Virus record (IMG/VR): IMGVR_UViG_3300017987_000001
Location: 143,858 to 207,857 of that record
Length of the DNA stretch: 64,000 nt
Direction: 5' to 3' (one strand)
Below the pieces are notes generated by a model. The model saw only the letters and a list, made by a program, of their open reading frames with translations. It was not told where the DNA came from and made no database searches. Each line of letters starts with the position of its first letter. Position 1 is the stretch's first letter. Of this stretch, positions 1 through 64,000 are shown one piece after another. Both the position numbers and the translations under genes were made by a program.

Positions 1-1959
1 GCTACCGGGGGACTGCGCTGCGGGCGCTCCCCGGAAGTAGCCCATGATACTCGAAATCGTGTCGAGAATGTTGCCCGTATCTCGGATTGACTGCGGCTTC
101 GTGCCGAGCAGCATACTCAGCAGATTCTCTCTGAGACCGAACGGCTTCGCGGGCGCCGGGCCGCCCATCCAATGCGGCTTCGCCGGAGAGCCGCCGCCCA
201 TCCACGCAGGCTTCTGTGGTCCGCCACCGCCGAGCAGCCCACCAAGGAACGCCTGCTTCAGCAGCCCAGCCGATTCGTGGACCTTGTCCCAATCGACCGA
301 AGCTGCATGCTCGAAAATGGATTGTAGTATCGTGATCTTCCCGGTCTTGGGGTTCATGTAGATGTCCCCAGCCTCTGGGTTCTCTGGGTCAAGCGGTCCC
401 AATCGAATCGAATCTTCTTCATCGTCATCAAAGCGATGCGCTCCTGCATCGACTGCGCGTTGATCTTCTTTCCACTGCTCTTCATCCTCGTCGGGTTCCT
501 TCTTAGAGAATGGCCAGAGCGCTTCCTTCAACAGGATGCCTGCGTAGTCGGATGCTTTCCTCATGTCTGGATAGTCCTCGTGAATGGAGATCAGTCCGGG
601 CGCGCGGTACGCCCCACTCGGGAACTGACCCTGTGCCTTGATCCGAGCAATCCGACCAAGGAACTCCTCCGGGTTCTTCAGCATTGCCCGCCGAAGATCC
701 TCGGAGAATCCCGTTCCTACTTTACCAACTGCGGGGCCGTCAGGCGAGAGCGAATACTCGAAGCCGCCCGCTCCGACGCCCTCCAACCGCTTCTCGCCGG
801 GGAAGATGTCCTTCACGAACACGTCGTGCTCGTCGTACAGCTTGACCTTCGCGGGCTTGCCGCCCTTCTTCGGCCACGCTACAATGCCCTCATGAGTAAG
901 CGGATCACGCCCACCCTTGACATCCTCCCACAGAGCACGCTGTTCTTCCGGGGTCTCGGCCATTCGTGGGAGATGGAACTTGCCTTCAGGCAGATGCTTG
1001 AGGATTTCGCGGACCTTATCAAGGCGCTCGGCAATCGGGACGTCCATGCCGATGGGCTTCTTGCCGTACTTCAGGATATTGAAGATTGCATTGCGGAGCT
1101 GAACGCCCTGCTCGCGCTGCTTCTTCAGCGATTTGCGCGTCGAGGAGTTAAGAATCCCACCCAGTTCTTGGGGAGGGATGGCACGATCATCACGCGTACC
1201 GTAGAGTTCCCCACGGAGAATTGATCCCACGAGATGCTTGGGGATGTTGAGGCCAGTAGTTCCTCCAACTCGGTAGGTGTGGACAATAGGTCGGCCAGTC
1301 GTTGTCGGCCGGTATGAGAGAACATCGATCTTATCCGAGAATAGCTTGTAGAGGGCTGCTGCTCCATCGATCTTCTCCATGTGGAGGTACTTCTCGTCGA
1401 AGAGCTTCTCCACGTCCTCGGCCGGAACCTTGGCGTACCGAACCTTCTTGTGCTTGATGACCTCCGTGGGCGTCGTGTTGATCATCAGCCACGAGCCGCC
1501 CTGCGTCTTCTTCGTACGCGGCGAGCCGCCGGTGGGCGGTCCGCTCTTGCGTATCATCGTGTACATCTCTGGGTGCTTCTTGTGCGTGACCACGAAGTTG
1601 ATCTTGTTCGGCTCGACCTTCGTGACCAGCACCGTGCCTTTGTCGTGCGTCTTCACCAGCCCCTTGCCGTAGCCCGACGTTATTTCGCCCTCGAAATTCG
1701 CGTAGGCTCCGGTGTGAAGCGGTTGTTGGAATGCTAAAACTTTCTGCCCCGACTCCTCGGGGAGTTTGCGTGATGCCCAACTGAGAAGTGATGGCTTGCC
1801 GCCTAGGTTTGGTCCGAACCGAATATCGTAGTGCGGCCCAGCTCGGTCAGCTAGGTGGCGCTGGATCACATACAGAAGCTCACGGCCCTTCGGGAGATCC
1901 GTAACGCTCCCGAAGCGCCGTGGGTCTGGTAGGCCCGGCGCGAACTCAGTCTTGGCCAC
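1..1959 (-). CDS. LigD-type 3'-phosphoesterase + ATP-dependent DNA ligase fusion with C-terminal extension (3' end outside window)
   Basis: Hand translation, open from GTG 1959 (AGGAG upstream) to base 1. PE motifs IQRHLADRAGPHYDIRF, SWASRKLP and YANFEGEITSGYGKG. Ligase motifs EKIDG, GELY, EGIV, KVK and OB-fold VGTGFS. Confidence 0.85.
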   Translation of the reverse strand, partial: MAKTEFAPGLPDPRRFGSVTDLPKGRELLYVIQRHLADRAGPHYDIRFGPNLGGKPSLLSWASRKLPEESGQKVLAFQQPLHTGAYANFEGEITSGYGKGLVKTHDKGTVLVTKVEPNKINFVVTHKKHPEMYTMIRKSGPPTGGSPRTKKTQGGSWLMINTTPTEVIKHKKVRYAKVPAEDVEKLFDEKYLHMEKIDGAAALYKLFSDKIDVLSYRPTTTGRPIVHTYRVGGTTGLNIPKHLVGSILRGELYGTRDDRAIPPQELGGILNSSTRKSLKKQREQGVQLRNAIFNILKYGKKPIGMDVPIAERLDKVREILKHLPEGKFHLPRMAETPEEQRALWEDVKGGRDPLTHEGIVAWPKKGGKPAKVKLYDEHDVFVKDIFPGEKRLEGVGAGGFEYSLSPDGPAVGKVGTGFSEDLRRAMLKNPEEFLGRIARIKAQGQFPSGAYRAPGLISIHEDYPDMRKASDYAGILLKEALWPFSKKEPDEDEEQWKEDQRAVDAGAHRFDDDEEDSIRLGPLDPENPEAGDIYMNPKTGKITILQSIFEHAASVDWDKVHESAGLLKQAFLGGLLGGGGPQKPAWMGGGSPAKPHWMGGPAPAKPFGLRENLLSMLLGTKPQSIRDTGNILDTISSIMGYFRGAPAAQSPGS

Positions 1960-1985
1960 TGCAGGCTCCTGTCAAAGCCCGTGCA

Positions 1986-2555
1986 TTATAGACGAGTGCC
2001 GCGAATCAGGCAATATACATCGCGGTTCTTGTCGACGTGGTCGATGTCGCTCCAGATGGGGTTGCCTATCCCGAGATCGGACAGGAATGACTCCTCTCGG
2101 GCCACGGACTCCTTGTTCATCGTGACGATCGTACCTCCGACAGCCGTCACGCGCGCCAGCTCTCGTGAGACGGTCTCCCGGTCCTTCGCCGCATTGATGC
2201 TCTGCATCGTCATGATGTCGACCACGAGATCGAACGTGCCGTCGTCGAAGGGCAGCTGGAATGTGTTCAGCGTGACGGGCGTCACGGTCTTGCGGTTGTT
2301 GGCCGCTCTGCCCACCCAATCGCCGAAGAGATCCGCTGCCCACACGTGCCCGCACTTCGATGCGATCTGCTGCGTGAACCGCCCGTAGCCACAACCGAAG
2401 TCGAGACCGTGCGTGTAGAAGCCCGTGAGCACCTTCGTCAGCTCGGCCCCAATGATGGTGCCCTGCCGCACGTGATCCTCACCCACGTGGCCCACGCACT
2501 TGTCGCCGAAGCGCTTCTTGCGATCGGTCCAGTATTTCAGCGTGTCGGAGAACAT
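1986..2555 (-). CDS. class I SAM-dependent methyltransferase
   Basis: LDFGCGYGR SAM motif; LPFDDGTFDLVV. Confidence 0.85.
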   Translation of the reverse strand: MFSDTLKYWTDRKKRFGDKCVGHVGEDHVRQGTIIGAELTKVLTGFYTHGLDFGCGYGRFTQQIASKCGHVWAADLFGDWVGRAANNRKTVTPVTLNTFQLPFDDGTFDLVVDIMTMQSINAAKDRETVSRELARVTAVGGTIVTMNKESVAREESFLSDLGIGNPIWSDIDHVDKNRDVYCLIRGTRL

Positions 2556-2556
2556 G

Positions 2557-3486
2557 TTAGTCCTCGGAGATCGTAGGATATACGTACCACTGAATGGTCT
2601 TGTGCAGCCCTTCGAGCAACTTCATCTTCGGCTCGAACTTGAGTGCTTCGCGCATCTTCGTCACGTCGAGCACCTTGCGCGCCGCGCCGTTGGGCTTCTC
2701 CGTATCCCAGACGACCTCGCCCTTGTATCCGGTCAGCTTGACGATCTTCTCCGTCAGTTCCTTGACCGTCGTGCCGATACCGGTGCCGATGTTGATCGTA
2801 CCCATCGCCAGCTTCTCGTAGGCGAGGAAGATGGCATCGGCAGCGTCGTCGACGTACATGAACTCACGGATCGGGCTTCCATCTCCCCAGCACTTCACAC
2901 TGGGCTTGTCCTCCTGTACGGCTTCAATGAAGCGCGCGATGAGCGCACCGACGACATGCGAGCGGTAGATCGTGAAGTCGTCGTGCGGGCCGTAGAGATT
3001 CGTGAGGATGGCCTGCCCGCCCATGATGCCGTGCTGCTTGCGATACTGCCGCTGGCAGACCAGATGGATGCGCTTGGTCATGCCATAACCCTCGACGGAC
3101 TCATGGCACGGCCCAGCTTCGAGATTCTCCTCGACGAGGTCTTCCCCCACGTCGCCCGGGTAGGCGCACGCTGAGCCGACAGAGAAGACCTTCTTGATCT
3201 TCATGCGCGCGGCAGCCTCCCACACGTTCAGCGCCATGATCGAGTTGATGTGGAACATATCGGCAGGCTGGTACATGTTGATGCCGATGCCGCCGTAATA
3301 GGCTGCCGAGTGAAGGATACCGTCGACGTGCTCGTGCCGCTGCAGGTAGCGGCAGACACTGTTGAGGTCCATCAGATCCATCTCGGTCGAACGCGGCGCA
3401 AGAACCTCGATGTGCTTCTCCTGTCTGAAGCGACGCACGAGCTTCTGTCCCAGAAAGCCTGACCCGCCAGTGATCAGAATAACCAT
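2557..3486 (-). CDS. fcl: GDP-L-fucose synthase-like epimerase/reductase
   Basis: ITGGSGFLG, HSAAYYGGIG, GSACAYP, YGMTK, NLYGPHD, WGDGSPIREFMYVDD. Confidence 0.85.
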   Translation of the reverse strand: MVILITGGSGFLGQKLVRRFRQEKHIEVLAPRSTEMDLMDLNSVCRYLQRHEHVDGILHSAAYYGGIGINMYQPADMFHINSIMALNVWEAAARMKIKKVFSVGSACAYPGDVGEDLVEENLEAGPCHESVEGYGMTKRIHLVCQRQYRKQHGIMGGQAILTNLYGPHDDFTIYRSHVVGALIARFIEAVQEDKPSVKCWGDGSPIREFMYVDDAADAIFLAYEKLAMGTINIGTGIGTTVKELTEKIVKLTGYKGEVVWDTEKPNGAARKVLDVTKMREALKFEPKMKLLEGLHKTIQWYVYPTISED

Positions 3487-4103
3487 CAGTTCCTCCTCGT
3501 GAAGATCGCATCACCCCAGAAGTCGGGGGTCGACCCCGGCTGGAAGTGACGCAGTGTGAATCCCTGCTCGTTCATGTACTTCTCGATCTCGGGCAGCAGC
3601 TTCGTGCCTTTGTACAGCGGCTTGAGCCACGCCTCACAGATGACCAGCTTGCAGTTCTCCAGCGTCTTGAGCGCTCCAAGCAGCACCTCGTAGTCGTGTC
3701 CCTGCACGTCCGTGACCATGACGTCGATAGGCGGCAAATTCAGCATGTCGATCGCCACTACTGCCACAGGGATCGTCGTATGGGTGCGTATCGACCGAAA
3801 TCGCTTCTTCGCTATGTCCTTGTCCAGCGGGTGAAGCGACGAGCATTCGAGCGGGACCGTCGAGTACCACGGCCGAACGCCTGCCCGATCCGACACGATC
3901 TTCTGCAGGCATACGACATCCGGGTACTTCTCGCCGATCACCTCGGCGTTCGACGAGTCGCCCTCGACGCACACGATCTTCGCGTTCCACTGACGGTACG
4001 CTTCGATCTCCTGCCCGATACCAGCGCCTACGTGAAGAATCGTAGGTTCGTCTTCCGGCTGGATCTCTGCCAGCCGCATCCCGATGTCGATCAACGCTGG
4101 CAC
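3486..4103 (-). CDS. FkbM-family methyltransferase
   Basis: LHVGAGIGQE, VEGD, TDVQGHDYEVLLG; start taken as GTG 4103 after GAGGGAAG. Confidence 0.75.
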   Translation of the reverse strand: MPALIDIGMRLAEIQPEDEPTILHVGAGIGQEIEAYRQWNAKIVCVEGDSSNAEVIGEKYPDVVCLQKIVSDRAGVRPWYSTVPLECSSLHPLDKDIAKKRFRSIRTHTTIPVAVVAIDMLNLPPIDVMVTDVQGHDYEVLLGALKTLENCKLVICEAWLKPLYKGTKLLPEIEKYMNEQGFTLRHFQPGSTPDFWGDAIFTRRN

Positions 4104-4879
4104 AACTTCCCTTCGATCAGATAGTGCCATCCGAAGAGCCTTTCGAGTGCACGGAACAGGTGATGAGGCATCCACCGCCATGGCAATGCCTGCCTGTACT
4201 CGTGCCGGACGTACTCCGGGATGCTCCACGAGAAGATATGTTCCTTGCGTGCGCTCGTCAGCTCGAAGTGCGGTTCGAGCAGCTTGCGTACCCCGCGCTT
4301 CGTGTAGGTGTACGCTACAGGAACGCCGGGCTGGGCCTCGCACGTTACGCTGCTGATGAGCATCTGCAGCGACTTGATCGAGTACTTGGCGTACAGCATG
4401 AGCTTCAGCACGGTGTCAGGACCGGCGAAGTTCGCCAGCTCCTGCATCGCACGATCCGGACTCGGCGTGTGGTGAATCACTCCGAACGAGTAGATGAGAT
4501 CGTACGGATACGGATCGACGGTCCGGCTCAGCTCCTCGCAGTTCGCCTGCTTGAGCACCACACGATCCTCAAGACCGTACGCCTTCACGCGCTTCTCGGT
4601 GAGTTTCAGGCTCTCCGTGGAGAGATCGACGGCAGTCACGTATGCACCGGCTCGCGCGAAGCTGACGGTGTCAGTGCCAATGCCGCAGCCGATCTCCAGT
4701 ACGTAGCGATCCTTCCATCTCGGGAATTCGGCGAACGTGGGAATGTGCGGCTCGACGAAGTACTTGCGCTTCTCGACCTGATCGAAGTACTCACGCGTCC
4801 CGACGGGGGCCGTGCCGTGTCGGATGTTGCACGGGCGCGCGTCCCAGAACTTCTGGACCTCCTCGATGGTTGCGGTCAT
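4091..4879 (-). CDS. class I SAM-dependent methyltransferase
   Basis: VLEIGCGIG, VDLS, YDLIYSFGVIHHTP; ATGA overlap with upstream gene. Confidence 0.85.
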   Translation of the reverse strand: MTATIEEVQKFWDARPCNIRHGTAPVGTREYFDQVEKRKYFVEPHIPTFAEFPRWKDRYVLEIGCGIGTDTVSFARAGAYVTAVDLSTESLKLTEKRVKAYGLEDRVVLKQANCEELSRTVDPYPYDLIYSFGVIHHTPSPDRAMQELANFAGPDTVLKLMLYAKYSIKSLQMLISSVTCEAQPGVPVAYTYTKRGVRKLLEPHFELTSARKEHIFSWSIPEYVRHEYRQALPWRWMPHHLFRALERLFGWHYLIEGKLCQR

Positions 4880-5655
4880 ACGAACTTCCACCTTCCGCCT
4901 GTCGCCCCAGCCTTCTGCTTGCTGGGCTTGTAGATGCCCATGTTGTGCTTCACGGCCGGATGCTCGTAGATCGAGCGCTTTACCTTCGCACCGAGCTGAC
5001 GATACGTGTGAGCGGGGTGCAGGATCTTCGGGTTCTTCAGCGTACAGATCGGCGTGCGCGAGCGGTTGAGCGCTACCCAATGCAGCCAGTTGTCCCACGC
5101 CGCCGCACCCATCACGTAGTCGGGCATGTACTCCAGCATCTGGAGCGCGAACTTCTTGGTGAATGCGAAGTAGTCACTGCCGCCCGTGCGGTGCGCCTTG
5201 ATGTCCTTACGCTGCCACAGCGCCTTGTAGCTCGGCTCGTCTACGGCTGGCCTATCGAGGTTGATGTCGTAGCGAATACCAACGACGAACGGATTGGGGT
5301 TCTTGAACAGCAGCGATCCGAGCTTCGGGTGGAACTTCGGGCATACGATGATGTCGGAGTTGATGAGGCACATGTACTGCGTCGTCGTGTGCTCCGCAGC
5401 GACAGCGATCAGCGAGCGCAGCATCGGATGCGTGGTTTCCAGCCCCTGATCGCACGCGAGCTTGACCTCGGGGATGTACTTGAAGCCGTGCTTCTCGCAG
5501 AACTCCTTCACGCCCTTATCGCGGCCGAGCGCGAGAATCGGGTTCGTATCCATCTTCTCGCGCTTCCACGAGTAGACGGCACTGCGCTGACCAATGTCGT
5601 CGGTCGCATCGCCGATCTCCTTGAAGGTCGTGAAGAAGGTGACGTTACTTTCCAT
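4876..5655 (-). CDS. glycosyltransferase-like protein (GT-A fold, DxD-like)
   Basis: CLINSDII, GGSDYFAF and WDNW segments; cluster context. Confidence 0.5.
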   Translation of the reverse strand: MESNVTFFTTFKEIGDATDDIGQRSAVYSWKREKMDTNPILALGRDKGVKEFCEKHGFKYIPEVKLACDQGLETTHPMLRSLIAVAAEHTTTQYMCLINSDIIVCPKFHPKLGSLLFKNPNPFVVGIRYDINLDRPAVDEPSYKALWQRKDIKAHRTGGSDYFAFTKKFALQMLEYMPDYVMGAAAWDNWLHWVALNRSRTPICTLKNPKILHPAHTYRQLGAKVKRSIYEHPAVKHNMGIYKPSKQKAGATGGRWKFV

Positions 5656-6562
5656 AGACTTCCCTCAGCCTCTCGTCTGCCAGTCGAAGGTAGCGATTGT
5701 TCTGGAGATACTCCGTCAGCTGCTTGCCGAGCTTGTGGCGAGGGAGCACCTTGATGACGGTGGCGTTCGCGGCGCGAGAGCGCTTCTTCTGCGTGTCGCC
5801 GAGAACGTTGGTCTGCTCGAAGAAGAACTTCCACCCATCGGAGAACCGAATGCCGAGCTTGTTGCACAGGTTCTGCAGGAAGGCATCCGGGTCGCGACAG
5901 AAGTGCTCGTAGCGCACGATCGGGATCTTGTGCTGGATGAGCTTGTCGACGTAGACGAGATACGCCTTCGCGTACCGGTTGGCCTTACTGAACTGACGAT
6001 CGGACCAGCCGTGGAATTTCGCAAAAGATAGTGCACAGTCGACCGCGTTGCGTACATAGGCTACTGTACGCGGACCGTTCCCGAGCAGCACGTGTGTGCG
6101 AAGATCCTTGTGGGTTCGCCCACCATTGAAGTCGGTGGTATAGAAGCTGTTGATCGTCCAGTCGCGTACGACTACCGCGCGGTTCTCTCGCTCCGCCCAC
6201 ACGCGATCGAGATGATCGACGCAGGAGAGCCATGGCGTGCCCTTGGGGATATCGACATTGAACCAGTTGCGCGCCTGCCAGTGCGCGGAGTGAATGCCTG
6301 TGTGGATACTCGGATGAACCTCTGAGAGCACGGCATGACCCATCGCAAGCAGGCACCTGTTCAGCACCGTAGCGCCGGTGCGCGCCCACGCGTAGATGAG
6401 CGGCACGTTGACACGAATATGCGGTTCGGGAGCCTTGAGAACGGTAGGCGCTCTCGGCTTGGCCTTTCGCCTGCGCTCGTCGAGCGCACGCTGCCGCGCC
6501 CGCGAAATTGCGGCTGCGCGGGGATTCTGGTTTGCTCTATCGCCTTTGTATGCCCGGCTCAT
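5645..6562 (-). CDS. sulfotransferase-family protein
   Basis: 5'-PSB-like WARTGATVLNRCL, 3'-PB-like YVRNAVDCALS, VRYEHFCRDP...LCNKLGI. Confidence 0.75.
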   Translation of the reverse strand: MSRAYKGDRANQNPRAAAISRARQRALDERRRKAKPRAPTVLKAPEPHIRVNVPLIYAWARTGATVLNRCLLAMGHAVLSEVHPSIHTGIHSAHWQARNWFNVDIPKGTPWLSCVDHLDRVWAERENRAVVVRDWTINSFYTTDFNGGRTHKDLRTHVLLGNGPRTVAYVRNAVDCALSFAKFHGWSDRQFSKANRYAKAYLVYVDKLIQHKIPIVRYEHFCRDPDAFLQNLCNKLGIRFSDGWKFFFEQTNVLGDTQKKRSRAANATVIKVLPRHKLGKQLTEYLQNNRYLRLADERLREVYGK

Positions 6563-6565
6563 GAC

Positions 6566-7216
6566 TCACCGCTTCAGAAGGTAGTTCTCGCCGTCGTAGA
6601 CCTCGGGGTCAGAATAGCCACGTGCGGCCAACCACTTCAGCGCATCCTCGGCACTCTGGCCCCGCTTCCCCAACGCATGATTCAGCTCGACCATGACGTA
6701 GGGATTGAGATGCTCCAGTGTCGACTCGGCGCCCTGCAGCACCTCAAAGTCATATGAATCCACATCGATCTTGATTGCATCAACGTGATGGAGATTCTCG
6801 CGATCAATGAAGTCGTCGATCGTGACGAACGTATACTCTTGGAACTCGGGCGCCTGTCCCCAGACCTTGAAGATGCCATCCTCGATCTTGCCGCTCTTCG
6901 CACCCATCGCGCAGCGCCAGCAGTCGACATTGTCGCCGCACTGATCCTTCGTCTGATTGTGCTTCACGTTCTCCATGAGCATAGCGAACGTCTCGGTCGG
7001 CTCGATGGCCAGCACGTGACCCTTCGGTGCGAGCTGGGAGAAGAGGAGCGTGTAGTAGCCGATGTTCGCACCCACATCGATGATGGTCCAGTCTTCCTTC
7101 ACGTGCTGGACGAACCACTTCTTCGTCTGCATCTCGCAGTTCGGGTAATAGTTCGCGAACTGTGGATAGAATGCGATCAGCTCGATGGGGTCTCTGCCGG
7201 GAATGTTCGTGTGCAT
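6566..7216 (-). CDS. FkbM-family methyltransferase
   Basis: IDVGANIGYY, AIEP, IKIDVDSYDFEVLQGA; TAATG overlap at 7216. Confidence 0.9.
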   Translation of the reverse strand: MHTNIPGRDPIELIAFYPQFANYYPNCEMQTKKWFVQHVKEDWTIIDVGANIGYYTLLFSQLAPKGHVLAIEPTETFAMLMENVKHNQTKDQCGDNVDCWRCAMGAKSGKIEDGIFKVWGQAPEFQEYTFVTIDDFIDRENLHHVDAIKIDVDSYDFEVLQGAESTLEHLNPYVMVELNHALGKRGQSAEDALKWLAARGYSDPEVYDGENYLLKR

Positions 7217-8259
7217 TATGATGGCCTCGATGGTCCGGGTCGGAGGGTGCGAGCAATCGGAGGCGGCTGCGTGCGCTGCCTCTTGGGGCTTGGCTTCAAT
7301 GCACGCTGAGGCGTGGGCGGCTGGATACGCTTGCGCGGCGTCACCGCCTTCGAGACCCCCACAGGGGTCGGATGCTTCGGAAGCGGCGGGATCTCGCGCA
7401 TCTTCGGTGCGGGTACGAGCATGTCGAAGCCCATAACCTTCGTCGTCTGCACGTGTCCCAGCCCCCAGCGTCGCCGATCGTTGGTATACGGCATCCACAG
7501 CTCGGGGTTGTATTCCGGCCCCCACGGTGGATCCTGCGGGAGCCGCTTGTGATTCACATACGACGACTTATGCCACAGATGGTAGCAGCTGCCCGTCGCT
7601 ACGATCTTGCCCTTCAGCTTGATCACCTGAGAGCACAGCCGATGGTCCTTGTGGATTTTCGCCCAGCGGATCGTCTCATCGTAACCGAGCAACGCCTTCC
7701 AGTAGGATACGAGCGCCATCTGGAAGTCCCCCGCGCCCTGCGTGTACGCAGGAGGCACCGACTTCCAGTTCTTCACGACGATGTCCGGACTGGTCAGCTC
7801 CTCCGCGCGCTCGTAGACACGGTCGGACTTGATATCGGTCCGATGCACTGTGCGATAGAGCGTGCGAGGCTGGCAGCCCTGCCATCCGGCAAGCAATTCC
7901 ACGGTATCGGGGCCGAAGAGAATATCAGCGTTCGTGCACAGCGCAACCTTCGCAGTGCTGCGCCTGAGCGCGACGTTCTTGGCGAAGAACTCCATGATGA
8001 CCATCTTCGGATTGTCGCACACCATCGAGTGCCACTCGGGGCCAACGACGTACGCCTTGGAGTTCGGAACCTCGTTGATGTAGCGATGAGCCAGCGTGCC
8101 GAGCTTGTCGTGCGGCGAGTTCCACTCGACGAACGTGAACTGGAAGTCCACGTCCGCCTCAGCGAGTGCTCGCGCATTGAACTGTGAGGCATAGATCAAC
8201 CGACCGCCGAAGTCACCGGTGTGGTTGTCCGCCCGCCCGACAACGATGATCTCAAGCAT
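7216..8259 (-). CDS. glycosyltransferase family 2-like protein with Pro/Lys/Arg-rich tail
   Basis: FVEWNS, NVALRR, CTNADILF, GDFQM...GYDE. Confidence 0.55.
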   Translation of the reverse strand: MLEIIVVGRADNHTGDFGGRLIYASQFNARALAEADVDFQFTFVEWNSPHDKLGTLAHRYINEVPNSKAYVVGPEWHSMVCDNPKMVIMEFFAKNVALRRSTAKVALCTNADILFGPDTVELLAGWQGCQPRTLYRTVHRTDIKSDRVYERAEELTSPDIVVKNWKSVPPAYTQGAGDFQMALVSYWKALLGYDETIRWAKIHKDHRLCSQVIKLKGKIVATGSCYHLWHKSSYVNHKRLPQDPPWGPEYNPELWMPYTNDRRRWGLGHVQTTKVMGFDMLVPAPKMREIPPLPKHPTPVGVSKAVTPRKRIQPPTPQRALKPSPKRQRTQPPPIARTLRPGPSRPS

Positions 8260-8923
8260 CTTTGTTCAGTACCAGTTCCAGCCACTCCATCTCCGCTTCG
8301 GGGAGCGGCATCTGCGTGCCACGGCGCTTCACGAGTGTGATACCGGGGATGCTACGCTTCGGCACGTACTTCATCTTCGGCTGATTCCACTGCGTCCCAA
8401 ACGGATAACGATCAAAGCCCATCACGTCAAACTGATCCGTCGAGCGAATCTCCTCGACAAGCTTACGTACGCCTGCCATCTGCGTGCTGTCGTGCATGAT
8501 CCAGAAGTCGGTCAGCTTCTGCGCTCCCAGCCAGTCAGCCTTCGAGCCTTCGTAGGAGTGATCGCCGTCGATGAAGCACAGTCCGAAGCGGTGGCCATCC
8601 TCCGTAAGCTCCTGCAATGCATTCTGACTGTAGTCATTCATGATGTGAAGAAACTTCTCCGGGGCGTGCTGAACTTCCCAATTCTTCTTTATGTAGGGAA
8701 TACACGCCGGATTCTTCTCGATCGTGACGATGTGCACGTTCTTCGTCGTGTTGGTCGCCGATGCGCCCTTCCAGAGCGACAGCGTGCCCAGCCCCATATT
8801 CGCACCGATCTCAAGGATGCGCTTCGGCCGCAGGAGTGCTGCGATGCCGTAGAGGAAGTAGTACTCCTCGATGAGGCACGACTCCGAGAACGTCAGTCCT
8901 TCACACTTAATGGCTTGCAGCAT
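8252..8923 (-). CDS. class I SAM methyltransferase (Methyltransf_24-like)
   Basis: ILEIGANMGLGT, CFIDGDHSYEG, IMHD. Confidence 0.85.
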   Translation of the reverse strand: MLQAIKCEGLTFSESCLIEEYYFLYGIAALLRPKRILEIGANMGLGTLSLWKGASATNTTKNVHIVTIEKNPACIPYIKKNWEVQHAPEKFLHIMNDYSQNALQELTEDGHRFGLCFIDGDHSYEGSKADWLGAQKLTDFWIMHDSTQMAGVRKLVEEIRSTDQFDVMGFDRYPFGTQWNQPKMKYVPKRSIPGITLVKRRGTQMPLPEAEMEWLELVLNKDA

Positions 8924-10205
8924 GTGTACGCTCCTTCAGCAGGCTGTCGACCTCGTCCCAGAAGTGTTGGTACAGCCAGTGATCGCACCGTTGATTGAAC
9001 CACTGGAGCCCGCGCAGCGCTATCGGCTTGTACTTGTCGAACCGGCGCACGAGTTCGGTGAGCTGCGGTATCAGTCGCTCCTTGACCGGACGAGCGAGCT
9101 GCACGTAGTTGTTGTCGGGTTTCAGCCCAACGAGCTTACACTCAGGCACCGTGGGAGCCACCATCAGTGAGCATGCACTCGGGATCTCCGAGTACTTGTT
9201 CACGAGGTAACCGAACTTGTCCTGCCCGAACACACAGATCTTCGCTTGCGACAGATGCTTCGACCACAGCAGGAGGGGTGGAGCAGCGTACTTCGATGCG
9301 CTGATGTTCTCCTTCCCCACCTTGGGCGCTGGCGTGCCCCACAGCTTCAGCTTGAACGGTACCTTCGTATTGCGCAGCAGGTTCCAGATTGCCGTGCGCT
9401 CGGGGTACACCGGCCCAGCCACGCCGATCACCATCACGTCGTACGGTCGCTTCTTGAACGTCGTATTCTGGTTCGCCCAGAACGGATCGGCGAGGAACGG
9501 CGTGAAGATGACCCTCGTCTGCTTGGCGATGCTGAACGCGCCGTTCCAGATCGATGGATAGGGCGTGAGCACGGCCGCAGGCTTCTTGTCGAAGAGCTGC
9601 TGCGCGCGCTTCTGGATCGCAGGCGGATGATGATCGTGACAGTACAGGAAGATCGGCGGGTTGCCCTTCTGCGTAAGCAGTGGCGTCTGTCCGTGCACCG
9701 TCATGATGATGAAGTCGTAGTCCTTCAGATTGTAGCGGTCGATGTCGCCGAACCCGCAGAAGGTCGTCTGGTACGGACTCATCCGCTTGCGCCAGAGCAT
9801 GAGACCGGTCTTCGGACCGTGACGCACGAGCAGATGCGGCGCTCCGGCCACGAACAGACACTTGCGCCCGGGCAGGTCGGCGTGCTTCCCCAGTGCGAAA
9901 TTGTAGTTGCGACGGAGATGCAGCCACTCGGGCTTCAGTACGTTCGCACACTGCTGCTGCATCTGTGCCTTGTGCGCCGGGTGCCCGCATGAATGCGGCT
10001 TCCACTGATTCCTCCCCGAGATGCGTGACTGCCACTCCATGAGCGTACACAGCTCGCAGTTGGTGATCTCGCGCGGTCCGCCGTAGGTCTCCATATGCTC
10101 GCGCGTGATAGTGCATAGCGCGAGATCGTTCCCCCATGCGACCGTGGAGAACTCCTCGCGCTGGAACCACGCCTTGCGAGCAAGCTGAAAGACCCGGGAC
10201 GCCAT
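8907..10205 (-). CDS. glycosyltransferase-like protein (GT-B, CgeB-like C-terminus)
   Basis: RPYDVMVIG..YPER; LSQAKICVF...KYSEIPSACSLMV. Confidence 0.55.
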   Translation of the reverse strand: MASRVFQLARKAWFQREEFSTVAWGNDLALCTITREHMETYGGPREITNCELCTLMEWQSRISGRNQWKPHSCGHPAHKAQMQQQCANVLKPEWLHLRRNYNFALGKHADLPGRKCLFVAGAPHLLVRHGPKTGLMLWRKRMSPYQTTFCGFGDIDRYNLKDYDFIIMTVHGQTPLLTQKGNPPIFLYCHDHHPPAIQKRAQQLFDKKPAAVLTPYPSIWNGAFSIAKQTRVIFTPFLADPFWANQNTTFKKRPYDVMVIGVAGPVYPERTAIWNLLRNTKVPFKLKLWGTPAPKVGKENISASKYAAPPLLLWSKHLSQAKICVFGQDKFGYLVNKYSEIPSACSLMVAPTVPECKLVGLKPDNNYVQLARPVKERLIPQLTELVRRFDKYKPIALRGLQWFNQRCDHWLYQHFWDEVDSLLKERTHAASH

Positions 10206-11134
10206 CAGTCAATCCTCCACGGGTTGTGAATGACGATGTTCTTGGCAATCTGACCCACTTCGAGCACGCCTTGGTTCAGATCGACGAGCGACTTGAATCC
10301 GGTGTCCGTGAACTTCGAGTAGTCAACCGCATAGTTGCGGCAGTCAGCGTCCTTGCCGATCGACGCCTCGTGAATGTACATCGGGAAGAGCTTGTCGATA
10401 GCATTCGCAGCTTCACGCTTCGTGAGGTTGAGATGATCCGCTCCCACGTTGAAGATGTGCCCGCCTACGCTATCGAACTTGTTGATGGCGTGGAGGTAGC
10501 TATCCGCAGCGTCACGAACGTGGAGGAACGTGCGCCTGTGGCCGCCCTCGTAGATCACGAGATAGCGCTTGCGCACGGCGTGGAACACGAAGTTGTTGAT
10601 CAGCAGGTCGAAGCGCATGCACGGGCTACCGCCGAAGATGGTAGCGAAGCGAAGGCATGCAGCACCCGCGTCCTGACAGATCTTCTCCGCCTCGGCCTTC
10701 GTATGCCCATAGTGGCTGAGCGGGCTGATCGGCGTCGTTTCGTCACACACGCCATCCACCATGCCGTACGTGCTACCGGTGGAGGCATACACGAAGACCT
10801 GATTCTTCGACACGTGCTTGGCCACGTTGCGGCTGCCAACTACGTTGGTCTCAGTAGCAAGCTGCGGGTCAGCGGCGCACGCCGGGAAGCCCACAATCGC
10901 GGCGAGATGAAGCACGACATCGTTCTGACTGACGAGCTTGCCTACCAGCTCCTCGTCACGGACGTCGCCCTTCACGCAGTCGAACACGCGACTGATGGTC
11001 GCATGCCCCAGCAGCGAGTGGAATCCATAGTCTAGCTTGTCGAGTACGGTGACGCGATGTCCCGCATCGAGAAGACGCCCGCAGAGCACTGATCCGACAT
11101 AGCCTGCTCCACCCGTAACGAGAACGTTAGCCAT
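10205..11134 (-). CDS. NAD-dependent sugar epimerase/dehydratase
   Basis: VTGGAGYVG, HLAAIVG, YASTGSTYG, YGHTK, LRFATIFG. Confidence 0.9.
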   Translation of the reverse strand: MANVLVTGGAGYVGSVLCGRLLDAGHRVTVLDKLDYGFHSLLGHATISRVFDCVKGDVRDEELVGKLVSQNDVVLHLAAIVGFPACAADPQLATETNVVGSRNVAKHVSKNQVFVYASTGSTYGMVDGVCDETTPISPLSHYGHTKAEAEKICQDAGAACLRFATIFGGSPCMRFDLLINNFVFHAVRKRYLVIYEGGHRRTFLHVRDAADSYLHAINKFDSVGGHIFNVGADHLNLTKREAANAIDKLFPMYIHEASIGKDADCRNYAVDYSKFTDTGFKSLVDLNQGVLEVGQIAKNIVIHNPWRID

Positions 11135-12440
11135 TGGTATGCAATCCGTTTCTGTAAAGGTCGACTACACGCTTGCCAGAGAGCTTGTAGTCGAGCACCT
11201 TCGCGAAGACCTCGGGCTGCAGCCGCATGTTGACGATGATCGCATCCGAGGTCTCAAGTAGATCATCGACATTCGCCGTAAGATTGTGCATCAGTTCCGC
11301 AGCTTCTGCATCGCCACGAACCATAAGATCGAGCGTGACGTCGTCGGTGTCCGAGAAGATCGGATCCCAGAAATGGATCCCCACGTCATCGCCCTCGGCA
11401 AGCGCGAAGAACTCCACAGCGAGCGAGTGCCGAGCGTCGGGGTATCCGGGGCGATAACCCATGCCGATCATGCCGAGCGTGTTAACGTCATCGTGATCGG
11501 CAGCTTCCCGGTAGATGCGCTGGATGCGGTCGCGGTTGTGGAGATTCGCCAGTGCGAGCGTCGGGCACCGATGCGAGATGAGGTTCTCCAGCAAGATGCC
11601 GCGCAGGATGGCGCTGTCCTTCGGCAAGCACGTGCCACTGAACGGAGGACCGGCCTTCATGTGGGAGAGTGTGAGCAGTCGTCCGGCGCTGCTCTCGCAG
11701 AATGTCAGATGCGTGACGATCGTGGGGTCGACGCCGAAGTGGTCGCACAGATCACCCAGTTCGTTGGCGAAGTTGATCTTGAGACACATGTACGTGTTGT
11801 GCATCAGCTTGACGAACTCGGCCTCTTCGTAGCTACAACGACTCTGCTCCGTCTCATTCCATGTCACCGAGCGAATGAACTTGTCGAGCTTGTCGTTCGG
11901 CCTGCCGATCTCGCGCTGCCACGACTTCAGCGGTCCCATACCGAGCACGATCTTGGGCGGATGCAGGAAGTCGGTCACGCCAGCGCCCGCGCGCAGGAAC
12001 ACGGGCTGATACACGAACTGTGCCTCGCAGTCCTTGAGCGCGGGAAGCACGTGCTTCGCAATCGTGCCCGGAAAGACCGTCGAGCCGAGGATGAGGATCT
12101 GCCCCTTCTTCAGGATGGGCGCCAGATCCTTCAGGAGGCCCGTCAGAGCGCTGAAATCACAGACCTCGTACTCTGACCCCTCGGGAACGATTGAGGGCGT
12201 CTGAACGGCTATGAAGATGATCTCCGCATCAGCGACGTACGCGAGATCATTGGTGATGTAGGCGCGCTTGTAGTCGATGCCATTCCAGCAGCTTTCCTCG
12301 CCCTCGAACAGCTTCCCGCTCTCCCACGCTTCGAGCTTCGTGCGGTCCTTATCGATGACGATCAGGTCATGCCCTGCGAGCAGCGCTGCACCGCCCCAGC
12401 TGATTCCCATGTTGCCCGCACCGATGAGTGCTACCTGCAT
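11127..12440 (-). CDS. ugd: UDP-glucose/GDP-mannose dehydrogenase family
   Basis: LIGAGNMG, IAVQTP, STVFPGT, EFVKLMHN..K.NFANE, catalytic GTCLPKD. Confidence 0.85.
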   Translation of the reverse strand: MQVALIGAGNMGISWGGAALLAGHDLIVIDKDRTKLEAWESGKLFEGEESCWNGIDYKRAYITNDLAYVADAEIIFIAVQTPSIVPEGSEYEVCDFSALTGLLKDLAPILKKGQILILGSTVFPGTIAKHVLPALKDCEAQFVYQPVFLRAGAGVTDFLHPPKIVLGMGPLKSWQREIGRPNDKLDKFIRSVTWNETEQSRCSYEEAEFVKLMHNTYMCLKINFANELGDLCDHFGVDPTIVTHLTFCESSAGRLLTLSHMKAGPPFSGTCLPKDSAILRGILLENLISHRCPTLALANLHNRDRIQRIYREAADHDDVNTLGMIGMGYRPGYPDARHSLAVEFFALAEGDDVGIHFWDPIFSDTDDVTLDLMVRGDAEAAELMHNLTANVDDLLETSDAIIVNMRLQPEVFAKVLDYKLSGKRVVDLYRNGLHTNG

Positions 12441-12441
12441 G

Positions 12442-13128
12442 CTATCTCCTCGCGATCTTGAATGGCTTGCGCTTGCCCTGCAGTACCATGCGCAGGCTCT
12501 GCTTGTAGCCGAGATGGGTGGACATATCGAGTACGCCAAGCCACGGCCTCGGCTTCATCTTCAGGAACTTCTGATCGTAGTACCAGTCGGACATCGACTT
12601 CTGGTCCACGCGCCCGGTGACCTTCGGGATGCCGAACTTCTCAGCGAAGTCACGTCGAACAACCCAGCACGGGCCGTTCGACGTGTTCTTCAACCGCACC
12701 TCATAGTCTCCGATCTGAACGGTGGAGCGCGTGGGGTGCTTGCGCTCCTGCAGTCGATCGGTATGCATCGCTGCAGCTACCACATCCTCGCGCTCGTCGA
12801 GCACGAGCTTGCCCGCCTTCAGCCACTCGGGCTTGAGAATCATGTCGTCATCAACCCACGACACGTACTTCGCGTCGCTCGCTTCTACCTGCTTCCACAT
12901 CTGGCGCAGCGCGTACGACTTCTGCCACTGCGGAACGTTGCGCTGATTCTTGATGATCTGTTGCACGCGTCCAACAGTCTTCAGCCACTTGTACGTGCCG
13001 TCGATCGAGCCGTTGTCGATGACGAGCAGGTGGGCATCTCCGATGTCGGATGCGAGCAGCGACTCCACGCACTGCTTCAGGAAGTCGAGTCGATCACGCG
13101 TGATCACCGTGATGATTGTGTCGGGCAT
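12442..13128 (-). CDS. glycosyltransferase family 2
   Basis: LKQCVESLL, VIDNGSIDGT, WVDDDM. Confidence 0.85.
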   Translation of the reverse strand: MPDTIITVITRDRLDFLKQCVESLLASDIGDAHLLVIDNGSIDGTYKWLKTVGRVQQIIKNQRNVPQWQKSYALRQMWKQVEASDAKYVSWVDDDMILKPEWLKAGKLVLDEREDVVAAAMHTDRLQERKHPTRSTVQIGDYEVRLKNTSNGPCWVVRRDFAEKFGIPKVTGRVDQKSMSDWYYDQKFLKMKPRPWLGVLDMSTHLGYKQSLRMVLQGKRKPFKIARR

Positions 13129-14009
13129 CAGAGTCGATCCTTTTTGTAAACGCTGTAGAGCAGCTTAACGATGGTCCCCGTGATCTGTGCAGGCGGGAGC
13201 ACCACGCCCTTCTTGTGCAGGATCACTTCCACGGGCGTAGCGAACGGATTCCAGTCCTTCTCGTACCGAACTTTGTTGCCGCCGCCGATCAGGCTCTGGA
13301 AGCGGCTCGTCGCCCACACGACGTGAGGCACGCGGCAGAGCGACGCCAGATGCATCGGACCGCTCGACGGGCCGATCACGAGCTGCGAGCTGGCAATGAG
13401 GTTCACCAACTCGTTCAGTGGCATGCCGCGCTTGTCCGTCACGCCTATGGGCAGGAGTGAAGCGTGCTTGGTACCGATCGCCACAATCTCTTCACGCTTT
13501 GCGATCTTCTTCGTGACGATCTGCTCGATCAGTCGGTCCCACATCTTCTGCGGATAGTTATCCCCGGCGAATGGAGCAGCGCATCGACGATTGCGCGCGT
13601 GAATGACGACCTTCCACGGTGTCGGGATCAGGCCGCCATATGGCACGAATGACTGATCGCGGAGCTTTCGTCGAGGAGGACGGCGTACCCAGCTCTCCAG
13701 CCTAATCACTTCGTATCCGAGCTTCTGGTACTTGTGCTCGTAGGCGCTCAGCTCGCCACGAACGCGCGCGACCTCGGCGGGGTTGTCGACCTTGCCCTTA
13801 CGTGGACGGTGCCCGTCACGATCGCAGAGGATGACATGGGGAATGAAGGTGTGACTGAAGTCACGGTAGAGCGGCCAGAGCCCTTCCGTGCTGCAGATGA
13901 TTACGTTTCGGGGATCAATACCCTGAGCCTGCTTGCGTACGAAGCCCTGCCACTCCATCAACTCCCAGCCGAACTCCGATACGCACGGTCCAGCGATAAG
14001 CGCCTTCAT
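13128..14009 (-). CDS. glycosyltransferase family 9-like (heptosyltransferase fold)
   Basis: VIHAR...NYP..MW; LVIGPSSGPMHLASLCRVP. Confidence 0.7.
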   Translation of the reverse strand: MKALIAGPCVSEFGWELMEWQGFVRKQAQGIDPRNVIICSTEGLWPLYRDFSHTFIPHVILCDRDGHRPRKGKVDNPAEVARVRGELSAYEHKYQKLGYEVIRLESWVRRPPRRKLRDQSFVPYGGLIPTPWKVVIHARNRRCAAPFAGDNYPQKMWDRLIEQIVTKKIAKREEIVAIGTKHASLLPIGVTDKRGMPLNELVNLIASSQLVIGPSSGPMHLASLCRVPHVVWATSRFQSLIGGGNKVRYEKDWNPFATPVEVILHKKGVVLPPAQITGTIVKLLYSVYKKDRL

Positions 14010-14045
14010 TGCCCTGCGGTCCCTCCTCGATTAGGGACGGCGGCG

Positions 14046-16820
14046 TCAGCCAGTCTGTGCGCCGGTCATCTGTTGTAGTGCTTGGAACCCTCCCTCAAGC
14101 TTCGCCTGATCCCTTGTCTCGTCCATCTTCTGGATAACGAGCGCGTGAAGCGTCTGATCGGACTTCTTGAGGTCCGTGAGCTGCGACTTGCGGATCTCGT
14201 ACGGCATACCAAGCATCTGCATCGCAATCTGCTCAGCCTGCGATTGCATATCGTCGGGTGTCGTTCCACCCGCCGGAGAGGGCTGTCCAGCAGGAGCAGC
14301 GCCTGCGGGAGCGCCACCAGCAGGAGCGGGCTGACCGGGCATCTGCGGCTGGTCTGCGGCAGCGAAGATCTGCTCGAACTCCTGCTGCTTCGCCTGATCC
14401 TCCTGAAACTTCTTGCTCTCGTCGGCGAACTGCTTCTCTTCCTCGAACATCCGCCGTATTTCCTCGCGCCAGTCGATTCCATACGGTGCGAAGGCAGTCT
14501 GCTTCGAGATCTGCTGCGAGGCGGCGAGCTGAAGCTGGATCTGCTTCTTCTCGATGTCCTCGGCGAGCGTCGTCGGCTGGAGGCGTCCGCTGATCTTCTC
14601 CCAGTTCATCAGGTCGGTAATCGCCTCGAAGAACCAGTTGACCCACCCGTTCATGGCGGAGACGAAATGCGTCCACGTGCGCTCAAACAGACGCAGCGCC
14701 ATCGGAGCTGCCTGCACCTGCAGCGTGCCACGGTACATCTCAGCCGGAACGCCCATAGCATTGAGGAACTCGTCCATGCCTGCATTGATGAGGTCAACGG
14801 GAGCGAGATCCTGCCCCTCGCCACCAAGAGCGCGGTAGTCGATGGGGAACGGGAGTGCATTCCACTGAGTCGGATCCTTGCGATGCTTGCGAATCATGCC
14901 CATCACGCGGCCCATGAACGAACCAGCATTGACGTGATACAGCGGGTCGACCTCGCCAGTGCCCGAGCCCTTGCCCGGCGTGATGATGCGGAATGGAATG
15001 ATGTAGTCGAGACCGATGGCCTCGTTGTAGCGCTTGAGCACCTGCACGTACCACGCCTGCTTGAAGTTGGCGAGGATGCGCGGAATGCCCCATCCGGCAT
15101 TACGCAAACCGGCGACGCACTCCTCTTTGAAGTGGTAGATGATGCCCTTGTTGAACTGGAACCACTTGTCGGTGCGCAAGCACTCGACTATTTCCCACGG
15201 CGTCGACTCAAGGTAGAACGGGTTGCCCTTGCGGACCTCTCGCTTGATGTCCGAAGGCGGGATCCAATAGTACGCAGTCTCGTGAGAAATTGGGTGGTGC
15301 TGGAGACGGACCTCGTGGGGCGACCATCGAATGATTCGTGGCTTATCCTCTTCCACGGAACGGCGATCGACACGTTCGAATACTCCCGTCCACCCACACT
15401 GTGGACACGTCGCGTTGAACTGCCAGTTCTCAAAGGAGTATTCCATCCGACCGAGCGTGCGTTCGTGGAAACACTTACGACAGCGAAGATATCGGCGGAA
15501 TGGAATGTGTACGGAAGTGAATGAATTACCGTAGCACTGCTTCGTCAGAATGCCGTTATCGATAACGAACGTATGCGTCTCCATCTCGACACAGCAGAAT
15601 ACCTCGTCAACAATACCTGTTCCGCGTACTTCCTTGACTCCGATATACTGACCATAGTTCGTGGGCTTGTAGTTCTCCTCGAACTTGGCTCTATGCGCTG
15701 GGATCAGGAAGTCTTGCGGCAACATCGACTGCTTAAGCAACGTGACGTAATAAATGTCACTGTCGTATACGTCGACGTGTCCGTCATCACGAACAAACTC
15801 CGCCGTACGCCGCTGACTTCGGACAGGACCAGCGGACATACCGATACGAGGAAGCTGTCGAACAATTGCCTCCAACGTAGCGGAGGATGCCTGCGTCAGC
15901 ATCGCACAACCGTGCGTGTCCACAGTACCATCAGCAGACAGGAAGCCGCATACGAAGCCGTACCAATACTCCGCACTCATGTCATTCGACGGGAGCGCCT
16001 TGTAGTGCGGCGGCAGACCAAACATCTCGACTTTTCCAGAGTCCGGCGTGTAGTCGTCTACATCCCAGTACGCCAGCATGACCGCGTCCTTCTCCCCGAA
16101 GAACGTAGCCTTTGCCTGCTTGCCCTTGTTGTACAGTGAGCCGTCACCAAACGTGAAGCCGTGGCGAACGCCTTCCTTGAAGTCATCACCCCGCTCGGGG
16201 CGAGGAGCTACGACTCTGGGGATCCTGTATCCCTTCCGCAGTTCAGCTGTAGAAACTTCAACCTCTTTGTCAGAGCAGTTCTTGGCGATCCACCGATGCT
16301 CGGGCGTAGCCAGCACGGTGCGGCCGTCGCTAAACTCAACTTCGAGAAGTTCTTGATGACCAAAGGACTTGAACTCTGCGGGGCGATACACGCCATCTTT
16401 CGATAGCACGTCAACAGTCTTACCCACAAGCTCGCGAAGCTTGAAGACGCCACCGCGCGTGACCGCTTCAGTGTCGCCGTGGAAACACATGTAATCGTCG
16501 CCAATAGTAGCGAGCACGTCGAGGATCTTGATCTGCTTATTTAGGAAGTCTTCGTACTTCTCCTTCTCGTCATCCGATGCATCCTGCAGTTCGATCTTCG
16601 TCAGGAAGTAGCGAACGACACGCTGCGCAGCCATGCGAAACGTGCCGTTGGTTACCCACAGATACTCACACCAGCGCATGACGTCGTAGAGCGAGCGCGG
16701 CATCTGTGTGGATGCGTAGTCAAAGAACGGGTCGGGGAATGCTTGAGAATACCGGTTCGCCGTACTGTTGGCTGAACCGACACCGGTCGTTGGGAACATC
16801 GGGAAGACAGCTTCGGCCAT
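14046..16820 (-). CDS. probable phage portal protein interrupted by an intein
   Basis: About 607-aa extein; YGNSF next to the intein, GWGIPRILA segment, Gln/Pro/Ala-rich tail. Portal call rests on resemblance only. Confidence 0.55.
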   Translation of the reverse strand: MAEAVFPMFPTTGVGSANSTANRYSQAFPDPFFDYASTQMPRSLYDVMRWCEYLWVTNGTFRMAAQRVVRYFLTKIELQDASDDEKEKYEDFLNKQIKILDVLATIGDDYMCFHGDTEAVTRGGVFKLRELVGKTVDVLSKDGVYRPAEFKSFGHQELLEVEFSDGRTVLATPEHRWIAKNCSDKEVEVSTAELRKGYRIPRVVAPRPERGDDFKEGVRHGFTFGDGSLYNKGKQAKATFFGEKDAVMLAYWDVDDYTPDSGKVEMFGLPPHYKALPSNDMSAEYWYGFVCGFLSADGTVDTHGCAMLTQASSATLEAIVRQLPRIGMSAGPVRSQRRTAEFVRDDGHVDVYDSDIYYVTLLKQSMLPQDFLIPAHRAKFEENYKPTNYGQYIGVKEVRGTGIVDEVFCCVEMETHTFVIDNGILTKQCYGNSFTSVHIPFRRYLRCRKCFHERTLGRMEYSFENWQFNATCPQCGWTGVFERVDRRSVEEDKPRIIRWSPHEVRLQHHPISHETAYYWIPPSDIKREVRKGNPFYLESTPWEIVECLRTDKWFQFNKGIIYHFKEECVAGLRNAGWGIPRILANFKQAWYVQVLKRYNEAIGLDYIIPFRIITPGKGSGTGEVDPLYHVNAGSFMGRVMGMIRKHRKDPTQWNALPFPIDYRALGGEGQDLAPVDLINAGMDEFLNAMGVPAEMYRGTLQVQAAPMALRLFERTWTHFVSAMNGWVNWFFEAITDLMNWEKISGRLQPTTLAEDIEKKQIQLQLAASQQISKQTAFAPYGIDWREEIRRMFEEEKQFADESKKFQEDQAKQQEFEQIFAAADQPQMPGQPAPAGGAPAGAAPAGQPSPAGGTTPDDMQSQAEQIAMQMLGMPYEIRKSQLTDLKKSDQTLHALVIQKMDETRDQAKLEGGFQALQQMTGAQTG
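15537..16487 (-). mobile_element. intein (317 aa) with LAGLIDADG homing endonuclease, Gln-terminal
   Basis: Starts C112 (CFHGDT); block B ATPEHRW; LAGLIDADG-like GFTFGDGS and GFLSADG; block F VFCCVEMETHTF; ends ILTKQ|C. Confidence 0.92.
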
Positions 16821-16828
16821 GCCGACCT

Positions 16829-17038
16829 CTACTTCTGTTCGTGTGCATCTTTCAGGTGAAGCGGTACGGCCTTGAGTGGAACGGTGTCAGCTTCGGATGC
16901 GCGCTTGTCCATCTCCTGCTGCGCCTCACGCGCATGACGCAGGCAGAGCACCTTGTCATCCATGATCGTGTACGAAGGAGCCTGACAGTAGTCGCAGCGC
17001 GTCGAGCCGATCACGACCTTGTTTGCTTTATCCATCAT
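16829..17038 (-). CDS. small Cys-containing hypothetical protein
   Basis: MMDKANK...CDYC...CLRH; lies just upstream of the portal-like gene. Confidence 0.6.
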   Translation of the reverse strand: MMDKANKVVIGSTRCDYCQAPSYTIMDDKVLCLRHAREAQQEMDKRASEADTVPLKAVPLHLKDAHEQK

Positions 17039-17735
17039 CCTGCTCCTCTGCGATGAACAGTACCGTAAATGTAACCGAGTCGTCTGGCATTGTAAACTGA
17101 ATTCCAGCCCACACGCACGTGAGCGTCTTCTTGTTGACCTGTACCTCGACGACCATCGCTTCCTCACCCTCGATCTCGGGCAGCTCGTAGGTGGTTCCGA
17201 GTTCGGCGTTCCGAGACATGAGCACCAGCTGATTGCCATCGCGAAACACCGACGAGTACTGCTGGCGCACACGCCCGAATGTCCCCTTGATAGCGACAGG
17301 TACCGTGGTGCGCTTCGGGATGGTTACGTTCGGAACGTCGAGCGTGGCAGGCGGAATCTCGTGCGTCTCGTCGACCTCCACACGTGTGGGGATATCCGTG
17401 TCGACAGGAGGAACAGCGCGTCCGGCCGGTGCTTGCTTCGGCGCTTTGTTGGACGCGTTCAAAAATGTCTGCTCCACATCGGCCTCGTCCGGGCTGGCCT
17501 TCTTCTCCGAGCCTTTGGCCAGTGCTCCCGGCTCGACTACAGCGATGGTACGCATTTCACCACCTTCGCACACCACGATGTTCTGCTCGATCTGAGGGTT
17601 CTGCGCGTCGAAGCCCATGCTGCCACCGACCTCTCCGCCCTTCCGGTGGGAGGGGATGACGGTCGCATGCAGCGCCTCATCACGTGCGTATTCGGTGCGG
17701 TTCTCCGGCCCAAAGTCGCCTTCTGTGGGGGTCAT
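17028..17735 (-). CDS. hypothetical protein
   Basis: ORF with GGAG before the ATG; downstream of a promoter. Confidence 0.7.
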   Translation of the reverse strand: MTPTEGDFGPENRTEYARDEALHATVIPSHRKGGEVGGSMGFDAQNPQIEQNIVVCEGGEMRTIAVVEPGALAKGSEKKASPDEADVEQTFLNASNKAPKQAPAGRAVPPVDTDIPTRVEVDETHEIPPATLDVPNVTIPKRTTVPVAIKGTFGRVRQQYSSVFRDGNQLVLMSRNAELGTTYELPEIEGEEAMVVEVQVNKKTLTCVWAGIQFTMPDDSVTFTVLFIAEEQDDG

Positions 17736-17763
17736 ATAGTTTTGCTCCAAATAATGTGCCTAC

Positions 17764-17792
17764 ATAATAATCCTGCGAAACTACGCGGTCAA
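17764..17792 (-). promoter_or_regulatory. sigma70-like promoter TTGACC-17-TATTAT
   Basis: Spacer counted by hand; precedes the portal/glycan gene run. Confidence 0.65.
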
Positions 17793-17818
17793 GCTGATAG
17801 CTAAAGAAAGGGCGAACC

Positions 17819-17848
17819 CATCCCGCCAGCCTTACGACTGACGGGACG
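17819..17848 (-). terminator. 13-bp hairpin (with GU pairs), GUAA tetraloop
   Basis: CGUCCCGUCAGUC-GUAA-GGCUGGCGGGAUG; U-rich tract about 9 nt downstream. Confidence 0.5.
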
Positions 17849-17859
17849 ATCCACCCCTC

Positions 17860-18018
17860 CTACCATCCGAGGATTGTAGCCACAGCCGCGAAGATGACGA
17901 GCAGTATCACTCCCACACAACCACACGTACAAGCACTCCCGTGATCACACTCAGGGCACAGCTGCGGGTATTGCTTGAGCGTAGGCTTGCCGCACATGCG
18001 ACACGGTCGGTTTGACAT
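17860..18018 (-). CDS. small CxxC-containing membrane protein (52 aa, not in ORF track)
   Basis: MSNRPCRMCGKP...CPEC...GCVGVILLVIFAAVATILGW*. Confidence 0.6.
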   Translation of the reverse strand: MSNRPCRMCGKPTLKQYPQLCPECDHGSACTCGCVGVILLVIFAAVATILGW

Positions 18019-18022
18019 ACTA

Positions 18023-18253
18023 CTACGCCTCCTCGCGCATGTACTTCTCGTCCATGACGCCCAACGCGTAGCTCATCAGCCTGTCCATCTCGGCCAGCGG
18101 CTCACGCACGTAGACCGTATCTGCGTCGTACGGCCCGACCTTGATGCACGTCCCAGCCGAGGGCTTCTCCGGCTCCTTCGCCTGATAAGACACGATCTTG
18201 TGCGCGTTGAGGCGATAGTCCTCGCCATTCAGCATGTGGAGCAGAAGAATCAT
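18023..18253 (-). CDS. small hypothetical protein (weak FlbD-like resemblance)
   Basis: LHMLNGEDYRLN...VYVREPLAEM. Confidence 0.55.
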   Translation of the reverse strand: MILLLHMLNGEDYRLNAHKIVSYQAKEPEKPSAGTCIKVGPYDADTVYVREPLAEMDRLMSYALGVMDEKYMREEA

Positions 18254-18741
18254 CGCTTCCTCCCATTGAGCTGTCGTTGCATGTTCAGGATCCTACCGGC
18301 CTCGCTAGCCGATCTGGGCACGTGCGTACGTGCTCGCTTGCGTAGTGCCTCCTCCTGTGCCCACTCCTTGGCCCTGTAGATGAGCAGCATGGTCGTAACC
18401 GACGACAGAGCGTACAGGATCGCCAGACTGATCGGAATGAGCCGCGTCAGGGTCGACACTGCAAGGGCTATCAGGGAGGCCAAGCAGATCGGAGCTGTAG
18501 CACGCGCGATATCCTTGACCAGCGGAGGATTGTTCGGGGTGCACAGTCTCACGAGGTTGGCCGTCAGGCGGAAGAGCAGATGAGTGAGCAGGAAAGCGAC
18601 GACCCCCACGTAGAGGGTCGGCGCCTTCCCGGTGCGTACGGAGAGCAGGAGTTCGAGAATGGCTGGGATGGCAAGCAGGCAGGCGTTGACGAACAGGATG
18701 GTCGCCGCGCCCATCAACACGCCGTAGATGTGCCTGCGCAT
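18250..18741 (-). CDS. multi-pass membrane protein
   Basis: About four hydrophobic segments. Confidence 0.7.
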   Translation of the reverse strand: MRRHIYGVLMGAATILFVNACLLAIPAILELLLSVRTGKAPTLYVGVVAFLLTHLLFRLTANLVRLCTPNNPPLVKDIARATAPICLASLIALAVSTLTRLIPISLAILYALSSVTTMLLIYRAKEWAQEEALRKRARTHVPRSASEAGRILNMQRQLNGRKR

Positions 18742-19316
18742 GACGCCCTCCTTGGATCGTGCCCGAGCGCCTTGGCGCGATTGATGAACGACATGTTATT
18801 CAGCACCCGCTTGCGCGCCTCGTAGAACAGCGGCATCTGCGAGCGCGCGGCGAACTCCTCACGCAGGCAGAGGTCCGCGATCGCGGCGTCTGCGCTCTTA
18901 TCACGCACCACCTCGGCGAGTGCTACCTGCAGTTGTCCGTCGTACATGGCGTGGTACTTCTCGGCCAGCTCGTCGCCGCGTCGCGGCTTGTCCGAACGCG
19001 CAATGCGCACGACCTCGCCGGTCTGCAGGTAGTACGTGCCATCGTGGTCGAACACGGCCATGATGACCTCCGTGCTCTGGGCGATGACGATCCCGCCGTG
19101 GTTGCTGGGCAGGTAGGGCGCGCAGTCCGCCACGGATTCGATCATGCCCTTGCCGCCCCGCACCTGTGCGAACGCGCCCCACTTGATCCAGCACGTGTAG
19201 CGCTTGCCGAGGTGGAGGAACGGCACATCCTCCTCGTGGCTCGTGTTGAAGCCCGACACCACCCGTCCGACGAGCGAACCGGACGGCCAGCTCTCGCGTG
19301 CTATGTCTACGAGCAT
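18714..19316 (-). CDS. hypothetical protein
   Basis: ORF in operon context. Confidence 0.65.
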   Translation of the reverse strand: MLVDIARESWPSGSLVGRVVSGFNTSHEEDVPFLHLGKRYTCWIKWGAFAQVRGGKGMIESVADCAPYLPSNHGGIVIAQSTEVIMAVFDHDGTYYLQTGEVVRIARSDKPRRGDELAEKYHAMYDGQLQVALAEVVRDKSADAAIADLCLREEFAARSQMPLFYEARKRVLNNMSFINRAKALGHDPRRASCAGTSTAC

Positions 19317-19328
19317 GACAGATTCTTT

Positions 19329-19763
19329 CTAGCGCAGATGATCGCGTACCCAGTCGGCGAAGCTCATGCCTTCGGGGCAGCGTGCGCGAATGTGGTCCTC
19401 TTCCCCGTACTCCTTGGCGTCCTTCTCCCACTTCGGTGCGCACGTGGGGCAGATTGCCCGGCTGTCGAAGAGGATCCCGCCCGACTCCTTGGATTCGGAC
19501 CAGTCCTCGTTGCAGCCGTCGCAGATCACGAAGTCGCCGGGATCGATGACGATGTGCTTCACGGGTCCGAGCATGTGCACATCGAAGCCACGATCCTGCA
19601 TCAGTCCGGCGAGGGCGGAGGCGAAGCTCTTCCCGGGTGGGAGCTTCGCCTTTGCCTCCTCGGCCTCGATCGCTTCCAGCCGATCCTCAGCCTTCTTCAG
19701 CTCGGCGGCCGTGTAGTGCATGGGGTTCTCGAACATCTTCTGCAGGCGCTCTTTCTCGGTCAT
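19329..19763 (-). CDS. hypothetical Zn-finger protein
   Basis: CDGC...CPTC. Confidence 0.65.
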   Translation of the reverse strand: MTEKERLQKMFENPMHYTAAELKKAEDRLEAIEAEEAKAKLPPGKSFASALAGLMQDRGFDVHMLGPVKHIVIDPGDFVICDGCNEDWSESKESGGILFDSRAICPTCAPKWEKDAKEYGEEDHIRARCPEGMSFADWVRDHLR

Positions 19764-19771
19764 GGGAGCAC

Positions 19772-20170
19772 CTAGACGCAGAAGCGGTCGATGTGGATGG
19801 CCTTGGTCTCGCGGTCGGCGACCCGGATGACCCGGAAGGGCGTGTCGTGCAGCGGCTTGTCGAGCTGCGCCGCCATCGCCTGCTTCACCGGCAGCGGGAT
19901 CAGCACGACGTCGACTTCGCCCTGCTCGGCCAGCTGCGTCCACGCGAAGATGAGCGCCGCGCACCCGGTCGACATCTTGAACGTGATGTCGATGTCCGTC
20001 GTACCCTTGATCCCCGGCTGCTCGATCTCCTCCACGTCGAGCTTGCCCAGCACCGCGTCCTCCTGCGAGGCGCGCGGGAGGACCGTCCCATCCACGAAGT
20101 TGAACGGATGCGGCGAGCTGAAGTTGCCCACGCGCAGCCCGTTCGTCAGCGTCACGATACTCTTGTCCAT
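19772..20170 (-). CDS. hypothetical protein
   Basis: Well-formed ORF with SD-like upstream sequence. Confidence 0.7.
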   Translation of the reverse strand: MDKSIVTLTNGLRVGNFSSPHPFNFVDGTVLPRASQEDAVLGKLDVEEIEQPGIKGTTDIDITFKMSTGCAALIFAWTQLAEQGEVDVVLIPLPVKQAMAAQLDKPLHDTPFRVIRVADRETKAIHIDRFCV

Positions 20171-20272
20171 GGTCAGTTCCTTTCATCCCACGGGAGCTAA
20201 TGGGAGAACCATCTCCCATAGAATGGTGACGCGCTGCTGGGCTGGTTTAAGCTGATAGCTAAAAAGGAACAC

Positions 20273-20306
20273 TGACCACCGCCGCCCCCCACGGCGGCGG
20301 TGGTCA
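20273..20306 (-). terminator. perfect 14-bp hairpin after the ParB-like gene
   Basis: TGACCACCGCCGCC / GGCGGCGGTGGTCA; TTCCTTTTT follows on the minus strand. Confidence 0.7.
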
Positions 20307-20321
20307 TTCCGATCGTACCGG

Positions 20322-21605
20322 CTAGCCGGTCTTGCGCTTGCGCTTCGACTTCGCGGGCTTCACCTCGACCTTCGCAGCTTGCTTGAGGTACTCATCCAAG
20401 CGCCGCTTGATCGTGTGCATAGACACTTCGAAGTCTTTGGCAATCGCAGCGTACGAACGTCCGGCTTCACGCATCTTCGCCATGCGCTTGAGCTGCTTCT
20501 CGGTGAAGTCGATGCGCTTACGCGTGTGTGCCTTCGGCTTCTCGGCCTTGGACTTCGGCTTCTTGTCAGACATCGACGTCTTCACGTACTTCCCCATTTT
20601 CTGTACGCGCTCCTTGAGTCCGTAGTCCTTCATTGCGTCGAGGAACTTCTCGGACCCAATCGAATACTGGAACGGGGTACCGGCAACGTTGAGCCGCGAG
20701 TTTACGGCCAAAGCCTCACCGGGAATCTCGATCGCCGACTTGCCTTCATAGTACTGCGTCCACGCCCACGCAACTGCATGAGAGAGTGCGCGCGGAGACG
20801 GCCGCGCTCGCTGATTGAGCGCGTTCCGCGTACGATCCTGTACATCGATCAGGAACTCACGAAGCGCCTGTCGTGGATCATTCGCCTTCATGATGCCGTT
20901 GTGCGCAACACCGTGCCAGAAAAGCTTGGCCTTCCTCGGCTGCCACTGCATGGTGATCAGCGCGACCGACAGGATCGATTGCTGATAGACTGTCGGACGC
21001 CGCAGCGCACCCATCCGCCCTTCGAAGACTCCATTGAGGCTGATCATGGAGTCCACGAAATGCTTGGCGAACTGGCAGTACAGTGCAGGGTAATGCGTCT
21101 GCACCCTCGCGATGCTCTGCGAGAATGAATCAGCGATGAACGTCACGGCACTCATCAGCTTACCAACGCCCCGCTTCCCGAGAATCTCGATGATCTTCTT
21201 GCCGTAATAGGCCACGAACATATCGGCCTTCGTACGGCTGCCCATACCGGTGTCGAATGATATGTACAGACGGTCGACCTGTGCCATATCCTTGCACTTG
21301 TACGTGATCATGACGAAGTACATCGGGATTCCTGTTCGTGCGATGGTCGTGAGCCTGTGGTAGCCGTCAACGATGAATGTCTTGGCCCCGACCGCCGCAA
21401 GCGAGAGTACCGATCCCGGTCGGAAGGCACCCTCGTCCAGCATCATCTCCAGCCCGCCGAGTGTGACGTTCCGCATCGGGCGCTGCTTCGGGTACATCAT
21501 CGTCTTGAGCATCTCGCGCGCCTTGACCGGTGTGATCCGCGTCAGCTTCACGCGGATGCTCAGGATAAACCTGAACAATCCAAACAACGAAGACAGAAAA
21601 GCCAT
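20322..21605 (-). CDS. ParB/Srx (DGxHR)-like domain protein with C-terminal HTH
   Basis: FIVDGYHRLTTI; C-terminal GRSYAAIAKDFEVSMHTIKRRL. Confidence 0.65.
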   Translation of the reverse strand: MAFLSSLFGLFRFILSIRVKLTRITPVKAREMLKTMMYPKQRPMRNVTLGGLEMMLDEGAFRPGSVLSLAAVGAKTFIVDGYHRLTTIARTGIPMYFVMITYKCKDMAQVDRLYISFDTGMGSRTKADMFVAYYGKKIIEILGKRGVGKLMSAVTFIADSFSQSIARVQTHYPALYCQFAKHFVDSMISLNGVFEGRMGALRRPTVYQQSILSVALITMQWQPRKAKLFWHGVAHNGIMKANDPRQALREFLIDVQDRTRNALNQRARPSPRALSHAVAWAWTQYYEGKSAIEIPGEALAVNSRLNVAGTPFQYSIGSEKFLDAMKDYGLKERVQKMGKYVKTSMSDKKPKSKAEKPKAHTRKRIDFTEKQLKRMAKMREAGRSYAAIAKDFEVSMHTIKRRLDEYLKQAAKVEVKPAKSKRKRKTG

Positions 21606-21635
21606 TGTGGTATTCCTTTCACCCACGGGCAGTAG

Positions 21636-21875
21636 CTAGTGCTTCGGGTCGCTCTTGAAGTCGGGCATGAGCGACCGCGCGACGTCGTCGACGATGGTGT
21701 TGCGCGACTGCTCGCACTGCTTGATCTCGGCCTCGACGCTCCTCAACATCTCGCACCACTCCTTGGTGGCGTCGTCGGTCGGATCCTCCAGCAGCGTCTT
21801 GTGCGCCTCACGCAGTACGCGGAGGCGTCGCTCGTTGTCGTTGAACTTGCCCTGCGTCTTGATCTCCAGCGCCAT
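21636..21875 (-). CDS. small coiled-coil hypothetical protein
   Basis: ORF with AAAGGAG RBS. Confidence 0.65.
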   Translation of the reverse strand: MALEIKTQGKFNDNERRLRVLREAHKTLLEDPTDDATKEWCEMLRSVEAEIKQCEQSRNTIVDDVARSLMPDFKSDPKH

Positions 21876-21888
21876 GACGGCGCTCCTT

Positions 21889-22257
21889 TCATTTCGGCCA
21901 CGTGATGTGGCGTTCGATAACTTCGCACTTGCGCCTGATCTCGCGCTGTGCCTTCTCGTCGCTCTTGATCGCCCGCTCCATGCATTCGGGCACGTTCACG
22001 CATAGGTGAATGCGTTGCCGTCCGTCGTAGTAGTACGTCGTGTCGACGACGTTTGGGAAGCAGACGAACGTGCCGGGTGCCGTCATGCCGCAACGCTGGC
22101 AGTACACGGACTTGAGCTTGCGTGTGCACTCGTAGATGCGTGGCAGATCGTACGGGAACAGCAGGATATGTGCGACGGGAAGGGTGTACCGGTCAGGCAA
22201 GATCGTGGCGAGCTTCATCAGCGCGCTCACGTCCGGCATCTCTATATTCCTTTCCAC
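21889..22257 (-). CDS. hypothetical Cys-rich protein
   Basis: CQRC...C..VPEC. Confidence 0.6.
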   Translation of the reverse strand: MERNIEMPDVSALMKLATILPDRYTLPVAHILLFPYDLPRIYECTRKLKSVYCQRCGMTAPGTFVCFPNVVDTTYYYDGRQRIHLCVNVPECMERAIKSDEKAQREIRRKCEVIERHITWPK

Positions 22258-22263
22258 CCACGG

Positions 22264-22452
22264 TCACGTCTTGAGCCTCGTGCGCACCTTGTACCCGCTC
22301 GGCAGCTTCAGCTCAGCGAGAGACTTGGCGCGCATAGCATCTGCGAGACCGAGACCTTCGGCGCCGATGAGGTCGACCACCGTGTTCGTCCGGCGGTCGA
22401 TGATCTCGACGATGTAGCGCAACTGGGTCGGGTCTAGCATGGTGACGTCCAC
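22264..22452 (-). CDS. small hypothetical protein
   Basis: Shares V.(I)IDRRT...VV..(I/V)G with 22732-22923, so a likely paralogue. Confidence 0.55.
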   Translation of the reverse strand: MDVTMLDPTQLRYIVEIIDRRTNTVVDLIGAEGLGLADAMRAKSLAELKLPSGYKVRTRLKT

Positions 22453-22703
22453 TTCGACACTTCGCAGATCGCACAGTCGAGGTAGCCCGAGCCATCATAC
22501 AGGTAGTTGAACAGGTAGATCACCTCGCGGACGATGTAGCGCGTACCGTCTGCGCCACGTCCACCAGCGGTGTCGATTACCCACTCGCCCACGCGCGGCG
22601 GCATCGGCAGCTCCATGACGAAGTCTGCGGAATTGGCATCATCGTCCTTCGTGCGATCGTATGCGAACTGCGACTTCGGGATGATGATGAACTCGATACG
22701 CAT
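22434..22703 (-). CDS. hypothetical protein
   Basis: GGAGGG RBS. Confidence 0.6.
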   Translation of the reverse strand: MRIEFIIIPKSQFAYDRTKDDDANSADFVMELPMPPRVGEWVIDTAGGRGADGTRYIVREVIYLFNYLYDGSGYLDCAICEVSKWTSPC

Positions 22704-22731
22704 GCGCCCTCCAATTGTTGGACGCGTCCAA

Positions 22732-22923
22732 CTATGCGACAACGCACTCGCATTCGCAATCCATCGCGAGTTCGACCTTGAACGACCGGCGGCTGCGATC
22801 CTTCTCCAGAATGGACTTCAGCCGCTGCGCTTCCCGGTACAGCATCTTCGGCCCGACGCACTGCACGATCTCCTTCGTGCGTCGATCGATGACGTGAACC
22901 ATCCACTCTTCGTTCTCGGGCAT
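22732..22923 (-). CDS. small hypothetical protein
   Basis: VHVIDRRTKEIVQCVG; paralogue of 22264-22452. Confidence 0.6.
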   Translation of the reverse strand: MPENEEWMVHVIDRRTKEIVQCVGPKMLYREAQRLKSILEKDRSRRSFKVELAMDCECECVVA

Positions 22924-23048
22924 CGCTCCATGTCCTTTCACAGTTGGCAGGGCTACCCACTGTAGCGCCCTCCAGATTCAAGAAAGTGGGCGTGCGCCGA
23001 CAACCTTCCCGAAGCCGACGCACGCCCGTTCCCGTGGGTGGGGAACTG

Positions 23049-23633
23049 CTACAGTTGACGACAGTTCAGATTGTGAAGGATGGTCATTGCGTCGCTGACA
23101 CGATCCCACGCATGCATGTCGTTGCGTGACGAGAATCGACTCCCGTCGCGTTTGAACGCGCTCTTTGTCAGCGCGTCCTTCACGATCGATATCGGCGCTG
23201 CCGAGAACCAGACCGTGATCTTGTTCTTGTCGTGGTGCTCGCGGAAGATGATGGCCTCGCGAGCGTTCCCGTTCGCCTTGACCACGGCAAGCGCGACTCC
23301 CTCACTGTAGTCGAAATCGTCCCACCAGCAGTCCGCGTCGGACTCGCCGCTCTTGGCGTACACCTCCGACCAGTTGTGCCGAGCGAGTTCGCGAAGCAGC
23401 GGATCGATCGCGTAGGTGGCAATCGGAACCCACCAGTCGCCGGTGGCACTACTGTACTTGAAGCCGCACGTCTTGAGCACCTCGATGATCGCATTGGCCT
23501 TCAGCCAGAAGCGAACGATGATGCGCTCCTTCGTGCGGTAGATCCCACAGTAGTTACCGCAGCGATGCAGCAGCACCGCATTGCTCTGGTTGATCGCGAT
23601 GTTCCAGCTGCTGATGACCTCACCGATGTTCGG
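23049..23633 (-). CDS. hypothetical protein (start uncertain)
   Basis: Protein-like 3' part of track ORF 23049..23933; no clear start codon. Confidence 0.45.
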   Translation of the reverse strand, partial: PNIGEVISSWNIAINQSNAVLLHRCGNYCGIYRTKERIIVRFWLKANAIIEVLKTCGFKYSSATGDWWVPIATYAIDPLLRELARHNWSEVYAKSGESDADCWWDDFDYSEGVALAVVKANGNAREAIIFREHHDKNKITVWFSAAPISIVKDALTKSAFKRDGSRFSSRNDMHAWDRVSDAMTILHNLNCRQL

Positions 23634-23665
23634 GGTCTTCGCTGCAGCCCCAGCCCCGGCTAGGG

Positions 23666-24184
23666 CTAGCGGTCGAAAGGGCGGACGGCGATCTTCTGCT
23701 TGTCGGGGTCGAACCCGCCCTCTTCCTTCGATTCGAGGATCGCCGCGCGGATCACCGCGTCCTCGGGGGTCTTGGCGACGACCTTCTTGGTGGGACCGAC
23801 GGACGTGATGACGTCCTTCTCGCCGATGGTGCGCACTTCGTACTCGAACGTCTGCATGCTCTTCTCCTCCCGCTTTCGCGGAGCGTGGATCTTCGGTGTA
23901 ACCGCAGGGGCCGGTCGTGCCGGATTGACGCACATCGCAGTGACGTCGACTTTGACCTCAATTGGGTAAAGCTTCTTCCCGTCGCTGTACTTCCGCGACG
24001 AGATCGACAAGGTCTTGTCGAAGGGGATGAGTTCGTCACTAGACAGGTGTTGGTACGGATCTTCCTTCAGGCGGATCATGAAGTCGAACGGATCGTAGCC
24101 CGGGAAGAACTTGTGGAATGCCTGAATGAACGTCGTACCCGGCGGGACCATTTCCACACGCGGTTTCTTCTCGTCATGTGGCAT
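23666..24184 (-). CDS. hypothetical protein
   Basis: GGAGG RBS before MPHDEKK. Confidence 0.7.
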   Translation of the reverse strand: MPHDEKKPRVEMVPPGTTFIQAFHKFFPGYDPFDFMIRLKEDPYQHLSSDELIPFDKTLSISSRKYSDGKKLYPIEVKVDVTAMCVNPARPAPAVTPKIHAPRKREEKSMQTFEYEVRTIGEKDVITSVGPTKKVVAKTPEDAVIRAAILESKEEGGFDPDKQKIAVRPFDR

Positions 24185-24262
24185 GAATCCTCCAGCCAAA
24201 GTGGGAGCCTCTGCTGGAGCTTCGCTTACCAACCAGCACCGCGCTGGTTAGGTGGATGGTTT

Positions 24263-25675
24263 TCAGGCGTCGGACGTGCGCTTGGCTTTCTTCCTGCGCT
24301 TCGTCGTCGCCTTCTTGTTCGCCGCACTTCTGGCCTTGGCTTTCGCCGCCTTGCTCTCTTGCTGGCGTTCGACAGCCTGCATGACCAGATGGTGCGCCGC
24401 GTCTACGTACAGGTCGATGGCGTAACCGATGCCCTCCTTCTTCACCAGATTCCGGACGGGCGTGAGGTTGCGGCCGTAGCGCCCACGCCGGTTCTCCGCA
24501 GGACCGGCGATGACGTGGGGGCCAGAATCGACACGTACGCGCACTTCCCCGAGCGACTGCGGCACAACGAACTCGATCGGATAACCGAGCTGTTCGCCGA
24601 TGAGCTGCTTAGCTTGCGTAAGGATGAACCACGACTGCACCTGAGCCAGTGCAAGTTCGAGGTTCCCTCCCAGCTTCGAGACCATCGCGGGGATGTCATT
24701 CGGATTATTGACCCGCTGAACGGGCCAAGGTCCGTAGAGAGCGGTGCCGGGCATGACCTTCTGCCCGGACCGCACGATGGGTTCGACGTATGGCAGGTCG
24801 AACCCCGTCCGCTCGGAAGCGATGCGATTCGCTTCCGCCGGGTCAAACGTGTACGTCTTCTCCTGATTCCCGTCGGTGACGGTCACGTCGAATCCATCCA
24901 CTGACGCAACCGTGCCGACCATGTCGGCAGACATGTTCGGCACACCCGGAATCCCCCACCTGCCGGTGGAGGTGGCGCTGCTGATGCCGATCATCAGGCT
25001 GCGGCGGGAACGCGCGCAGTCTGCGAAGGTCTCGTCACTCGCGCGAAGCGTGAGCTTGCGCTTGGTGACGACGATGAAGTCCATAGGAGGCATCTCGGTG
25101 GTAGCTTCGACCCCGTTCTCCTTGACTTCTTCGAGCATCGCCAGCACCTTCCCGGCGAGCCGTCGCTCATCGTCCGTCGAGTCCTCCCCCGTGACGAGGC
25201 AGTACTTCCCGGACTCACGATCAGCTCGACGGGACATCCCGAGGGGCACTGAGTAGGTGATTTCCGACTGTCGCCTATAGTGCCCGTCTACGACGGTCCC
25301 CTTGAGACGCCGATCGCTCGACGCGCGAACGATCCAAGCGCCGCCGTTGTGCATCGTGCCGTTGCACAGTTTCCCGTCAGCTGAAAGGTGCCATGGATCC
25401 AGCTTGTGACGGGCGAAGTTCCTTCTCGTGGAGTAGTCGAGGTCCACAAGAGTGGTGACGGTCTCCATGGTGTCGACGGGGCGGTACTCCTCGTCTCCAC
25501 GCAAAAGGAACTTGAACACTGCACGGTCTTCGGCCGATAGATCGTGCAAAACGGAGGGTCGCGGCTGGACGATCTCGTTCCAGAGTCCGCCCATGCGCTG
25601 CGATCGATCTCCGCAATTCTCGTCGAGAGGCCCGTGGAGCCTTTCGACAACCTTCATGAAGTCTGCGTGCTTCAA
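24263..25675 (-). CDS. hypothetical protein (470 aa)
   Basis: Long ORF; contains PIVRSGQKVMPGTAL. Confidence 0.75.
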   Translation of the reverse strand: MKHADFMKVVERLHGPLDENCGDRSQRMGGLWNEIVQPRPSVLHDLSAEDRAVFKFLLRGDEEYRPVDTMETVTTLVDLDYSTRRNFARHKLDPWHLSADGKLCNGTMHNGGAWIVRASSDRRLKGTVVDGHYRRQSEITYSVPLGMSRRADRESGKYCLVTGEDSTDDERRLAGKVLAMLEEVKENGVEATTEMPPMDFIVVTKRKLTLRASDETFADCARSRRSLMIGISSATSTGRWGIPGVPNMSADMVGTVASVDGFDVTVTDGNQEKTYTFDPAEANRIASERTGFDLPYVEPIVRSGQKVMPGTALYGPWPVQRVNNPNDIPAMVSKLGGNLELALAQVQSWFILTQAKQLIGEQLGYPIEFVVPQSLGEVRVRVDSGPHVIAGPAENRRGRYGRNLTPVRNLVKKEGIGYAIDLYVDAAHHLVMQAVERQQESKAAKAKARSAANKKATTKRRKKAKRTSDA

Positions 25676-25740
25676 CAGACTCTCCCCTACTATGAAATAG
25701 CAGAGGCTCCCATTAATAGTAACGCGCTGGGAACGCGCAT

Positions 25741-26067
25741 TTAGCCCGTTTTGGGCTTGGGAATGAAGGGTACGAAGTGCCCCGAATCGTTGACCGTCGT
25801 GGCGTCAATTCCGACCTGCACAACCTCGCCATCCACCTCGAATGACCCCACCGGAGCAAGGTTGCCCAGCCGCACGCGGTGGCCACGGAACGCGAAGGCA
25901 TGCAGCTCCTCCGTAGCCTCCAGTACGTTGGACTTCAACGCCCGCTCGAAGGCCGAACGGTCACCGCACTCAAGGCACTGCGGCGGCTTGTCGGCTGCGT
26001 CAGGAATGATGATCAGCCAGAACGGTATCGGCTTCGTCTCCGCCTTCTTATCTGGTTCGTCGCTCAT
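25741..26067 (-). CDS. hypothetical protein
   Basis: Operon context. Confidence 0.65.
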   Translation of the reverse strand: MSDEPDKKAETKPIPFWLIIIPDAADKPPQCLECGDRSAFERALKSNVLEATEELHAFAFRGHRVRLGNLAPVGSFEVDGEVVQVGIDATTVNDSGHFVPFIPKPKTG

Positions 26068-26327
26068 TGCGGCTTACCCTTCTTCGGCGCATCCAACGCA
26101 GGCTGCACGGGACGCGTACGCTGATCGACATCCACGGAGCCGGTCTTGCCGTTCACCGACAGGATGCCACGGAACACGATCGTGCCGTCGTTGCGTGCCA
26201 CCTCGACGATGCCGATAGTCGCCTTGCCCTTCGGCTGGTAGAACGTGGGTTCCAGCACGATCATGTCCTTCTTGATCTCCACATTCTTCGCCTCGATGCT
26301 ACTGGGCGGCTTGATCGCCACTTTCAT
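26064..26327 (-). CDS. hypothetical protein
   Basis: ATGA overlap with next gene. Confidence 0.65.
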   Translation of the reverse strand: MKVAIKPPSSIEAKNVEIKKDMIVLEPTFYQPKGKATIGIVEVARNDGTIVFRGILSVNGKTGSVDVDQRTRPVQPALDAPKKGKPQ

Positions 26328-26949
26328 TGAGTTCTCCCATCTCTATCAGTCGTGCGCGCCCGCGAGCGACGATAGTCGGCTCCGGCGGCTGCACGGTCAG
26401 CGTAATCATCTCTGGTGCCGTCGTTGGATGCGGCAATCGCTTCAGGAATTCTTCACGTTCGAGATCTTCAGCCTCTCCCGGCTTGAAGATCGGATACGGC
26501 AGCATCTCCCGGTGTGTCTCTGCGACGAGCCGGGCAGACATGGTTGAGATGGTCCACACATCGATAACCTCGGGCCGAGGGTTCTCGACACCGACCATCC
26601 GCATAAACGGATCGCCGATCGGTGCCGCCATACGGCGCGGCACACAGAAGCCGCCATGCTTCGGGTGAACCATCTCAACCGACTCCAGCCAGCTACAGAA
26701 TGCCGGATATGCCTGATCGTTCATGACATACAGACGAGACCCGAACGGCTGCGGCAGGTTGATGATCTCGAATCCCTGAAAGTCGTAGTACGTCAGCGTC
26801 ACGTCCATCTTCGTGTCATTGACGAAGCGGCCAACGACGTCGAACGTGATGCCGCCGTAGGTGTAGAGGGCCGCGTGCGTGAACGGCACGAAGCCCTCCT
26901 TCCGAGCCTCCAGCAACGAGCCGAGCAGTTCGAGCTTGTCTGTACTCAC
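26299..26949 (-). CDS. hypothetical protein
   Basis: Overlaps the glutaredoxin stop codon. Confidence 0.65.
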   Translation of the reverse strand: MSTDKLELLGSLLEARKEGFVPFTHAALYTYGGITFDVVGRFVNDTKMDVTLTYYDFQGFEIINLPQPFGSRLYVMNDQAYPAFCSWLESVEMVHPKHGGFCVPRRMAAPIGDPFMRMVGVENPRPEVIDVWTISTMSARLVAETHREMLPYPIFKPGEAEDLEREEFLKRLPHPTTAPEMITLTVQPPEPTIVARGRARLIEMGELNESGDQAAQ

Positions 26950-27215
26950 TAGTGATTCTTTCTAGCTGCCTTTATCACCCTCATTGCAGCAGTGTAGCTG
27001 TACGGCTTTCCGTCAACGACCAGCATGGGGATCTGCTGGTTTATCAAGCAGTGCATCGCCATGACATCAATACTGCGGTCCGTCCGCCACCCCTCGTGCG
27101 GCATACCGTAGTACTCGATGTCGTGCTTCTCGTACTCCAGCTTCATGCGCTTGAGCTTATCCTCAGCCGACGCACAAAGACCACAGTTCTTCTTTCCGTA
27201 CAGGACGATCTGCAT
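26949..27215 (-). CDS. glutaredoxin-like protein
   Basis: YGKKNCGLC (CxxC), IPMLVVDG. Confidence 0.8.
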   Translation of the reverse strand: MQIVLYGKKNCGLCASAEDKLKRMKLEYEKHDIEYYGMPHEGWRTDRSIDVMAMHCLINQQIPMLVVDGKPYSYTAAMRVIKAARKNH

Positions 27216-27257
27216 TTCATTTCCCCTTAACGGCGGAGTCTCACCGCCGCAGTAGTT

Positions 27258-27289
27258 TGGCCGGTGCGGTATATATACCGCACCGGCCA
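27258..27289. repeat. perfect 32-bp palindrome
   Basis: TGGCCGGTGCGGTATATATACCGCACCGGCCA equals its own reverse complement. Confidence 0.95.
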
Positions 27290-27296
27290 GTGCCCC

Positions 27297-27923
27297 CTAC
27301 AGACCGAGACGGGTGCTCAGCGCAAGAGCGAATATGGCCATCTCTTCCGCGTCGTCCTCGTTCGGCACGGGTAAGCCAAAGCGCTTCGCGATCTTGTCGT
27401 ATGGGATCTCGGGAACGTGCGGTCCCCGATACCCACAGATCACACGCGCAGGATCGAAGTAAATCGGGACATCAGGCTGCACCGCAGCCGCCGTGTGCCC
27501 GAACATCCAGTGGAGCGAGTACGGAAGCGAGCCGTTGGCGATCATGTACTCGATGGCCATGATGCGCAGCGTCGCTTCCAGCCTGCAGCCACTGACGATG
27601 ATCCGTGTCACCTTCGAAGGATCCGTGATGACCCCCGACTTGTTGAGGATGTAGTCGACGGCCATACGGCCACAGCCTACGCCCCCTTGCGAGAACGAGT
27701 TCTCTTCGTCGGGTGTGCCATCACGCTTGAGCGTAAGAACGCAGGCCGAGGTGATCGTGCCCGCCAGTGGGTGGGTCACGGTCTCGGCCTGCAGTTCAGC
27801 TTTGCGCTCGGCGATGTACTGCGCGATCTTCGCCGGATCCTTGTAGTTCTTGGGTGCCTTTACGTCTATGTACTCCTCCCAGTCGGGGACTGAGCGGAGC
27901 ACTGCGCCCACGTAGTACCGCAT
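27297..27923 (-). CDS. PolB-type 3'-5' exonuclease-like protein, probably inactive
   Basis: APKNYKDPAKIAQY...PLAGTI signature, but no DxE in the first strand. Confidence 0.45.
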   Translation of the reverse strand: MRYYVGAVLRSVPDWEEYIDVKAPKNYKDPAKIAQYIAERKAELQAETVTHPLAGTITSACVLTLKRDGTPDEENSFSQGGVGCGRMAVDYILNKSGVITDPSKVTRIIVSGCRLEATLRIMAIEYMIANGSLPYSLHWMFGHTAAAVQPDVPIYFDPARVICGYRGPHVPEIPYDKIAKRFGLPVPNEDDAEEMAIFALALSTRLGL

Positions 27924-28273
27924 GCCTTCTCGAATTCCTCCCTAGCCTCCTTCATGTAACGGGGCAGGTAGTAATCCCACCCCATTCGCGGCGTATGGCA
28001 CGGTGCCTTCCCGCGCACCTGCGCATACACATTCAGGTAGGCCGAAATCTGGAAGCGGCGAACGGCAGCCTCAGACTGAACGTACGTGACGTCGTGCCTG
28101 TAGCCGTACTTCGACGGAGAGAGACGATCCACCTCCGCCTGCAGCCGTTCCCGGTCTTCCTTCGTCTTGCGCGGCATACGAAGCGCACGTTTCGCTTCCC
28201 GCTGTATGTCCGCAAGCTCCTTGATCTTCTGCTTCAGCGTCTGAATCCCACGACGATAGTCATCACGGTCCAT
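27866..28273 (-). CDS. hypothetical basic protein
   Basis: Coiled-coil N-terminus. Confidence 0.6.
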   Translation of the reverse strand: MDRDDYRRGIQTLKQKIKELADIQREAKRALRMPRKTKEDRERLQAEVDRLSPSKYGYRHDVTYVQSEAAVRRFQISAYLNVYAQVRGKAPCHTPRMGWDYYLPRYMKEAREEFEKACGTTWAQCSAQSPTGRST

Positions 28274-28401
28274 CTTGAGTCTCCAATCGGTAGTACCTAA
28301 TCAAATGGGTAATGAATTGGGTACTGGCGATCGGCGGACCGCGAGCCTATGGGGGATGTAGCTAGGTGAACTCCATGGCTTTCCTCCTTCCCGTGCCCCC
28401 G

Positions 28402-29070
28402 TTACGACTGATTCTGAACGTCCCCGTCGTCGTCATCCGCGCTCGACCCGGCCGTCCAGTCGATGGACTGCGCACTCGCGCCGCCACGGTATGCGCCGAC
28501 ATTGCTCGACATGCACTTCACGGCATGCGCGTAGTGATGCGCGTTGCCAGCACGGTACTTGACGATCCGGTCCATCGCGATACCCATGCCGCGCGCCTCG
28601 TCGAACGCTTCAGCACCCGCAGCGAGGAAGACGAACTGCCACTGGAACTGATTCGTCTGCGTGTCGATCATCTTCATGAGCTGATCGCGCTTGTACTCGT
28701 GACTGGAGTTCTCCTGCCCGTCGGTGATGATCGCCATCACAACCTTGCTCGGGCGTTCCTCTTCGGGCTTCTCAGCCAGCCGCTTCCCGACCTCGTCGAT
28801 CGTGCGTCCGACCGCATCCAGCAACGCCGTCATGCCGCCGGGCGTGTACGTGCTGGTGCTGAGACGCGGAACTTCCTTGATGGGCGCGCACTTGTGAACG
28901 ATATCATACGCGGTATCGAACAGCGTCAACGTGAGCTGTGCCTCTCCGGGCAGCTTCTTCTGCTCGTCGAGGAACGTGTTGAACGCACCCATCGCATCGT
29001 CGCGAATCGTGGCCATCGATCCGGACTTGTCCATCACTACGATGATCTCCGTCAGATTTGGCTTCGTCAC
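28402..29070 (-). CDS. von Willebrand factor A domain protein
   Basis: MIDAS motif MDKSGSM, GMTALLDA, ITDGQENSS. Confidence 0.9.
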   Translation of the reverse strand: MTKPNLTEIIVVMDKSGSMATIRDDAMGAFNTFLDEQKKLPGEAQLTLTLFDTAYDIVHKCAPIKEVPRLSTSTYTPGGMTALLDAVGRTIDEVGKRLAEKPEEERPSKVVMAIITDGQENSSHEYKRDQLMKMIDTQTNQFQWQFVFLAAGAEAFDEARGMGIAMDRIVKYRAGNAHHYAHAVKCMSSNVGAYRGGASAQSIDWTAGSSADDDDGDVQNQS

Positions 29071-29071
29071 G

Positions 29072-29266
29072 TCACTCTCCTCTTGCCTCAGCCTGTATGT
29101 CACGAAGCTGCTCTTCGAGGCGATGAATAGCTTCGTCTGGGGTCACCCCCATTGCAGAATGGAAGCCCCAGTGCGCCTTCCACGCGCGGGCCTCGTACAC
29201 GAACGTCAGCGACACGTTGTCGCGAAGCTTGTCCGCCAACATCTCGATAGCTATCACGACATTCAT
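29072..29266 (-). CDS. small hypothetical protein
   Basis: AGGAGAG RBS right after the tRNA. Confidence 0.55.
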   Translation of the reverse strand: MNVVIAIEMLADKLRDNVSLTFVYEARAWKAHWGFHSAMGVTPDEAIHRLEEQLRDIQAEARGE

Positions 29267-29278
29267 GATTCTCTCCTT

Positions 29279-29353
29279 TGGAACGTCCGGCGGGGGTCGA
29301 ACCCGCATCTTGCGCCTTTAGAGAGCGCCGCACTCCCATTGTGCTACGGACGT
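29279..29353 (-). tRNA. amber suppressor tRNA (anticodon CUA)
   Basis: Acceptor ACGTCCG/CGGACGT, D stem GCAC/GTGC, anticodon arm GCGCT-CTCTAAA-GGCGC, T arm GCGGG-TTCGACC-CCCGC, U73, encoded CCA. Confidence 0.9.
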
Positions 29354-29493
29354 TCCTCTTGTTTCTCCTCCATCGCGTCGCGCTTGAGCTTCGCGCCCAG
29401 CACAAACGAGCAGGACACGGATCCGAAGACCCCGAGCATGCGCGCGTAGATGTTGCCGGACAGTATTGCTGCGGTCGCACCCATTAGAATCAT
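29344..29493 (-). CDS. small membrane protein (49 aa, not in ORF track)
   Basis: MILMGATAAILSGNIYARMLGVFGSVSCSFVLGAKLKRDAMEEKQEERP*; the stop is nt 8-10 of the suppressor tRNA. Confidence 0.55.
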   Translation of the reverse strand: MILMGATAAILSGNIYARMLGVFGSVSCSFVLGAKLKRDAMEEKQEERP

Positions 29494-29512
29494 CGCAAGC
29501 AGCCAGCTCCTG

Positions 29513-30589
29513 CTATTCATCATCCAGTACCAGCATCTTGTTGAGCTGCGTGACCGGGTAGATGTTGCTGTCGATCTGAACGTTCATTGTCCCGCCCGCA
29601 AGTTGCGAGGGCTTGAAGTCTGCCCATACGTGCGGCCTATCAGTCAGGTACGGAGGGTACAGCTCCTCCGGACGCATGCCTTGTGGCTGGTCGTGCTCCG
29701 TGTTGATCCCGACTACGGTAGCAATCGGATAGTGGAACTGCAGCTGCTGCAGCGTGGCCAGCGATCGCACGAGCCGCGCAGGGCGTGGTTCGATCGTCTG
29801 CTCCTCGGCGATGAGCTGATCGAGATCTTCAATCACGAGCAGGCCAGATGGATTGAACTGGTCGGTAACTGAAGAGCGAAGTACCTCAACCAGCTGTCCG
29901 ACCGTATCACCTTTGCCCCGCCAACCGCTCAGCGCAATCACCTTGCTCGCATGCACGTCTTCCTCGCCCGCCTTGCCCGTGATGGGGTGTCGGTCGTCTT
30001 CGCCAGCATGAAGCACGACGACACGCCCGCCCGCGCGCTCGTATACCTTCGTGAAGAGCGCGAGGATAATGGGGAGTGCGGTCGAATGTGAGAAGATGGG
30101 GAAGATGTCCTCGTGCGTCATCCCGTTCTCGAACTTCCGATCGAGATCGAGCGGCAGCGGGACGGCCTTGCTCTTGATGCGCCCCGTGAGCTTCTTCATC
30201 CGGGCCTTACGCCCCTCGTCGCGCTCCAAAGCGATCTGAGCCTGCGCGTTGAGCCATGGCTGGAGCTTCTGGTTGAACTCGGCCAGCATGGGCGGGAAGT
30301 CGAACATCTTACCCGCCGCGTGCTGCTGTGCCTCGTACAGAATGCCGACCATCATGGCCGATACGTCAGGCATCTCCGACGCGCGCATCGACGCCCAGTT
30401 GACGAGCCTATGTCCGAAGAGGGCTAACGCGGCCAGACGGCGGAGATCCGCGCTTTCCTCCATTGCCTTTTCGAGACGCTCTCCCGCCTCGTCGTGGAGC
30501 TTCATCCGCCGCTCCGCTTCCTTCTGCTGCTGCTCCTTCATCGCTGCCTGCAGCTTCGCGATGTCCACGTTCTGTGGAATCTGGGGCAT
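29513..30589 (-). CDS. hypothetical protein, possible degenerate RecA/DnaB-fold domain
   Basis: Walker B-like LLVIEDLDQL; no Walker A seen. Confidence 0.5.
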   Translation of the reverse strand: MPQIPQNVDIAKLQAAMKEQQQKEAERRMKLHDEAGERLEKAMEESADLRRLAALALFGHRLVNWASMRASEMPDVSAMMVGILYEAQQHAAGKMFDFPPMLAEFNQKLQPWLNAQAQIALERDEGRKARMKKLTGRIKSKAVPLPLDLDRKFENGMTHEDIFPIFSHSTALPIILALFTKVYERAGGRVVVLHAGEDDRHPITGKAGEEDVHASKVIALSGWRGKGDTVGQLVEVLRSSVTDQFNPSGLLVIEDLDQLIAEEQTIEPRPARLVRSLATLQQLQFHYPIATVVGINTEHDQPQGMRPEELYPPYLTDRPHVWADFKPSQLAGGTMNVQIDSNIYPVTQLNKMLVLDDE

Positions 30590-31208
30590 AAAACGCCTCC
30601 AATACTCTAGGGTCGACGGTGTCGAGGAACTGGTCGAACCTGAACCCGACAACCGAATGCTCCGGCAAATGAATCTTGTGCTTCTTCACCTCAACGACGC
30701 GCTCGTCGATGCGGAAGATCATGCTGGGGGATGGGCGGTAGCCGAACATGGTGAACTCGGCCAGTGTAGCCGTAGTGACCCAGCCAAGCAATAGTCCGCG
30801 ATTGCGCTTTGTCACGAGAAATGGCCGCCTCGGGACGGCCATCGCTTCGTCGTAGCATTGCGCCCAAAACTTCATCCAGTCATGATTCGGGTCGACGTTC
30901 TGGAGTACGCCAAGCACGTCGTATGTCTTGTACGACTTGAATTCGAAGCAGAACGCATCCAGCAGCGGCTTGCCAAGCGGGTCGGTATACTTCATGTCAC
31001 CAAACTCGTTGGCCGTGGACTTCCCGCTCCGTCTGCGTCGGGATGTTGCGCGTGAGCCGGACCCGGACGTCCTCCAGTAGATATCGTCACGTTTGCCCTC
31101 AGTCCACCACAGGCTCATCTGTACGCAGCGGTCGCGTTCGAATTGTCCACCTTTCGCCGCACCGCCGCCGGGTCTCATCTTCCTACCCTTCTTCTTTCTC
31201 TTCGCCAC
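30408..31208 (-). CDS. PD-(D/E)XK Holliday junction resolvase-like nuclease
   Basis: KGGQFER, RTSGSG, FGDM, FEFKSY. Confidence 0.65.
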   Translation of the reverse strand: MAKRKKKGRKMRPGGGAAKGGQFERDRCVQMSLWWTEGKRDDIYWRTSGSGSRATSRRRRSGKSTANEFGDMKYTDPLGKPLLDAFCFEFKSYKTYDVLGVLQNVDPNHDWMKFWAQCYDEAMAVPRRPFLVTKRNRGLLLGWVTTATLAEFTMFGYRPSPSMIFRIDERVVEVKKHKIHLPEHSVVGFRFDQFLDTVDPRVLEAFYAPDSTERGHREAAGSDEGAAAEGSGAADEAPRRGGRASRKGNGGKRGSPPSGRVSPLRT

Positions 31209-31410
31209 GGTCGTCTTCCTCATTGAGCGGGACAGGCGGCTTGATCTTGCGGGAGAAGTACTCCTCCCGCGCCTTCAGCTGCTCGTCTGCGGCCTGCTTC
31301 GCCTTCCGCTCCTGATAGGTCCGCGCGTCCCTGCAGCTGGGACACTGGCCGTGATTGCGGCAATGCGGGTCATTCCGCTTGCACTTGTTGATCTTACGCC
31401 ACCGACTCAC
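31183..31410 (-). CDS. small basic Cys/His protein
   Basis: CRNHGQCPSC. Confidence 0.6.
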   Translation of the reverse strand: MSRWRKINKCKRNDPHCRNHGQCPSCRDARTYQERKAKQAADEQLKAREEYFSRKIKPPVPLNEEDDRGEEKEEG

Positions 31411-32089
31411 GGAACCCCTCCAACAGGTAGTGCGTCATGAGACAGTCGAACCCTGCGTCGTGCGCAGCATTGAGATCGAGGTTGTACTTCTTGTCCACCT
31501 CGTACGTCGTTACTGCGAACTCAAGCCGCCACTTCACGCGACTTCGCGTGTGGCGTATCCGATTGAAGTAGCTCTCCAGCGATTCGTGCGGTCCGATCAT
31601 CGACTTCATCTGAGCTGCTTTGAAAATGCAGCCCGTATCGATGATCTCACCCGGCTTAAACGCGAAGTCCATTCCCTGCCGCTCGAACTCGCGGGAGATG
31701 AAAGGACCATCGAAGGATAGAGCGTTGTGCCCGACATACATACAACGACCGCTGCGGTATAGCTGCAGCAGCCTGAGTATGCGGGGGTACAGCTCGTCGG
31801 GTTCTTCGCCTTCCTTTTGGAGGATGTCATCCGTGATCCCCGTCACTTCCATGGCCTGCCCCTTCATCGTCCCACGGGGACGACGAACGTAGTGCGCGGC
31901 GTTCGCTACGACCTTACGCTCGCGCACGGCGGCATAACCAAACTGCACGATTACGTCCGGCTTCTTGCCTTCCGGCGGGTTGTAGTGAAACCCGCTCGTT
32001 TCGATATCGATGACGAGGTAGTCGTCGGGAAGACTGCCGCCCGGGCAGCGGGCCGCAATCCCAGCAATGATCTTCTGTGTGTCATTCAT
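31394..32089 (-). CDS. DEDDh 3'-5' exonuclease (Pol III epsilon-like)
   Basis: IDIETSG, GHNALSFD, AHDAGFD. Confidence 0.9.
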   Translation of the reverse strand: MNDTQKIIAGIAARCPGGSLPDDYLVIDIETSGFHYNPPEGKKPDVIVQFGYAAVRERKVVANAAHYVRRPRGTMKGQAMEVTGITDDILQKEGEEPDELYPRILRLLQLYRSGRCMYVGHNALSFDGPFISREFERQGMDFAFKPGEIIDTGCIFKAAQMKSMIGPHESLESYFNRIRHTRSRVKWRLEFAVTTYEVDKKYNLDLNAAHDAGFDCLMTHYLLEGFRESVA

Positions 32090-32564
32090 CAGATGATCCT
32101 GCTCTACCCAAGCATCGAAGGATCCGGTCGACCTCACTTTGTACGTCCTCCAGCGAGGGCGTTTGGCCCTCCTTCTCCGGCTGTACGGATTCGAACCAGA
32201 TCGGCATCTCGGAGAACATCGCGCACATCAGCAACTCGGAGATGAGCGCACGAACTCCTGCGCGTGGACCGTCCTCGAACAAGTCCCTGAACCAACCCTC
32301 CGGCTCTCGCCGTACCACTGGATCCTCACGCAGCGCATTCAAGAAGCGTGCGAGATCCTTGATGAACGACTCCAGCTCTTCGCGAAGTCGCTCGTCAGGT
32401 ACGTGACAGTCTATGCACCGGTCGATCATCATCCCACGAATGTGGTCCGTGGTGATGTCCTGCCCCAGCATGTGGAGCGCGTTATGAATCAACCGTGGCA
32501 TAGCCCAAATGAGATCCCGATCCGGGTTGTAGAGCCGCTTATCGGCCCCGCGCATTTGAAGCAT
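32082..32564 (-). CDS. hypothetical protein
   Basis: Operon context. Confidence 0.65.
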   Translation of the reverse strand: MLQMRGADKRLYNPDRDLIWAMPRLIHNALHMLGQDITTDHIRGMMIDRCIDCHVPDERLREELESFIKDLARFLNALREDPVVRREPEGWFRDLFEDGPRAGVRALISELLMCAMFSEMPIWFESVQPEKEGQTPSLEDVQSEVDRILRCLGRAGSSDE

Positions 32565-32573
32565 CTGGTTCTC

Positions 32574-33530
32574 CTAGCCCATTCGCTCGCGCGCCCAGTG
32601 CGCGCGAACATCCTTTGTCTGACAAGAGATGCACGCCTTCGCGTTCTTCCGCTCGGGATCGAACGCCGCGTGATCCCTATTACACAGGTCACACCGTTTG
32701 ATGATCCACGTGTACCGATGTGTGCCGAGCATGCACTCCGAGTAGCCGACCGGACACGTGTGACAGCGTTGGTTGTAGTGCCGAACGCACGGACCTGCGC
32801 GCGCCTTCCGTAGACGCTTGTTGTAGCGCTTGTGCTGATCAAGGCAGTGCATCTCGTCGATGTCGAGCGTGCCGTCGTCCTTCTGCACTATGTAGGCGAG
32901 GAACCACATGCCGACCAGCTCGCTGTGGAGCGGTCTCATATCGTTCATGTTCCACGCCAGCTCGTTGGCGAGCATCCACATCACGAGCTTGTAGGAAACG
33001 GACTTCAGCAACTCACGTCCGGACATCGCGCCCGCACTGATCATCACGGTCATGTTGATGCGCGTCCTGTTGTTGATCACCCGACCAAAGCGCATGTCCG
33101 TGATCGTCACAGGGTACCAGCCCGGCTCGCCTAGCGTGCCCGTGATCGGTTTGCCGTCGCGTAGCAATGAGAGACCGCCCGCGAGCTTCGTCGCGATCTG
33201 ATCACCTACACGACCCGTCAGCTCCTGCCCGATGAATTCGAGCAGCGATTGGCGCAGCGCAAGCTCATGATCGTCGTCCTCGTCGTCCAGCTTGAGCATG
33301 CGCATGAAGAGCGCGACCAGCTCGTCGAGCTGGTCTTCGTCTATGATCGTTCCGTAGTAGGACGTGAGTCGCAGCGCGATCTTCTTGCGCCACTGCCTGA
33401 CACGACCGAGGTCGAATGCAGGCACACGCACCGCTTCTTGGCGAATCACCGCTTCCTCCTCGACTTTTACGTTGTACCAGCAGTTAGGGTGCTTGACAAG
33501 ATCAAAACTATGGGGCCGCTCTGCGGGCAA
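32574..33530 (-). CDS. hypothetical protein with C-terminal Cys-rich domain (start uncertain)
   Basis: CHTC, CDLC and CISC motifs. Confidence 0.7.
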   Translation of the reverse strand: MPAERPHSFDLVKHPNCWYNVKVEEEAVIRQEAVRVPAFDLGRVRQWRKKIALRLTSYYGTIIDEDQLDELVALFMRMLKLDDEDDDHELALRQSLLEFIGQELTGRVGDQIATKLAGGLSLLRDGKPITGTLGEPGWYPVTITDMRFGRVINNRTRINMTVMISAGAMSGRELLKSVSYKLVMWMLANELAWNMNDMRPLHSELVGMWFLAYIVQKDDGTLDIDEMHCLDQHKRYNKRLRKARAGPCVRHYNQRCHTCPVGYSECMLGTHRYTWIIKRCDLCNRDHAAFDPERKNAKACISCQTKDVRAHWARERMG

Positions 33531-33567
33531 AAAGAAAGACGGGGCGGTTGCGGAGGCCGCCCCGTCT
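33529..33567 (-). terminator. intrinsic terminator
   Basis: GACGGGGCGG / CCGCCCCGTC followed by TTTCTTTTT. Confidence 0.8.
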
Positions 33568-33608
33568 GCGGAGGAATCGGCGACAGTGGGGGTCGCCTTT
33601 TCGGGAAG

Positions 33609-34124
33609 CTAGGTGGGAGGTACGAAGTCAGTCAGCGAGGCTTTCGCTCCTCGCAGGAATGCCTTGGCGATATCGAGAAGCACCTTGGTCTCCTCACTCG
33701 GCTCGACCTTCGGTAGCTTGATGTCTTGGTCCATCTTCATCAACAAAATCCGCGACAGGCTCTTCGCGCCCGGAAGGAATGCAGCGTCTTCGCCGGTAAG
33801 CCGCTCCTCCAGCTTCGTGTGGACGAGGTCCGTAAGCGAGACGAATCCGCCGTCACCGGGTGAGCCGGTGATGTTCGCTTCGAGCGTTTCGATCGCAGTG
33901 AGATACTTCTGTGCGTTCTTCGCATCGTCCTTGTTCGCTACAAAGTACGTGAAGACCGCAAGGTTGCCCGCCATCTCGGCATTCGAGACCGCCTGTGCGG
34001 GATCGTCGATGTCGATGTTCGGGCAACCAGCTATCGGCAATAGTAAGACCAACGCCAGCAAGCTGGTTAGTATCGCACGCAAAACTCGCCTCCTTTCGCT
34101 TGTAGTGGTACCACGAACCACCAC
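33609..34124 (-). CDS. putative lipoprotein
   Basis: Basic-then-hydrophobic signal peptide with lipobox IAGC. Confidence 0.65.
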   Translation of the reverse strand: MVVRGTTTSERRRVLRAILTSLLALVLLLPIAGCPNIDIDDPAQAVSNAEMAGNLAVFTYFVANKDDAKNAQKYLTAIETLEANITGSPGDGGFVSLTDLVHTKLEERLTGEDAAFLPGAKSLSRILLMKMDQDIKLPKVEPSEETKVLLDIAKAFLRGAKASLTDFVPPT

Positions 34125-34168
34125 AAGATCAAGTGTATTCTGGGTCAGAAAACTAAGTCTAGCGGTAG

Positions 34169-34543
34169 CTAGAACCTATGACTTGGCATCGGCGGCAGGT
34201 CGTCTTCCTCGACGATCTCGGCCACCATGGATTGTGTCTCTGCTTCCAGAGCGGCAGCATCCTGCTCTTCCCGCTCGTATTCCCCACTGGCGCGCTTCTC
34301 TTTCTCGCGCTTGAGTATCTCCGCTACACGGTGCTGGTAGTTGGCAAGCTCTTCTTTGGTAGGTGTGAACAGCTTCCCGCCGATCCATACTGCCGCCCGC
34401 TCATCGTAGTCCTGAATGTCGAGCAGCAGCGAGAGCGCAGCACTCCTGACGGCCTCCGTTCCGCCAGTCATGTACGCCCACAGCACGCGCGCAGCCTTCT
34501 CACCGGTATACGCGAACTCGATGAGCACTGCGTCGTCACTCAC
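34169..34543 (-). CDS. hypothetical protein
   Basis: Operon context. Confidence 0.6.
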   Translation of the reverse strand: MSDDAVLIEFAYTGEKAARVLWAYMTGGTEAVRSAALSLLLDIQDYDERAAVWIGGKLFTPTKEELANYQHRVAEILKREKEKRASGEYEREEQDAAALEAETQSMVAEIVEEDDLPPMPSHRF

Positions 34544-34868
34544 GGGTACCGTTCCCTTTCACAACACGAATCAGCTTCTTCACCGCAGTCAGGATCCTCG
34601 GCTCGCCAGCCTGTTCATCGGCTTCGAACGGCCGATTCTCATCCGACCCGGCGTACTGCACATTGATCTTGTTGGAGGATGGCCACCAGTTCAGGATGTA
34701 CTCACGCGCCCTGAACTGATGGCCTCCTGAGATATCACGACACTCGATCCCGTACTTCTGACAGAGTGCCTGAAGGATTGGCAGCCACTTCTGGAGTCGC
34801 TTCTTCCGCTCACGGCGGCGCTCGCGACGCTCCAGCCTCGCTGTCTTGTATTGATTGGTTGCCTGCAT
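34536..34868 (-). CDS. hypothetical protein
   Basis: Operon context. Confidence 0.6.
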   Translation of the reverse strand: MQATNQYKTARLERRERRRERKKRLQKWLPILQALCQKYGIECRDISGGHQFRAREYILNWWPSSNKINVQYAGSDENRPFEADEQAGEPRILTAVKKLIRVVKGNGTRE

Positions 34869-34903
34869 ATGAGAGTTGTACTGCGTGCAACCAGCGACGT
34901 CAA

Positions 34904-35341
34904 CTACTCACGTTGCGAGCGCGGGACGAGCGAGAACTCCGTCGCTACGAGATCGAACCCCGCAATGAAGTCCTCCACGACGATGTACTTGCGTGGGGTT
35001 CCGTTGCTGGAATTCGTCGGGTCGGGTATCGCATCTCCGCGCATGAGCTGCTCGTACAGCTTCAGCGGATCGTGCCCGAGCGCCTTGGCGAGATTGATGA
35101 ACGACTTCGCGCGCATTGCATCCTTGCGCGAGTAGTTCTCGATCGTCGACCGGCCGACTCCCGCCTTCTTCGCGAACGCGCCCATCGTCATGCCCTTCTT
35201 CGCATTGTGCTGCTTGATGAGCGTAAGAAGTGCGGGCATCAGCTCGCCCATGTACAGATCCACGCCCCAAGGCTGTCGTCCGTGCAGTACCTCTGCCAGC
35301 ACGTGTGCCTCGTGAGCGTACGTCTTGTCCTTCGTCGCCAT
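34904..35341 (-). CDS. XRE-family HTH regulator
   Basis: MTMGAFAKKAGVGRSTIENY...INLAKALG; GAGGAGG RBS. Confidence 0.75.
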   Translation of the reverse strand: MATKDKTYAHEAHVLAEVLHGRQPWGVDLYMGELMPALLTLIKQHNAKKGMTMGAFAKKAGVGRSTIENYSRKDAMRAKSFINLAKALGHDPLKLYEQLMRGDAIPDPTNSSNGTPRKYIVVEDFIAGFDLVATEFSLVPRSQRE

Positions 35342-35366
35342 ACGTCCTCCTCGTTCTGTTGAGCTG

Positions 35367-35849
35367 CTATGCGACCTTGTACTTCGCGAACGCCTTGGTG
35401 ATCGCTGCATCGAGATCTTCCAATGCGAGGATCATTCGGCGGTGCTTCAGAAGCTCGTCCTTCGTAGCATCCGTCTTCAACTGCTTCGAGTTGCGCTTGC
35501 TGTAATCGCGGTTACCCATGCCGTTACGCAGCGAGGACTTGGCGCGACGCAGGCGCTTCTGGATATCGCGACTCACTTCATTGAGCGTCGGCGTCGTCGT
35601 GTAGCCGTGCTTCGTGTGCACGACCACGCCGAGAGAGCGACGGATATCCGTCAGCACCTTGCCCAGCGGCCTGTCGACACTATCACGCGCGAGCGCAGCG
35701 ATGAGCGCCGCCTTCTCGTGATACTGTGCCGTGGCCATGTGGTTTTCGAGCTTCTGGTGCGGCTTGTCCGGGAGTCGGAACGTGCGAGCACGCCCTACGT
35801 ACGTGATTGCTTCCTTCTTCCGCTTCGGCGCTGTTTTCGTCTTCACCAT
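35367..35849 (-). CDS. basic helical hypothetical protein
   Basis: AGGAG RBS. Confidence 0.65.
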   Translation of the reverse strand: MVKTKTAPKRKKEAITYVGRARTFRLPDKPHQKLENHMATAQYHEKAALIAALARDSVDRPLGKVLTDIRRSLGVVVHTKHGYTTTPTLNEVSRDIQKRLRRAKSSLRNGMGNRDYSKRNSKQLKTDATKDELLKHRRMILALEDLDAAITKAFAKYKVA

Positions 35850-35858
35850 TTCTTTCTC

Positions 35859-36593
35859 CTAACGACGGGTGTTCACTTTCGACCCCGCCGGTTTTTCACT
35901 CAGCCCGCGTCGCTTGGCTTTGTTCACTGCCACCCCGTAGTTGAAGGCCGTGAACGGCAGCCCCTGCTGACGGACCGCCTCTCCGAGGAGCGTGTCGCCA
36001 CCATTGTGACTCAGCCGCACGTCGGGCCAGTCGATCTGCTTCATGACATCCGTGCGGAGCCACCAGTAGGCTCCCTGTGCGAATGTGATTCCGGGGGACT
36101 TGATACCGGGCGTTCGGGTCGCACACATCTCCGTGGGCTTCCCTTTGAACCACGTCGCCTGCTTGATGAAGTCCCACTGCCCCGGAAGGTGGTGCACGTA
36201 CCACGACTGCCCAACATACGAGCAGTTCGGGACGCGCGCGATATGTCCTGTTGTCTTCTGCCACCAATCGCTCTTGTCGATATACGAGTCGTCATCGAAC
36301 CAGAGGATCCATGGGGTTTGCGGCTTCCACGTCTCCATCTCGTGGAACATCAGCCGCATGGCCTTGTACTTCGGCTTGTTCTCTTCGCTGAAGAGGTACT
36401 CGAAGTCCGCGCTGCCGTGCTTCTCCTTGAAGCCCATCACAAGCTTCTGCGACGGCTTGCCAATGGTATTGCACCACAGCCTGATCACCGCCTGATCGAG
36501 CGGCGTGTAAGCGAACAGCGAGCGAAGGAGGCGCGTGTGCAGGGCAAGATCGTTGCCGTACAGGAGCGCGTAAATTGTCACGAACTCATTCAT
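35859..36593 (-). CDS. glycosyltransferase-like protein (GT-A)
   Basis: WILWFDDDSY, QGAYWWLR, GGDTLLG. Confidence 0.6.
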   Translation of the reverse strand: MNEFVTIYALLYGNDLALHTRLLRSLFAYTPLDQAVIRLWCNTIGKPSQKLVMGFKEKHGSADFEYLFSEENKPKYKAMRLMFHEMETWKPQTPWILWFDDDSYIDKSDWWQKTTGHIARVPNCSYVGQSWYVHHLPGQWDFIKQATWFKGKPTEMCATRTPGIKSPGITFAQGAYWWLRTDVMKQIDWPDVRLSHNGGDTLLGEAVRQQGLPFTAFNYGVAVNKAKRRGLSEKPAGSKVNTRR

Positions 36594-37117
36594 TGGCGTC
36601 TCAGATCCTTAGACATCATCCTACTGAAGAGCCGCTGCTTCACGTCGAAGATCGCATTCTTGATGCTGTCGATCTTGCGATAGCCCTTCTTCGTGACCGC
36701 ATCCAGCTCTTCGATGGCTTTGGATATCACTCCCGTGAAGTGCGATGCCGTCTCGACTACCTGAGGACCGTTCGCTACCTGCTTGAGCGCAACAGCGAGA
36801 TGGTCCACGAGCGCGGCATTGAACTCCGCAGGCGGCAGCGACTCGATGCCGGATATCATATCCCAATACTTGAGCGGAATGCGCATATCATGCTGATCAT
36901 CGTCGTCCGGGTCAACGCGCTTGCGCACGTCACCGTGCCGGAAGGCAACAGCAACTTCGTTGACGACGATGACCTCGAAGTCACAGCCGGGATACGCAAT
37001 CACGACGCTAGGCAGTGAGTTCTTCCCGCCCTTCACGACCACTGACGAGAAATTACTCCGTCGAGATTTCTTCAAAAGTCTGGGATCCAAGCCAGACCAC
37101 GACTTACGTTTGGCCAT
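36590..37117 (-). CDS. hypothetical protein
   Basis: GAGGGGG RBS. Confidence 0.7.
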   Translation of the reverse strand: MAKRKSWSGLDPRLLKKSRRSNFSSVVVKGGKNSLPSVVIAYPGCDFEVIVVNEVAVAFRHGDVRKRVDPDDDDQHDMRIPLKYWDMISGIESLPPAEFNAALVDHLAVALKQVANGPQVVETASHFTGVISKAIEELDAVTKKGYRKIDSIKNAIFDVKQRLFSRMMSKDLRRQ

Positions 37118-37132
37118 TTCACCCCCTCATCG

Positions 37133-37160
37133 TTGACTTACATCACCCAAGGTGTATCAT
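37133..37160 (+). promoter_or_regulatory. sigma70-like promoter TTGACT-16-TATCAT
   Basis: Counted by hand; points opposite to the flanking genes. Confidence 0.6.
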
Positions 37161-37166
37161 TGCTCT

Positions 37167-37298
37167 GCTTGGCGGAGAGTTCGGGAGGCAGATCACAACT
37201 TCAACCCCCCAGCAAGTGATTTCCGATACAGACAGTGGGGCACTGCTCTGTCCACCAAGCAACAACGGCGACCCAGCCCGGGTCGCCGTTGCTTTTTT
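37167..37298 (+). ncRNA. candidate ~130-nt small RNA
   Basis: Own promoter; 12-bp terminator hairpin (37263-37291) plus T-run; internal stems; no convincing ORF. Confidence 0.5.
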
Positions 37299-37314
37299 GG
37301 ACGCGTCCAACAAT

Positions 37315-37638
37315 CTACTTGGAGTCGGATGCAGAGCTGGACTCCTCCTCGTCAGGCTTCGCCTCACCGGTCGCACGCTTCTTCAGCCCGTCTTCGAGCG
37401 CGGTGCCGCCGATGAACATCGCCGACACAGTAGCGACAACCATGCCGAAGATCTCCGCCATGTTGTTGACGATCTCGGGATCCTCTCCCTCCGGGAGCCG
37501 CCCCAACAACATGAAGTAGCTCGCCACGACCGCCAGTATGGCGAAGACGCCCTTCCGACTCGCGAAGATGTTACCGAGAGACTTGAGTCCTCCGTACTTC
37601 GCAAGCTGCTCCACGGCTTTCGCGACATGGTTCTTCAT
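37315..37638 (-). CDS. two-TM membrane protein (holin-like topology)
   Basis: Two hydrophobic helices, charged C-terminus. Confidence 0.6.
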   Translation of the reverse strand: MKNHVAKAVEQLAKYGGLKSLGNIFASRKGVFAILAVVASYFMLLGRLPEGEDPEIVNNMAEIFGMVVATVSAMFIGGTALEDGLKKRATGEAKPDEEESSSASDSK

Positions 37639-37666
37639 CTCTGCATCCTCCCATTGCGCCGGGGGC

Positions 37667-38395
37667 CTAGATCCCGGCCGCTTTCAGTGCCTTCTCGACG
37701 TCTACCACGAGCTGCTTCGCGATCGGCAGCTGCTCGTGAAGCGCTTCCGCCACCTCTTCCAGCTTATCATCCGGCGTCTTGTCGCGCTTCGCGAACTCGC
37801 GCAGCCGGACCAGCAGGTCGGGCAGCAGCTCGCCGTTGACCTTGGTCAGGACCGTGGTCGCCGTCTTGATCGGGCGTGAGAGGCCGCTCGGGACGCCCTT
37901 GTCGTCGTCCTTCTTCGTCTTCTTCGGATCCTGCTCGCCCTTGTACTCCTTGACGGCCTCGATGAACTCGTCGGAGTTCTTGAACTTGCCCTTCTCCCAC
38001 GCCAGCTGGAACTTCGCGCGGTCGTCGGGATCCTCGATCTTGACGAGATAGAGCATCGCGCGCCACGGCCAGAGGTCGGCAAGCTTCTTCACTTCCGACT
38101 TCTTGAAGAGCCGCGAGAACTTGATCGCCGCGTAGACGAGTGTCTTCTCCTCGCCGAGATACTTGATGATGTCCTCGACGACGTGGGCACCGTAGGTCTT
38201 CTCGTGAAGCTCCTTGCCCTCCTCGTCGGCCATCGTACGAGCGACAATGCCGAGATCGTACTTCCAGACGAGGTCGACCTTGGTCATCTCGTGCTTGCGG
38301 TTCGCCAGCTCGTTGACGTCGTCGCGGAACTTCGACTCCGCAGCCTTCAGCATGGACTTCTTCTGCGTCACAGTGATCGTTGCAGCTTCAGCCAT
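37667..38395 (-). CDS. hypothetical protein, weak DUF1016/YhcG N-terminal resemblance
   Basis: YGAHVVEDI...FSRLF...LWPWRAMLYLVKIEDPDDR. Confidence 0.45.
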   Translation of the reverse strand: MAEAATITVTQKKSMLKAAESKFRDDVNELANRKHEMTKVDLVWKYDLGIVARTMADEEGKELHEKTYGAHVVEDIIKYLGEEKTLVYAAIKFSRLFKKSEVKKLADLWPWRAMLYLVKIEDPDDRAKFQLAWEKGKFKNSDEFIEAVKEYKGEQDPKKTKKDDDKGVPSGLSRPIKTATTVLTKVNGELLPDLLVRLREFAKRDKTPDDKLEEVAEALHEQLPIAKQLVVDVEKALKAAGI

Positions 38396-38429
38396 TACGT
38401 CCTCCAGTTTCCCGATTCCTCCGCAGGAA

Positions 38430-38870
38430 TCACTTGTCGTCCGCTGAATCCTCAGGGACGAGATACCCTCCGTCTGACATTGCGGCCTGTTTGAACAGCC
38501 GCCGCAGTTCCTTCGCCGCACACCACCGCTCGTGCACGTTTAGAAGGCCGTGCGCAGTTTCGCGCACGGAGAGCGCTACCACGTGGAGGTCAAGCTCCAC
38601 AAGCGCGGCATGCTCCTCTGGTGTGAGTCCTTCCGTCAGGATGTTGTACACGGGGCTGTCCTGCATGAGCCGCACGAGCGTCGATAGATTCTCCGCAAGA
38701 CGCTCGTCCGGTCGCATAACAGCCAGCCGCCCGAACAGTACCTTCGCCTGCTCGGAGATGTGCGACTCCGTCATCTCCTCGCCGAGCTTCTTCAGATCGT
38801 CAGCGCTCGGGTAGGATCGTGACTTGAGCTTCTCCGGCGGGAGAAGCGGGCGCTCTTTCATGGTTGCCAT
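38430..38870 (-). CDS. hypothetical protein
   Basis: Operon context. Confidence 0.6.
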   Translation of the reverse strand: MATMKERPLLPPEKLKSRSYPSADDLKKLGEEMTESHISEQAKVLFGRLAVMRPDERLAENLSTLVRLMQDSPVYNILTEGLTPEEHAALVELDLHVVALSVRETAHGLLNVHERWCAAKELRRLFKQAAMSDGGYLVPEDSADDK

Positions 38871-39349
38871 TTCTGTCTCAGCCCAGCGGCAAATGCGTCG
38901 AACGGCAAAACCGTGAGCCGCGAGCCATCGTGGCCGTTCCGAATGATCGCGTTGACGCCCGGGATGACCGAGACGTCGGCATCGTGGATGATCCAGTTGC
39001 TCTTGGCGACCAGCGGGAAGACCACTCCTACTTTCAGTCCTTCTTCGTGCGTCGCGCGGGCTTCGATGAACGCCTGCGCGATCGGATGCTTCATGAAGGA
39101 TTTCAGCAACAGGTCTCCGATGACCTGCCCCTTCAGTTTGGTAACGGTGACATATACGGGTGGGTTGTACGCGTCGTTGAACCACTCGAACCCGAACTCA
39201 TCACCGGCCTCGTGCGCCAGCTCTCGGGCATCCTCATCATCCAACAGGATGGAGAGGAGCCGGTTGAGCATGCGAATGTCATAACGCTGCTCCGATTGCT
39301 GCCGCTTGTCGGCTTCGAACTGGTCGAAGCCGGGAAAGAGATTGTTCAT
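38858..39349 (-). CDS. hypothetical protein
   Basis: Operon context. Confidence 0.65.
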   Translation of the reverse strand: MNNLFPGFDQFEADKRQQSEQRYDIRMLNRLLSILLDDEDARELAHEAGDEFGFEWFNDAYNPPVYVTVTKLKGQVIGDLLLKSFMKHPIAQAFIEARATHEEGLKVGVVFPLVAKSNWIIHDADVSVIPGVNAIIRNGHDGSRLTVLPFDAFAAGLRQKWQP

Positions 39350-39924
39350 ACCGTTCCCTCATCACACAGCGAGTCGGTGAGCTTCCTGATATAGTTGCGC
39401 ACGCGACGGAGCCACTCGCAGTCACGGAAGTTGACGAAGAACATGAAGACGGGGATGTTGAGCACCTGCGCCAGACCACGCACGTACGTACCATTTGGCG
39501 CTGTGTCGTTGCGCTCCCAGTACGAGATAGTGGTCTGTGCGACTGGGATACCCTTGTCAGTCATGAGCTTCGCGAGGCGCCACTGTGGGACGCTCCGCTC
39601 TTCTCTGAACCTCCGTAGATTCTCTCCGAAGTGGTAGTCGTAGTGCGTGGGTGGTTGGGGGAGCGCGGGCAGATCTAAGATCTGCCCGGGCGGGACAGCT
39701 ATGTACGCTTCATCCGATAGCTCATTGTTCTCGGTATCGAACTTCAGGTCTTCGAAGTGGTGCCAGTAGAGCTTGCGACGCCCATTCCACTGTACGGCGA
39801 CCTTGTTGAAGTTCGACACACGAGTCGTTTGCTTGCGTACCGCGATACCCTTACGATCCTTCTTCGCGACCAACAGCTTACCGTTGGCCGCATACAGATC
39901 CGTACGCGCCCACACAACCCCCAT
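39346..39924 (-). CDS. protein with C-terminal XRE-family HTH
   Basis: FGENLRRFRE...QTTISYWER..TAP...LAQVLNI. Confidence 0.75.
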   Translation of the reverse strand: MGVVWARTDLYAANGKLLVAKKDRKGIAVRKQTTRVSNFNKVAVQWNGRRKLYWHHFEDLKFDTENNELSDEAYIAVPPGQILDLPALPQPPTHYDYHFGENLRRFREERSVPQWRLAKLMTDKGIPVAQTTISYWERNDTAPNGTYVRGLAQVLNIPVFMFFVNFRDCEWLRRVRNYIRKLTDSLCDEGTV

Positions 39925-39970
39925 GTAGTAGCTCCCTCCTCAAGCAACCCATATGCTATCTGAAGTGGAA

Positions 39971-41167
39971 CTACGATTCAAGCGGCTCGTCGTCTTCGCA
40001 CGCAACTTCCGGATCCTGAACCGTGGACTCCGGAATGGGCATAGCACCCACCCATTCCTTGTAGTCGTTGATGCCCAACCGCTTACGGAGTTCGACCATA
40101 AGCTCAGGATTCGACTGAACAGCCAGCCCCACATCCTGCCCGGAAACCGCCTTCAGCCCGAGCTGTCGACAGTTGAACGAGCGCGTGAGCGCCGTCATAT
40201 TCTCCGTAGAGGGTGTCACCTCAATGAGATCCTTTACCGCCGCTTTCTGCTGCGACAGCATTTCGGCGGTAGCGTGATTCCAGTCGAAATGCATTCGTGC
40301 GAGCGGGCCAGAATGATCGTAGACGAACAGCGTGTCGATCGAGCGCTTGTGCTCGCCAAACGAGTTCTTCTCCGATCGGAGCCTGAGCTGCGTCAACGTC
40401 TGCTCGGACCCGCGCTGATCCTTGATGCGGCGGATGCTGAGGTACACGGTCGCGTAGAAGTCCTGCGCGATACCGCTCGGCTTCGACTTCTCGTGGCCGG
40501 TACGCCCATCCATCTTCTGCTTCTCGTGGTTCACGTAGATCATCGCCATCGGCCAGCCTGCAAGCTTGCTGGCATACGTCTTCAGCCACTTCGTCCAGAG
40601 CAGCGCTTCGGACGAGTAGTCGCGCTTCGCCGAGCCGTCCTTCGCGATCTGTTCTCCGCGCTCCTCCGTGGCTGCGCCACTCAGGCTGTCCAAACCTACT
40701 GCGATGAGGAAGTCGCGACTCGGCTTCTCCTTCTTCATCCACTCGATAATCCACGTCAACGACTCCTGCGCTGCATCGACGCTGGTAACGGGACGCATGA
40801 GGATGCGCTTCGCCATCTCGCCGCATGTTGACTTCAGCATCGGTGCGCTGATCTTCTCGCCTTCCGTCTCCACGAGCCAGCCGGATCCCGTGAAGCTGCA
40901 GATGTGCCGCATGAAATCAAGCAGGAGCGCCGACTTGAACGACTCGGGCGGCCCAGCGATGCCATACGACTTCCCGAGGATCAGCTTGTCACTACCGAAC
41001 AGGTACTCCAACGCCAGCGACTGGAGCGGCAAGCCGACGTGCCGCTCGTTGATCAGTTCGCTGGCGTAAACGCCCTCCGCGCCGAACTGATTCTGTGCGC
41101 CATGCAGCAGCCCAAGGTGGGCGTCGGCAGGCATTGCTGCAGTGGCTTTCGCTTTTCGCTTTCCCAT
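39971..41167 (-). CDS. RecA/UvsX-like recombinase
   Basis: GPPESFKS Walker A variant, VETE, VGLDSL, YVNHEK. Confidence 0.8.
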   Translation of the reverse strand: MGKRKAKATAAMPADAHLGLLHGAQNQFGAEGVYASELINERHVGLPLQSLALEYLFGSDKLILGKSYGIAGPPESFKSALLLDFMRHICSFTGSGWLVETEGEKISAPMLKSTCGEMAKRILMRPVTSVDAAQESLTWIIEWMKKEKPSRDFLIAVGLDSLSGAATEERGEQIAKDGSAKRDYSSEALLWTKWLKTYASKLAGWPMAMIYVNHEKQKMDGRTGHEKSKPSGIAQDFYATVYLSIRRIKDQRGSEQTLTQLRLRSEKNSFGEHKRSIDTLFVYDHSGPLARMHFDWNHATAEMLSQQKAAVKDLIEVTPSTENMTALTRSFNCRQLGLKAVSGQDVGLAVQSNPELMVELRKRLGINDYKEWVGAMPIPESTVQDPEVACEDDEPLES

Positions 41168-41254
41168 GATTCCTCCAAGGTGGGCGGCCGTAGGTCATCA
41201 CGTGGTGCCCCGTTTTAAATGCACCGCCCACCCACGATTGTTGAACGCGACCAA

Positions 41255-42649
41255 CTATTGACCAGCGTTACCCGGAGTCTCTCCCTTGTTCTTCGCATCG
41301 TTCAGCATGGTGAGAGCCTGAGCGAGGAGCGCCGGGTCGACCGCACCGCCCGTCACCGCCGGACCGGGAGTGTGCGGAGCCGCATTGGGCGACTGAGGCG
41401 TCTGCTGCGTCTGCGGCTGCTGCCCGGCAGGTGCCGAGAACTCAGACGGAGTCGCAGGAACTTCCGGACCGGACGGGGTCTCTTCGTCGCCTCCGTCACC
41501 GGAACCCCAGCCGTCGTCCGCAGGCGGAGCCTGCTGAGTCTGCGGGGGAGCCTGTTGCGTCTGCTGAGTCTGCGGAGGCGCCTGCTGCGTCTGAGACTGC
41601 TGCAGCTGCTGCTGCGCCGCCCCCTGCAGTCCACCACCGCCACCCGTGGCATACGCCTGCCGCACGCCGCCGCGCATGCTGTTCTGCAGCGCCTGCCAAC
41701 TACCGCACGTGCCCTCGGGGAGCATCCCCTCGTACTCGCTGCGACCGAGTGCGAAGTCGAGCAGCTCGACCGGGAACGCCCGCTTCAGGTAGCCGATCTG
41801 CTGCTCTGCCGTGTGATACCGGAAGAGCTGGGGCCACGGGGTCCAGAAGCTGCGCACGCGATTCTGCATCGCCTCGTTGAGCGGCTTCTCGGCGAGCATC
41901 TCGATGTCGTAGTGCGCAATCTCCGTCTCCGTCTTCTCGGCCTGAAAGATCTTCATGATCCGGCCGTGCTCGGGCGAGCACCAGTCCCCGAGCTTGAAGC
42001 CGCGAGCACACAGCTCGTCGAACGCGCGACGTCCCTCTTCCGTATCCGTCGGCGGAAGCTGCGCAGGGAACTCGAAGCCCTCAACTTGCGCATTGCCCAG
42101 TCGCGAGAACGCCATGAGGATCGAGAGCGAACCCATGAAGAGCACCGGGAATCGCGGCTCTTCCTTGCCCGTGACGCGGTTCTTGCAGGGCTTACCCTTG
42201 ATCGCCGTGGCAGCCGCCTGCGCGAACATGTGCGTCTGGACCTTCGATACCTTCGCACCCCGTCCCGGACCGCTCTGGGTCCAGCCGTACCACTCCTTCG
42301 GGATGTCGTGCGGACTGTGCTCTGCCACCGTCAGCAGGGCATTGGTCAGCTTGGTCGTCGGATCCTCACCATCCAGCTCGGGGATCCGCGTGATGTACGT
42401 GAACGACTCGAATGCACCGAGCTTCTTCGCGACAGGCTCGGTCTCAACAGCCGGGCCGAAGTGGTCAAACTCGATGCTGTTACGCATCGGTTCCCAGCCA
42501 CCCTCTCGCGGAGCAGGGAAGATGCGGATCTCCGTGAATGTCTTCCAGTCGGGCAGCTGAGTCGAATGCGGCGTACCGGGCTGCTTGATCATGAACCCCG
42601 GAACGCCATCGAGTCCGCCACCGCCACCAGCACGATCTCTGAACGCCAT
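41255..42649 (-). CDS. putative ssDNA-binding / recombination mediator protein
   Basis: Lies between recA-like and pol genes; Gln/Pro/acidic low-complexity tail. Function inferred from context. Confidence 0.4.
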   Translation of the reverse strand: MAFRDRAGGGGGLDGVPGFMIKQPGTPHSTQLPDWKTFTEIRIFPAPREGGWEPMRNSIEFDHFGPAVETEPVAKKLGAFESFTYITRIPELDGEDPTTKLTNALLTVAEHSPHDIPKEWYGWTQSGPGRGAKVSKVQTHMFAQAAATAIKGKPCKNRVTGKEEPRFPVLFMGSLSILMAFSRLGNAQVEGFEFPAQLPPTDTEEGRRAFDELCARGFKLGDWCSPEHGRIMKIFQAEKTETEIAHYDIEMLAEKPLNEAMQNRVRSFWTPWPQLFRYHTAEQQIGYLKRAFPVELLDFALGRSEYEGMLPEGTCGSWQALQNSMRGGVRQAYATGGGGGLQGAAQQQLQQSQTQQAPPQTQQTQQAPPQTQQAPPADDGWGSGDGGDEETPSGPEVPATPSEFSAPAGQQPQTQQTPQSPNAAPHTPGPAVTGGAVDPALLAQALTMLNDAKNKGETPGNAGQ

Positions 42650-42650
42650 G

Positions 42651-43253
42651 TTAGTTGCTCCCTTCAAGCAATTGATCGATTATTGGTGTGAACATCTTGA
42701 TAAGCGCTTTCTTTTCTCTCTGTACCAATTCGAAGAACGGTTCTCTGTACGTCACCTCACGAAACATATACCGAGGAACGTAGTAGCATGGTTCCGCGTC
42801 GTTCGCCGCATCAATACGTCCGTTGCAAATCCGACCTCCACAAGGATCGTAGCCGACTTTGCTAAGGTCGATATCCGCAACATCGACGACGTGAATTCTG
42901 TCATCGCCGAGCGTGCGTACGATGAACAAGCAATGAGGGATGCTTCCCACATACTTCATCAGTTCATCATACTTATCCACGTCGAGGATATAGGTGGGCC
43001 ACTTCTCCCATCGTCCGCTTCGGCACTTCACTTCAGAAATGAAGCATAACGCGAGCGATGAGGTTCCTACCCGGTAGTGCGCGTACCGCCCAGCCAACGG
43101 TGGTGGAAGCTGCTGTAGATTAAGCACACTCCACGCATCGAGCGGATCGAAACGCTCGAAACGGTAGATCTCCGGATTCCCAAAGGCTTTGGACAGGCAA
43201 TGCAACGCGATGAACTCGTTCTCCATGTGTTCTCTGTTTTCGTAGGTAGGCAT
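42651..43253 (-). CDS. putative PD-(D/E)XK nuclease
   Basis: DPLD...FISEVKCR; more AT-rich than its neighbours. Confidence 0.45.
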   Translation of the reverse strand: MPTYENREHMENEFIALHCLSKAFGNPEIYRFERFDPLDAWSVLNLQQLPPPLAGRYAHYRVGTSSLALCFISEVKCRSGRWEKWPTYILDVDKYDELMKYVGSIPHCLFIVRTLGDDRIHVVDVADIDLSKVGYDPCGGRICNGRIDAANDAEPCYYVPRYMFREVTYREPFFELVQREKKALIKMFTPIIDQLLEGSN

Positions 43254-43268
43254 ACCTACTCCTCGATC

Positions 43269-46166
43269 TTACCAGTACTTTTCAGGCACTCCGATTTGCT
43301 CTAAGCTCTCTTTCTTTGGCTTCTCACCCCATCTCAGCATGATCTCCGGATCGATACCGAAGCTGAAGTTCAGCCGGGGAACCACCGCGTTGTGCACCAT
43401 GCACAGCGGGAGCACGAACTCCACGACATGTTCGATCTGTTCCACCGGCACTTCGAGCATGACTGCATCGTGAATCGCAAGCAGGATCCGATACGCACAC
43501 CACGGATTCTGCTGCTTATAGAGCCACAGGTTGTACAGCGCCGTCGACAGCGTGTCGGCGACGACGGACTGAATCGGGAAGTTGACTGCCTCCCGCTCCT
43601 GCGCTGCCATCACGGACTCGTCGGGCGACACGAAGAAGTGTCGTCGCCGTCCGTACGGGTTCTCGATCCAGTGCGGGTGATTGCGTACACAACTCTTGCA
43701 CCAGTTCACGTAGTCGCGAACCTTGCTATAGCGTTCGTACCACGCATCGATAATCCGTTGAGCCTTGTCGGCATCCATGTTGGCCGCGCCCTTGGTTTCA
43801 CGATTGACTTGACGGGCGATAGCCTTCGCTCCGCGCTGATACGGGATGCCGAAGTTGATATTCTTCGCAGCGACGTACAGGTGCGGGAAGGCTTTCGATA
43901 CCTCCTCGTAGCTGCACGGTGCGCGAAGGATGTCAACGGCAACCTTAGCGTGGAGCTTAATGGGGCCAAGAGCATCAGCGATGAGATTCTTGTCGCCGCT
44001 GATGTAGGCAAGCCCACAGACCTCGGCCGACTTGTAGTCAGCTTCGATGAGGACGTAGCCATCAGGCGCAATCACACACGATCTGAGCGACTGAACATCC
44101 TCGCCCATGATCATCTTGTACTTGCTCTCCTGACGCTTACTCCAGTTCTGCAGGTTGGGTCTGCTCGATCCGTACCGGCCCGTCTCCTTCGTCTGGGAGA
44201 TCATGGTACGAATACGCCCGTCGGGATCGATATGCCCGAGGAGACCTTCGATGTACATGTTCGGATCGTAGGTCATGTCCTCAGGAACTTCGGTCATTCC
44301 GGCGGGGGGACGAAGGAAGTTCTTCGTCATCTGGTCGATCGTCTGGAAGTTGCTGATCATCTCGACGACCGGCTGCACCTTCTCTGGAGCGTCGGCTGAG
44401 AGCAGCTCCAGTACTTCGGAATCAACGGCAGGCTTGACACGCGCACGCTCCTTCTCGGGCAGCGACATCACGCGATCCCACGTCATGGCGGGCTTACCGG
44501 TAGACTTCACCGGCATCAGCCCGAAGCCACCGTCTTCAGGCGACCCGAACAGCAACTCCGCCTTCTGCTTGTACGAGCGCGGGTTGAAGTCCGGATTACC
44601 GACGCCCTTGCGTACGTCTTCGAGAAGCTCCTGCTTCTTCTGAACGTAACGCCAGAGCATCGACACCATACGATCTGCGTCGATGAGGATACCGTTCTGC
44701 TCCATCTCGAAGATGGGCAGATTCGCGGGCATGACGACGTTGTAGAACAGATCACGCACGCTCTCGTTGCCCGGCTGATCGAGCAAGCCGGTCAGTGTGA
44801 GGAAGCAGCGGAACGTGCAGTCGGCATCTTTCGCGCCATACGGAATGATCAGTTCGGCCGGAATGCCCATATACCCGGACGTCTTGGTTACGATCGCCGG
44901 ATGCGCCTTGATCCAGTTCTCCAGATCGTAGTCGTATCGTCCGAGCGGGGTGTAACGAACCGACAGCCCGGTGAGGGAGTGGTCCGCGCTCTCGTTCAGA
45001 AGGTGATCTGCAAGCATCGTGTCGAAGTACAGATACTTCATGAACGGAACGCCAATGTCCTCCAGCCACGGGGCGTCAGCGCGAGCGAAGTGACCGATCA
45101 ACCGCACGCCGGGCCGATCGATCAGCCGCTTCAGCTCGTGAGCCACGCCGATGAGTTCGGTGGATTCGGATGAGTTGTTGAAGACCCACTCGCCGTTCTC
45201 CTCGCGCAGCACGATAACCGCCGCGAAGCCTGCTGCCCACGAGAACTGAATCGTGCGCAGCTTGCCACCCGACTGAGGGGACTGACCACCCCACTCGCAG
45301 TCGAACGCGAAGTACTTCACATCGGACTCGATGAGCAGATCGACCAACTTGATCAGCTGCGACTGCGTCTCGATGGTGAAGTAGTTCTCGGCTTCTCCCG
45401 GCGCCGTACCCGGGGCGTCGGCCATCAGTCCTATGAACCGACGGATGTCCTCTTCCAGTCCGGGTGTGAGCGACGGCTCCCGCAGCGACTGCGCGGGATT
45501 AACCGTCCCGATAACCGAGACCTTCGTGGGGTCGTCATTGCGCCCCGTCTCCGTCGGTATCTTGCCCATCTCTTGCGGGTCGAACACGATGTTCGCACCA
45601 CGCACCGACTTCAGTGTCGCCTTCCTGCCGAAGAACGCTTTCACGGCGTCCGTGCCGAGCAGGAGCATGTACTTGGGCCGCACGATGCGGAACTCGTACA
45701 TGAGCAGCGGCAGGCAGTCCTTGATGTGGTCTGCCCTGAGATTTCTCCCGCCGTCTGGCGGGATGAAGCGACACACGTTCGTCACGTATGCCGAGTTGAG
45801 ATTCACGTTCAGGTTGGTGAGAATGCGAGTCAGCTCTTCCCCGGCGTTACCGCACAGGTTCCTGCCGTACTCGACCTCTTCGGTACCCGGACGCTTGCCG
45901 ACGATCATCACGTCGGACTTGACCGGACCATACTGACCGCTTCCCCAAACGTGACCGGGGATCATCGTTACGGGCGCGTAGGTGTGCGGCACGTCGCCCT
46001 TGCCCTTCACATCGACCACGTGAAACGTCATGACGTTATGCAGTGCGCGATCGAAGAGTCTGGACGAGGGCGTACCCAGCACGCGCGAGTTGTAATCCCA
46101 CGTGTCAGTGAACGCCAAGTCGTCGAGGCCGATCTCGGCCAACGAGACTTCGACTTCTTCACTCAT
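43269..46166 (-). CDS. polA: family A DNA polymerase with N-terminal UDG-like and 3'-5' exonuclease domains
   Basis: UDG-like VMIVGKRPG and YVTNVCRF; exonuclease FDCE, DTM, YGAKDA; polymerase TGRYGSSRPNLQN, ADYKSAE, AKNINFGIPY, VNFPIQS, IHDA. Confidence 0.93.
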   Translation of the reverse strand: MSEEVEVSLAEIGLDDLAFTDTWDYNSRVLGTPSSRLFDRALHNVMTFHVVDVKGKGDVPHTYAPVTMIPGHVWGSGQYGPVKSDVMIVGKRPGTEEVEYGRNLCGNAGEELTRILTNLNVNLNSAYVTNVCRFIPPDGGRNLRADHIKDCLPLLMYEFRIVRPKYMLLLGTDAVKAFFGRKATLKSVRGANIVFDPQEMGKIPTETGRNDDPTKVSVIGTVNPAQSLREPSLTPGLEEDIRRFIGLMADAPGTAPGEAENYFTIETQSQLIKLVDLLIESDVKYFAFDCEWGGQSPQSGGKLRTIQFSWAAGFAAVIVLREENGEWVFNNSSESTELIGVAHELKRLIDRPGVRLIGHFARADAPWLEDIGVPFMKYLYFDTMLADHLLNESADHSLTGLSVRYTPLGRYDYDLENWIKAHPAIVTKTSGYMGIPAELIIPYGAKDADCTFRCFLTLTGLLDQPGNESVRDLFYNVVMPANLPIFEMEQNGILIDADRMVSMLWRYVQKKQELLEDVRKGVGNPDFNPRSYKQKAELLFGSPEDGGFGLMPVKSTGKPAMTWDRVMSLPEKERARVKPAVDSEVLELLSADAPEKVQPVVEMISNFQTIDQMTKNFLRPPAGMTEVPEDMTYDPNMYIEGLLGHIDPDGRIRTMISQTKETGRYGSSRPNLQNWSKRQESKYKMIMGEDVQSLRSCVIAPDGYVLIEADYKSAEVCGLAYISGDKNLIADALGPIKLHAKVAVDILRAPCSYEEVSKAFPHLYVAAKNINFGIPYQRGAKAIARQVNRETKGAANMDADKAQRIIDAWYERYSKVRDYVNWCKSCVRNHPHWIENPYGRRRHFFVSPDESVMAAQEREAVNFPIQSVVADTLSTALYNLWLYKQQNPWCAYRILLAIHDAVMLEVPVEQIEHVVEFVLPLCMVHNAVVPRLNFSFGIDPEIMLRWGEKPKKESLEQIGVPEKYW

Positions 46167-47286
46167 ACGACCTCCTATGGCAGGCGAGCTGGAACGCTCC
46201 CGTGTCGAAGATCGGGTGCTTATAGCCTGCGCGGTCGGCGTACTTGAGGACATAGACCCACAAGTCCTCCGACCAGTAGCTGCCGGGATCCTTCTCCGGC
46301 AGGCGTACCTCCAGCATGCCCCATCGACAAAGCGAGGTGAGCGAGTCACGAAGCTTCGTGTACTTCTTTCGCTTGTCCTCTGTATCCATCACGTCAGCAT
46401 CGGACATCAGGATGATCCCTGTCTCGCCCCACGCTGCGTGAATCAGTTGACGCTGACGGTCCCCGGCGCTATCTCCGAAGATGTTCACGCCCTGACCGCC
46501 TACCGACCACACGTCGGTAATGCCCTCCATGATCACGCCGACCGGATACTGGCTGGCCCAATCATAGTTGTAGAGCACCTGCGTCTTGCGCATGCCCGGC
46601 ATCGTGAAGTACTTCGGCAGGTTCTCGGGGACATTGTCACCGATGTACCGTGCCTGATACCCCATGAGTCTCGACGATTGCCGGATCGGGAGAATGATCC
46701 TGTCATCTACGAGCGGATGAGGATCATTCGGACAGTACGCCACCTGATGAATCTCCACGAGCCGCTGCACGTTGAAACCCCGTGTCGTTTCGAGGTAGTA
46801 CCGTGCAGGGTGATGCGGATCGAGCTGCGTAATGGGAACCAGCTTCTCGGGGAGCGTCGGGACGACAGGCTTGGGAGCCTCGCCCAGATGAACCGGCAGC
46901 GACACAGTATGTCGCAGCAGCGGACTGATCAGCTTACGCAGATCCTCCTGCCGCACGCGCTTGTCGTATCTGTCTGCTGCCCGGTTCAGGTCGCAACCGT
47001 CGTTGAAGCAGTTCGCCAGTCCGAGTCCGAACTTCACCTTCGTAGCCGGATCTTCGGTATCCCAGCGATGATTGATCCAGAGTCGGAACCGCGTGTCTCC
47101 GCAAAATGGACAACACACGCGGTACTCTTCGCCGTGATAGTCCTTATCGATCACGATCGTCTCACGCTGCGTGATGAAGTCAGGCCGTACCGTGTAGCGC
47201 ATCGCTTCACCCTCCTTGGCGATCTTCACGCCGGAGGGGAATGCAAGCTTGAGCGCATTGAAGAGCTGTGGATTCAGCGGCATCAC
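46159..47286 (-). CDS. DNA primase (Zn finger + TOPRIM)
   Basis: CPFC, MEGITDVW, DAD. Confidence 0.88.
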   Translation of the reverse strand: MMPLNPQLFNALKLAFPSGVKIAKEGEAMRYTVRPDFITQRETIVIDKDYHGEEYRVCCPFCGDTRFRLWINHRWDTEDPATKVKFGLGLANCFNDGCDLNRAADRYDKRVRQEDLRKLISPLLRHTVSLPVHLGEAPKPVVPTLPEKLVPITQLDPHHPARYYLETTRGFNVQRLVEIHQVAYCPNDPHPLVDDRIILPIRQSSRLMGYQARYIGDNVPENLPKYFTMPGMRKTQVLYNYDWASQYPVGVIMEGITDVWSVGGQGVNIFGDSAGDRQRQLIHAAWGETGIILMSDADVMDTEDKRKKYTKLRDSLTSLCRWGMLEVRLPEKDPGSYWSEDLWVYVLKYADRAGYKHPIFDTGAFQLACHRRSYE

Positions 47287-48749
47287 GCAAAATCCTTGCT
47301 CTGCTCGTAGTTGCTTCTCACCTTATCCTCCGCTGATGTGTCCTCCTCTCCGGAATCACCGTCTTCGTTGAAACTATGAACCTTGTCGGACTCAACGAAG
47401 CCGCGTCCCTTCTGGTAGGTCATGTCCTTGTCGACGATATCAAATCTATTGAACTCACCCACCATGCGCGCCACGATATCCTGCTTCTTGGCGTGGCGAG
47501 CCTTCGAACCGACAATCCAGCAACGACCGCTCTCGTCAGCGGTTCCGATGGCGAAGCAGTACGAGAGCAACCACGCGAAGCTGCCAGCCTCGGCGCTGTT
47601 GAACCACTGCGGCTTGCGCCCCGGCGACTTCTTCGACTGCTCGGTACTCAGCTGCTGGAGTATTAAGAAGTTGATCTTGTACTTCGTTGCCATCCCTTTG
47701 TACGCATCAAGTAGATCATTTGCGAACTGCCGTTCAGGCTTGCCACGCTTATCCGACTCGGAGGCAGCGCGCGACACAGGAATCCACATCCAGTCGATGA
47801 CGACCAGTCGTGGTTTCTGCCCAGCGGCAATGCTCTGCCTGATGCGCTCTTCAATTTCGATCGGCGCCCAACCATCGGACGAACGATCGATTAGCGACAC
47901 GTACTGCTTGCAAGCGAAAGAAGCCCTCTTAACAGCATCACGCGTCTGCTCGTCCAAATCACCAACACGCTTGCCTTCCAGCTTCTCACGCGCAATACGA
48001 CCAACGCACGAAATCAGGCGTGGACGCAGCTCGTCCGGCGAGGTCTCGTACGTGAAGTACAGCACATATTGCTTGCGCGCCGCACACCCACCGGCGAGCT
48101 GGAGCGCCAGCGTAGTCTTGCCTCCGCCCGTCGGGCCGAGGATTCCGAGTACGTCTGACGGGAACGTCCCGCCGTTCATCAGCAGGTCGATCACGGCAGT
48201 ACCGAGCGGCTCACGCTCTTCACCGAATACTGTGTCGTCATCGACATCGAACGGATCGATCTCATACATGTCGCTGACGTGCCGCTTGCGGTATTCGCCT
48301 TCGATCAGCTCGTGAACCTTCGCCGCGTCTCCGTGCGTCGTGCTGAACTGGCCAACTGCATTGAGGTACAGCCGACCGAGGAACGCCTTGATAAGCTCCT
48401 TTCCGTACTTCGGTGTCAGTGTCGCCACGTCCACCGCATAGATCTCATGAATGAGGTTGGTCGCACGCTCGTACAGTACCGGCTCGACAATCCCCTGCGC
48501 CCGCATGATCGCGGGGCAGATGTCGGCGAGGTACTGCGCGGGCGGCTGCTCGTTGTACTTCTCCCAGTACGCCTTGGCGGCGATCCAGACGATCTGGAAC
48601 TCGCCTTCGGTAGCCGGGTCGAAGTCCTGTGGATGCAGCTTGAGCAACGCTGTCGGCGATACCTCGTGACAGCGAATCGCGTAGGTGAGCAGTCGGACCA
48701 GAGCTTCGCGCCCTTTGAACTCGCGAACGAGATCGGGCAACAGACCCAT
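47283..48749 (-). CDS. DnaB-like replicative helicase
   Basis: GPTGGGKTT, FTYE, VVIDW, LQQLS. Confidence 0.88.
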   Translation of the reverse strand: MGLLPDLVREFKGREALVRLLTYAIRCHEVSPTALLKLHPQDFDPATEGEFQIVWIAAKAYWEKYNEQPPAQYLADICPAIMRAQGIVEPVLYERATNLIHEIYAVDVATLTPKYGKELIKAFLGRLYLNAVGQFSTTHGDAAKVHELIEGEYRKRHVSDMYEIDPFDVDDDTVFGEEREPLGTAVIDLLMNGGTFPSDVLGILGPTGGGKTTLALQLAGGCAARKQYVLYFTYETSPDELRPRLISCVGRIAREKLEGKRVGDLDEQTRDAVKRASFACKQYVSLIDRSSDGWAPIEIEERIRQSIAAGQKPRLVVIDWMWIPVSRAASESDKRGKPERQFANDLLDAYKGMATKYKINFLILQQLSTEQSKKSPGRKPQWFNSAEAGSFAWLLSYCFAIGTADESGRCWIVGSKARHAKKQDIVARMVGEFNRFDIVDKDMTYQKGRGFVESDKVHSFNEDGDSGEEDTSAEDKVRSNYEQSKDFA

Positions 48750-48751
48750 AG

Positions 48752-49294
48752 CTAGCCCCCTTCGAGCGGCAGCATGTCTCCGAGTATCGCTTTGTAGAGA
48801 GGTTCGTCACCAATCGCACGCTCCGCGTCAGCGCGGAGTCCGCTCGCGAGATCGGTCAATCCTCCATGGTGCGCAAGAACATAGCGCACCACCGTCCCAA
48901 TTTCAAGGGTGGGATCTGCCAAAATGGAATCGAGAGACCAGCCGAGAGATGTCCGCTGGCGCACGATACCCAACTGGATATCGAGCTTAACCTGCAGCTG
49001 TCTACGCCGATCCTCCGCTTTGTGGGTCGCGTTCTGCAGGTAGATCTGTACCGACTTCGGCGAGGCGATCTGCCTCGGATACGCGGTAGGCCGCGTGGTC
49101 GTGTAGAAGTCGTAGATCCAACGAACGTAATGTGCGCCGTCCAGCCCCTTGTCGATGAGCGACTTGGCGAGCTGGGTCCAATACTTCTCGTCGTTTGGAT
49201 TCACCCGATACTTGGGGCGAGTCAATCGGCACGTTGACGTATATATGTCGCGCATCCTCGTGGCGAGGCGCTCGACTTCTTCAATTGTCGGCAT
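48752..49294 (-). CDS. hypothetical protein in the replication module
   Basis: Lies between the two helicases. Confidence 0.7.
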   Translation of the reverse strand: MPTIEEVERLATRMRDIYTSTCRLTRPKYRVNPNDEKYWTQLAKSLIDKGLDGAHYVRWIYDFYTTTRPTAYPRQIASPKSVQIYLQNATHKAEDRRRQLQVKLDIQLGIVRQRTSLGWSLDSILADPTLEIGTVVRYVLAHHGGLTDLASGLRADAERAIGDEPLYKAILGDMLPLEGG

Positions 49295-49296
49295 CG

Positions 49297-50742
49297 CTAT
49301 CTTCCAAAGCGCTTCGGAGGTACGTGTACTTCCCAGCCGCGTTTCTTGTACGCGCGTACACGATCCTTCGCTCTACGGTTCAACGTCTTGTCCCAATCAT
49401 CCATGTAGTCGATCAGCAAGCCGTGGCTCTTGTCGCTGTGCGTTCGTGACAGTCGTCCGGGCACCTGCATGTTCTGGATGTCCGACGAGATTCCATCGCC
49501 GCGAATGAGCACCGTCAGCTGCCGAAAGTCGACGCCCTGATTCCAGCACGTCGCTATCGCGCGCCGCAGCTTGCCCTGCTCGAACAGTTCCTGCAGCTCT
49601 TCCTGCTGGTGCTTGCTGATCGGGTGAACCCCCGGTTCGATCACGCCCTCCTTCTCGTACTTGTCACGCAAGTCCTTCCGCATCGTGCTGTAGACAAATA
49701 CGAAGTCGGGGAGATACCGGAGAAGCTCAAGCCCGTGCTCGACGGTCGTAACCCGAATCAACAGCTGCTCGCCGTTCTTCGAGTGCTCCCGCGCGTCAGC
49801 GGCGATCTGCTGGTTGCGAATCTTGTTACGCCACAGTCCGTGTCGGTTCTTCGCCGTCGTGGTCTTCTGATGAAGCGTCGGACCCTGCGGGACCGTCTTC
49901 ATGATGACCCTGATCGGCGTGACGTTGCCTTTCTCTACGGACTCGTCGTAGTCGGATTCGTGGATGATGGGACCGAACAGCATCTCGACAGCCAGATCGG
50001 CGCTGTCGGATCGCATGTTCGCCGTAGCAGTGAAGCCGAACATCTTCGGACCAGCGGCGGACAGGAAGCCGAGCATGTAGCCCGTCTGCGGACCACCGGC
50101 CGTATGGACCTCGTCGTAGAGGATGAGCTTTGGCTTGGTGGTCGCCGCGCTCGCCGCCATGAGGGAGTTGCGAATACAGACAGTGATACGGCGGTTCAGC
50201 TGCTTCTTGCCGCCGCCAACCTGTCCTACCTCATGTAACGGGAACAGACCGACCAAGCGGTCCCTGATGTTCTTGGCTTCGAAGCGCCCCGCGACGACGA
50301 TGAGGATCTTCGTGTTCGGGTACATGCGACATACCTGACAGATGACCCATGACTTGCCGTCGCCGGTAGGTGCGACAATTTGACCGCGCTCCGCAACCGC
50401 GATCTTGGCGAGGATCTCGTCTTGGCCGGGCCGGGGCTTGCCGATGAACTCGAACTTCGGCTGCTCAATCTCCAGCGGCTTGAGATCCTCAATTGTATAC
50501 GGGATGTTGTAGCTGATGAACGCGTTCACGATGCGCGGTACGAGTCCGGCATGCGTGATCATGAAGCGACGTCCGTGTTCATCCTCCCGTATGTCGTAGG
50601 ACTGTAGATCTACGTATACAGCCTTACTGGCGTTTCCTCCGACCTGTTGTCGGCGGGTGCATTTCAGCACCGACTGCAAGATTTCCTCGTGAGGCGGGAT
50701 GACCTGTACTACGCCGCCCGCCTTTCTGATGACTGCCCCCAC
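49297..50742 (-). CDS. SF2 helicase (UvsW-like)
   Basis: APTGDGKS, YDEVH, GFTAT, QGVD, QVPGRLSR. Confidence 0.88.
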   Translation of the reverse strand: MGAVIRKAGGVVQVIPPHEEILQSVLKCTRRQQVGGNASKAVYVDLQSYDIREDEHGRRFMITHAGLVPRIVNAFISYNIPYTIEDLKPLEIEQPKFEFIGKPRPGQDEILAKIAVAERGQIVAPTGDGKSWVICQVCRMYPNTKILIVVAGRFEAKNIRDRLVGLFPLHEVGQVGGGKKQLNRRITVCIRNSLMAASAATTKPKLILYDEVHTAGGPQTGYMLGFLSAAGPKMFGFTATANMRSDSADLAVEMLFGPIIHESDYDESVEKGNVTPIRVIMKTVPQGPTLHQKTTTAKNRHGLWRNKIRNQQIAADAREHSKNGEQLLIRVTTVEHGLELLRYLPDFVFVYSTMRKDLRDKYEKEGVIEPGVHPISKHQQEELQELFEQGKLRRAIATCWNQGVDFRQLTVLIRGDGISSDIQNMQVPGRLSRTHSDKSHGLLIDYMDDWDKTLNRRAKDRVRAYKKRGWEVHVPPKRFGR

Positions 50743-51178
50743 GGGGACTTACCTCCAACACTTTGAAGTGGCCAAACGAGCCCAGCTTCCAACCATAGGG
50801 ACTGATGCCTATGTAGTCACCAATCGCCTCCAGCAGCTCGACGAACTGGCGGACATGCATCTTCCCCGGAATAGCGAACTTGACTTTGATGGTAGCGCCT
50901 GCATCGAAGCCTTCGTGGGTTTTGCAGTCGTCATCGCCCTTACCGTAACGCCGCTCGATCTTCGTGATCGCTCCTTCCACTGGCGGCGCAGCGCGAATCT
51001 GGTCTACGTACTGGTAGTATCGACTGATGGCATTAGCCGCTTGCGCAAAAGCGGCCCTCCACCACGAAGGCAGGAAGATGACTCGACCGCTGTCGTCTCT
51101 CAACATGCGATCGAAGTCATCGCGTCTCACGTTCCCGAGACACGGGGTCGTGAACTTCAGCTTGACTACGAGTTCCAT
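50624..51178 (-). CDS. stand-alone RAMP (Cas7/Csm3-like) protein
   Basis: N-terminal LKFTTPCLG and C-terminal Gly-rich loop IGISPYGWKLGSFGHFKV. Confidence 0.55.
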   Translation of the reverse strand: MELVVKLKFTTPCLGNVRRDDFDRMLRDDSGRVIFLPSWWRAAFAQAANAISRYYQYVDQIRAAPPVEGAITKIERRYGKGDDDCKTHEGFDAGATIKVKFAIPGKMHVRQFVELLEAIGDYIGISPYGWKLGSFGHFKVLEVSPRGGSHQKGGRRSTGHPASRGNLAVGAEMHPPTTGRRKRQ

Positions 51179-51455
51179 TGGGTTGCTCCGCAGCCTTGAG
51201 CTTAGCTTGTTCGACGGCGTTCTGCAAGCTGATAGCAAGAGATTTAGCTTCGTCGAGGGACAGCATCACCATATCAGTGTACGGTGTGCCGTCCCTCAAG
51301 ATTTTGAGGATGTGTCGAATACGGAATGCAAGATCACGTCTTCGTGAATGACCCTGTTGCCAGAAGGCCAGCTGGACGAAGCCGTCTTCGTCTGGTTCGA
51401 CCGCTACACCTTCTCCATAACAGGCGCAGCGTATGACTTCCACATTTTCAGGCAT
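51117..51455 (-). CDS. hypothetical protein
   Basis: AAAGGA RBS after tRNA-Leu. Confidence 0.6.
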   Translation of the reverse strand: MPENVEVIRCACYGEGVAVEPDEDGFVQLAFWQQGHSRRRDLAFRIRHILKILRDGTPYTDMVMLSLDEAKSLAISLQNAVEQAKLKAAEQPNGTRSQAEVHDPVSRERETR

Positions 51456-51467
51456 GTGGATCCTTTC

Positions 51468-51544
51468 TGGTGCCGGGAGCGGGATTCGAACCCGCAACAC
51501 GCTGGGTTTAAGCCAGCTGCATCTGCCGATTGTGCTACCCCGGC
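51468..51544 (-). tRNA. tRNA-Leu(UAA), short variable loop
   Basis: GCTGG-CTTAAAC-CCAGC; CCA. Confidence 0.88.
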
Positions 51545-51545
51545 T

Positions 51546-51623
51546 TGGTACCAAGGACAGGATTCGAACCTGCACTGAGTGGCTCTTGAAACCACCGCCT
51601 CTGCCAGATTGGGCTACCTTGGC
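51546..51623 (-). tRNA. tRNA-Leu(CAA), short variable loop
   Basis: GTGGT-TTCAAGA-GCCAC; CCA. Confidence 0.88.
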
Positions 51624-51660
51624 ACATAGTTGCACGCGTCCAACTATCCCACCTGCTCAT

Positions 51661-51719
51661 AGATTATTCGCGAAGTTCTCAAAGTCAAGGTTGCCATCGC
51701 GACCCATGTGCGCTAGTCT
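51661..51719. promoter_or_regulatory. back-to-back promoters (minus TTGACT-16-TAATCT; plus TTGCCA-17-TAGTCT)
   Basis: Spacers counted by hand; next to the palindrome at 51630. Confidence 0.55.
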
Positions 51720-51756
51720 GACTGACCGGTCACTCTTTGGGGGCAAAGGGGGATTC

Positions 51757-52110
51757 ATGGACTGCAGGGGATTCTACCGTCGTGTCGTCGATCATCCTGA
51801 ACTCGAATGGCTTGGCTCCGTCGAGGGGCGCACACCGGAAAAGGACGCAGTGCTTGTTCGCTGTGCGCCTACCGGCTACGCGTTCAGCGTAACGATCCCG
51901 GCAATCGCGGACAACGACTGGCAGGTACTCGAAGACGTTCTGTTCAGTCGACGTTCCGCGCGGATCATGACACACGTTACGCGCATCGTCGGCTACTACA
52001 GCCAGATCCAGAACTGGAACCACTCCAAGGTGGCTGAGCTGCGCGACCGGCACAAGGGCAACTATGGTGTGCCGGACGAGTCGCAGCAGCTGCCTATTGC
52101 TGCCGACTAG
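51757..52110 (+). CDS. small protein with NrdD-like C-terminal glycyl-radical motif
   Basis: TRIVGYYSQIQNWNHSKVAELRDR; the only convincing plus-strand CDS. Confidence 0.75.
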   Translation: MDCRGFYRRVVDHPELEWLGSVEGRTPEKDAVLVRCAPTGYAFSVTIPAIADNDWQVLEDVLFSRRSARIMTHVTRIVGYYSQIQNWNHSKVAELRDRHKGNYGVPDESQQLPIAAD

Positions 52111-52113
52111 GGG

Positions 52114-52192
52114 TGGTCGGGGTGACTGGATTCGAACCAGCGAACCTCTCGGACCCGAACCGAGCGCTCTGTCCAAGCTGAGCTACACCCCG
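52114..52192 (-). tRNA. tRNA-Pro(CGG)
   Basis: CTCGG-TTCGGGT-CCGAG; CCA. Confidence 0.92.
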
Positions 52193-52743
52193 TCCCTTGT
52201 CGACAACTCCAGCCAGCGCATCATCGGGATGCGCAGGCCGCTACCGTGCTCCGAAGTCCATTCGAGCGCACGCTCGTGGGTCATTCGCTCAAGCGCCCAC
52301 GCGAAGCTGGCGTGGAAGCGTCTATCTGCGATGAAGCCACAGTCAAGCTCAAGAAACCAGTTGAGCGAGCTTCCCGACACCGGATACGAAGGACTACCAC
52401 TCCGCAGGAAGTACCGCCATACCGCCTCACGTACTGCCTCATAGTCCGGCCGCTCGTACCAGCGCTTCCAACGCTGCTTTGCGTCTCCGTTCCGAGATGT
52501 GATATGGGCGTTGAGAAGCAACCCATCACGGTATGCGCGGGTGAGCACTCCTCCGAACTCCGTCCTCGACACGTAGTGATGGTACTGATCGTGCAGCGCA
52601 ACGAGCAGCGCTTCTGTGGAGTAGAGCTTCTTGGGATCCTCGTCGAGAATGCGGAGGATCAGATCCAGTGTGCGTCTTCGCTTCTTCGTGTTCGTCTTCT
52701 GCTTCGCTCCCGTCGAACGACGGCGCGGGGCAGTCGACCTCAT
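52183..52743 (-). CDS. hypothetical protein
   Basis: Stop codon is nt 8-10 of tRNA-Pro(CGG). Confidence 0.6.
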   Translation of the reverse strand: MRSTAPRRRSTGAKQKTNTKKRRRTLDLILRILDEDPKKLYSTEALLVALHDQYHHYVSRTEFGGVLTRAYRDGLLLNAHITSRNGDAKQRWKRWYERPDYEAVREAVWRYFLRSGSPSYPVSGSSLNWFLELDCGFIADRRFHASFAWALERMTHERALEWTSEHGSGLRIPMMRWLELSTRDGV

Positions 52744-52762
52744 AAGTTCCCTTTCATGAGAA

Positions 52763-52838
52763 TGGCGCACCCAGCAGGACTCGAACCTGCAAGCTCTTGG
52801 TCCGCAACCAAGTGTCCTATCCATTAGACGATGGGTGC
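52763..52838 (-). tRNA. tRNA-Arg(GCG)
   Basis: CTTGG-TTGCGGA-CCAAG; CCA. Confidence 0.9.
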
Positions 52839-52846
52839 GCCGACTC

Positions 52847-53362
52847 CTACGCCCGACCGAAGTACGGCGTCCAATCCGCGTAGCCAAGGCGTACGGCTCG
52901 CTCACGGATCAGTAGTGCGCGGGTTGGTACCCACGGCTCGCGAAGGAGCTTCATTCCAGCCTCCTTCGGCGTGCGGTCATCCTTGGTGTTGTTGCACGGC
53001 TTGCATGCAGCAACAACGTTCTTCCACGAATGCTTCCCGTCACGACAGAGCGGGAGGACGTGGTCGATGGTGGCCGAGTTGTCCGACAGGTGCCGCCCGC
53101 AGTACTGGCACGTGAATCCGTCACGGGCAAGAACGTTCTTCTTGTTCAGCCCAATGCGCCGACTGCCCGGGATCACCACGTACTTGACCAGCGCGATGAC
53201 GCTCGGCAGCGGGAAGCTCTGCGTCGCCGAATGCACCTCATCGCTCCAGTACTCGTACACATCAACCTTCTGCTTGAGCATCAGCCCAAGCGCCCGCGTC
53301 CAGTGAATCATAGATAACGGCTCACCGTTCGCGTTCAGAAGCAGCACCTTTCTCTGCTGCAT
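52847..53362 (-). CDS. HNH endonuclease (McrA-like)
   Basis: CQYCG, TIDHVLP, ACKPCNNTK. Confidence 0.92.
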   Translation of the reverse strand: MQQRKVLLLNANGEPLSMIHWTRALGLMLKQKVDVYEYWSDEVHSATQSFPLPSVIALVKYVVIPGSRRIGLNKKNVLARDGFTCQYCGRHLSDNSATIDHVLPLCRDGKHSWKNVVAACKPCNNTKDDRTPKEAGMKLLREPWVPTRALLIRERAVRLGYADWTPYFGRA

Positions 53363-53383
53363 GACGTCCTCCTTCCAAAGTAG

Positions 53384-53461
53384 TGGTCGGGACGAGAGGA
53401 TTCGAACCTCCGACCTCCTGCTCCCAAAGCAGGCGCTCTAGCCAAGCTGAGCTACGTCCCG
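53384..53461 (-). tRNA. tRNA-Pro(UGG)
   Basis: CCTGC-TTTGGGA-GCAGG; CCA. Confidence 0.93.
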
Positions 53462-53868
53462 TCCTTTCCATGTAGCCGACGCTCTCTCTTCCACACCGTG
53501 GTGAACGTACCATGGTACGGATCCAGCTCCTGCATGCACTTGTCGATGAATGGTTTAATCGTGTTCATCATCGGCTGTGCCTGAATCAGGTCCATGATGT
53601 CCGGGAACTTGCGTGCCCCTCCCTCAACGTGATCCATCTGCAGGCAGCGCTGGCACTGCTCGATGCGCACATCAGGCTCTTCTCCGGTCATGACCTTCCA
53701 TCGGTGTCCGAATACCAAGCATATGATCTTGTGAAGAAAGCGCCAGCGCGAACCCCAGTAGAGTCGCTCACGCGTGACTGGCTTGCCAATCGTTGGAAAG
53801 CAGAACTTCTCGAATGGGTTCACCGTTACTTTCGGCGTAGACTTGAATACCTCAAGTGGTGGACTCAT
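53452..53868 (-). CDS. hypothetical protein
   Basis: CLVFGHRW...CQRC; stop inside tRNA-Pro(UGG). Confidence 0.6.
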   Translation of the reverse strand: MSPPLEVFKSTPKVTVNPFEKFCFPTIGKPVTRERLYWGSRWRFLHKIICLVFGHRWKVMTGEEPDVRIEQCQRCLQMDHVEGGARKFPDIMDLIQAQPMMNTIKPFIDKCMQELDPYHGTFTTVWKRERRLHGKDGT

Positions 53869-53878
53869 GATACCTTTC

Positions 53879-53952
53879 TGGAGCCGAGAGCGGGAGTCGA
53901 ACCCGCATCTGCCGATTACGAATCGGCTGCTCTTCCGTTGAGCTACCCCGGC
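53879..53952 (-). tRNA. tRNA-Thr(CGU)
   Basis: GCCGA-TTCGTAA-TCGGC; CCA. Confidence 0.92.
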
Positions 53953-54311
53953 TCCCTCTTACCCATCTTGTGCGCACACATGTCGCAGTCTGGGTTATCG
54001 CAACCGCTGCAAGGCTCCGTATGGCTGCTGACGTATAGGTCGCAGAAGGTTTCTCTGTACAACCCATGCCGTGGGCAGTCAGTGTTATCGCAACTGACGC
54101 AGTTACGTACTGACGTCTGCGCCAGTAGCGCTTCGACCTCCTTGACACGCGACTCCGCTGCCTCAGCGCGTGCGACGGCCTTTAGCTCGGCGGCTCTTGC
54201 TTCGCGCATCGCCGTGATGCAGCGGGCTGTGGCTTCGTTCTCTGCGCGTCGCAGCCGCTCGCTTTCGGCGAGCTGCGCGCGGACCTCGTCGATAGAGTTC
54301 TGCTCGCTCAC
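53943..54311 (-). CDS. coiled-coil + Cys-rich hypothetical protein
   Basis: CVSCDNTDC, CSGCDNPDC; stop inside tRNA-Thr(CGU). Confidence 0.6.
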   Translation of the reverse strand: MSEQNSIDEVRAQLAESERLRRAENEATARCITAMREARAAELKAVARAEAAESRVKEVEALLAQTSVRNCVSCDNTDCPRHGLYRETFCDLYVSSHTEPCSGCDNPDCDMCAHKMGKREPG

Positions 54312-54507
54312 TTGCTGTCCTTATCGGGATCCCGTATCGCTTCGAGGCTCTCCATCCATGAATCGCACAGTAGAGCTTCGTCGGAAACGATCCGTTGTGC
54401 GAGTACGAGAACAGCACCTCTGCGATATTGTTACACAGATCACACCGACGTGTCGAGATGTCGAGCATCCATGTCAACTCGCGAACCTCACGAAATCTCA
54501 GGTTCAT
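54163..54507 (-). CDS. hypothetical protein (3' part overlaps the next gene)
   Basis: CDLC...YCAIH. Confidence 0.4.
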   Translation of the reverse strand: MNLRFREVRELTWMLDISTRRCDLCNNIAEVLFSYSHNGSFPTKLYCAIHGWRASKRYGIPIRTASERAELYRRGPRAARRKRAAATRRERSHSPLHHGDARSKSRRAKGRRTR

Positions 54508-55333
54508 CGGGGATCTTCATTCCCTTCTGCTTCATGTATCCGCGAATGATCTCGTACTCCGAGGAGAGTACGCCATTCACGAAGTAGTTCCAGCTGTTCG
54601 CAGTCGTCAGGATGGTGCGCCAGAGCGAAACACGCATCCCGTAGATCGAATAGATCGGTGCGGTTTCGTACTCGTCGAGCTTCGTGAAGCTCGCGTCGAT
54701 CTCCTTCGCCAGCTTCTCGAACTCGTCCTGTGCCGGCTTCCAGTCACGACGGCGTGTGATCGTGCTGACACGTCGAAGCTGTACGTACCGGACGTTCCTG
54801 AACTGGCTGATGTACTGGATCAGGTCCAGCACCTCGGGCGCGTTGTTCTGCGTCACAACGATAGCCATGCGCAGTGGCACGGTGATCTTCGGAATGAGCT
54901 TCTCCCATTCGGGCATGCTACGGCGGCCAGTAAGGAAGAAGAAGCGATCCGGGTCACGCGTAAGCATCGTCAGCCCGACCGCGTCCTCCGTGCACGTTGT
55001 ACACGCGTTGAAGAGGGCAAGATCGGGGATCATGCCATTGCTGCGCACGCCGACGTAGAAGCCCTGCTCTTTCAAGTAGTCCACGAGTTCGTGAATGTAC
55101 TTGTAGCAGGTCGGGTCGGTGTTCTGCCCCGTGATGTACAGCTGCTTCACGAGGCCGTTGCGGCACCACCCGAGGAATTCCTCGAATCGTGACCACGCAT
55201 CGAAGTGGACCTTGTTGAAATCGTACTTCGAGAACTCCTTCTCCAGATCCTTGCCCAAGCAGAAGTTGCAGTCGAGCGTGCACTTCCCGAGCAAGTTGAT
55301 ATTGGCGAATGTCGCAGCGCTCCTACGCTGCAT
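54488..55333 (-). CDS. radical SAM protein
   Basis: CTLDCNFC (CxxxCxxC), YITGQNTDP, VRSNG. Confidence 0.85.
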   Translation of the reverse strand: MQRRSAATFANINLLGKCTLDCNFCLGKDLEKEFSKYDFNKVHFDAWSRFEEFLGWCRNGLVKQLYITGQNTDPTCYKYIHELVDYLKEQGFYVGVRSNGMIPDLALFNACTTCTEDAVGLTMLTRDPDRFFFLTGRRSMPEWEKLIPKITVPLRMAIVVTQNNAPEVLDLIQYISQFRNVRYVQLRRVSTITRRRDWKPAQDEFEKLAKEIDASFTKLDEYETAPIYSIYGMRVSLWRTILTTANSWNYFVNGVLSSEYEIIRGYMKQKGMKIPDEPEIS

Positions 55334-55880
55334 CGTCGCCTTCCACTTCCGACATTCGGATCCTGCGCCCTATGCCGCCACGTCCGGGCTGAAAGCGTTC
55401 CGCCTTCGCGTTGAGCGTCAGCTCTACCTCATGCACGCCTGAGAATAGTTCGGTGATCAGCCGGGCCGCCAGCATAACGTCAGCGACCTCTTCCAGCATG
55501 CGCGCTCTGCCGATGCGCCCGCGCCGGTAGTGATTCATGGCCGTCAGCAGTTCGCCCATCTCTTCGGACGCGATATGGAACGCATGCTCCATGGCCTCTT
55601 CGCCATAGCCCTCTCGGTGGCGAACCAGTGCCTTGCGCACGTGCACGCTGTTCACGTCGAGGCGAGGCATGCAAAACTCGCGAGCGGTCTCACCCTCAGC
55701 CAGCTCGTACGTCAATGCGCCGCAATGCGGGCACTGACCTGACGGTACTACGCCGTTCGGCGTGAGCCGCTCCTGTATGTCGCTGATCATTTCGAGGCTG
55801 CCGCCCCAGATCAACTCGCCACAGTCATCGCACATGTGCTGTGCGTGAGAGTTGGCTTCCTGTATGTAGCACTCCGTCAT
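55323..55880 (-). CDS. Zn-ribbon + MazG-like NTP pyrophosphohydrolase
   Basis: CDDC/CPHC; SEEMGELL...EEVADV. Confidence 0.75.
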   Translation of the reverse strand: MTECYIQEANSHAQHMCDDCGELIWGGSLEMISDIQERLTPNGVVPSGQCPHCGALTYELAEGETAREFCMPRLDVNSVHVRKALVRHREGYGEEAMEHAFHIASEEMGELLTAMNHYRRGRIGRARMLEEVADVMLAARLITELFSGVHEVELTLNAKAERFQPGRGGIGRRIRMSEVEGDDAA

Positions 55881-55895
55881 GGAGTTCCTTTCGTG

Positions 55896-55969
55896 TGGAG
55901 CCGGGACCGAGAATCGAACTCGGGTGCCTACCTTACCAAGGTAGTGCTTTACCACTAAGCTATCCCAGC
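55896..55969 (-). tRNA. tRNA-Thr(GGU)
   Basis: CTACC-TTGGTAA-GGTAG; CCA. Confidence 0.92.
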
Positions 55970-55975
55970 TCCGTG

Positions 55976-56242
55976 TTACGGAACGACGGTGAACTCTTCC
56001 ATGTGATGCGTGTCACAGAACGCTTCAACGATCAGCAGCATGTCCGCTAGATCGAGGTTGCTGTCGTAGTAGAGTCCTTCGTCGGCTTCGTGCTGAAGCA
56101 TCTCCAGATCCACATGAATGCTGGAGACTTCGTATTCCGGACGGAAGCCTTCGAGAAGCGCGAAGGCGTCCGGCTCGGAAAACCCCAGTTCCTCAGCGAA
56201 CCGGATCAACTCATGAAACTCTACGGTAACGGTAGCCCGCAT
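55976..56242 (-). CDS. acidic hypothetical protein
   Basis: AGGAG RBS. Confidence 0.65.
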   Translation of the reverse strand: MRATVTVEFHELIRFAEELGFSEPDAFALLEGFRPEYEVSSIHVDLEMLQHEADEGLYYDSNLDLADMLLIVEAFCDTHHMEEFTVVP

Positions 56243-56258
56243 GCGGGTCTCCTGTGAT

Positions 56259-56336
56259 TGGCACCCCCGGTAGGACTCGAACCCACAGGTTGTCCGGATA
56301 GAAGCCGGATGCCTTATCCAGTTTGGCTACGGGGGC
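56259..56336 (-). tRNA. tRNA-Arg(UCU)
   Basis: TCCGG-CTTCTAT-CCGGA; CCA. Confidence 0.9.
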
Positions 56337-56800
56337 TAGAAGGTACGCTTGAACCACGTCGAGATCTTGTCGGCGGTGATGTGCAGCAGTGCACTCGCCT
56401 CAAGTCCGGCAAGCGCAGAAACGAGCGACCACTTGTGTGTGATCGCCCACTCCTGCAGCTCAGGTAGCGACGTCTTCTCCAGTAGAACGAACGGAGTGAG
56501 CACCAGCGCCACGAGGGGGCTGATGTAGATGAGCCGCGCCAGCGTGCCAATGATCGGCGTGTGGCTGAGCAAGCCGCGATGAGGCACGTACTTCTGGTAC
56601 AACCGCCAGTACCATGAAAGCCAGCCCCAGTGCTTGTATGGCTCCGATTCGAGATCGAGGTCAGGATTGAAAGCCAGAGCCGCGAACAGAAAAGCTGAAA
56701 TGCCGGGCAGTGCCAGCACGTCAAAGAAGTAGATCGCCACAGGTGCAGCGATAAGTACCATCATGACGTTCAGCTTGTTGTGTCCGCGATCATCTGGCAT
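56336..56800 (-). CDS. DUF2227-like metal-binding membrane protein
   Basis: NPDLD, PHRGLLSHTP, LHITAD. Confidence 0.75.
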   Translation of the reverse strand: MPDDRGHNKLNVMMVLIAAPVAIYFFDVLALPGISAFLFAALAFNPDLDLESEPYKHWGWLSWYWRLYQKYVPHRGLLSHTPIIGTLARLIYISPLVALVLTPFVLLEKTSLPELQEWAITHKWSLVSALAGLEASALLHITADKISTWFKRTF

Positions 56801-56802
56801 TG

Positions 56803-57261
56803 CTACTCCTCGAAACCGTCGACCAAATCGGACTCCTCATAGCCATCAAGGATGTCCGGTCGCGTCGGAACCTCGATGATGTTGTCGCTTGCTGCCAAGT
56901 GATGCGCAGCAGCCCAATCCTCAACCAGCTGTCGACGCTCCGGATCCCATTGTTTGATGATGTCAATTGGCACGTCGTAACTGACACACAACAGTAGATC
57001 GCGCAGCACCTCAAAAGAGTTGGCACCCTCGGAGGGATTTGAACCCCCAACCTCAGGTTCGAAGCCTGAGATGATATCCGTTTCACCACGAGGGTATCTC
57101 TTATCCAACTGCTCCAATAGAAGATCTTCCTCGACATAATACGGGTCGTATCCGCCGGGAAACGCATTGCCGAGAAGCTGCATGAGCCGCAGATCCGGAT
57201 TGTTCAGCCAGATCCTGCGAATCTTCGATAAGACCTTGTTGATTCTTCCAGCGGGTCTCAC
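56803..57261 (-). CDS. hypothetical ORF reading through tRNA-Arg(UCG); may be two genes
   Basis: RINKVL...IWLNNPDLRLMQLL...YYVEED; no stop before or within the tRNA. Confidence 0.5.
   Translation of the reverse strand: MRPAGRINKVLSKIRRIWLNNPDLRLMQLLGNAFPGGYDPYYVEEDLLLEQLDKRYPRGETDIISGFEPEVGGSNPSEGANSFEVLRDLLLCVSYDVPIDIIKQWDPERRQLVEDWAAAHHLAASDNIIEVPTRPDILDGYEESDLVDGFEE
57021..57095 (-). tRNA. tRNA-Arg(UCG)
   Basis: TCAGG-CTTCGAA-CCTGA; CCA. Confidence 0.88.
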
Positions 57262-57274
57262 GCTGTTCCTTTCA

Positions 57275-57352
57275 TGGTCGGGATGAGAGGATTTGAACCT
57301 CCGACCTCCTGACCCCCAGTCAGGCGCGCTAACCAAACTGCGCTACATCCCG
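57275..57352 (-). tRNA. tRNA-Pro(GGG)
   Basis: CCTGA-CTGGGGG-TCAGG; CCA. Confidence 0.93.
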
Positions 57353-57355
57353 AAG

Positions 57356-57429
57356 TGGTGTGGTAACGGAGAATCGAACTCCGGCCTCGACGTTGGCAAC
57401 GTCGTGTACTGCCACTATACGATTACCAC
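57356..57429 (-). tRNA. tRNA-Gly(GCC)
   Basis: CGACG-TTGCCAA-CGTCG; CCA. Confidence 0.88.
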
Positions 57430-57674
57430 TACCTTTGTTCAGCGCCGACGTGGTCTTCGTGCGGCGTGTCCACCCAGAAGACCTTCTCCATCGGTATCCG
57501 TCTGACGATCGGGCGTCCCCATTCATCCTTGTCGGGTAGCTCGATGCAGAAGCATCCTGCCTTCACGTAGAAGCGCCGCACGTCCGGGTACCGTTTCGGC
57601 GTACTCGCTGGGTCGAATACGAACTCCACCCAGTACGGCGCCTTCTTCTTCGCTTTCATATCCCAAACGTCCAT
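57429..57674 (-). CDS. hypothetical protein
   Basis: Last base of the TAG is G1 of tRNA-Gly. Confidence 0.55.
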   Translation of the reverse strand: MDVWDMKAKKKAPYWVEFVFDPASTPKRYPDVRRFYVKAGCFCIELPDKDEWGRPIVRRIPMEKVFWVDTPHEDHVGAEQR

Positions 57675-58798
57675 TTCGCCACGTCTATCGCCTTTGGATC
57701 ACCGATGGCCTTCTTCGGGTCGTCCGAAAGCTTGACCACCGGGACGTTGTCGATCTCGACCAGCTTGATGACGATGTTGGCTGATATGGTGCCGGGCACG
57801 TCGTTCGTCAGATTCGTACCGATCCCGAATGCGACCTTGGTCTGCTGAGCGAACTCGCGCTGAAGGCTGATGCACTTCGGCACGTCCAGCGAGTCGCTGA
57901 AGATGATGGTCTTCGACATCGGATCGACGCGTAGCCACTTGTAGTGATTGATCATCCGCCGCGCGAACTCCTTCGAGTTACCGGAATCCTGACGGACACC
58001 GTCGAACAGCCGAGCAAGCTTGCCGTCGAAGTCCTGCAGGAATGCGCTGGTGCCGAACGTGTCGGGGAGCGCGATGCCGAGATCGCCCTCATAGACGTCG
58101 TTCCATGCCTCCAATGCGAACTTGTTGGCGTGTCGCAAACCTACCAGCGCGGAAATCGCTTGGATCCACTCGTGCGCCATCGTACCGATGGGCTTGACCC
58201 CGTGCTTCATGGCGAAGTGTACGTTGCTCGTTCCGATGAAGTTCGGGAACTTCTTCAGCGCTCCTACGACCATGTCCTGCATGTGGTACGAGTAGCGCCG
58301 CCGCGTTCCGAACTCGGCGAACCGGCAGTCTTCGGCAAGCAGCATGCCCGCCTTCTTCAGCGCCTGCTCCTTCTGCTCGTCCCAGTTGGGGCGAGGCTGC
58401 TGCTGCGCCATGATTTGCTCGGTGACGATCGCGAGCAGTGGCACCTCCCAGTAGATAGTTTCGGCCCACAGGCCACTGATCTCGATCTCCGTACCAGCGT
58501 CGGTCGGGGTGATCTTCACGAGGTGCGGATTCGGCTGAAAGTGCTCCAGCCAGTCGATGTACCAGCCTTCCAAGAAGGGGCACTTCTCACGGAGGAACAG
58601 CGACTCCTTGTCGGTCAGCTTCGCGCGGCTGTAGCCCCACATGTGAGAGCTGACGTACTTCGCCATCACCTTCGTGACGGGCTGATGAGCATTTCGGTTG
58701 ACGAACCTGTACGTAGCCTGCGCCTTGGGGAACTTCTTGAGGACAGCTTGCCCCATCGTAAGCTTGTACAGGTCGGTATCAAGGATCGAAGGTTCCAC
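57656..58798 (-). CDS. pncB: nicotinate phosphoribosyltransferase
   Basis: LDTDLYKLTM, EFGTRRR, GTSN, GTMAHEW, VRQDSG, FSDSL, FGIGT, KLSD. Confidence 0.93.
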   Translation of the reverse strand: MEPSILDTDLYKLTMGQAVLKKFPKAQATYRFVNRNAHQPVTKVMAKYVSSHMWGYSRAKLTDKESLFLREKCPFLEGWYIDWLEHFQPNPHLVKITPTDAGTEIEISGLWAETIYWEVPLLAIVTEQIMAQQQPRPNWDEQKEQALKKAGMLLAEDCRFAEFGTRRRYSYHMQDMVVGALKKFPNFIGTSNVHFAMKHGVKPIGTMAHEWIQAISALVGLRHANKFALEAWNDVYEGDLGIALPDTFGTSAFLQDFDGKLARLFDGVRQDSGNSKEFARRMINHYKWLRVDPMSKTIIFSDSLDVPKCISLQREFAQQTKVAFGIGTNLTNDVPGTISANIVIKLVEIDNVPVVKLSDDPKKAIGDPKAIDVAKWTFGI

Positions 58799-59421
58799 TA
58801 CAGCTGCAGCCGTGCGGTGTGCTCGATGAGCACGCCCGCCTTGGCCATCTCCTCGATCGCTTCGACCGTCGTCTTCGGATCCACGCCCTTGCACGCGTCC
58901 AACAGGACGCTTGCGACGTAGCCCCTCTTGACGGCGTCGAGCGCGGTCGCCTTGACGCAGTAGTCCGTGGCAAGGCCGCAGATGATGAGGTTGTCATGCG
59001 GAGGCGTACCGGCGTGCGCCAACGTCTGCAGCATGGCCGTCGGATTCCTGCCCGCGTCCTCGAAGCCGGAATAGCTGTCGAACTGCGGGTTGGTACCCTT
59101 CTCGACGATGAGCTTGCCCTCAACGACCAGCAGCTGACTGTGCAGCTCGTTGCCGGGAGTCTCGACCACGCAGTGATCGGGCCAGAACATCTGTGGCTGC
59201 CCGTTCAGCACGCCCATCGTGAATGGCTCCGTGCCCTGCATCGACGCGAAGCTCTTGTGCATCGGCGGGTGCATGTCCTTCGTGTAGATGATGGGCAATC
59301 GCGAGAAGGCGAACTTGTTGATGACCCGATTGACGACCGGGAGTATGTGGACGGCATCCGGTACGGCAAGGCTGCCGCCGATGAAGTCGTTCTGCATGTC
59401 GACGACTATGAGCGTCGGCAT
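58798..59421 (-). CDS. pncA: nicotinamidase
   Basis: VDMQNDF..GSLAV, DMHP, WPDHCV, YSGF, GLATDYCV. Confidence 0.95.
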   Translation of the reverse strand: MPTLIVVDMQNDFIGGSLAVPDAVHILPVVNRVINKFAFSRLPIIYTKDMHPPMHKSFASMQGTEPFTMGVLNGQPQMFWPDHCVVETPGNELHSQLLVVEGKLIVEKGTNPQFDSYSGFEDAGRNPTAMLQTLAHAGTPPHDNLIICGLATDYCVKATALDAVKRGYVASVLLDACKGVDPKTTVEAIEEMAKAGVLIEHTARLQL

Positions 59422-60203
59422 TATGTTCCTCTCTGGAAGACGAGCAGACCCGCGCCCGACGGCGGGATCTCGCGCTTGTGCTGCGTGCGCTGATAAATGT
59501 CCAATACCTTCTTGTGGAGATCTTCGAGACCCTCGGGGATCGTGTCGCCCTCACTAATGGCGTACACGATCTTGTCGAGGTCGTCGTAGGACGCACCGAG
59601 TTCCTCTTCGTCCGTCTGGCCTTCCCACAGCCCCGCGCTCGGAGCCTTGGTGATGATTGCTTCGGGAACGCCCTTAACGCGCGCGAGCTGCCGCACTTCG
59701 CCCTTCAGCAGCCCCATGATCGGCTCGATGTCGATGCCGCCATCGCCGTACTTCGTGAAGTAGCCCAGCACGTCCTCGGTGAGGTTGGTCGTGCCGACGA
59801 CAAGCAGGTTGTGCGCGTTCGCCACGGCGTAGAGCGCCACCATACGAAGCCGCGACTTCGTGTTCGCGCGGGCCATCTTGCTGCTTCGCAAGTGCCCCGA
59901 AAGCGCACCCAGCTCCAGCGTCTTGAACGTCGGGAACAGGTCGATCTGCTCGGTCGCGATACCGAACGTCTTCGCGACCTCCCGCGCGTGCTCGGCGCCG
60001 ATCTTCGAGCTTTCACAGTCGAGGATCAGCCCGCGTACGCGATTCGCGCCGAGCGCGCCTACGCACAGCGCTGCGACGAGCGACGAGTCCACACCGCCGC
60101 TCAAGCCGACGACGACGCCGCTCGCGCCGACGCCCGCGATGTAGTTCCTGATCCAGTCCTGAATGGCCTCGATCGTCTTCTGTTCGTCGAGTCTCTCAAT
60201 CAC
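59421..60203 (-). CDS. nadE: NH3-dependent NAD+ synthetase
   Basis: GLSGGVDS, NTKSRLRM, GYFTKYGDGG, KAPSAGLWEGQTDE. Confidence 0.95.
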   Translation of the reverse strand: MIERLDEQKTIEAIQDWIRNYIAGVGASGVVVGLSGGVDSSLVAALCVGALGANRVRGLILDCESSKIGAEHAREVAKTFGIATEQIDLFPTFKTLELGALSGHLRSSKMARANTKSRLRMVALYAVANAHNLLVVGTTNLTEDVLGYFTKYGDGGIDIEPIMGLLKGEVRQLARVKGVPEAIITKAPSAGLWEGQTDEEELGASYDDLDKIVYAISEGDTIPEGLEDLHKKVLDIYQRTQHKREIPPSGAGLLVFQRGT

Positions 60204-60220
60204 AACTTCCCCTATCTTGT

Positions 60221-60295
60221 TGGAGCCAGCGAAGGGAATCGAACCCCCATTTTCGGATTACAAAACCGACGTAATGGCCGTTATACGACGCTGGC
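60221..60295 (-). tRNA. tRNA-Thr(UGU)
   Basis: TCGGT-TTTGTAA-TCCGA; CCA. Confidence 0.88.
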
Positions 60296-60300
60296 TCAGT

Positions 60301-60888
60301 CTACTCCAGTTCGTCTTCGCGGATGCCGCCGCTCGTCGGGACTTCCGCTGTACCCGAACGCCCGCCTATGTAGGCGCGGTTGGACATGGCCCACTCGTCC
60401 CGCCATCGCCACTTGCCGAGGACGAGCTGTGCGTAGTCGTCCTGATCGAGTTCGATCTTGTCGTCGACCGACATCTCCAGCATCTGAATCGCGACGGCGA
60501 AGTCTTCGTCGTGCGACTTCGGCACCTCGATGCTGTTGCGCAGCGCACGCGGGAACTTCGCGAGCTTCGGACCCTTGTCCATCAGTTCGCGGCCCAACGC
60601 CATCATGCGCGAGCGCCAGCCCTCCATCGCCGCCTTGTACTCCTCGGCGTGGACGGCGCGTTGCTTCTTCACGGCTTCGATGAGATCCGCCTTCATGACG
60701 GGGAACTTGATACTCAGCATTCGGTCTCCTGATTCGCGACGCAGCGCTCGCACGTTTGCGATCGCTACGCCGAGCTTCTCATAGCACTTGAACCGCAGCG
60801 GCTTGCCGCGAATGTAGCGCGGTACGCGGATGCTGCGGAACGGTACCGCCAGCTCAGGCGGTACCCGTATTCCGCCTTCGTCGGTCAT
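60301..60888 (-). CDS. hypothetical protein (start uncertain)
   Basis: Helical ORF between tRNAs. Confidence 0.6.
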   Translation of the reverse strand: MTDEGGIRVPPELAVPFRSIRVPRYIRGKPLRFKCYEKLGVAIANVRALRRESGDRMLSIKFPVMKADLIEAVKKQRAVHAEEYKAAMEGWRSRMMALGRELMDKGPKLAKFPRALRNSIEVPKSHDEDFAVAIQMLEMSVDDKIELDQDDYAQLVLGKWRWRDEWAMSNRAYIGGRSGTAEVPTSGGIREDELE

Positions 60889-60907
60889 TGAGTTGTCCTT
60901 GAAAGAG

Positions 60908-60984
60908 TGGAGCACGCAGCGGGATTCGAACCCGCACCTTGAGCTTGGAAGGCTCGTATGCTAGCCGTTAAACACCATGCGTGC
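60908..60984 (-). tRNA. tRNA-Gly(UCC)
   Basis: GAGC-CTTCCAA-GCTC; CCA. Confidence 0.9.
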
Positions 60985-60987
60985 GAT

Positions 60988-61118
60988 CCGGAGGTGCGTG
61001 CCGTGGGTTTTCGGGTTATCCCTTGGCATCCTTACGGTAACCGTGGCTTCCCATTGGTGGCCCGACTCGCGTGGCTTTCAGCCCCTCGGGCCAACAGGGC
61101 ATTGTGCCGATCCTCCGG
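60988..61118 (-). ncRNA. candidate multi-stem structured RNA
   Basis: Closing stem CCGGAGG/CCUCCGG, GGCCCGA/UCGGGCC, GAAA and GUAA tetraloops. Confidence 0.4.
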
Positions 61119-61126
61119 GATAAACG

Positions 61127-61202
61127 TGGTAGCGGGACCAGCGAGTCGAACGCTGATTGCCCTAGGTTATGAGCCTAAGTCCGATACCGACCGGCCTCCC
61201 GC
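61127..61202 (-). tRNA. tRNA with CAU anticodon (Met or Ile2), atypical D arm
   Basis: TTAGG-CTCATAA-CCTAG; T arm CAGCG/CGCTG; CCA. Confidence 0.75.
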
Positions 61203-61212
61203 ATCGTCTGTT

Positions 61213-61299
61213 TGGTGCTCAGGAGAGGATTTGAACCTCCACGTCCTTGCGGACACCAGCCCCTCAGACTGGCGCGTCTACCAGTTCCACCACCTGAGC
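61213..61299 (-). tRNA. tRNA-Leu(GAG), long variable arm
   Basis: CCAGT-CTGAGGG-GCTGG; CCA. Confidence 0.93.
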
Positions 61300-61449
61300 A
61301 TGTGGGAGGGCCGTGCGCGCGACCGGCCCTCCAACCATAGCAAGCCCCGGGTAGGGGCGTACAAAGACTGGCAGGTATACCACCCATCACCGGGTTGAGG
61401 TTTCCCTGCCAAAACCAGAAGAGGACGCAGCACCGTCCTCGCCGAACGC

Positions 61450-61536
61450 TGGTGCCGCCGAGAGGATTTGAACCTCCACGGGATTTCTCCCACTAGCTCC
61501 TGAAGCTAGCGCGTATGCCAGTTTCACCACGGCGGC
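61450..61536 (-). tRNA. tRNA-Leu(CAG), long variable arm
   Basis: CTAGC-TTCAGGA-GCTAG; CCA. Confidence 0.93.
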
Positions 61537-61548
61537 AGTAAATGTCAA

Positions 61549-61626
61549 TGGTACTGGGGACAGGATTCGAACCTGCAACATCCTGCTCCTAAGGCAGGCG
61601 CCTCTGCCAGATTGGGCTACCCCAGC
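61549..61626 (-). tRNA. tRNA-Leu(UAG), short variable loop
   Basis: CCTGC-CTTAGGA-GCAGG; CCA. Confidence 0.88.
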
Positions 61627-61628
61627 AC

Positions 61629-61704
61629 TGGGGCGAGCGGCGGGAATTGAACCCGCATCCCCACGGTCACAACGTGGTGTCTTTGCCACTGGACCACGCC
61701 CGCC
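61629..61704 (-). tRNA. tRNA-His(GUG)
   Basis: CCACG-TTGTGAC-CGTGG; G-1:C73; CCA. Confidence 0.92.
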
Positions 61705-61738
61705 ATCAGAAAGTTGAACGCGTGCAACAATGTGAGAA

Positions 61739-61817
61739 TGGCGCCCCCGACAGGATTCGAACCTGCGGCCCCCTGATCGACAATCAGGTGCTCTAAACCG
61801 GGCTGAGCTACGAGGGC
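61739..61817 (-). tRNA. tRNA-Asp(GUC)
   Basis: CCTGA-TTGTCGA-TCAGG; CCA. Confidence 0.9.
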
Positions 61818-61827
61818 GCGTATCTTG

Positions 61828-61904
61828 TGGTACCTCCGAGGGGACTCGAACCCCTACTCTCCACAGTGAGAGTGTGGTGACTTGGCCAGTTCGTCTACGG
61901 AGGC
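61828..61904 (-). tRNA. tRNA-Glu(CUC)
   Basis: CCACA-CTCTCAC-TGTGG; CCA. Confidence 0.9.
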
Positions 61905-61916
61905 TACTGGATGAAA

Positions 61917-61992
61917 TGGAACCCGCGACCGGATTCGAACCGGCACTCTCTAGGGTGAAAACCTAGTGACTTAACCATTCGTCTACGCGGGC
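61917..61992 (-). tRNA. tRNA-Glu(UUC)
   Basis: CTAGG-TTTTCAC-CCTAG; CCA. Confidence 0.9.
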
Positions 61993-62291
61993 TTCTCATC
62001 CGTGGCTTCGGCGAGCATCTGCAGGTACAGCTTCTTCCTGTCCTCGGAGGACAGCGGATGCTCGCCACGCATGCCGCACACCATCAGCTCGTTGAGCAGC
62101 GTCTTGGTGCCCATCGAACGGATGCGCAGCAGGCTGTTGGTTGCGGCACGAAGATGATTGATGTCGCCGGTTCGCAAGTAGCTGAGAAGCTGAAGGCTCA
62201 TATGCCCCGCCTCGTCCGCCGTCGCGAACACCGTATCGACCATCGTCTTCGGTACGTCAGGACTCGTCACGATCGTCACATCTTCAGACAT
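61983..62291 (-). CDS. hypothetical protein
   Basis: AAGGAG RBS; stop is nt 8-10 of tRNA-Glu(UUC). Confidence 0.65.
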   Translation of the reverse strand: MSEDVTIVTSPDVPKTMVDTVFATADEAGHMSLQLLSYLRTGDINHLRAATNSLLRIRSMGTKTLLNELMVCGMRGEHPLSSEDRKKLYLQMLAEATDEKPA

Positions 62292-62302
62292 GTCGCTCCT
62301 TC

Positions 62303-62376
62303 TGGATGCCCCACCGGGACTCGAACCCGGAACCCTCTGCTTCAAAGGCAGATGCTCTGCTTTGAGCTATGGGGCA
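62303..62376 (-). tRNA. tRNA-Gln(UUG)
   Basis: TCTGC-CTTTGAA-GCAGA; CCA. Confidence 0.88.
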
Positions 62377-62387
62377 CCCTTCGTTGG

Positions 62388-62462
62388 TGGCTCCACGGGG
62401 AGGACTTGAACCTCCAACCCTCCGGTTAACAGCCGGATGCACTACCGTTGTGCTACCGTGGA
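62388..62462 (-). tRNA. tRNA-Asn(GUU)
   Basis: TCCGG-CTGTTAA-CCGGA; CCA. Confidence 0.92.
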
Positions 62463-62464
62463 AA

Positions 62465-62538
62465 TGGTGGACCGACCGGGACTCGAACCCGGATCTCCTG
62501 CTTGCAAAACAGGGGTTCTCCCTTTGAACTATCAGCCC
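62465..62538 (-). tRNA. tRNA-Ala(UGC)
   Basis: CCTGT-TTTGCAA-GCAGG; CCA. Confidence 0.9.
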
Positions 62539-62541
62539 AGA

Positions 62542-62617
62542 TGGTTGCCCCGGGAGGACTTGAACCTCCAACTTCCTGATCCAGAATCAGGCGTTCTGCC
62601 AATTGAACTACGGGGCA
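62542..62617 (-). tRNA. tRNA-Gln(CUG)
   Basis: CCTGA-TTCTGGA-TCAGG; CCA. Confidence 0.92.
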
Positions 62618-62618
62618 A

Positions 62619-62695
62619 TGGTGGCCGCACTGGGAATCGAACCCAGAACCTCCCGATTAAGAGTCGGGGACTCTACGCAATTGAGTTACACGGCC
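62619..62695 (-). tRNA. tRNA-Lys(CUU)
   Basis: CCCGA-CTCTTAA-TCGGG; CCA. Confidence 0.92.
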
Positions 62696-62703
62696 GGTAT
62701 ATA

Positions 62704-62779
62704 GAGAAGGCGACGAAGAGGTGTAGAGATCCGTTTACATGGCAATTGTATGTAATCCCTACGGGCATTCGCCTTACTC
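62704..62779 (-). ncRNA. Y-RNA-like element 1 (short)
   Basis: AAGGCGA-AUG...GUAGGGAUU/GAUCUCUAC...UUCG-UCGCCUU. Confidence 0.65.
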
Positions 62780-62784
62780 ACAGA

Positions 62785-62862
62785 TGGTGGGAACGACCGG
62801 ATTTGAACCGGTAACACCGAGTGCTTCAAACTCGTGCTCTACCTGAGTTGAGCTACGTTCCC
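62785..62862 (-). tRNA. tRNA-Phe(GAA)
   Basis: CGAGT-TTGAAGC-ACTCG; CCA. Confidence 0.9.
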
Positions 62863-62889
62863 AAATTCGTTTTCCCGCTCCGCAAGAGA

Positions 62890-62965
62890 TGGTAGGCGCG
62901 GCAGGATTCGAACCTGCGATACCCAGTTTGTAAGACTGGTGTCTTAGCCGCTAGACTACGCGCCT
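62890..62965 (-). tRNA. tRNA-Val(UAC)
   Basis: CCAGT-CTTACAA-ACTGG; CCA. Confidence 0.92.
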
Positions 62966-62975
62966 GCCCAAGTAT

Positions 62976-63085
62976 GTGAACAGCGACAAGAAGTGGAGAG
63001 TGATAGCCTCCATAGGCTTCCCCCGGTAATCGGGGGATCAGGAATTGAACTTGATGTACACCCTACCGGGCATTCGCTGTATCAC
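62976..63085 (-). ncRNA. Y-RNA-like element 2
   Basis: ACAGCGA-AUG...GGGUGUACAU...CUUG-UCGCUGU. Confidence 0.65.
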
Positions 63086-63088
63086 GCG

Positions 63089-63176
63089 TGGTGGGGGCAG
63101 ACGGAGTCGAACCGCCAAAGCCTTTCGGCGGGAGATTTACAGTCTCTTGGGATCGCCACGTTCCCTGTGTACCCCC
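63089..63176 (-). tRNA. tRNA-Tyr(GUA), atypical acceptor/D-arm junction
   Basis: GAGA-CTGTAAA-TCTC; long variable arm; CCA. Confidence 0.82.
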
Positions 63177-63184
63177 AGTGAAGC

Positions 63185-63320
63185 TGCGTCGACTAGAAAT
63201 GGAAGAGTCGTTTTTGCGCTCTACCCACTGAGCTACCGCCGCATCAAGAGCGGCGGGCTGGACTCGAACCAGCGACCTCATCCTCCGTATGGATGTAGAC
63301 CCGTCCGGGCATTCGACGCA
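63185..63320 (-). ncRNA. Y-RNA-like element 3 with circularly permuted tRNA module (YrlA-like)
   Basis: UGCGUCGA-AUG...; T arm GCUGG-UUCGAGU-CCAGC; acceptor CCGCCGC/GCGGCGG closed by UCUUGAU; then D arm; ...CUAG-UCGACGCA. Confidence 0.75.
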
Positions 63321-63328
63321 ACATTTAT

Positions 63329-63397
63329 GTGAACGGACGACGAATAGGTAGGAGTCACCTTTATAATGTAGACCCCAAGGACATTCGTCCGTGTCAC
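63329..63397 (-). ncRNA. Y-RNA-like element 4 (short)
   Basis: ACGGACGA-AUG...GGGGUCUACAU...ACUCC...UUCG-UCGUCCGU. Confidence 0.65.
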
Positions 63398-63402
63398 GCT
63401 TG

Positions 63403-63482
63403 TGGTGGTGCGAGCTGGAGTCGAACCAGCGACCTCCTGTGTATCAGACAGGTGCTCTAACCAAGGGCTGAGCTACCGCACC
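63403..63482 (-). tRNA. tRNA-Ile(GAU)
   Basis: CCTGT-CTGATAC-ACAGG; CCA. Confidence 0.92.
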
Positions 63483-63524
63483 ACTTACGTTTGTGCATTC
63501 CGTATTCGATTTTCAAAGAGCAGC

Positions 63525-63596
63525 GTCGGCGACGAGTTGGGTTGTAGAGATCTGGTATGCTTAAATGGCATGTAATCCCTACGTTCATTCGCCGAC
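63525..63596 (-). ncRNA. Y-RNA-like element 5 (short)
   Basis: GUCGGCGA-AUG...GUAGGGAUU/GAUCUCUAC...CUCG-UCGCCGAC. Confidence 0.65.
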
Positions 63597-63607
63597 ACAC
63601 TTCTAGA

Positions 63608-63757
63608 GTGAAGCAGGCACGACAAGAATTGACGAGTCAACCCCGTCAGGGTCAGCTGCTCTGCCACTGAGCTATACGCCCATCAATGGGCGCAGAAGGA
63701 TTCGAACCCCCGACCCGCTGATTATGATGTAGACCCGATCAGCATTCGTACCTACAC
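63608..63757 (-). ncRNA. Y-RNA-like element 6 with circularly permuted tRNA module (YrlA-like)
   Basis: AGGUACGA-AUG...; UCAGC; T arm with UUCGAAU; acceptor UGCGCCC/GGGCGUA closed by AUUGAU; D arm; GCUGA; ...CUUG-UCGUGCCU. Confidence 0.75.
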
Positions 63758-63773
63758 TCGATTGTCAAAGAGC

Positions 63774-63850
63774 TGGTGGATCCGCTCGGACTCGAACCGA
63801 GGACCGTCCGCTTATGAGGCGGATGCTCTAACCGACTGAGCTACGGATCC
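63774..63850 (-). tRNA. tRNA with CAU anticodon (Ile2 or elongator Met)
   Basis: TCCGC-CTCATAA-GCGGA; CCA. Confidence 0.9.
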
Positions 63851-63852
63851 AC

Positions 63853-63927
63853 TGGAGGGCCGGACTGGATTCAAACGAGCATAAGCACGATCTGCAGTCG
63901 TGCGCCTAGTCGTTCGGCCACCGACCC
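63853..63927 (-). tRNA. tRNA-Cys(GCA), weak T stem
   Basis: CACGA-CTGCAGA-TCGTG; U73; T stem GCTCG/CCAGT mispaired; CCA. Confidence 0.72.
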
Positions 63928-64000
63928 TCTTGAATCTCCTTCCAGTCCTTCTCGGACTGTTCCATGTCGATGATCTCGCGGAGGAAGAACTTCCCCATCC
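63906..64000 (-). CDS. 3' end of a CDS overlapping tRNA-Cys (partial)
   Basis: ...MGKFFLREIIDMEQSEKDWKEIQEGRWPND*; TAG inside the tRNA D arm. Confidence 0.4.
   Translation of the reverse strand, partial: MGKFFLREIIDMEQSEKDWKEIQEGRWPND

What the first reader, a model, noticed from the sequence alone, without database searches (positions are those of the whole stretch)
63608..63757. Permuted tRNA module that would splice to a perfect tRNA-Met(CAU) (element 6)
Seen: the 3' half begins ...UACA-UCAUAA-UCAGC and the 5' half ends GCUGA-C. Joining them gives GCUGA-CUCAUAA-UCAGC, a canonical CAU anticodon arm on a 7-bp acceptor closed by AUUGAU; the linker of element 3 also ends in UUGAU. Known: permuted tRNA genes mature through circular intermediates in some algae and archaea. 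Inference: either a YrlA mimic recently derived from tRNA-Met, or a true permuted tRNA needing an RNA ligase. The second case would be new for a phage as far as I know.
Basis: partly seen in the sequence, partly recalled or inferred. Interest (0 to 1): 0.75.

Follow-up and report, generated by a model that had tools for sequence, protein, structure and literature searches.

The report
Phage Y RNA built from tRNA(CAU)
The element is a Y RNA of the YrlA kind, a small RNA that binds the phage's own Ro60 protein. Its tRNA-shaped part descends from a bacterial CAU-anticodon tRNA, and nothing indicates that it is spliced into a working tRNA.

Summary
On the minus strand, window 63611-63757 holds a tRNA 3' half, a 6-nt linker and a tRNA 5' half. 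Joined in silico they give a 71-nt cloverleaf that ARAGORN calls tRNA-Met(CAU). This is not chance: the joined 22-nt anticodon arm plus variable loop occurs exactly in more than 120 bacterial tRNA(CAU) genes.

The element is nevertheless best read as a YrlA-type Y RNA:
- Its ends form the Ro60-binding stem (ACGAAUG / CUUGUCG).
- The phage (207.9 kb) encodes a Ro60/Rsr orthologue.
- Six other elements in the genome share the stem, and one lies directly downstream of rsr.
- A covariance model built only from YrlA-like RNAs of other Rsr-encoding phages scores the element 99.9 bits over its full length.

The "permuted" topology is the defining YrlA topology. In homologues the spacer where the split anticodon loop would lie varies from 0 to 8 nt. 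There is no bulge-helix-bulge motif. The phage encodes no RtcB, Rnl1/2, splicing endonuclease or CCA-adding enzyme. It already has three CAU tRNAs.

Not excluded: RNase P nicking and CCA addition at the 7-bp acceptor stem, as shown for M. smegmatis YrlA. No RNA data were available.

The parts
63611..63757 (-). Element 6 as a whole: a 147-nt YrlA-type Y RNA gene
   Evidence: The ends pair. Rfam YrlA scores 35.5 bits, E 3e-5, over model positions 1-114. Phage model R1 scores 99.9 bits, E 1e-21, over positions 1-141.
63746..63755 (-). 5' strand of the closing (Ro60-binding) stem. It holds the first four bases (ACGA) of the ACGAAUG motif, which spans 63743-63749
   Evidence: It pairs with 63613-63622. 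The CGAAUG motif is shared by all seven elements.
63613..63622 (-). 3' strand of the closing stem, preceded by the conserved AAUUCUUG loop (63623-63630)
   Evidence: The sequence CUUGUCG is conserved in the homologues.
63732..63740 (-). Helix 2, 5' strand (GA-u-CGGGUC), followed by the invariant UACA at 63728-63731
   Evidence: It pairs with 63631-63638 in the YrlA and R1 alignments. The paralogues covary at this helix. UACA is invariant in 24 phage homologues.
63631..63638 (-). Helix 2, 3' strand (GACUCGUC)
63722..63727 (-). UCAUAA: the nucleotides corresponding to tRNA positions 33-38, including CAU
   Evidence: They are part of the 22-mer found exactly in bacterial tRNA(CAU) genes.
63717..63721 (-). 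Anticodon-stem 3' strand, UCAGC (tRNA positions 39-43)
   Evidence: It pairs with 63652-63656. The helix covaries across 10 phage homologues.
63695..63711 (-). T arm: GGGGG-UUCGAAU-CCUUC
63688..63694 (-). Acceptor 3' strand, UGCGCCC
63682..63687 (-). Linker AUUGAU closing the acceptor stem. There is no encoded CCA. The first A sits at the discriminator position, and the U lies at -1 before G+1
   Evidence: By contrast, 36 of the 38 phage tRNAs encode CCA.
63675..63681 (-). Acceptor 5' strand, GGGCGUA
63658..63672 (-). D arm: GCUC-AGUGGCA-GAGC
63651..63656 (-). Anticodon-stem 5' strand GCUGA (positions 27-31) plus C32
63639..63650 (-). 3'-side spacer CCUGACGGGGUU. With C32 it may form a small CCC/GGG hairpin
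   Evidence: Homologues L193 and L206 carry a hairpin at the same place.
63181..63324 (-). Element 3: the second tRNA-like Y RNA, with a local anticodon-like hairpin CAUCC-AUACGGA-GGAUG
   Evidence: Rfam YrlA 48.4 bits. R1 113.2 bits..
62705..62777 (-). Element 1: a minimal Y RNA-like stem-loop with the same CGAAUG / UCGUCG stem
62980..63080 (-). Element 2: Y RNA-like, with a different module of three small hairpins
   Evidence: R1 45.2 bits.
63333..63392 (-). Element 4: a minimal Y RNA-like element with the loop UACAUUAUAAAGGU
   Evidence: R1 36.1 bits.
63523..63598 (-). Element 5: a minimal Y RNA-like element
63774..63850 (-). A genuine tRNA-Met(CAU) gene 16 nt upstream of element 6 on the same strand
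   Evidence: ARAGORN and Rfam tRNA at 73.6 bits.

Best explanation
Element 6 is a gene for a YrlA-class Y RNA. It is one of seven Y RNA-like genes in a 207.9-kb phage that encodes its own Ro60/Rsr protein.

Inferred steps:
- It is transcribed on the minus strand together with the surrounding tRNA array.
- Its 5' and 3' ends pair into a stem that carries the conserved ACGAAUG / CUUGUCG internal loop, and this stem is the docking site for the phage Rsr ring.
- The rest folds as a tRNA body: an acceptor stem closed by AUUGAU, a T arm, a D arm and a 5-bp anticodon stem that continues into the Y stem.
- This body acts as the effector or tether module. In studied systems that module links Ro60 to PNPase (D. 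radiodurans, S. Typhimurium, Thermus phage phiLo).

Shown here:
- The tRNA body descends from a bacterial-type elongator tRNA(CAU).
- It has been kept tRNA-shaped. All four stem substitutions relative to the bacterial genes preserve pairing.

The RNA is not spliced into a tRNA. The CAU triplet is a relic at the point where the Y stem enters the former anticodon loop.

The element has a full 7-bp acceptor stem and a U before G+1. It may therefore be nicked by RNase P and receive CCA, as M. smegmatis YrlA does. That would give a two-piece RNA held together by base pairing.
For: - Rfam YrlA matches 63613-63752(-) over model positions 1-114 at E 3e-5. Element 3 matches at 48.4 bits.
- Covariance model R1 was built from 24 YrlA-like RNAs of other Rsr-encoding phage contigs, none from this genome. 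It scores element 6 at 99.9 bits (E 1e-21) and element 3 at 113.2 bits, both over the full length.
- The genome encodes a 555-572 aa Ro60/Rsr. Pfam vWA_Ro60 scores 35.2 bits, above the cut-off. D. radiodurans Rsr (2nvo) matches at E 4e-16 and Thermus phage Ro60 (9l5y/9kop) at E 4e-12. There are 3177 homologues among the 8000 candidates scored, up to 61% identical.
- Seven elements share the CGAAUG...UACA motif and a paired 3' GUCG strand. One lies about 45 nt downstream of rsr and ends in a terminator-like hairpin.
- The cloverleaf-like permuted structure covaries in 10 phage homologues. 90% of cells are paired, against 38-47% when the partners are slid, and 16 of 21 pairs change on both sides.
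- The spacer between the invariant UACA and the anticodon-stem strand is 0-8 nt in homologues, so a 7-nt loop is not conserved.
- The phage has no RtcB, no Rnl2-type ligase, no tRNA-splicing endonuclease and no CCA-adding enzyme.
- The phage already has three tRNA(CAU) genes. 36 of its 38 tRNAs encode CCA, and element 6 does not.
- Literature: the YrlA anticodon stem is formed by distant 5' and 3' segments and YrlA lacks an anticodon loop (bioRxiv 10.1101/312249). M. smegmatis YrlA, which has a 7-bp acceptor stem, is cut by RNase P and receives CCA in vivo, and YrlA was reported in 22 phages (PMC4201824). A phage Ro60 binds phage Y RNA-like RNAs that carry a CGAA motif and also engages host PNPase (PMC12135203).
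Against: - The Rfam score (35.5 bits) is below the YrlA gathering score of 69.
- Element 6 lies about 47 kb from rsr across the genome terminus, or 159 kb the other way. Published YrlA sets required a distance of 4 kb or less.
- The first G of the published GNCGAAN0-1G motif is a U here (UACGAAUG).
- The thermodynamic minimum-free-energy fold (-63.7 kcal/mol) is not the YrlA fold (-52.5 to -56.8 kcal/mol). It pairs UCAGC with an upstream GCUGAU.
- Both sides of the former anticodon loop are retained letter-perfect, which a pure structural mimic does not need.
- There is no expression or binding data. No RNA run was listed, and the complex prediction was not performed.
Confidence: 0.8

Rival explanations
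1. A two-piece, tRNA-like Y RNA that goes further than mimicry. RNase P cuts the AUUGAU linker before G+1, the 3' end is trimmed to A73, and the host enzyme adds CCA. The nicked RNA is then recognised, or even charged or modified, by a CAU-specific enzyme (MetRS, or TilS if the ancestor was tRNA-Ile2) through the exposed C34-A35-U36 and A73. No ligation is needed. The pieces stay together by base pairing, as in two-piece tmRNA.
For: - The acceptor stem has 7 bp, with U at -1 and A at the discriminator position.
[quoted passage not shown] The authors raised aminoacylation as a possibility (PMC4201824).
- UCAUAA and C32 are intact and identical to bacterial tRNA(CAU).
- All stem substitutions preserve pairing.
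Against: - The phage encodes no CCA-adding enzyme, so the step would depend on the host.
- Acceptor stems and loops differ widely among phage homologues: 7 to 10 bp, with loops of 2 to 30 nt. Cleavage is therefore not a family feature.
- An anticodon loop that is open to a long stem may not fit an anticodon-binding domain.
- There are no data on processing.
Confidence: 0.12
2. A true permuted tRNA gene. The transcript is cut 5' of U33 and 3' of C32, the new ends are ligated (through a circular intermediate or otherwise), and the acceptor linker is removed. The product is a functional tRNA(CAU).
For: - The in-silico join is a canonical tRNA and about 90% identical to real bacterial tRNA(CAU) genes.
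- The order 3' half, short linker, 5' half is the order seen in the permuted tRNA genes of Cyanidioschyzon merolae (my own knowledge).
- Bacterial rsr-yrlA loci are often in an operon with the ligase RtcB (PMC7790460), so a host ligase could exist.
Against: - There is no bulge-helix-bulge motif. The junction is a 10 x 13-nt internal loop between the anticodon stem and helix 2 (and my own reading of the sequence).
- The phage has no splicing endonuclease, RtcB or Rnl2-type ligase. The Rnl1 search is uninformative because its control rang nowhere.
- Homologues with the same topology have spacers of 0-8 nt. Most lack a U at the position of U33.
- The flanks are a conserved Rsr-binding module shared with six elements that have no such tRNA halves.
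- The phage already has three CAU tRNAs.
- No CCA is encoded, unlike in 36 of the 38 phage tRNAs.
Confidence: 0.04
3. An artefact or decaying remnant: the T arm and acceptor end of one tRNA followed by the start of the next tRNA in a tandem array, with no function of its own.
For: Tandem tRNAs do give false YrlA hits. Examples are 62582-62666 and 61589-61680, which match model positions 24/28-113 only. The pitfall is noted in PMC4201824.
Against: - The two acceptor strands of element 6 are complementary to each other, not to flanking sequence.
- The matches cover the full model, including both strands of the Rsr-binding stem.
- Substitutions relative to bacterial tRNA(CAU) are compensatory.
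- The fold z-score is -3.8.
Confidence: 0.03

Closest known systems
YrlA (Rfam RF02553): bacterial and phage Y RNAs of S. Typhimurium, M. smegmatis and mycobacteriophages (PMC4201824; bioRxiv 10.1101/312249)
   Same: - The ends pair into a Ro60-binding stem with a CGAA-containing 5' strand.
- The tRNA-like domain has the order anticodon-stem strand, T arm, closed acceptor stem, D arm, anticodon-stem strand.
- The tertiary-contact nucleotides are kept: U8, A14, G15:C48, G18G19, and the UUCGA T loop.
- Rsr is encoded in the same genome.
- The acceptor stem has 7 bp, as in M. smegmatis.
   Different: - The score is below the Rfam gathering score.
- The element sits inside a tRNA array tens of kb from rsr.
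- It is one of seven Y RNA-like genes in the genome.
- The module is still about 90% identical to a real tRNA(CAU) and keeps the nucleotides of positions 32-38.
- The first G of the GNCGAAN0-1G motif is a U.
Thermus phage phiLo Ro60 with Yrl1 and Yrl2 (PMC12135203; PDB 9L5Y, 9KOP)
   Same: A phage-encoded Ro60 (matched by this phage's Rsr at E 4e-12) together with phage-encoded Y RNA-like RNAs recognised by a CGAA motif in a stem-bulge-stem.
   Different: The phiLo Yrls lie next to the Ro60 gene, and no tRNA-like module is reported in the passages I read. Binding and PNPase recruitment were shown there by experiment. Nothing of the kind is shown here.
Circularly permuted tRNA genes of Cyanidioschyzon merolae and some archaea (my own knowledge, not checked in the library)
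   Same: The 3' half lies upstream of the 5' half, a short linker joins the acceptor strands, and the joined product is a canonical cloverleaf.
   Different: Those precursors form a bulge-helix-bulge motif that is cut by the splicing endonuclease and then ligated. Here no such motif or enzyme was found, and the flanks are a Ro60-binding stem.
Two-piece (permuted) tmRNA of alpha-proteobacteria and cyanobacteria (my own knowledge). Rfam tmRNA_permuted gave only 19.7 bits, E 0.42, over 63701-63801
   Same: It is a bacterial precedent for a permuted tRNA-like gene whose product is processed in the acceptor linker and works as two base-paired pieces without ligation.
   Different: Element 6 has no coding reading frame, no pseudoknots, and no significant match to the family.

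Membership tests
YrlA / bacterial Y RNA | A Ro60/Rsr orthologue is encoded by the same genome | tested here: met
   A 555-572 aa ORF lies at genome 46470-48188(-). vWA_Ro60 scores 35.2 bits against a cut-off of 27.7. TROVE scores 22.8 against a cut-off of 23. 2nvo Rsr matches at E 3.8e-16. There are 3177 homologues among the 8000 candidates scored.
YrlA / bacterial Y RNA | 5' and 3' ends pair into a stem whose 5' strand carries GNCGAAN0-1G (PMC4201824) | tested here: inconclusive
   The stem is present (10 bp) and CGAAUG is present. The first G of the motif is a U in element 6 (UACGAAUG) and an A in element 2. The phage homologues are looser still (CAGAUG, CGGAUG, UAAAUG).
YrlA / bacterial Y RNA | A tRNA-like domain with T arm, D arm, closed acceptor stem and a long-range anticodon stem | tested here: met
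   Covariation was found in 10 homologues. The topology matches that described for the S. Typhimurium crystal structure (10.1101/312249).
YrlA / bacterial Y RNA | Score at or above the Rfam RF02553 gathering threshold (69 bits) | tested here: not met
   The score is 35.5 bits, E 3e-5, over the full model. Only 1 of 49 Rsr-encoding phage records reaches the threshold. An independent phage-derived model gives 99.9 bits.
YrlA / bacterial Y RNA | Encoded within 4 kb of rsr (the criterion of PMC4201824) | tested here: not met
   Element 6 is at genome 207468-207614 and rsr at 46470-48188. A different Y RNA-like element (genome 46087-46425) is the one adjacent to rsr. In other Rsr phages, YrlA-like hits also lie in tRNA arrays far from rsr.
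YrlA / bacterial Y RNA | Bound by Rsr, and carrying tRNA-type modifications | not testable with these tools
   Complex prediction did not fold the pair. No RNA run was listed.
Permuted tRNA gene | The 3' half lies upstream of the 5' half, and the joined product is a canonical tRNA | tested here: met
   ARAGORN calls the 71-nt join tRNA-Met(CAU). It is 64-65/71 identical to bacterial tRNA(CAU) genes.
Permuted tRNA gene | A bulge-helix-bulge motif (or another defined cleavage structure) at the junction of the precursor ends | tested here: not met
   A 10-nt strand (UACAUCAUAA) and a 13-nt strand (CCCUGACGGGGUU) separate the anticodon stem from helix 2. The best pairing between them is 3 bp (UCA/UGA), which leaves a symmetric 3x3 loop rather than staggered 3-nt bulges (sequence, folds).
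Permuted tRNA gene | An endonuclease and an RNA ligase are available | tested here: inconclusive
   The phage lacks PF01974, PF01139 and PF09414. The PF09511 search is uninformative because its control rang nowhere. The host is unknown and may have RtcB.
Permuted tRNA gene | The junction that yields a 7-nt anticodon loop is conserved among homologues | tested here: not met
   The spacer from UACA to the stem is 0, 4, 4, 5, 5, 5, 6, 6, 7 or 8 nt in ten homologues. Only 3 of 10 have a U at the place of U33.
Permuted tRNA gene | A junction-spanning mature RNA or a circular intermediate exists | not testable with these tools
   Only DNA metagenome runs hold the stretch. No RNA run was listed.

The most novel reading that the evidence does not exclude
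Element 6 is more than a mimic. It could be matured to a working tRNA(CAU): cleavage on both sides of the Y stem, followed by ligation by a host RtcB-type enzyme. That would make the Rsr-binding stem an intron-like, protein-gated insert in an anticodon loop.

Alternatively, after RNase P nicking and CCA addition, it could be charged or modified through its exposed CAU. That would be a first case of an aminoacylatable Y RNA.
Probability: 0.06. Interest if true: 0.85.

Novelty: new member of a known kind. Interest (0 to 1): 0.4.

Why it matters
Y RNAs with a tRNA-like domain, including some in phages, have been known since 2014, so the class itself is not new.

What this locus adds is an unusually clear evolutionary snapshot. 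The effector module of this YrlA is still about 90% identical to living bacterial tRNA(CAU) genes. The break point can be placed to the nucleotide, between positions 32 and 33. All stem changes since then are compensatory. This directly supports the proposal that YrlA RNAs arose from tRNAs.

The locus also shows that Rsr-encoding large phages can carry whole sets of Y RNAs interleaved with their tRNA genes. There are seven here, and several in other IMG/VR records. This points to shared transcription and processing, and to a role for Ro60-Y RNA particles in phage tRNA or RNA metabolism.

For annotation, such elements should not be called tRNA or permuted tRNA genes.

Tried and rejected
- A BLASTN search of the array against GenBank phages found only short tRNA cross-matches and no relative.
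- The pattern CGAATG-N6-7-GGGTCTACA in IMG/VR gave 111 single hits, about the number expected by chance (my own estimate), and these were not used.
- The Rsr protein alone found no relative in viral contigs. An alignment of homologues was needed.
Only their ±10 kb could be scanned. They hold minimal Y RNAs but no orthologue of element 6.
- An element-6-specific pattern (TACANNNTAATCAGCRGGTC) gave 3 IMG/VR hits, none with a Y RNA, so they are taken as chance matches.
- Sequencing runs: only DNA metagenomes (sediment, seawater, marsh, mangrove) hold the stretch, and no RNA run was listed. Laying four DNA runs gave mostly tRNA cross-hits from other organisms and no informative variant of element 6.
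- Complex prediction for Rsr with element 6 was not folded, so it is no evidence either way.
- I first thought UCAUAA was merely a Y RNA loop motif, because element 4 has UACAUUAUAA and relatives have UACAUUACUUAUAA. The exact 22-mer matches in bacterial tRNA(CAU) genes make a tRNA origin the better reading, although the leading UC overlaps the conserved UACAUC motif.
- Recent copying from one of the phage's own CAU tRNAs is rejected. The best identity is 55/71, no better than to unrelated isoacceptors.

Full report
**Setting.** The window is the last 64 kb of a 207,857-bp IMG/VR virus record that has 123-bp direct terminal repeats. ARAGORN finds 38 tRNA genes in the genome. Nearly all lie on the minus strand at the right end, and six more lie in the first 2.2 kb, so the array runs across the terminus. 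The finding lies inside this array, 16 nt downstream (in RNA sense) of a genuine tRNA-Met(CAU) gene at 63774-63850.

**The observation.** Read on the minus strand, the element contains, in this order:
- UACA-UCAUAA
- UCAGC (tRNA positions 39-43)
- GGGUC (variable loop)
- a T arm, GGGGG-UUCGAAU-CCUUC
- UGCGCCC (acceptor 3' strand)
- the linker AUUGAU
- GGGCGUA (acceptor 5' strand)
- UA
- a D arm, GCUC-AGUGGCA-GAGC
- A26
- GCUGA (positions 27-31) and C

Joining the 31-nt 5' half to the 40-nt 3' half gives a 71-nt sequence. ARAGORN calls it tRNA-Met(CAU) with a 7-bp acceptor stem (one G-U), a 5-bp anticodon stem and the loop CUCAUAA. It finds nothing in the unjoined element. The linker of element 3 (UCUUGAU) does end in UUGAU. 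The description is therefore accurate.

**Is it more than chance?** At first I doubted the anticodon loop, for two reasons. The leading UC overlaps a motif (UACAUC) that is conserved in all Y RNA-like elements. Element 4 also reads UACAUUAUAA.

A scan of one genome per prokaryotic species settled the matter. The genomes include Ignavibacteria, Bacteroidota, Zixibacteria, Acidobacteriota, WOR-3, Spirochaetota and Omnitrophota. At the four loci I checked, ARAGORN annotates a tRNA(CAU) gene there.

Those genes (GGGCCCAUAGCUCAG...UGGGCCCA) are 64-65/71 identical to the joined element, and 42/49 identical outside the 22-mer used for the search. The best of the phage's own tRNAs reaches only 55/71, no better than unrelated isoacceptors.

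All four stem differences from, for example, the Melioribacter gene preserve pairing:
- pair 5:68 changes from C-G to G-C
- pair 6:67 changes from C-G to U-G
- pair 51:63 changes from A-U to G-U

The remaining differences fall in the D and T loops.

The module is therefore a genuine descendant of a bacterial-type elongator tRNA(CAU). It is broken between positions 32 and 33 and has been kept under selection for tRNA shape. I cannot tell whether the ancestor was tRNA-Met or tRNA-Ile2. The bacterial genes have C4-G69 and C5-G68. From memory, these are TilS determinants in E. coli, so this is a lead and not a test.

**What the element is.** Several independent lines point to a YrlA-type Y RNA.

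- *Rfam.* RF02553 (YrlA) matches 63613-63752(-) over the whole model (positions 1-114) at 35.5 bits, E 3e-5. It matches element 3 (63183-63319) at 48.4 bits. Both scores are below the gathering score of 69.
- *Rsr.* The genome encodes a Ro60/Rsr orthologue at 46470-48188(-). vWA_Ro60 scores above the Pfam cut-off and TROVE just below it. D. radiodurans Rsr matches at E 4e-16 and Thermus phage phiLo Ro60 at E 4e-12. There are 3177 homologues among the 8000 candidates scored, up to 61% identical. The nearest named cellular ones are from Acidobacteriota.
- *Paralogues.* The 5' strand of the stem, CGAAUG-N6-7-GG..UACA, occurs seven times in the genome. Six copies are interleaved with tRNAs at window 62705-63757. 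The seventh starts about 45 nt after the rsr stop codon and ends in a terminator-like hairpin. In all seven the sequence upstream of CGA pairs with the sequence downstream of a 3' UCG, and a second helix covaries (GGGAUU/GAUCUC, GGGUG/CACUC, GGGUC/GACUC). The enclosed module differs: tRNA-like in elements 3 and 6, small hairpins in the others.
- *An independent model.* 53 IMG/VR contigs encode Rsr relatives. In 20 of the 49 records searched, Rfam YrlA finds matches at E <= 1e-4, mostly full-length and often several per record, many inside tRNA arrays on the tRNA strand. A covariance model built from 24 of these sequences, none from this genome, scores element 3 at 113.2 bits, element 6 at 99.9 bits (E 1e-21, model positions 1-141), element 2 at 45 bits and element 4 at 36 bits.

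Element 6 is thus a member of a phage YrlA family that Rfam's thresholds under-detect.

**The 'permuted' topology.** In the S. Typhimurium YrlA crystal structure the anticodon stem is formed by nt 15-27 with nt 83-93. The acceptor stem is a closed loop, and there is no anticodon loop (bioRxiv 10.1101/312249). A tRNA 3' half followed by a 5' half, with the anticodon stem running into the Ro60-binding stem, is therefore what defines YrlA. It is not a sign of a spliced gene.

Ten phage homologues from eight records have the same long-range 5-bp stem, with different sequences: AAAGA/UCUUU, AUUGG/CCAGU, CCGGG/CCCGG, CAAGC/GCUUG and others. Across the four helices, 90% of cells pair, against 38-47% when the partners are slid. 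16 of 21 pairs change on both sides. I chose these ten because they pair in that helix, so its paired fraction is partly by selection. Even so, by my estimate only about 0.4 perfect stems would be expected by chance among 28 sequences, and eight were found.

In these homologues the spacer between the invariant UACA and the stem is 0 to 8 nt. Only 3 of 10 have a U where U33 would be. The family does not conserve a junction that could give a 7-nt loop.

**Tests of the permuted-tRNA reading.**
- The junction is a 10 x 13-nt internal loop, not a bulge-helix-bulge.
- The phage has no match to RtcB, Rnl2-type ligase, tRNA-splicing endonuclease or the CCA-adding enzyme family. The controls rang in reference genomes.
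- The Rnl1 search is uninformative because its control rang nowhere.
- The phage already has three CAU tRNAs.
- 36 of its 38 tRNAs encode their own CCA, whereas the acceptor stem of element 6 is followed by AUUGAU.
- No RNA run was listed for this stretch, so there is no direct evidence on transcripts.

**Likely mechanism.** The following steps are inferred by analogy, not shown.
- The element is co-transcribed with the tRNA array and released by the tRNA-processing enzymes.
- The closing stem with ACGAAUG / CUUGUCG binds the phage Rsr ring.
- The tRNA-shaped module recruits or occludes a partner. In D. radiodurans and S. Typhimurium, Y RNA tethers Rsr to PNPase (PMC4201824). Thermus phage phiLo Ro60 binds two phage Y RNA-like RNAs and forms a complex with host PNPase (PMC12135203).

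Element 6 has a full 7-bp acceptor stem, which was given as the reason why M. smegmatis YrlA is cut by RNase P and then receives CCA in vivo (PMC4201824). A nicked two-piece form is therefore plausible here too. The phage would depend on the host's CCA-adding enzyme for it.

**Unexplained.**
- The minimum-free-energy fold (-63.7 kcal/mol, z = -3.8) differs from the YrlA fold (-52.5 to -56.8 kcal/mol). It pairs UCAGC with an upstream GCUGAU in the helix 2 strand. Relatives often read GCNGA at that place, so this may be coincidence.
- The letter-perfect retention of positions 32-38 is not required of a mimic. It may reflect recency, or a partner that reads the CAU.

**Verdict.** The 'YrlA mimic derived from a CAU tRNA' reading is supported, and the 'true permuted tRNA' reading is not. 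The element is a new member of a known class. The broader pattern, sets of Y RNAs embedded in the tRNA arrays of Rsr-encoding large phages, appears not to have been described in the papers I could read.

Noticed in passing
window 62705-63598 (-) and L001:401-739 (-): Besides element 6 there are six more Y RNA-like elements with the same CGAAUG...UACA / GUCG stem. Five are interleaved with tRNA genes. The sixth is 339 nt long, lies directly downstream of rsr, and ends in a terminator-like hairpin.
   Followed up: partly
window 63093-63176 (-): A tRNA-like gene that ARAGORN missed. Rfam's best hit is tRNA-Sec at 32 bits, below threshold. By eye it is a class II tRNA with the loop CUGUAAA (anticodon GUA), a long variable arm and an encoded CCA, so it is probably the phage's tRNA-Tyr.
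   Followed up: partly
window 29279-29353 (-): A tRNA with anticodon CUA, called tRNA-Pyl by ARAGORN and scoring 63 bits against Rfam tRNA. It lies far from the array. It is a possible amber suppressor, which raises the question of TAG recoding in part of the genome.
   Followed up: no
window 63758-63772 and 63506-63520 (-): The 15-nt motif CUCUUUGA(C/A)AAUCGA occurs twice in the array: just upstream of element 6, and just downstream of element 5 ahead of tRNA-Ile. It may be a promoter or a processing signal. The sigma-70 scan found no promoter-like site.
   Followed up: partly
L178, L179, L184, L186, L187, L200, L202, L207; window 63181-63324 (element 3): Many phage YrlA-like RNAs carry a local hairpin just 5' of the variable loop. 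It has a 3-5-bp stem and a 7-nt loop that looks like an anticodon loop (CUUUUAA, CUAUUAA, CUUGUAA, CUGCUAA; in element 3, CAUCC-AUACGGA-GGAUG). These look like tRNAs permuted at position 26|27 rather than in the anticodon loop.
   Followed up: partly
L182, L192, L206, L179, L186, L188 and others (IMG/VR records G006, G032, G047, G013, G039, G034): In other Rsr-encoding phage contigs, YrlA-like RNAs also sit inside tRNA arrays on the tRNA strand. There are often several per genome (up to 7), tens of kb from rsr.
   Followed up: partly
window 63717-63742 (-): The predicted minimum-free-energy fold pairs the anticodon-stem strand (A)UCAGC with an upstream GCUGAU instead of the downstream GCUGA. 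This could be an alternative conformation or a coincidence.
   Followed up: partly
genome 1-2200 (outside the window; L009 covers 1-1957): The tRNA array continues across the genome terminus. Six more tRNA genes (Met-CAU, Trp, Ser x3, Lys-UUU) lie in the first 2.2 kb on the same strand, next to the 123-bp terminal repeat.
   Followed up: no
window 51468-63927 (-): Several tRNA genes are followed within a few bases by GAAAGGA or AAGGAG-like sequences. This suggests small ORFs with ribosome-binding sites between the tRNAs.
   Followed up: no
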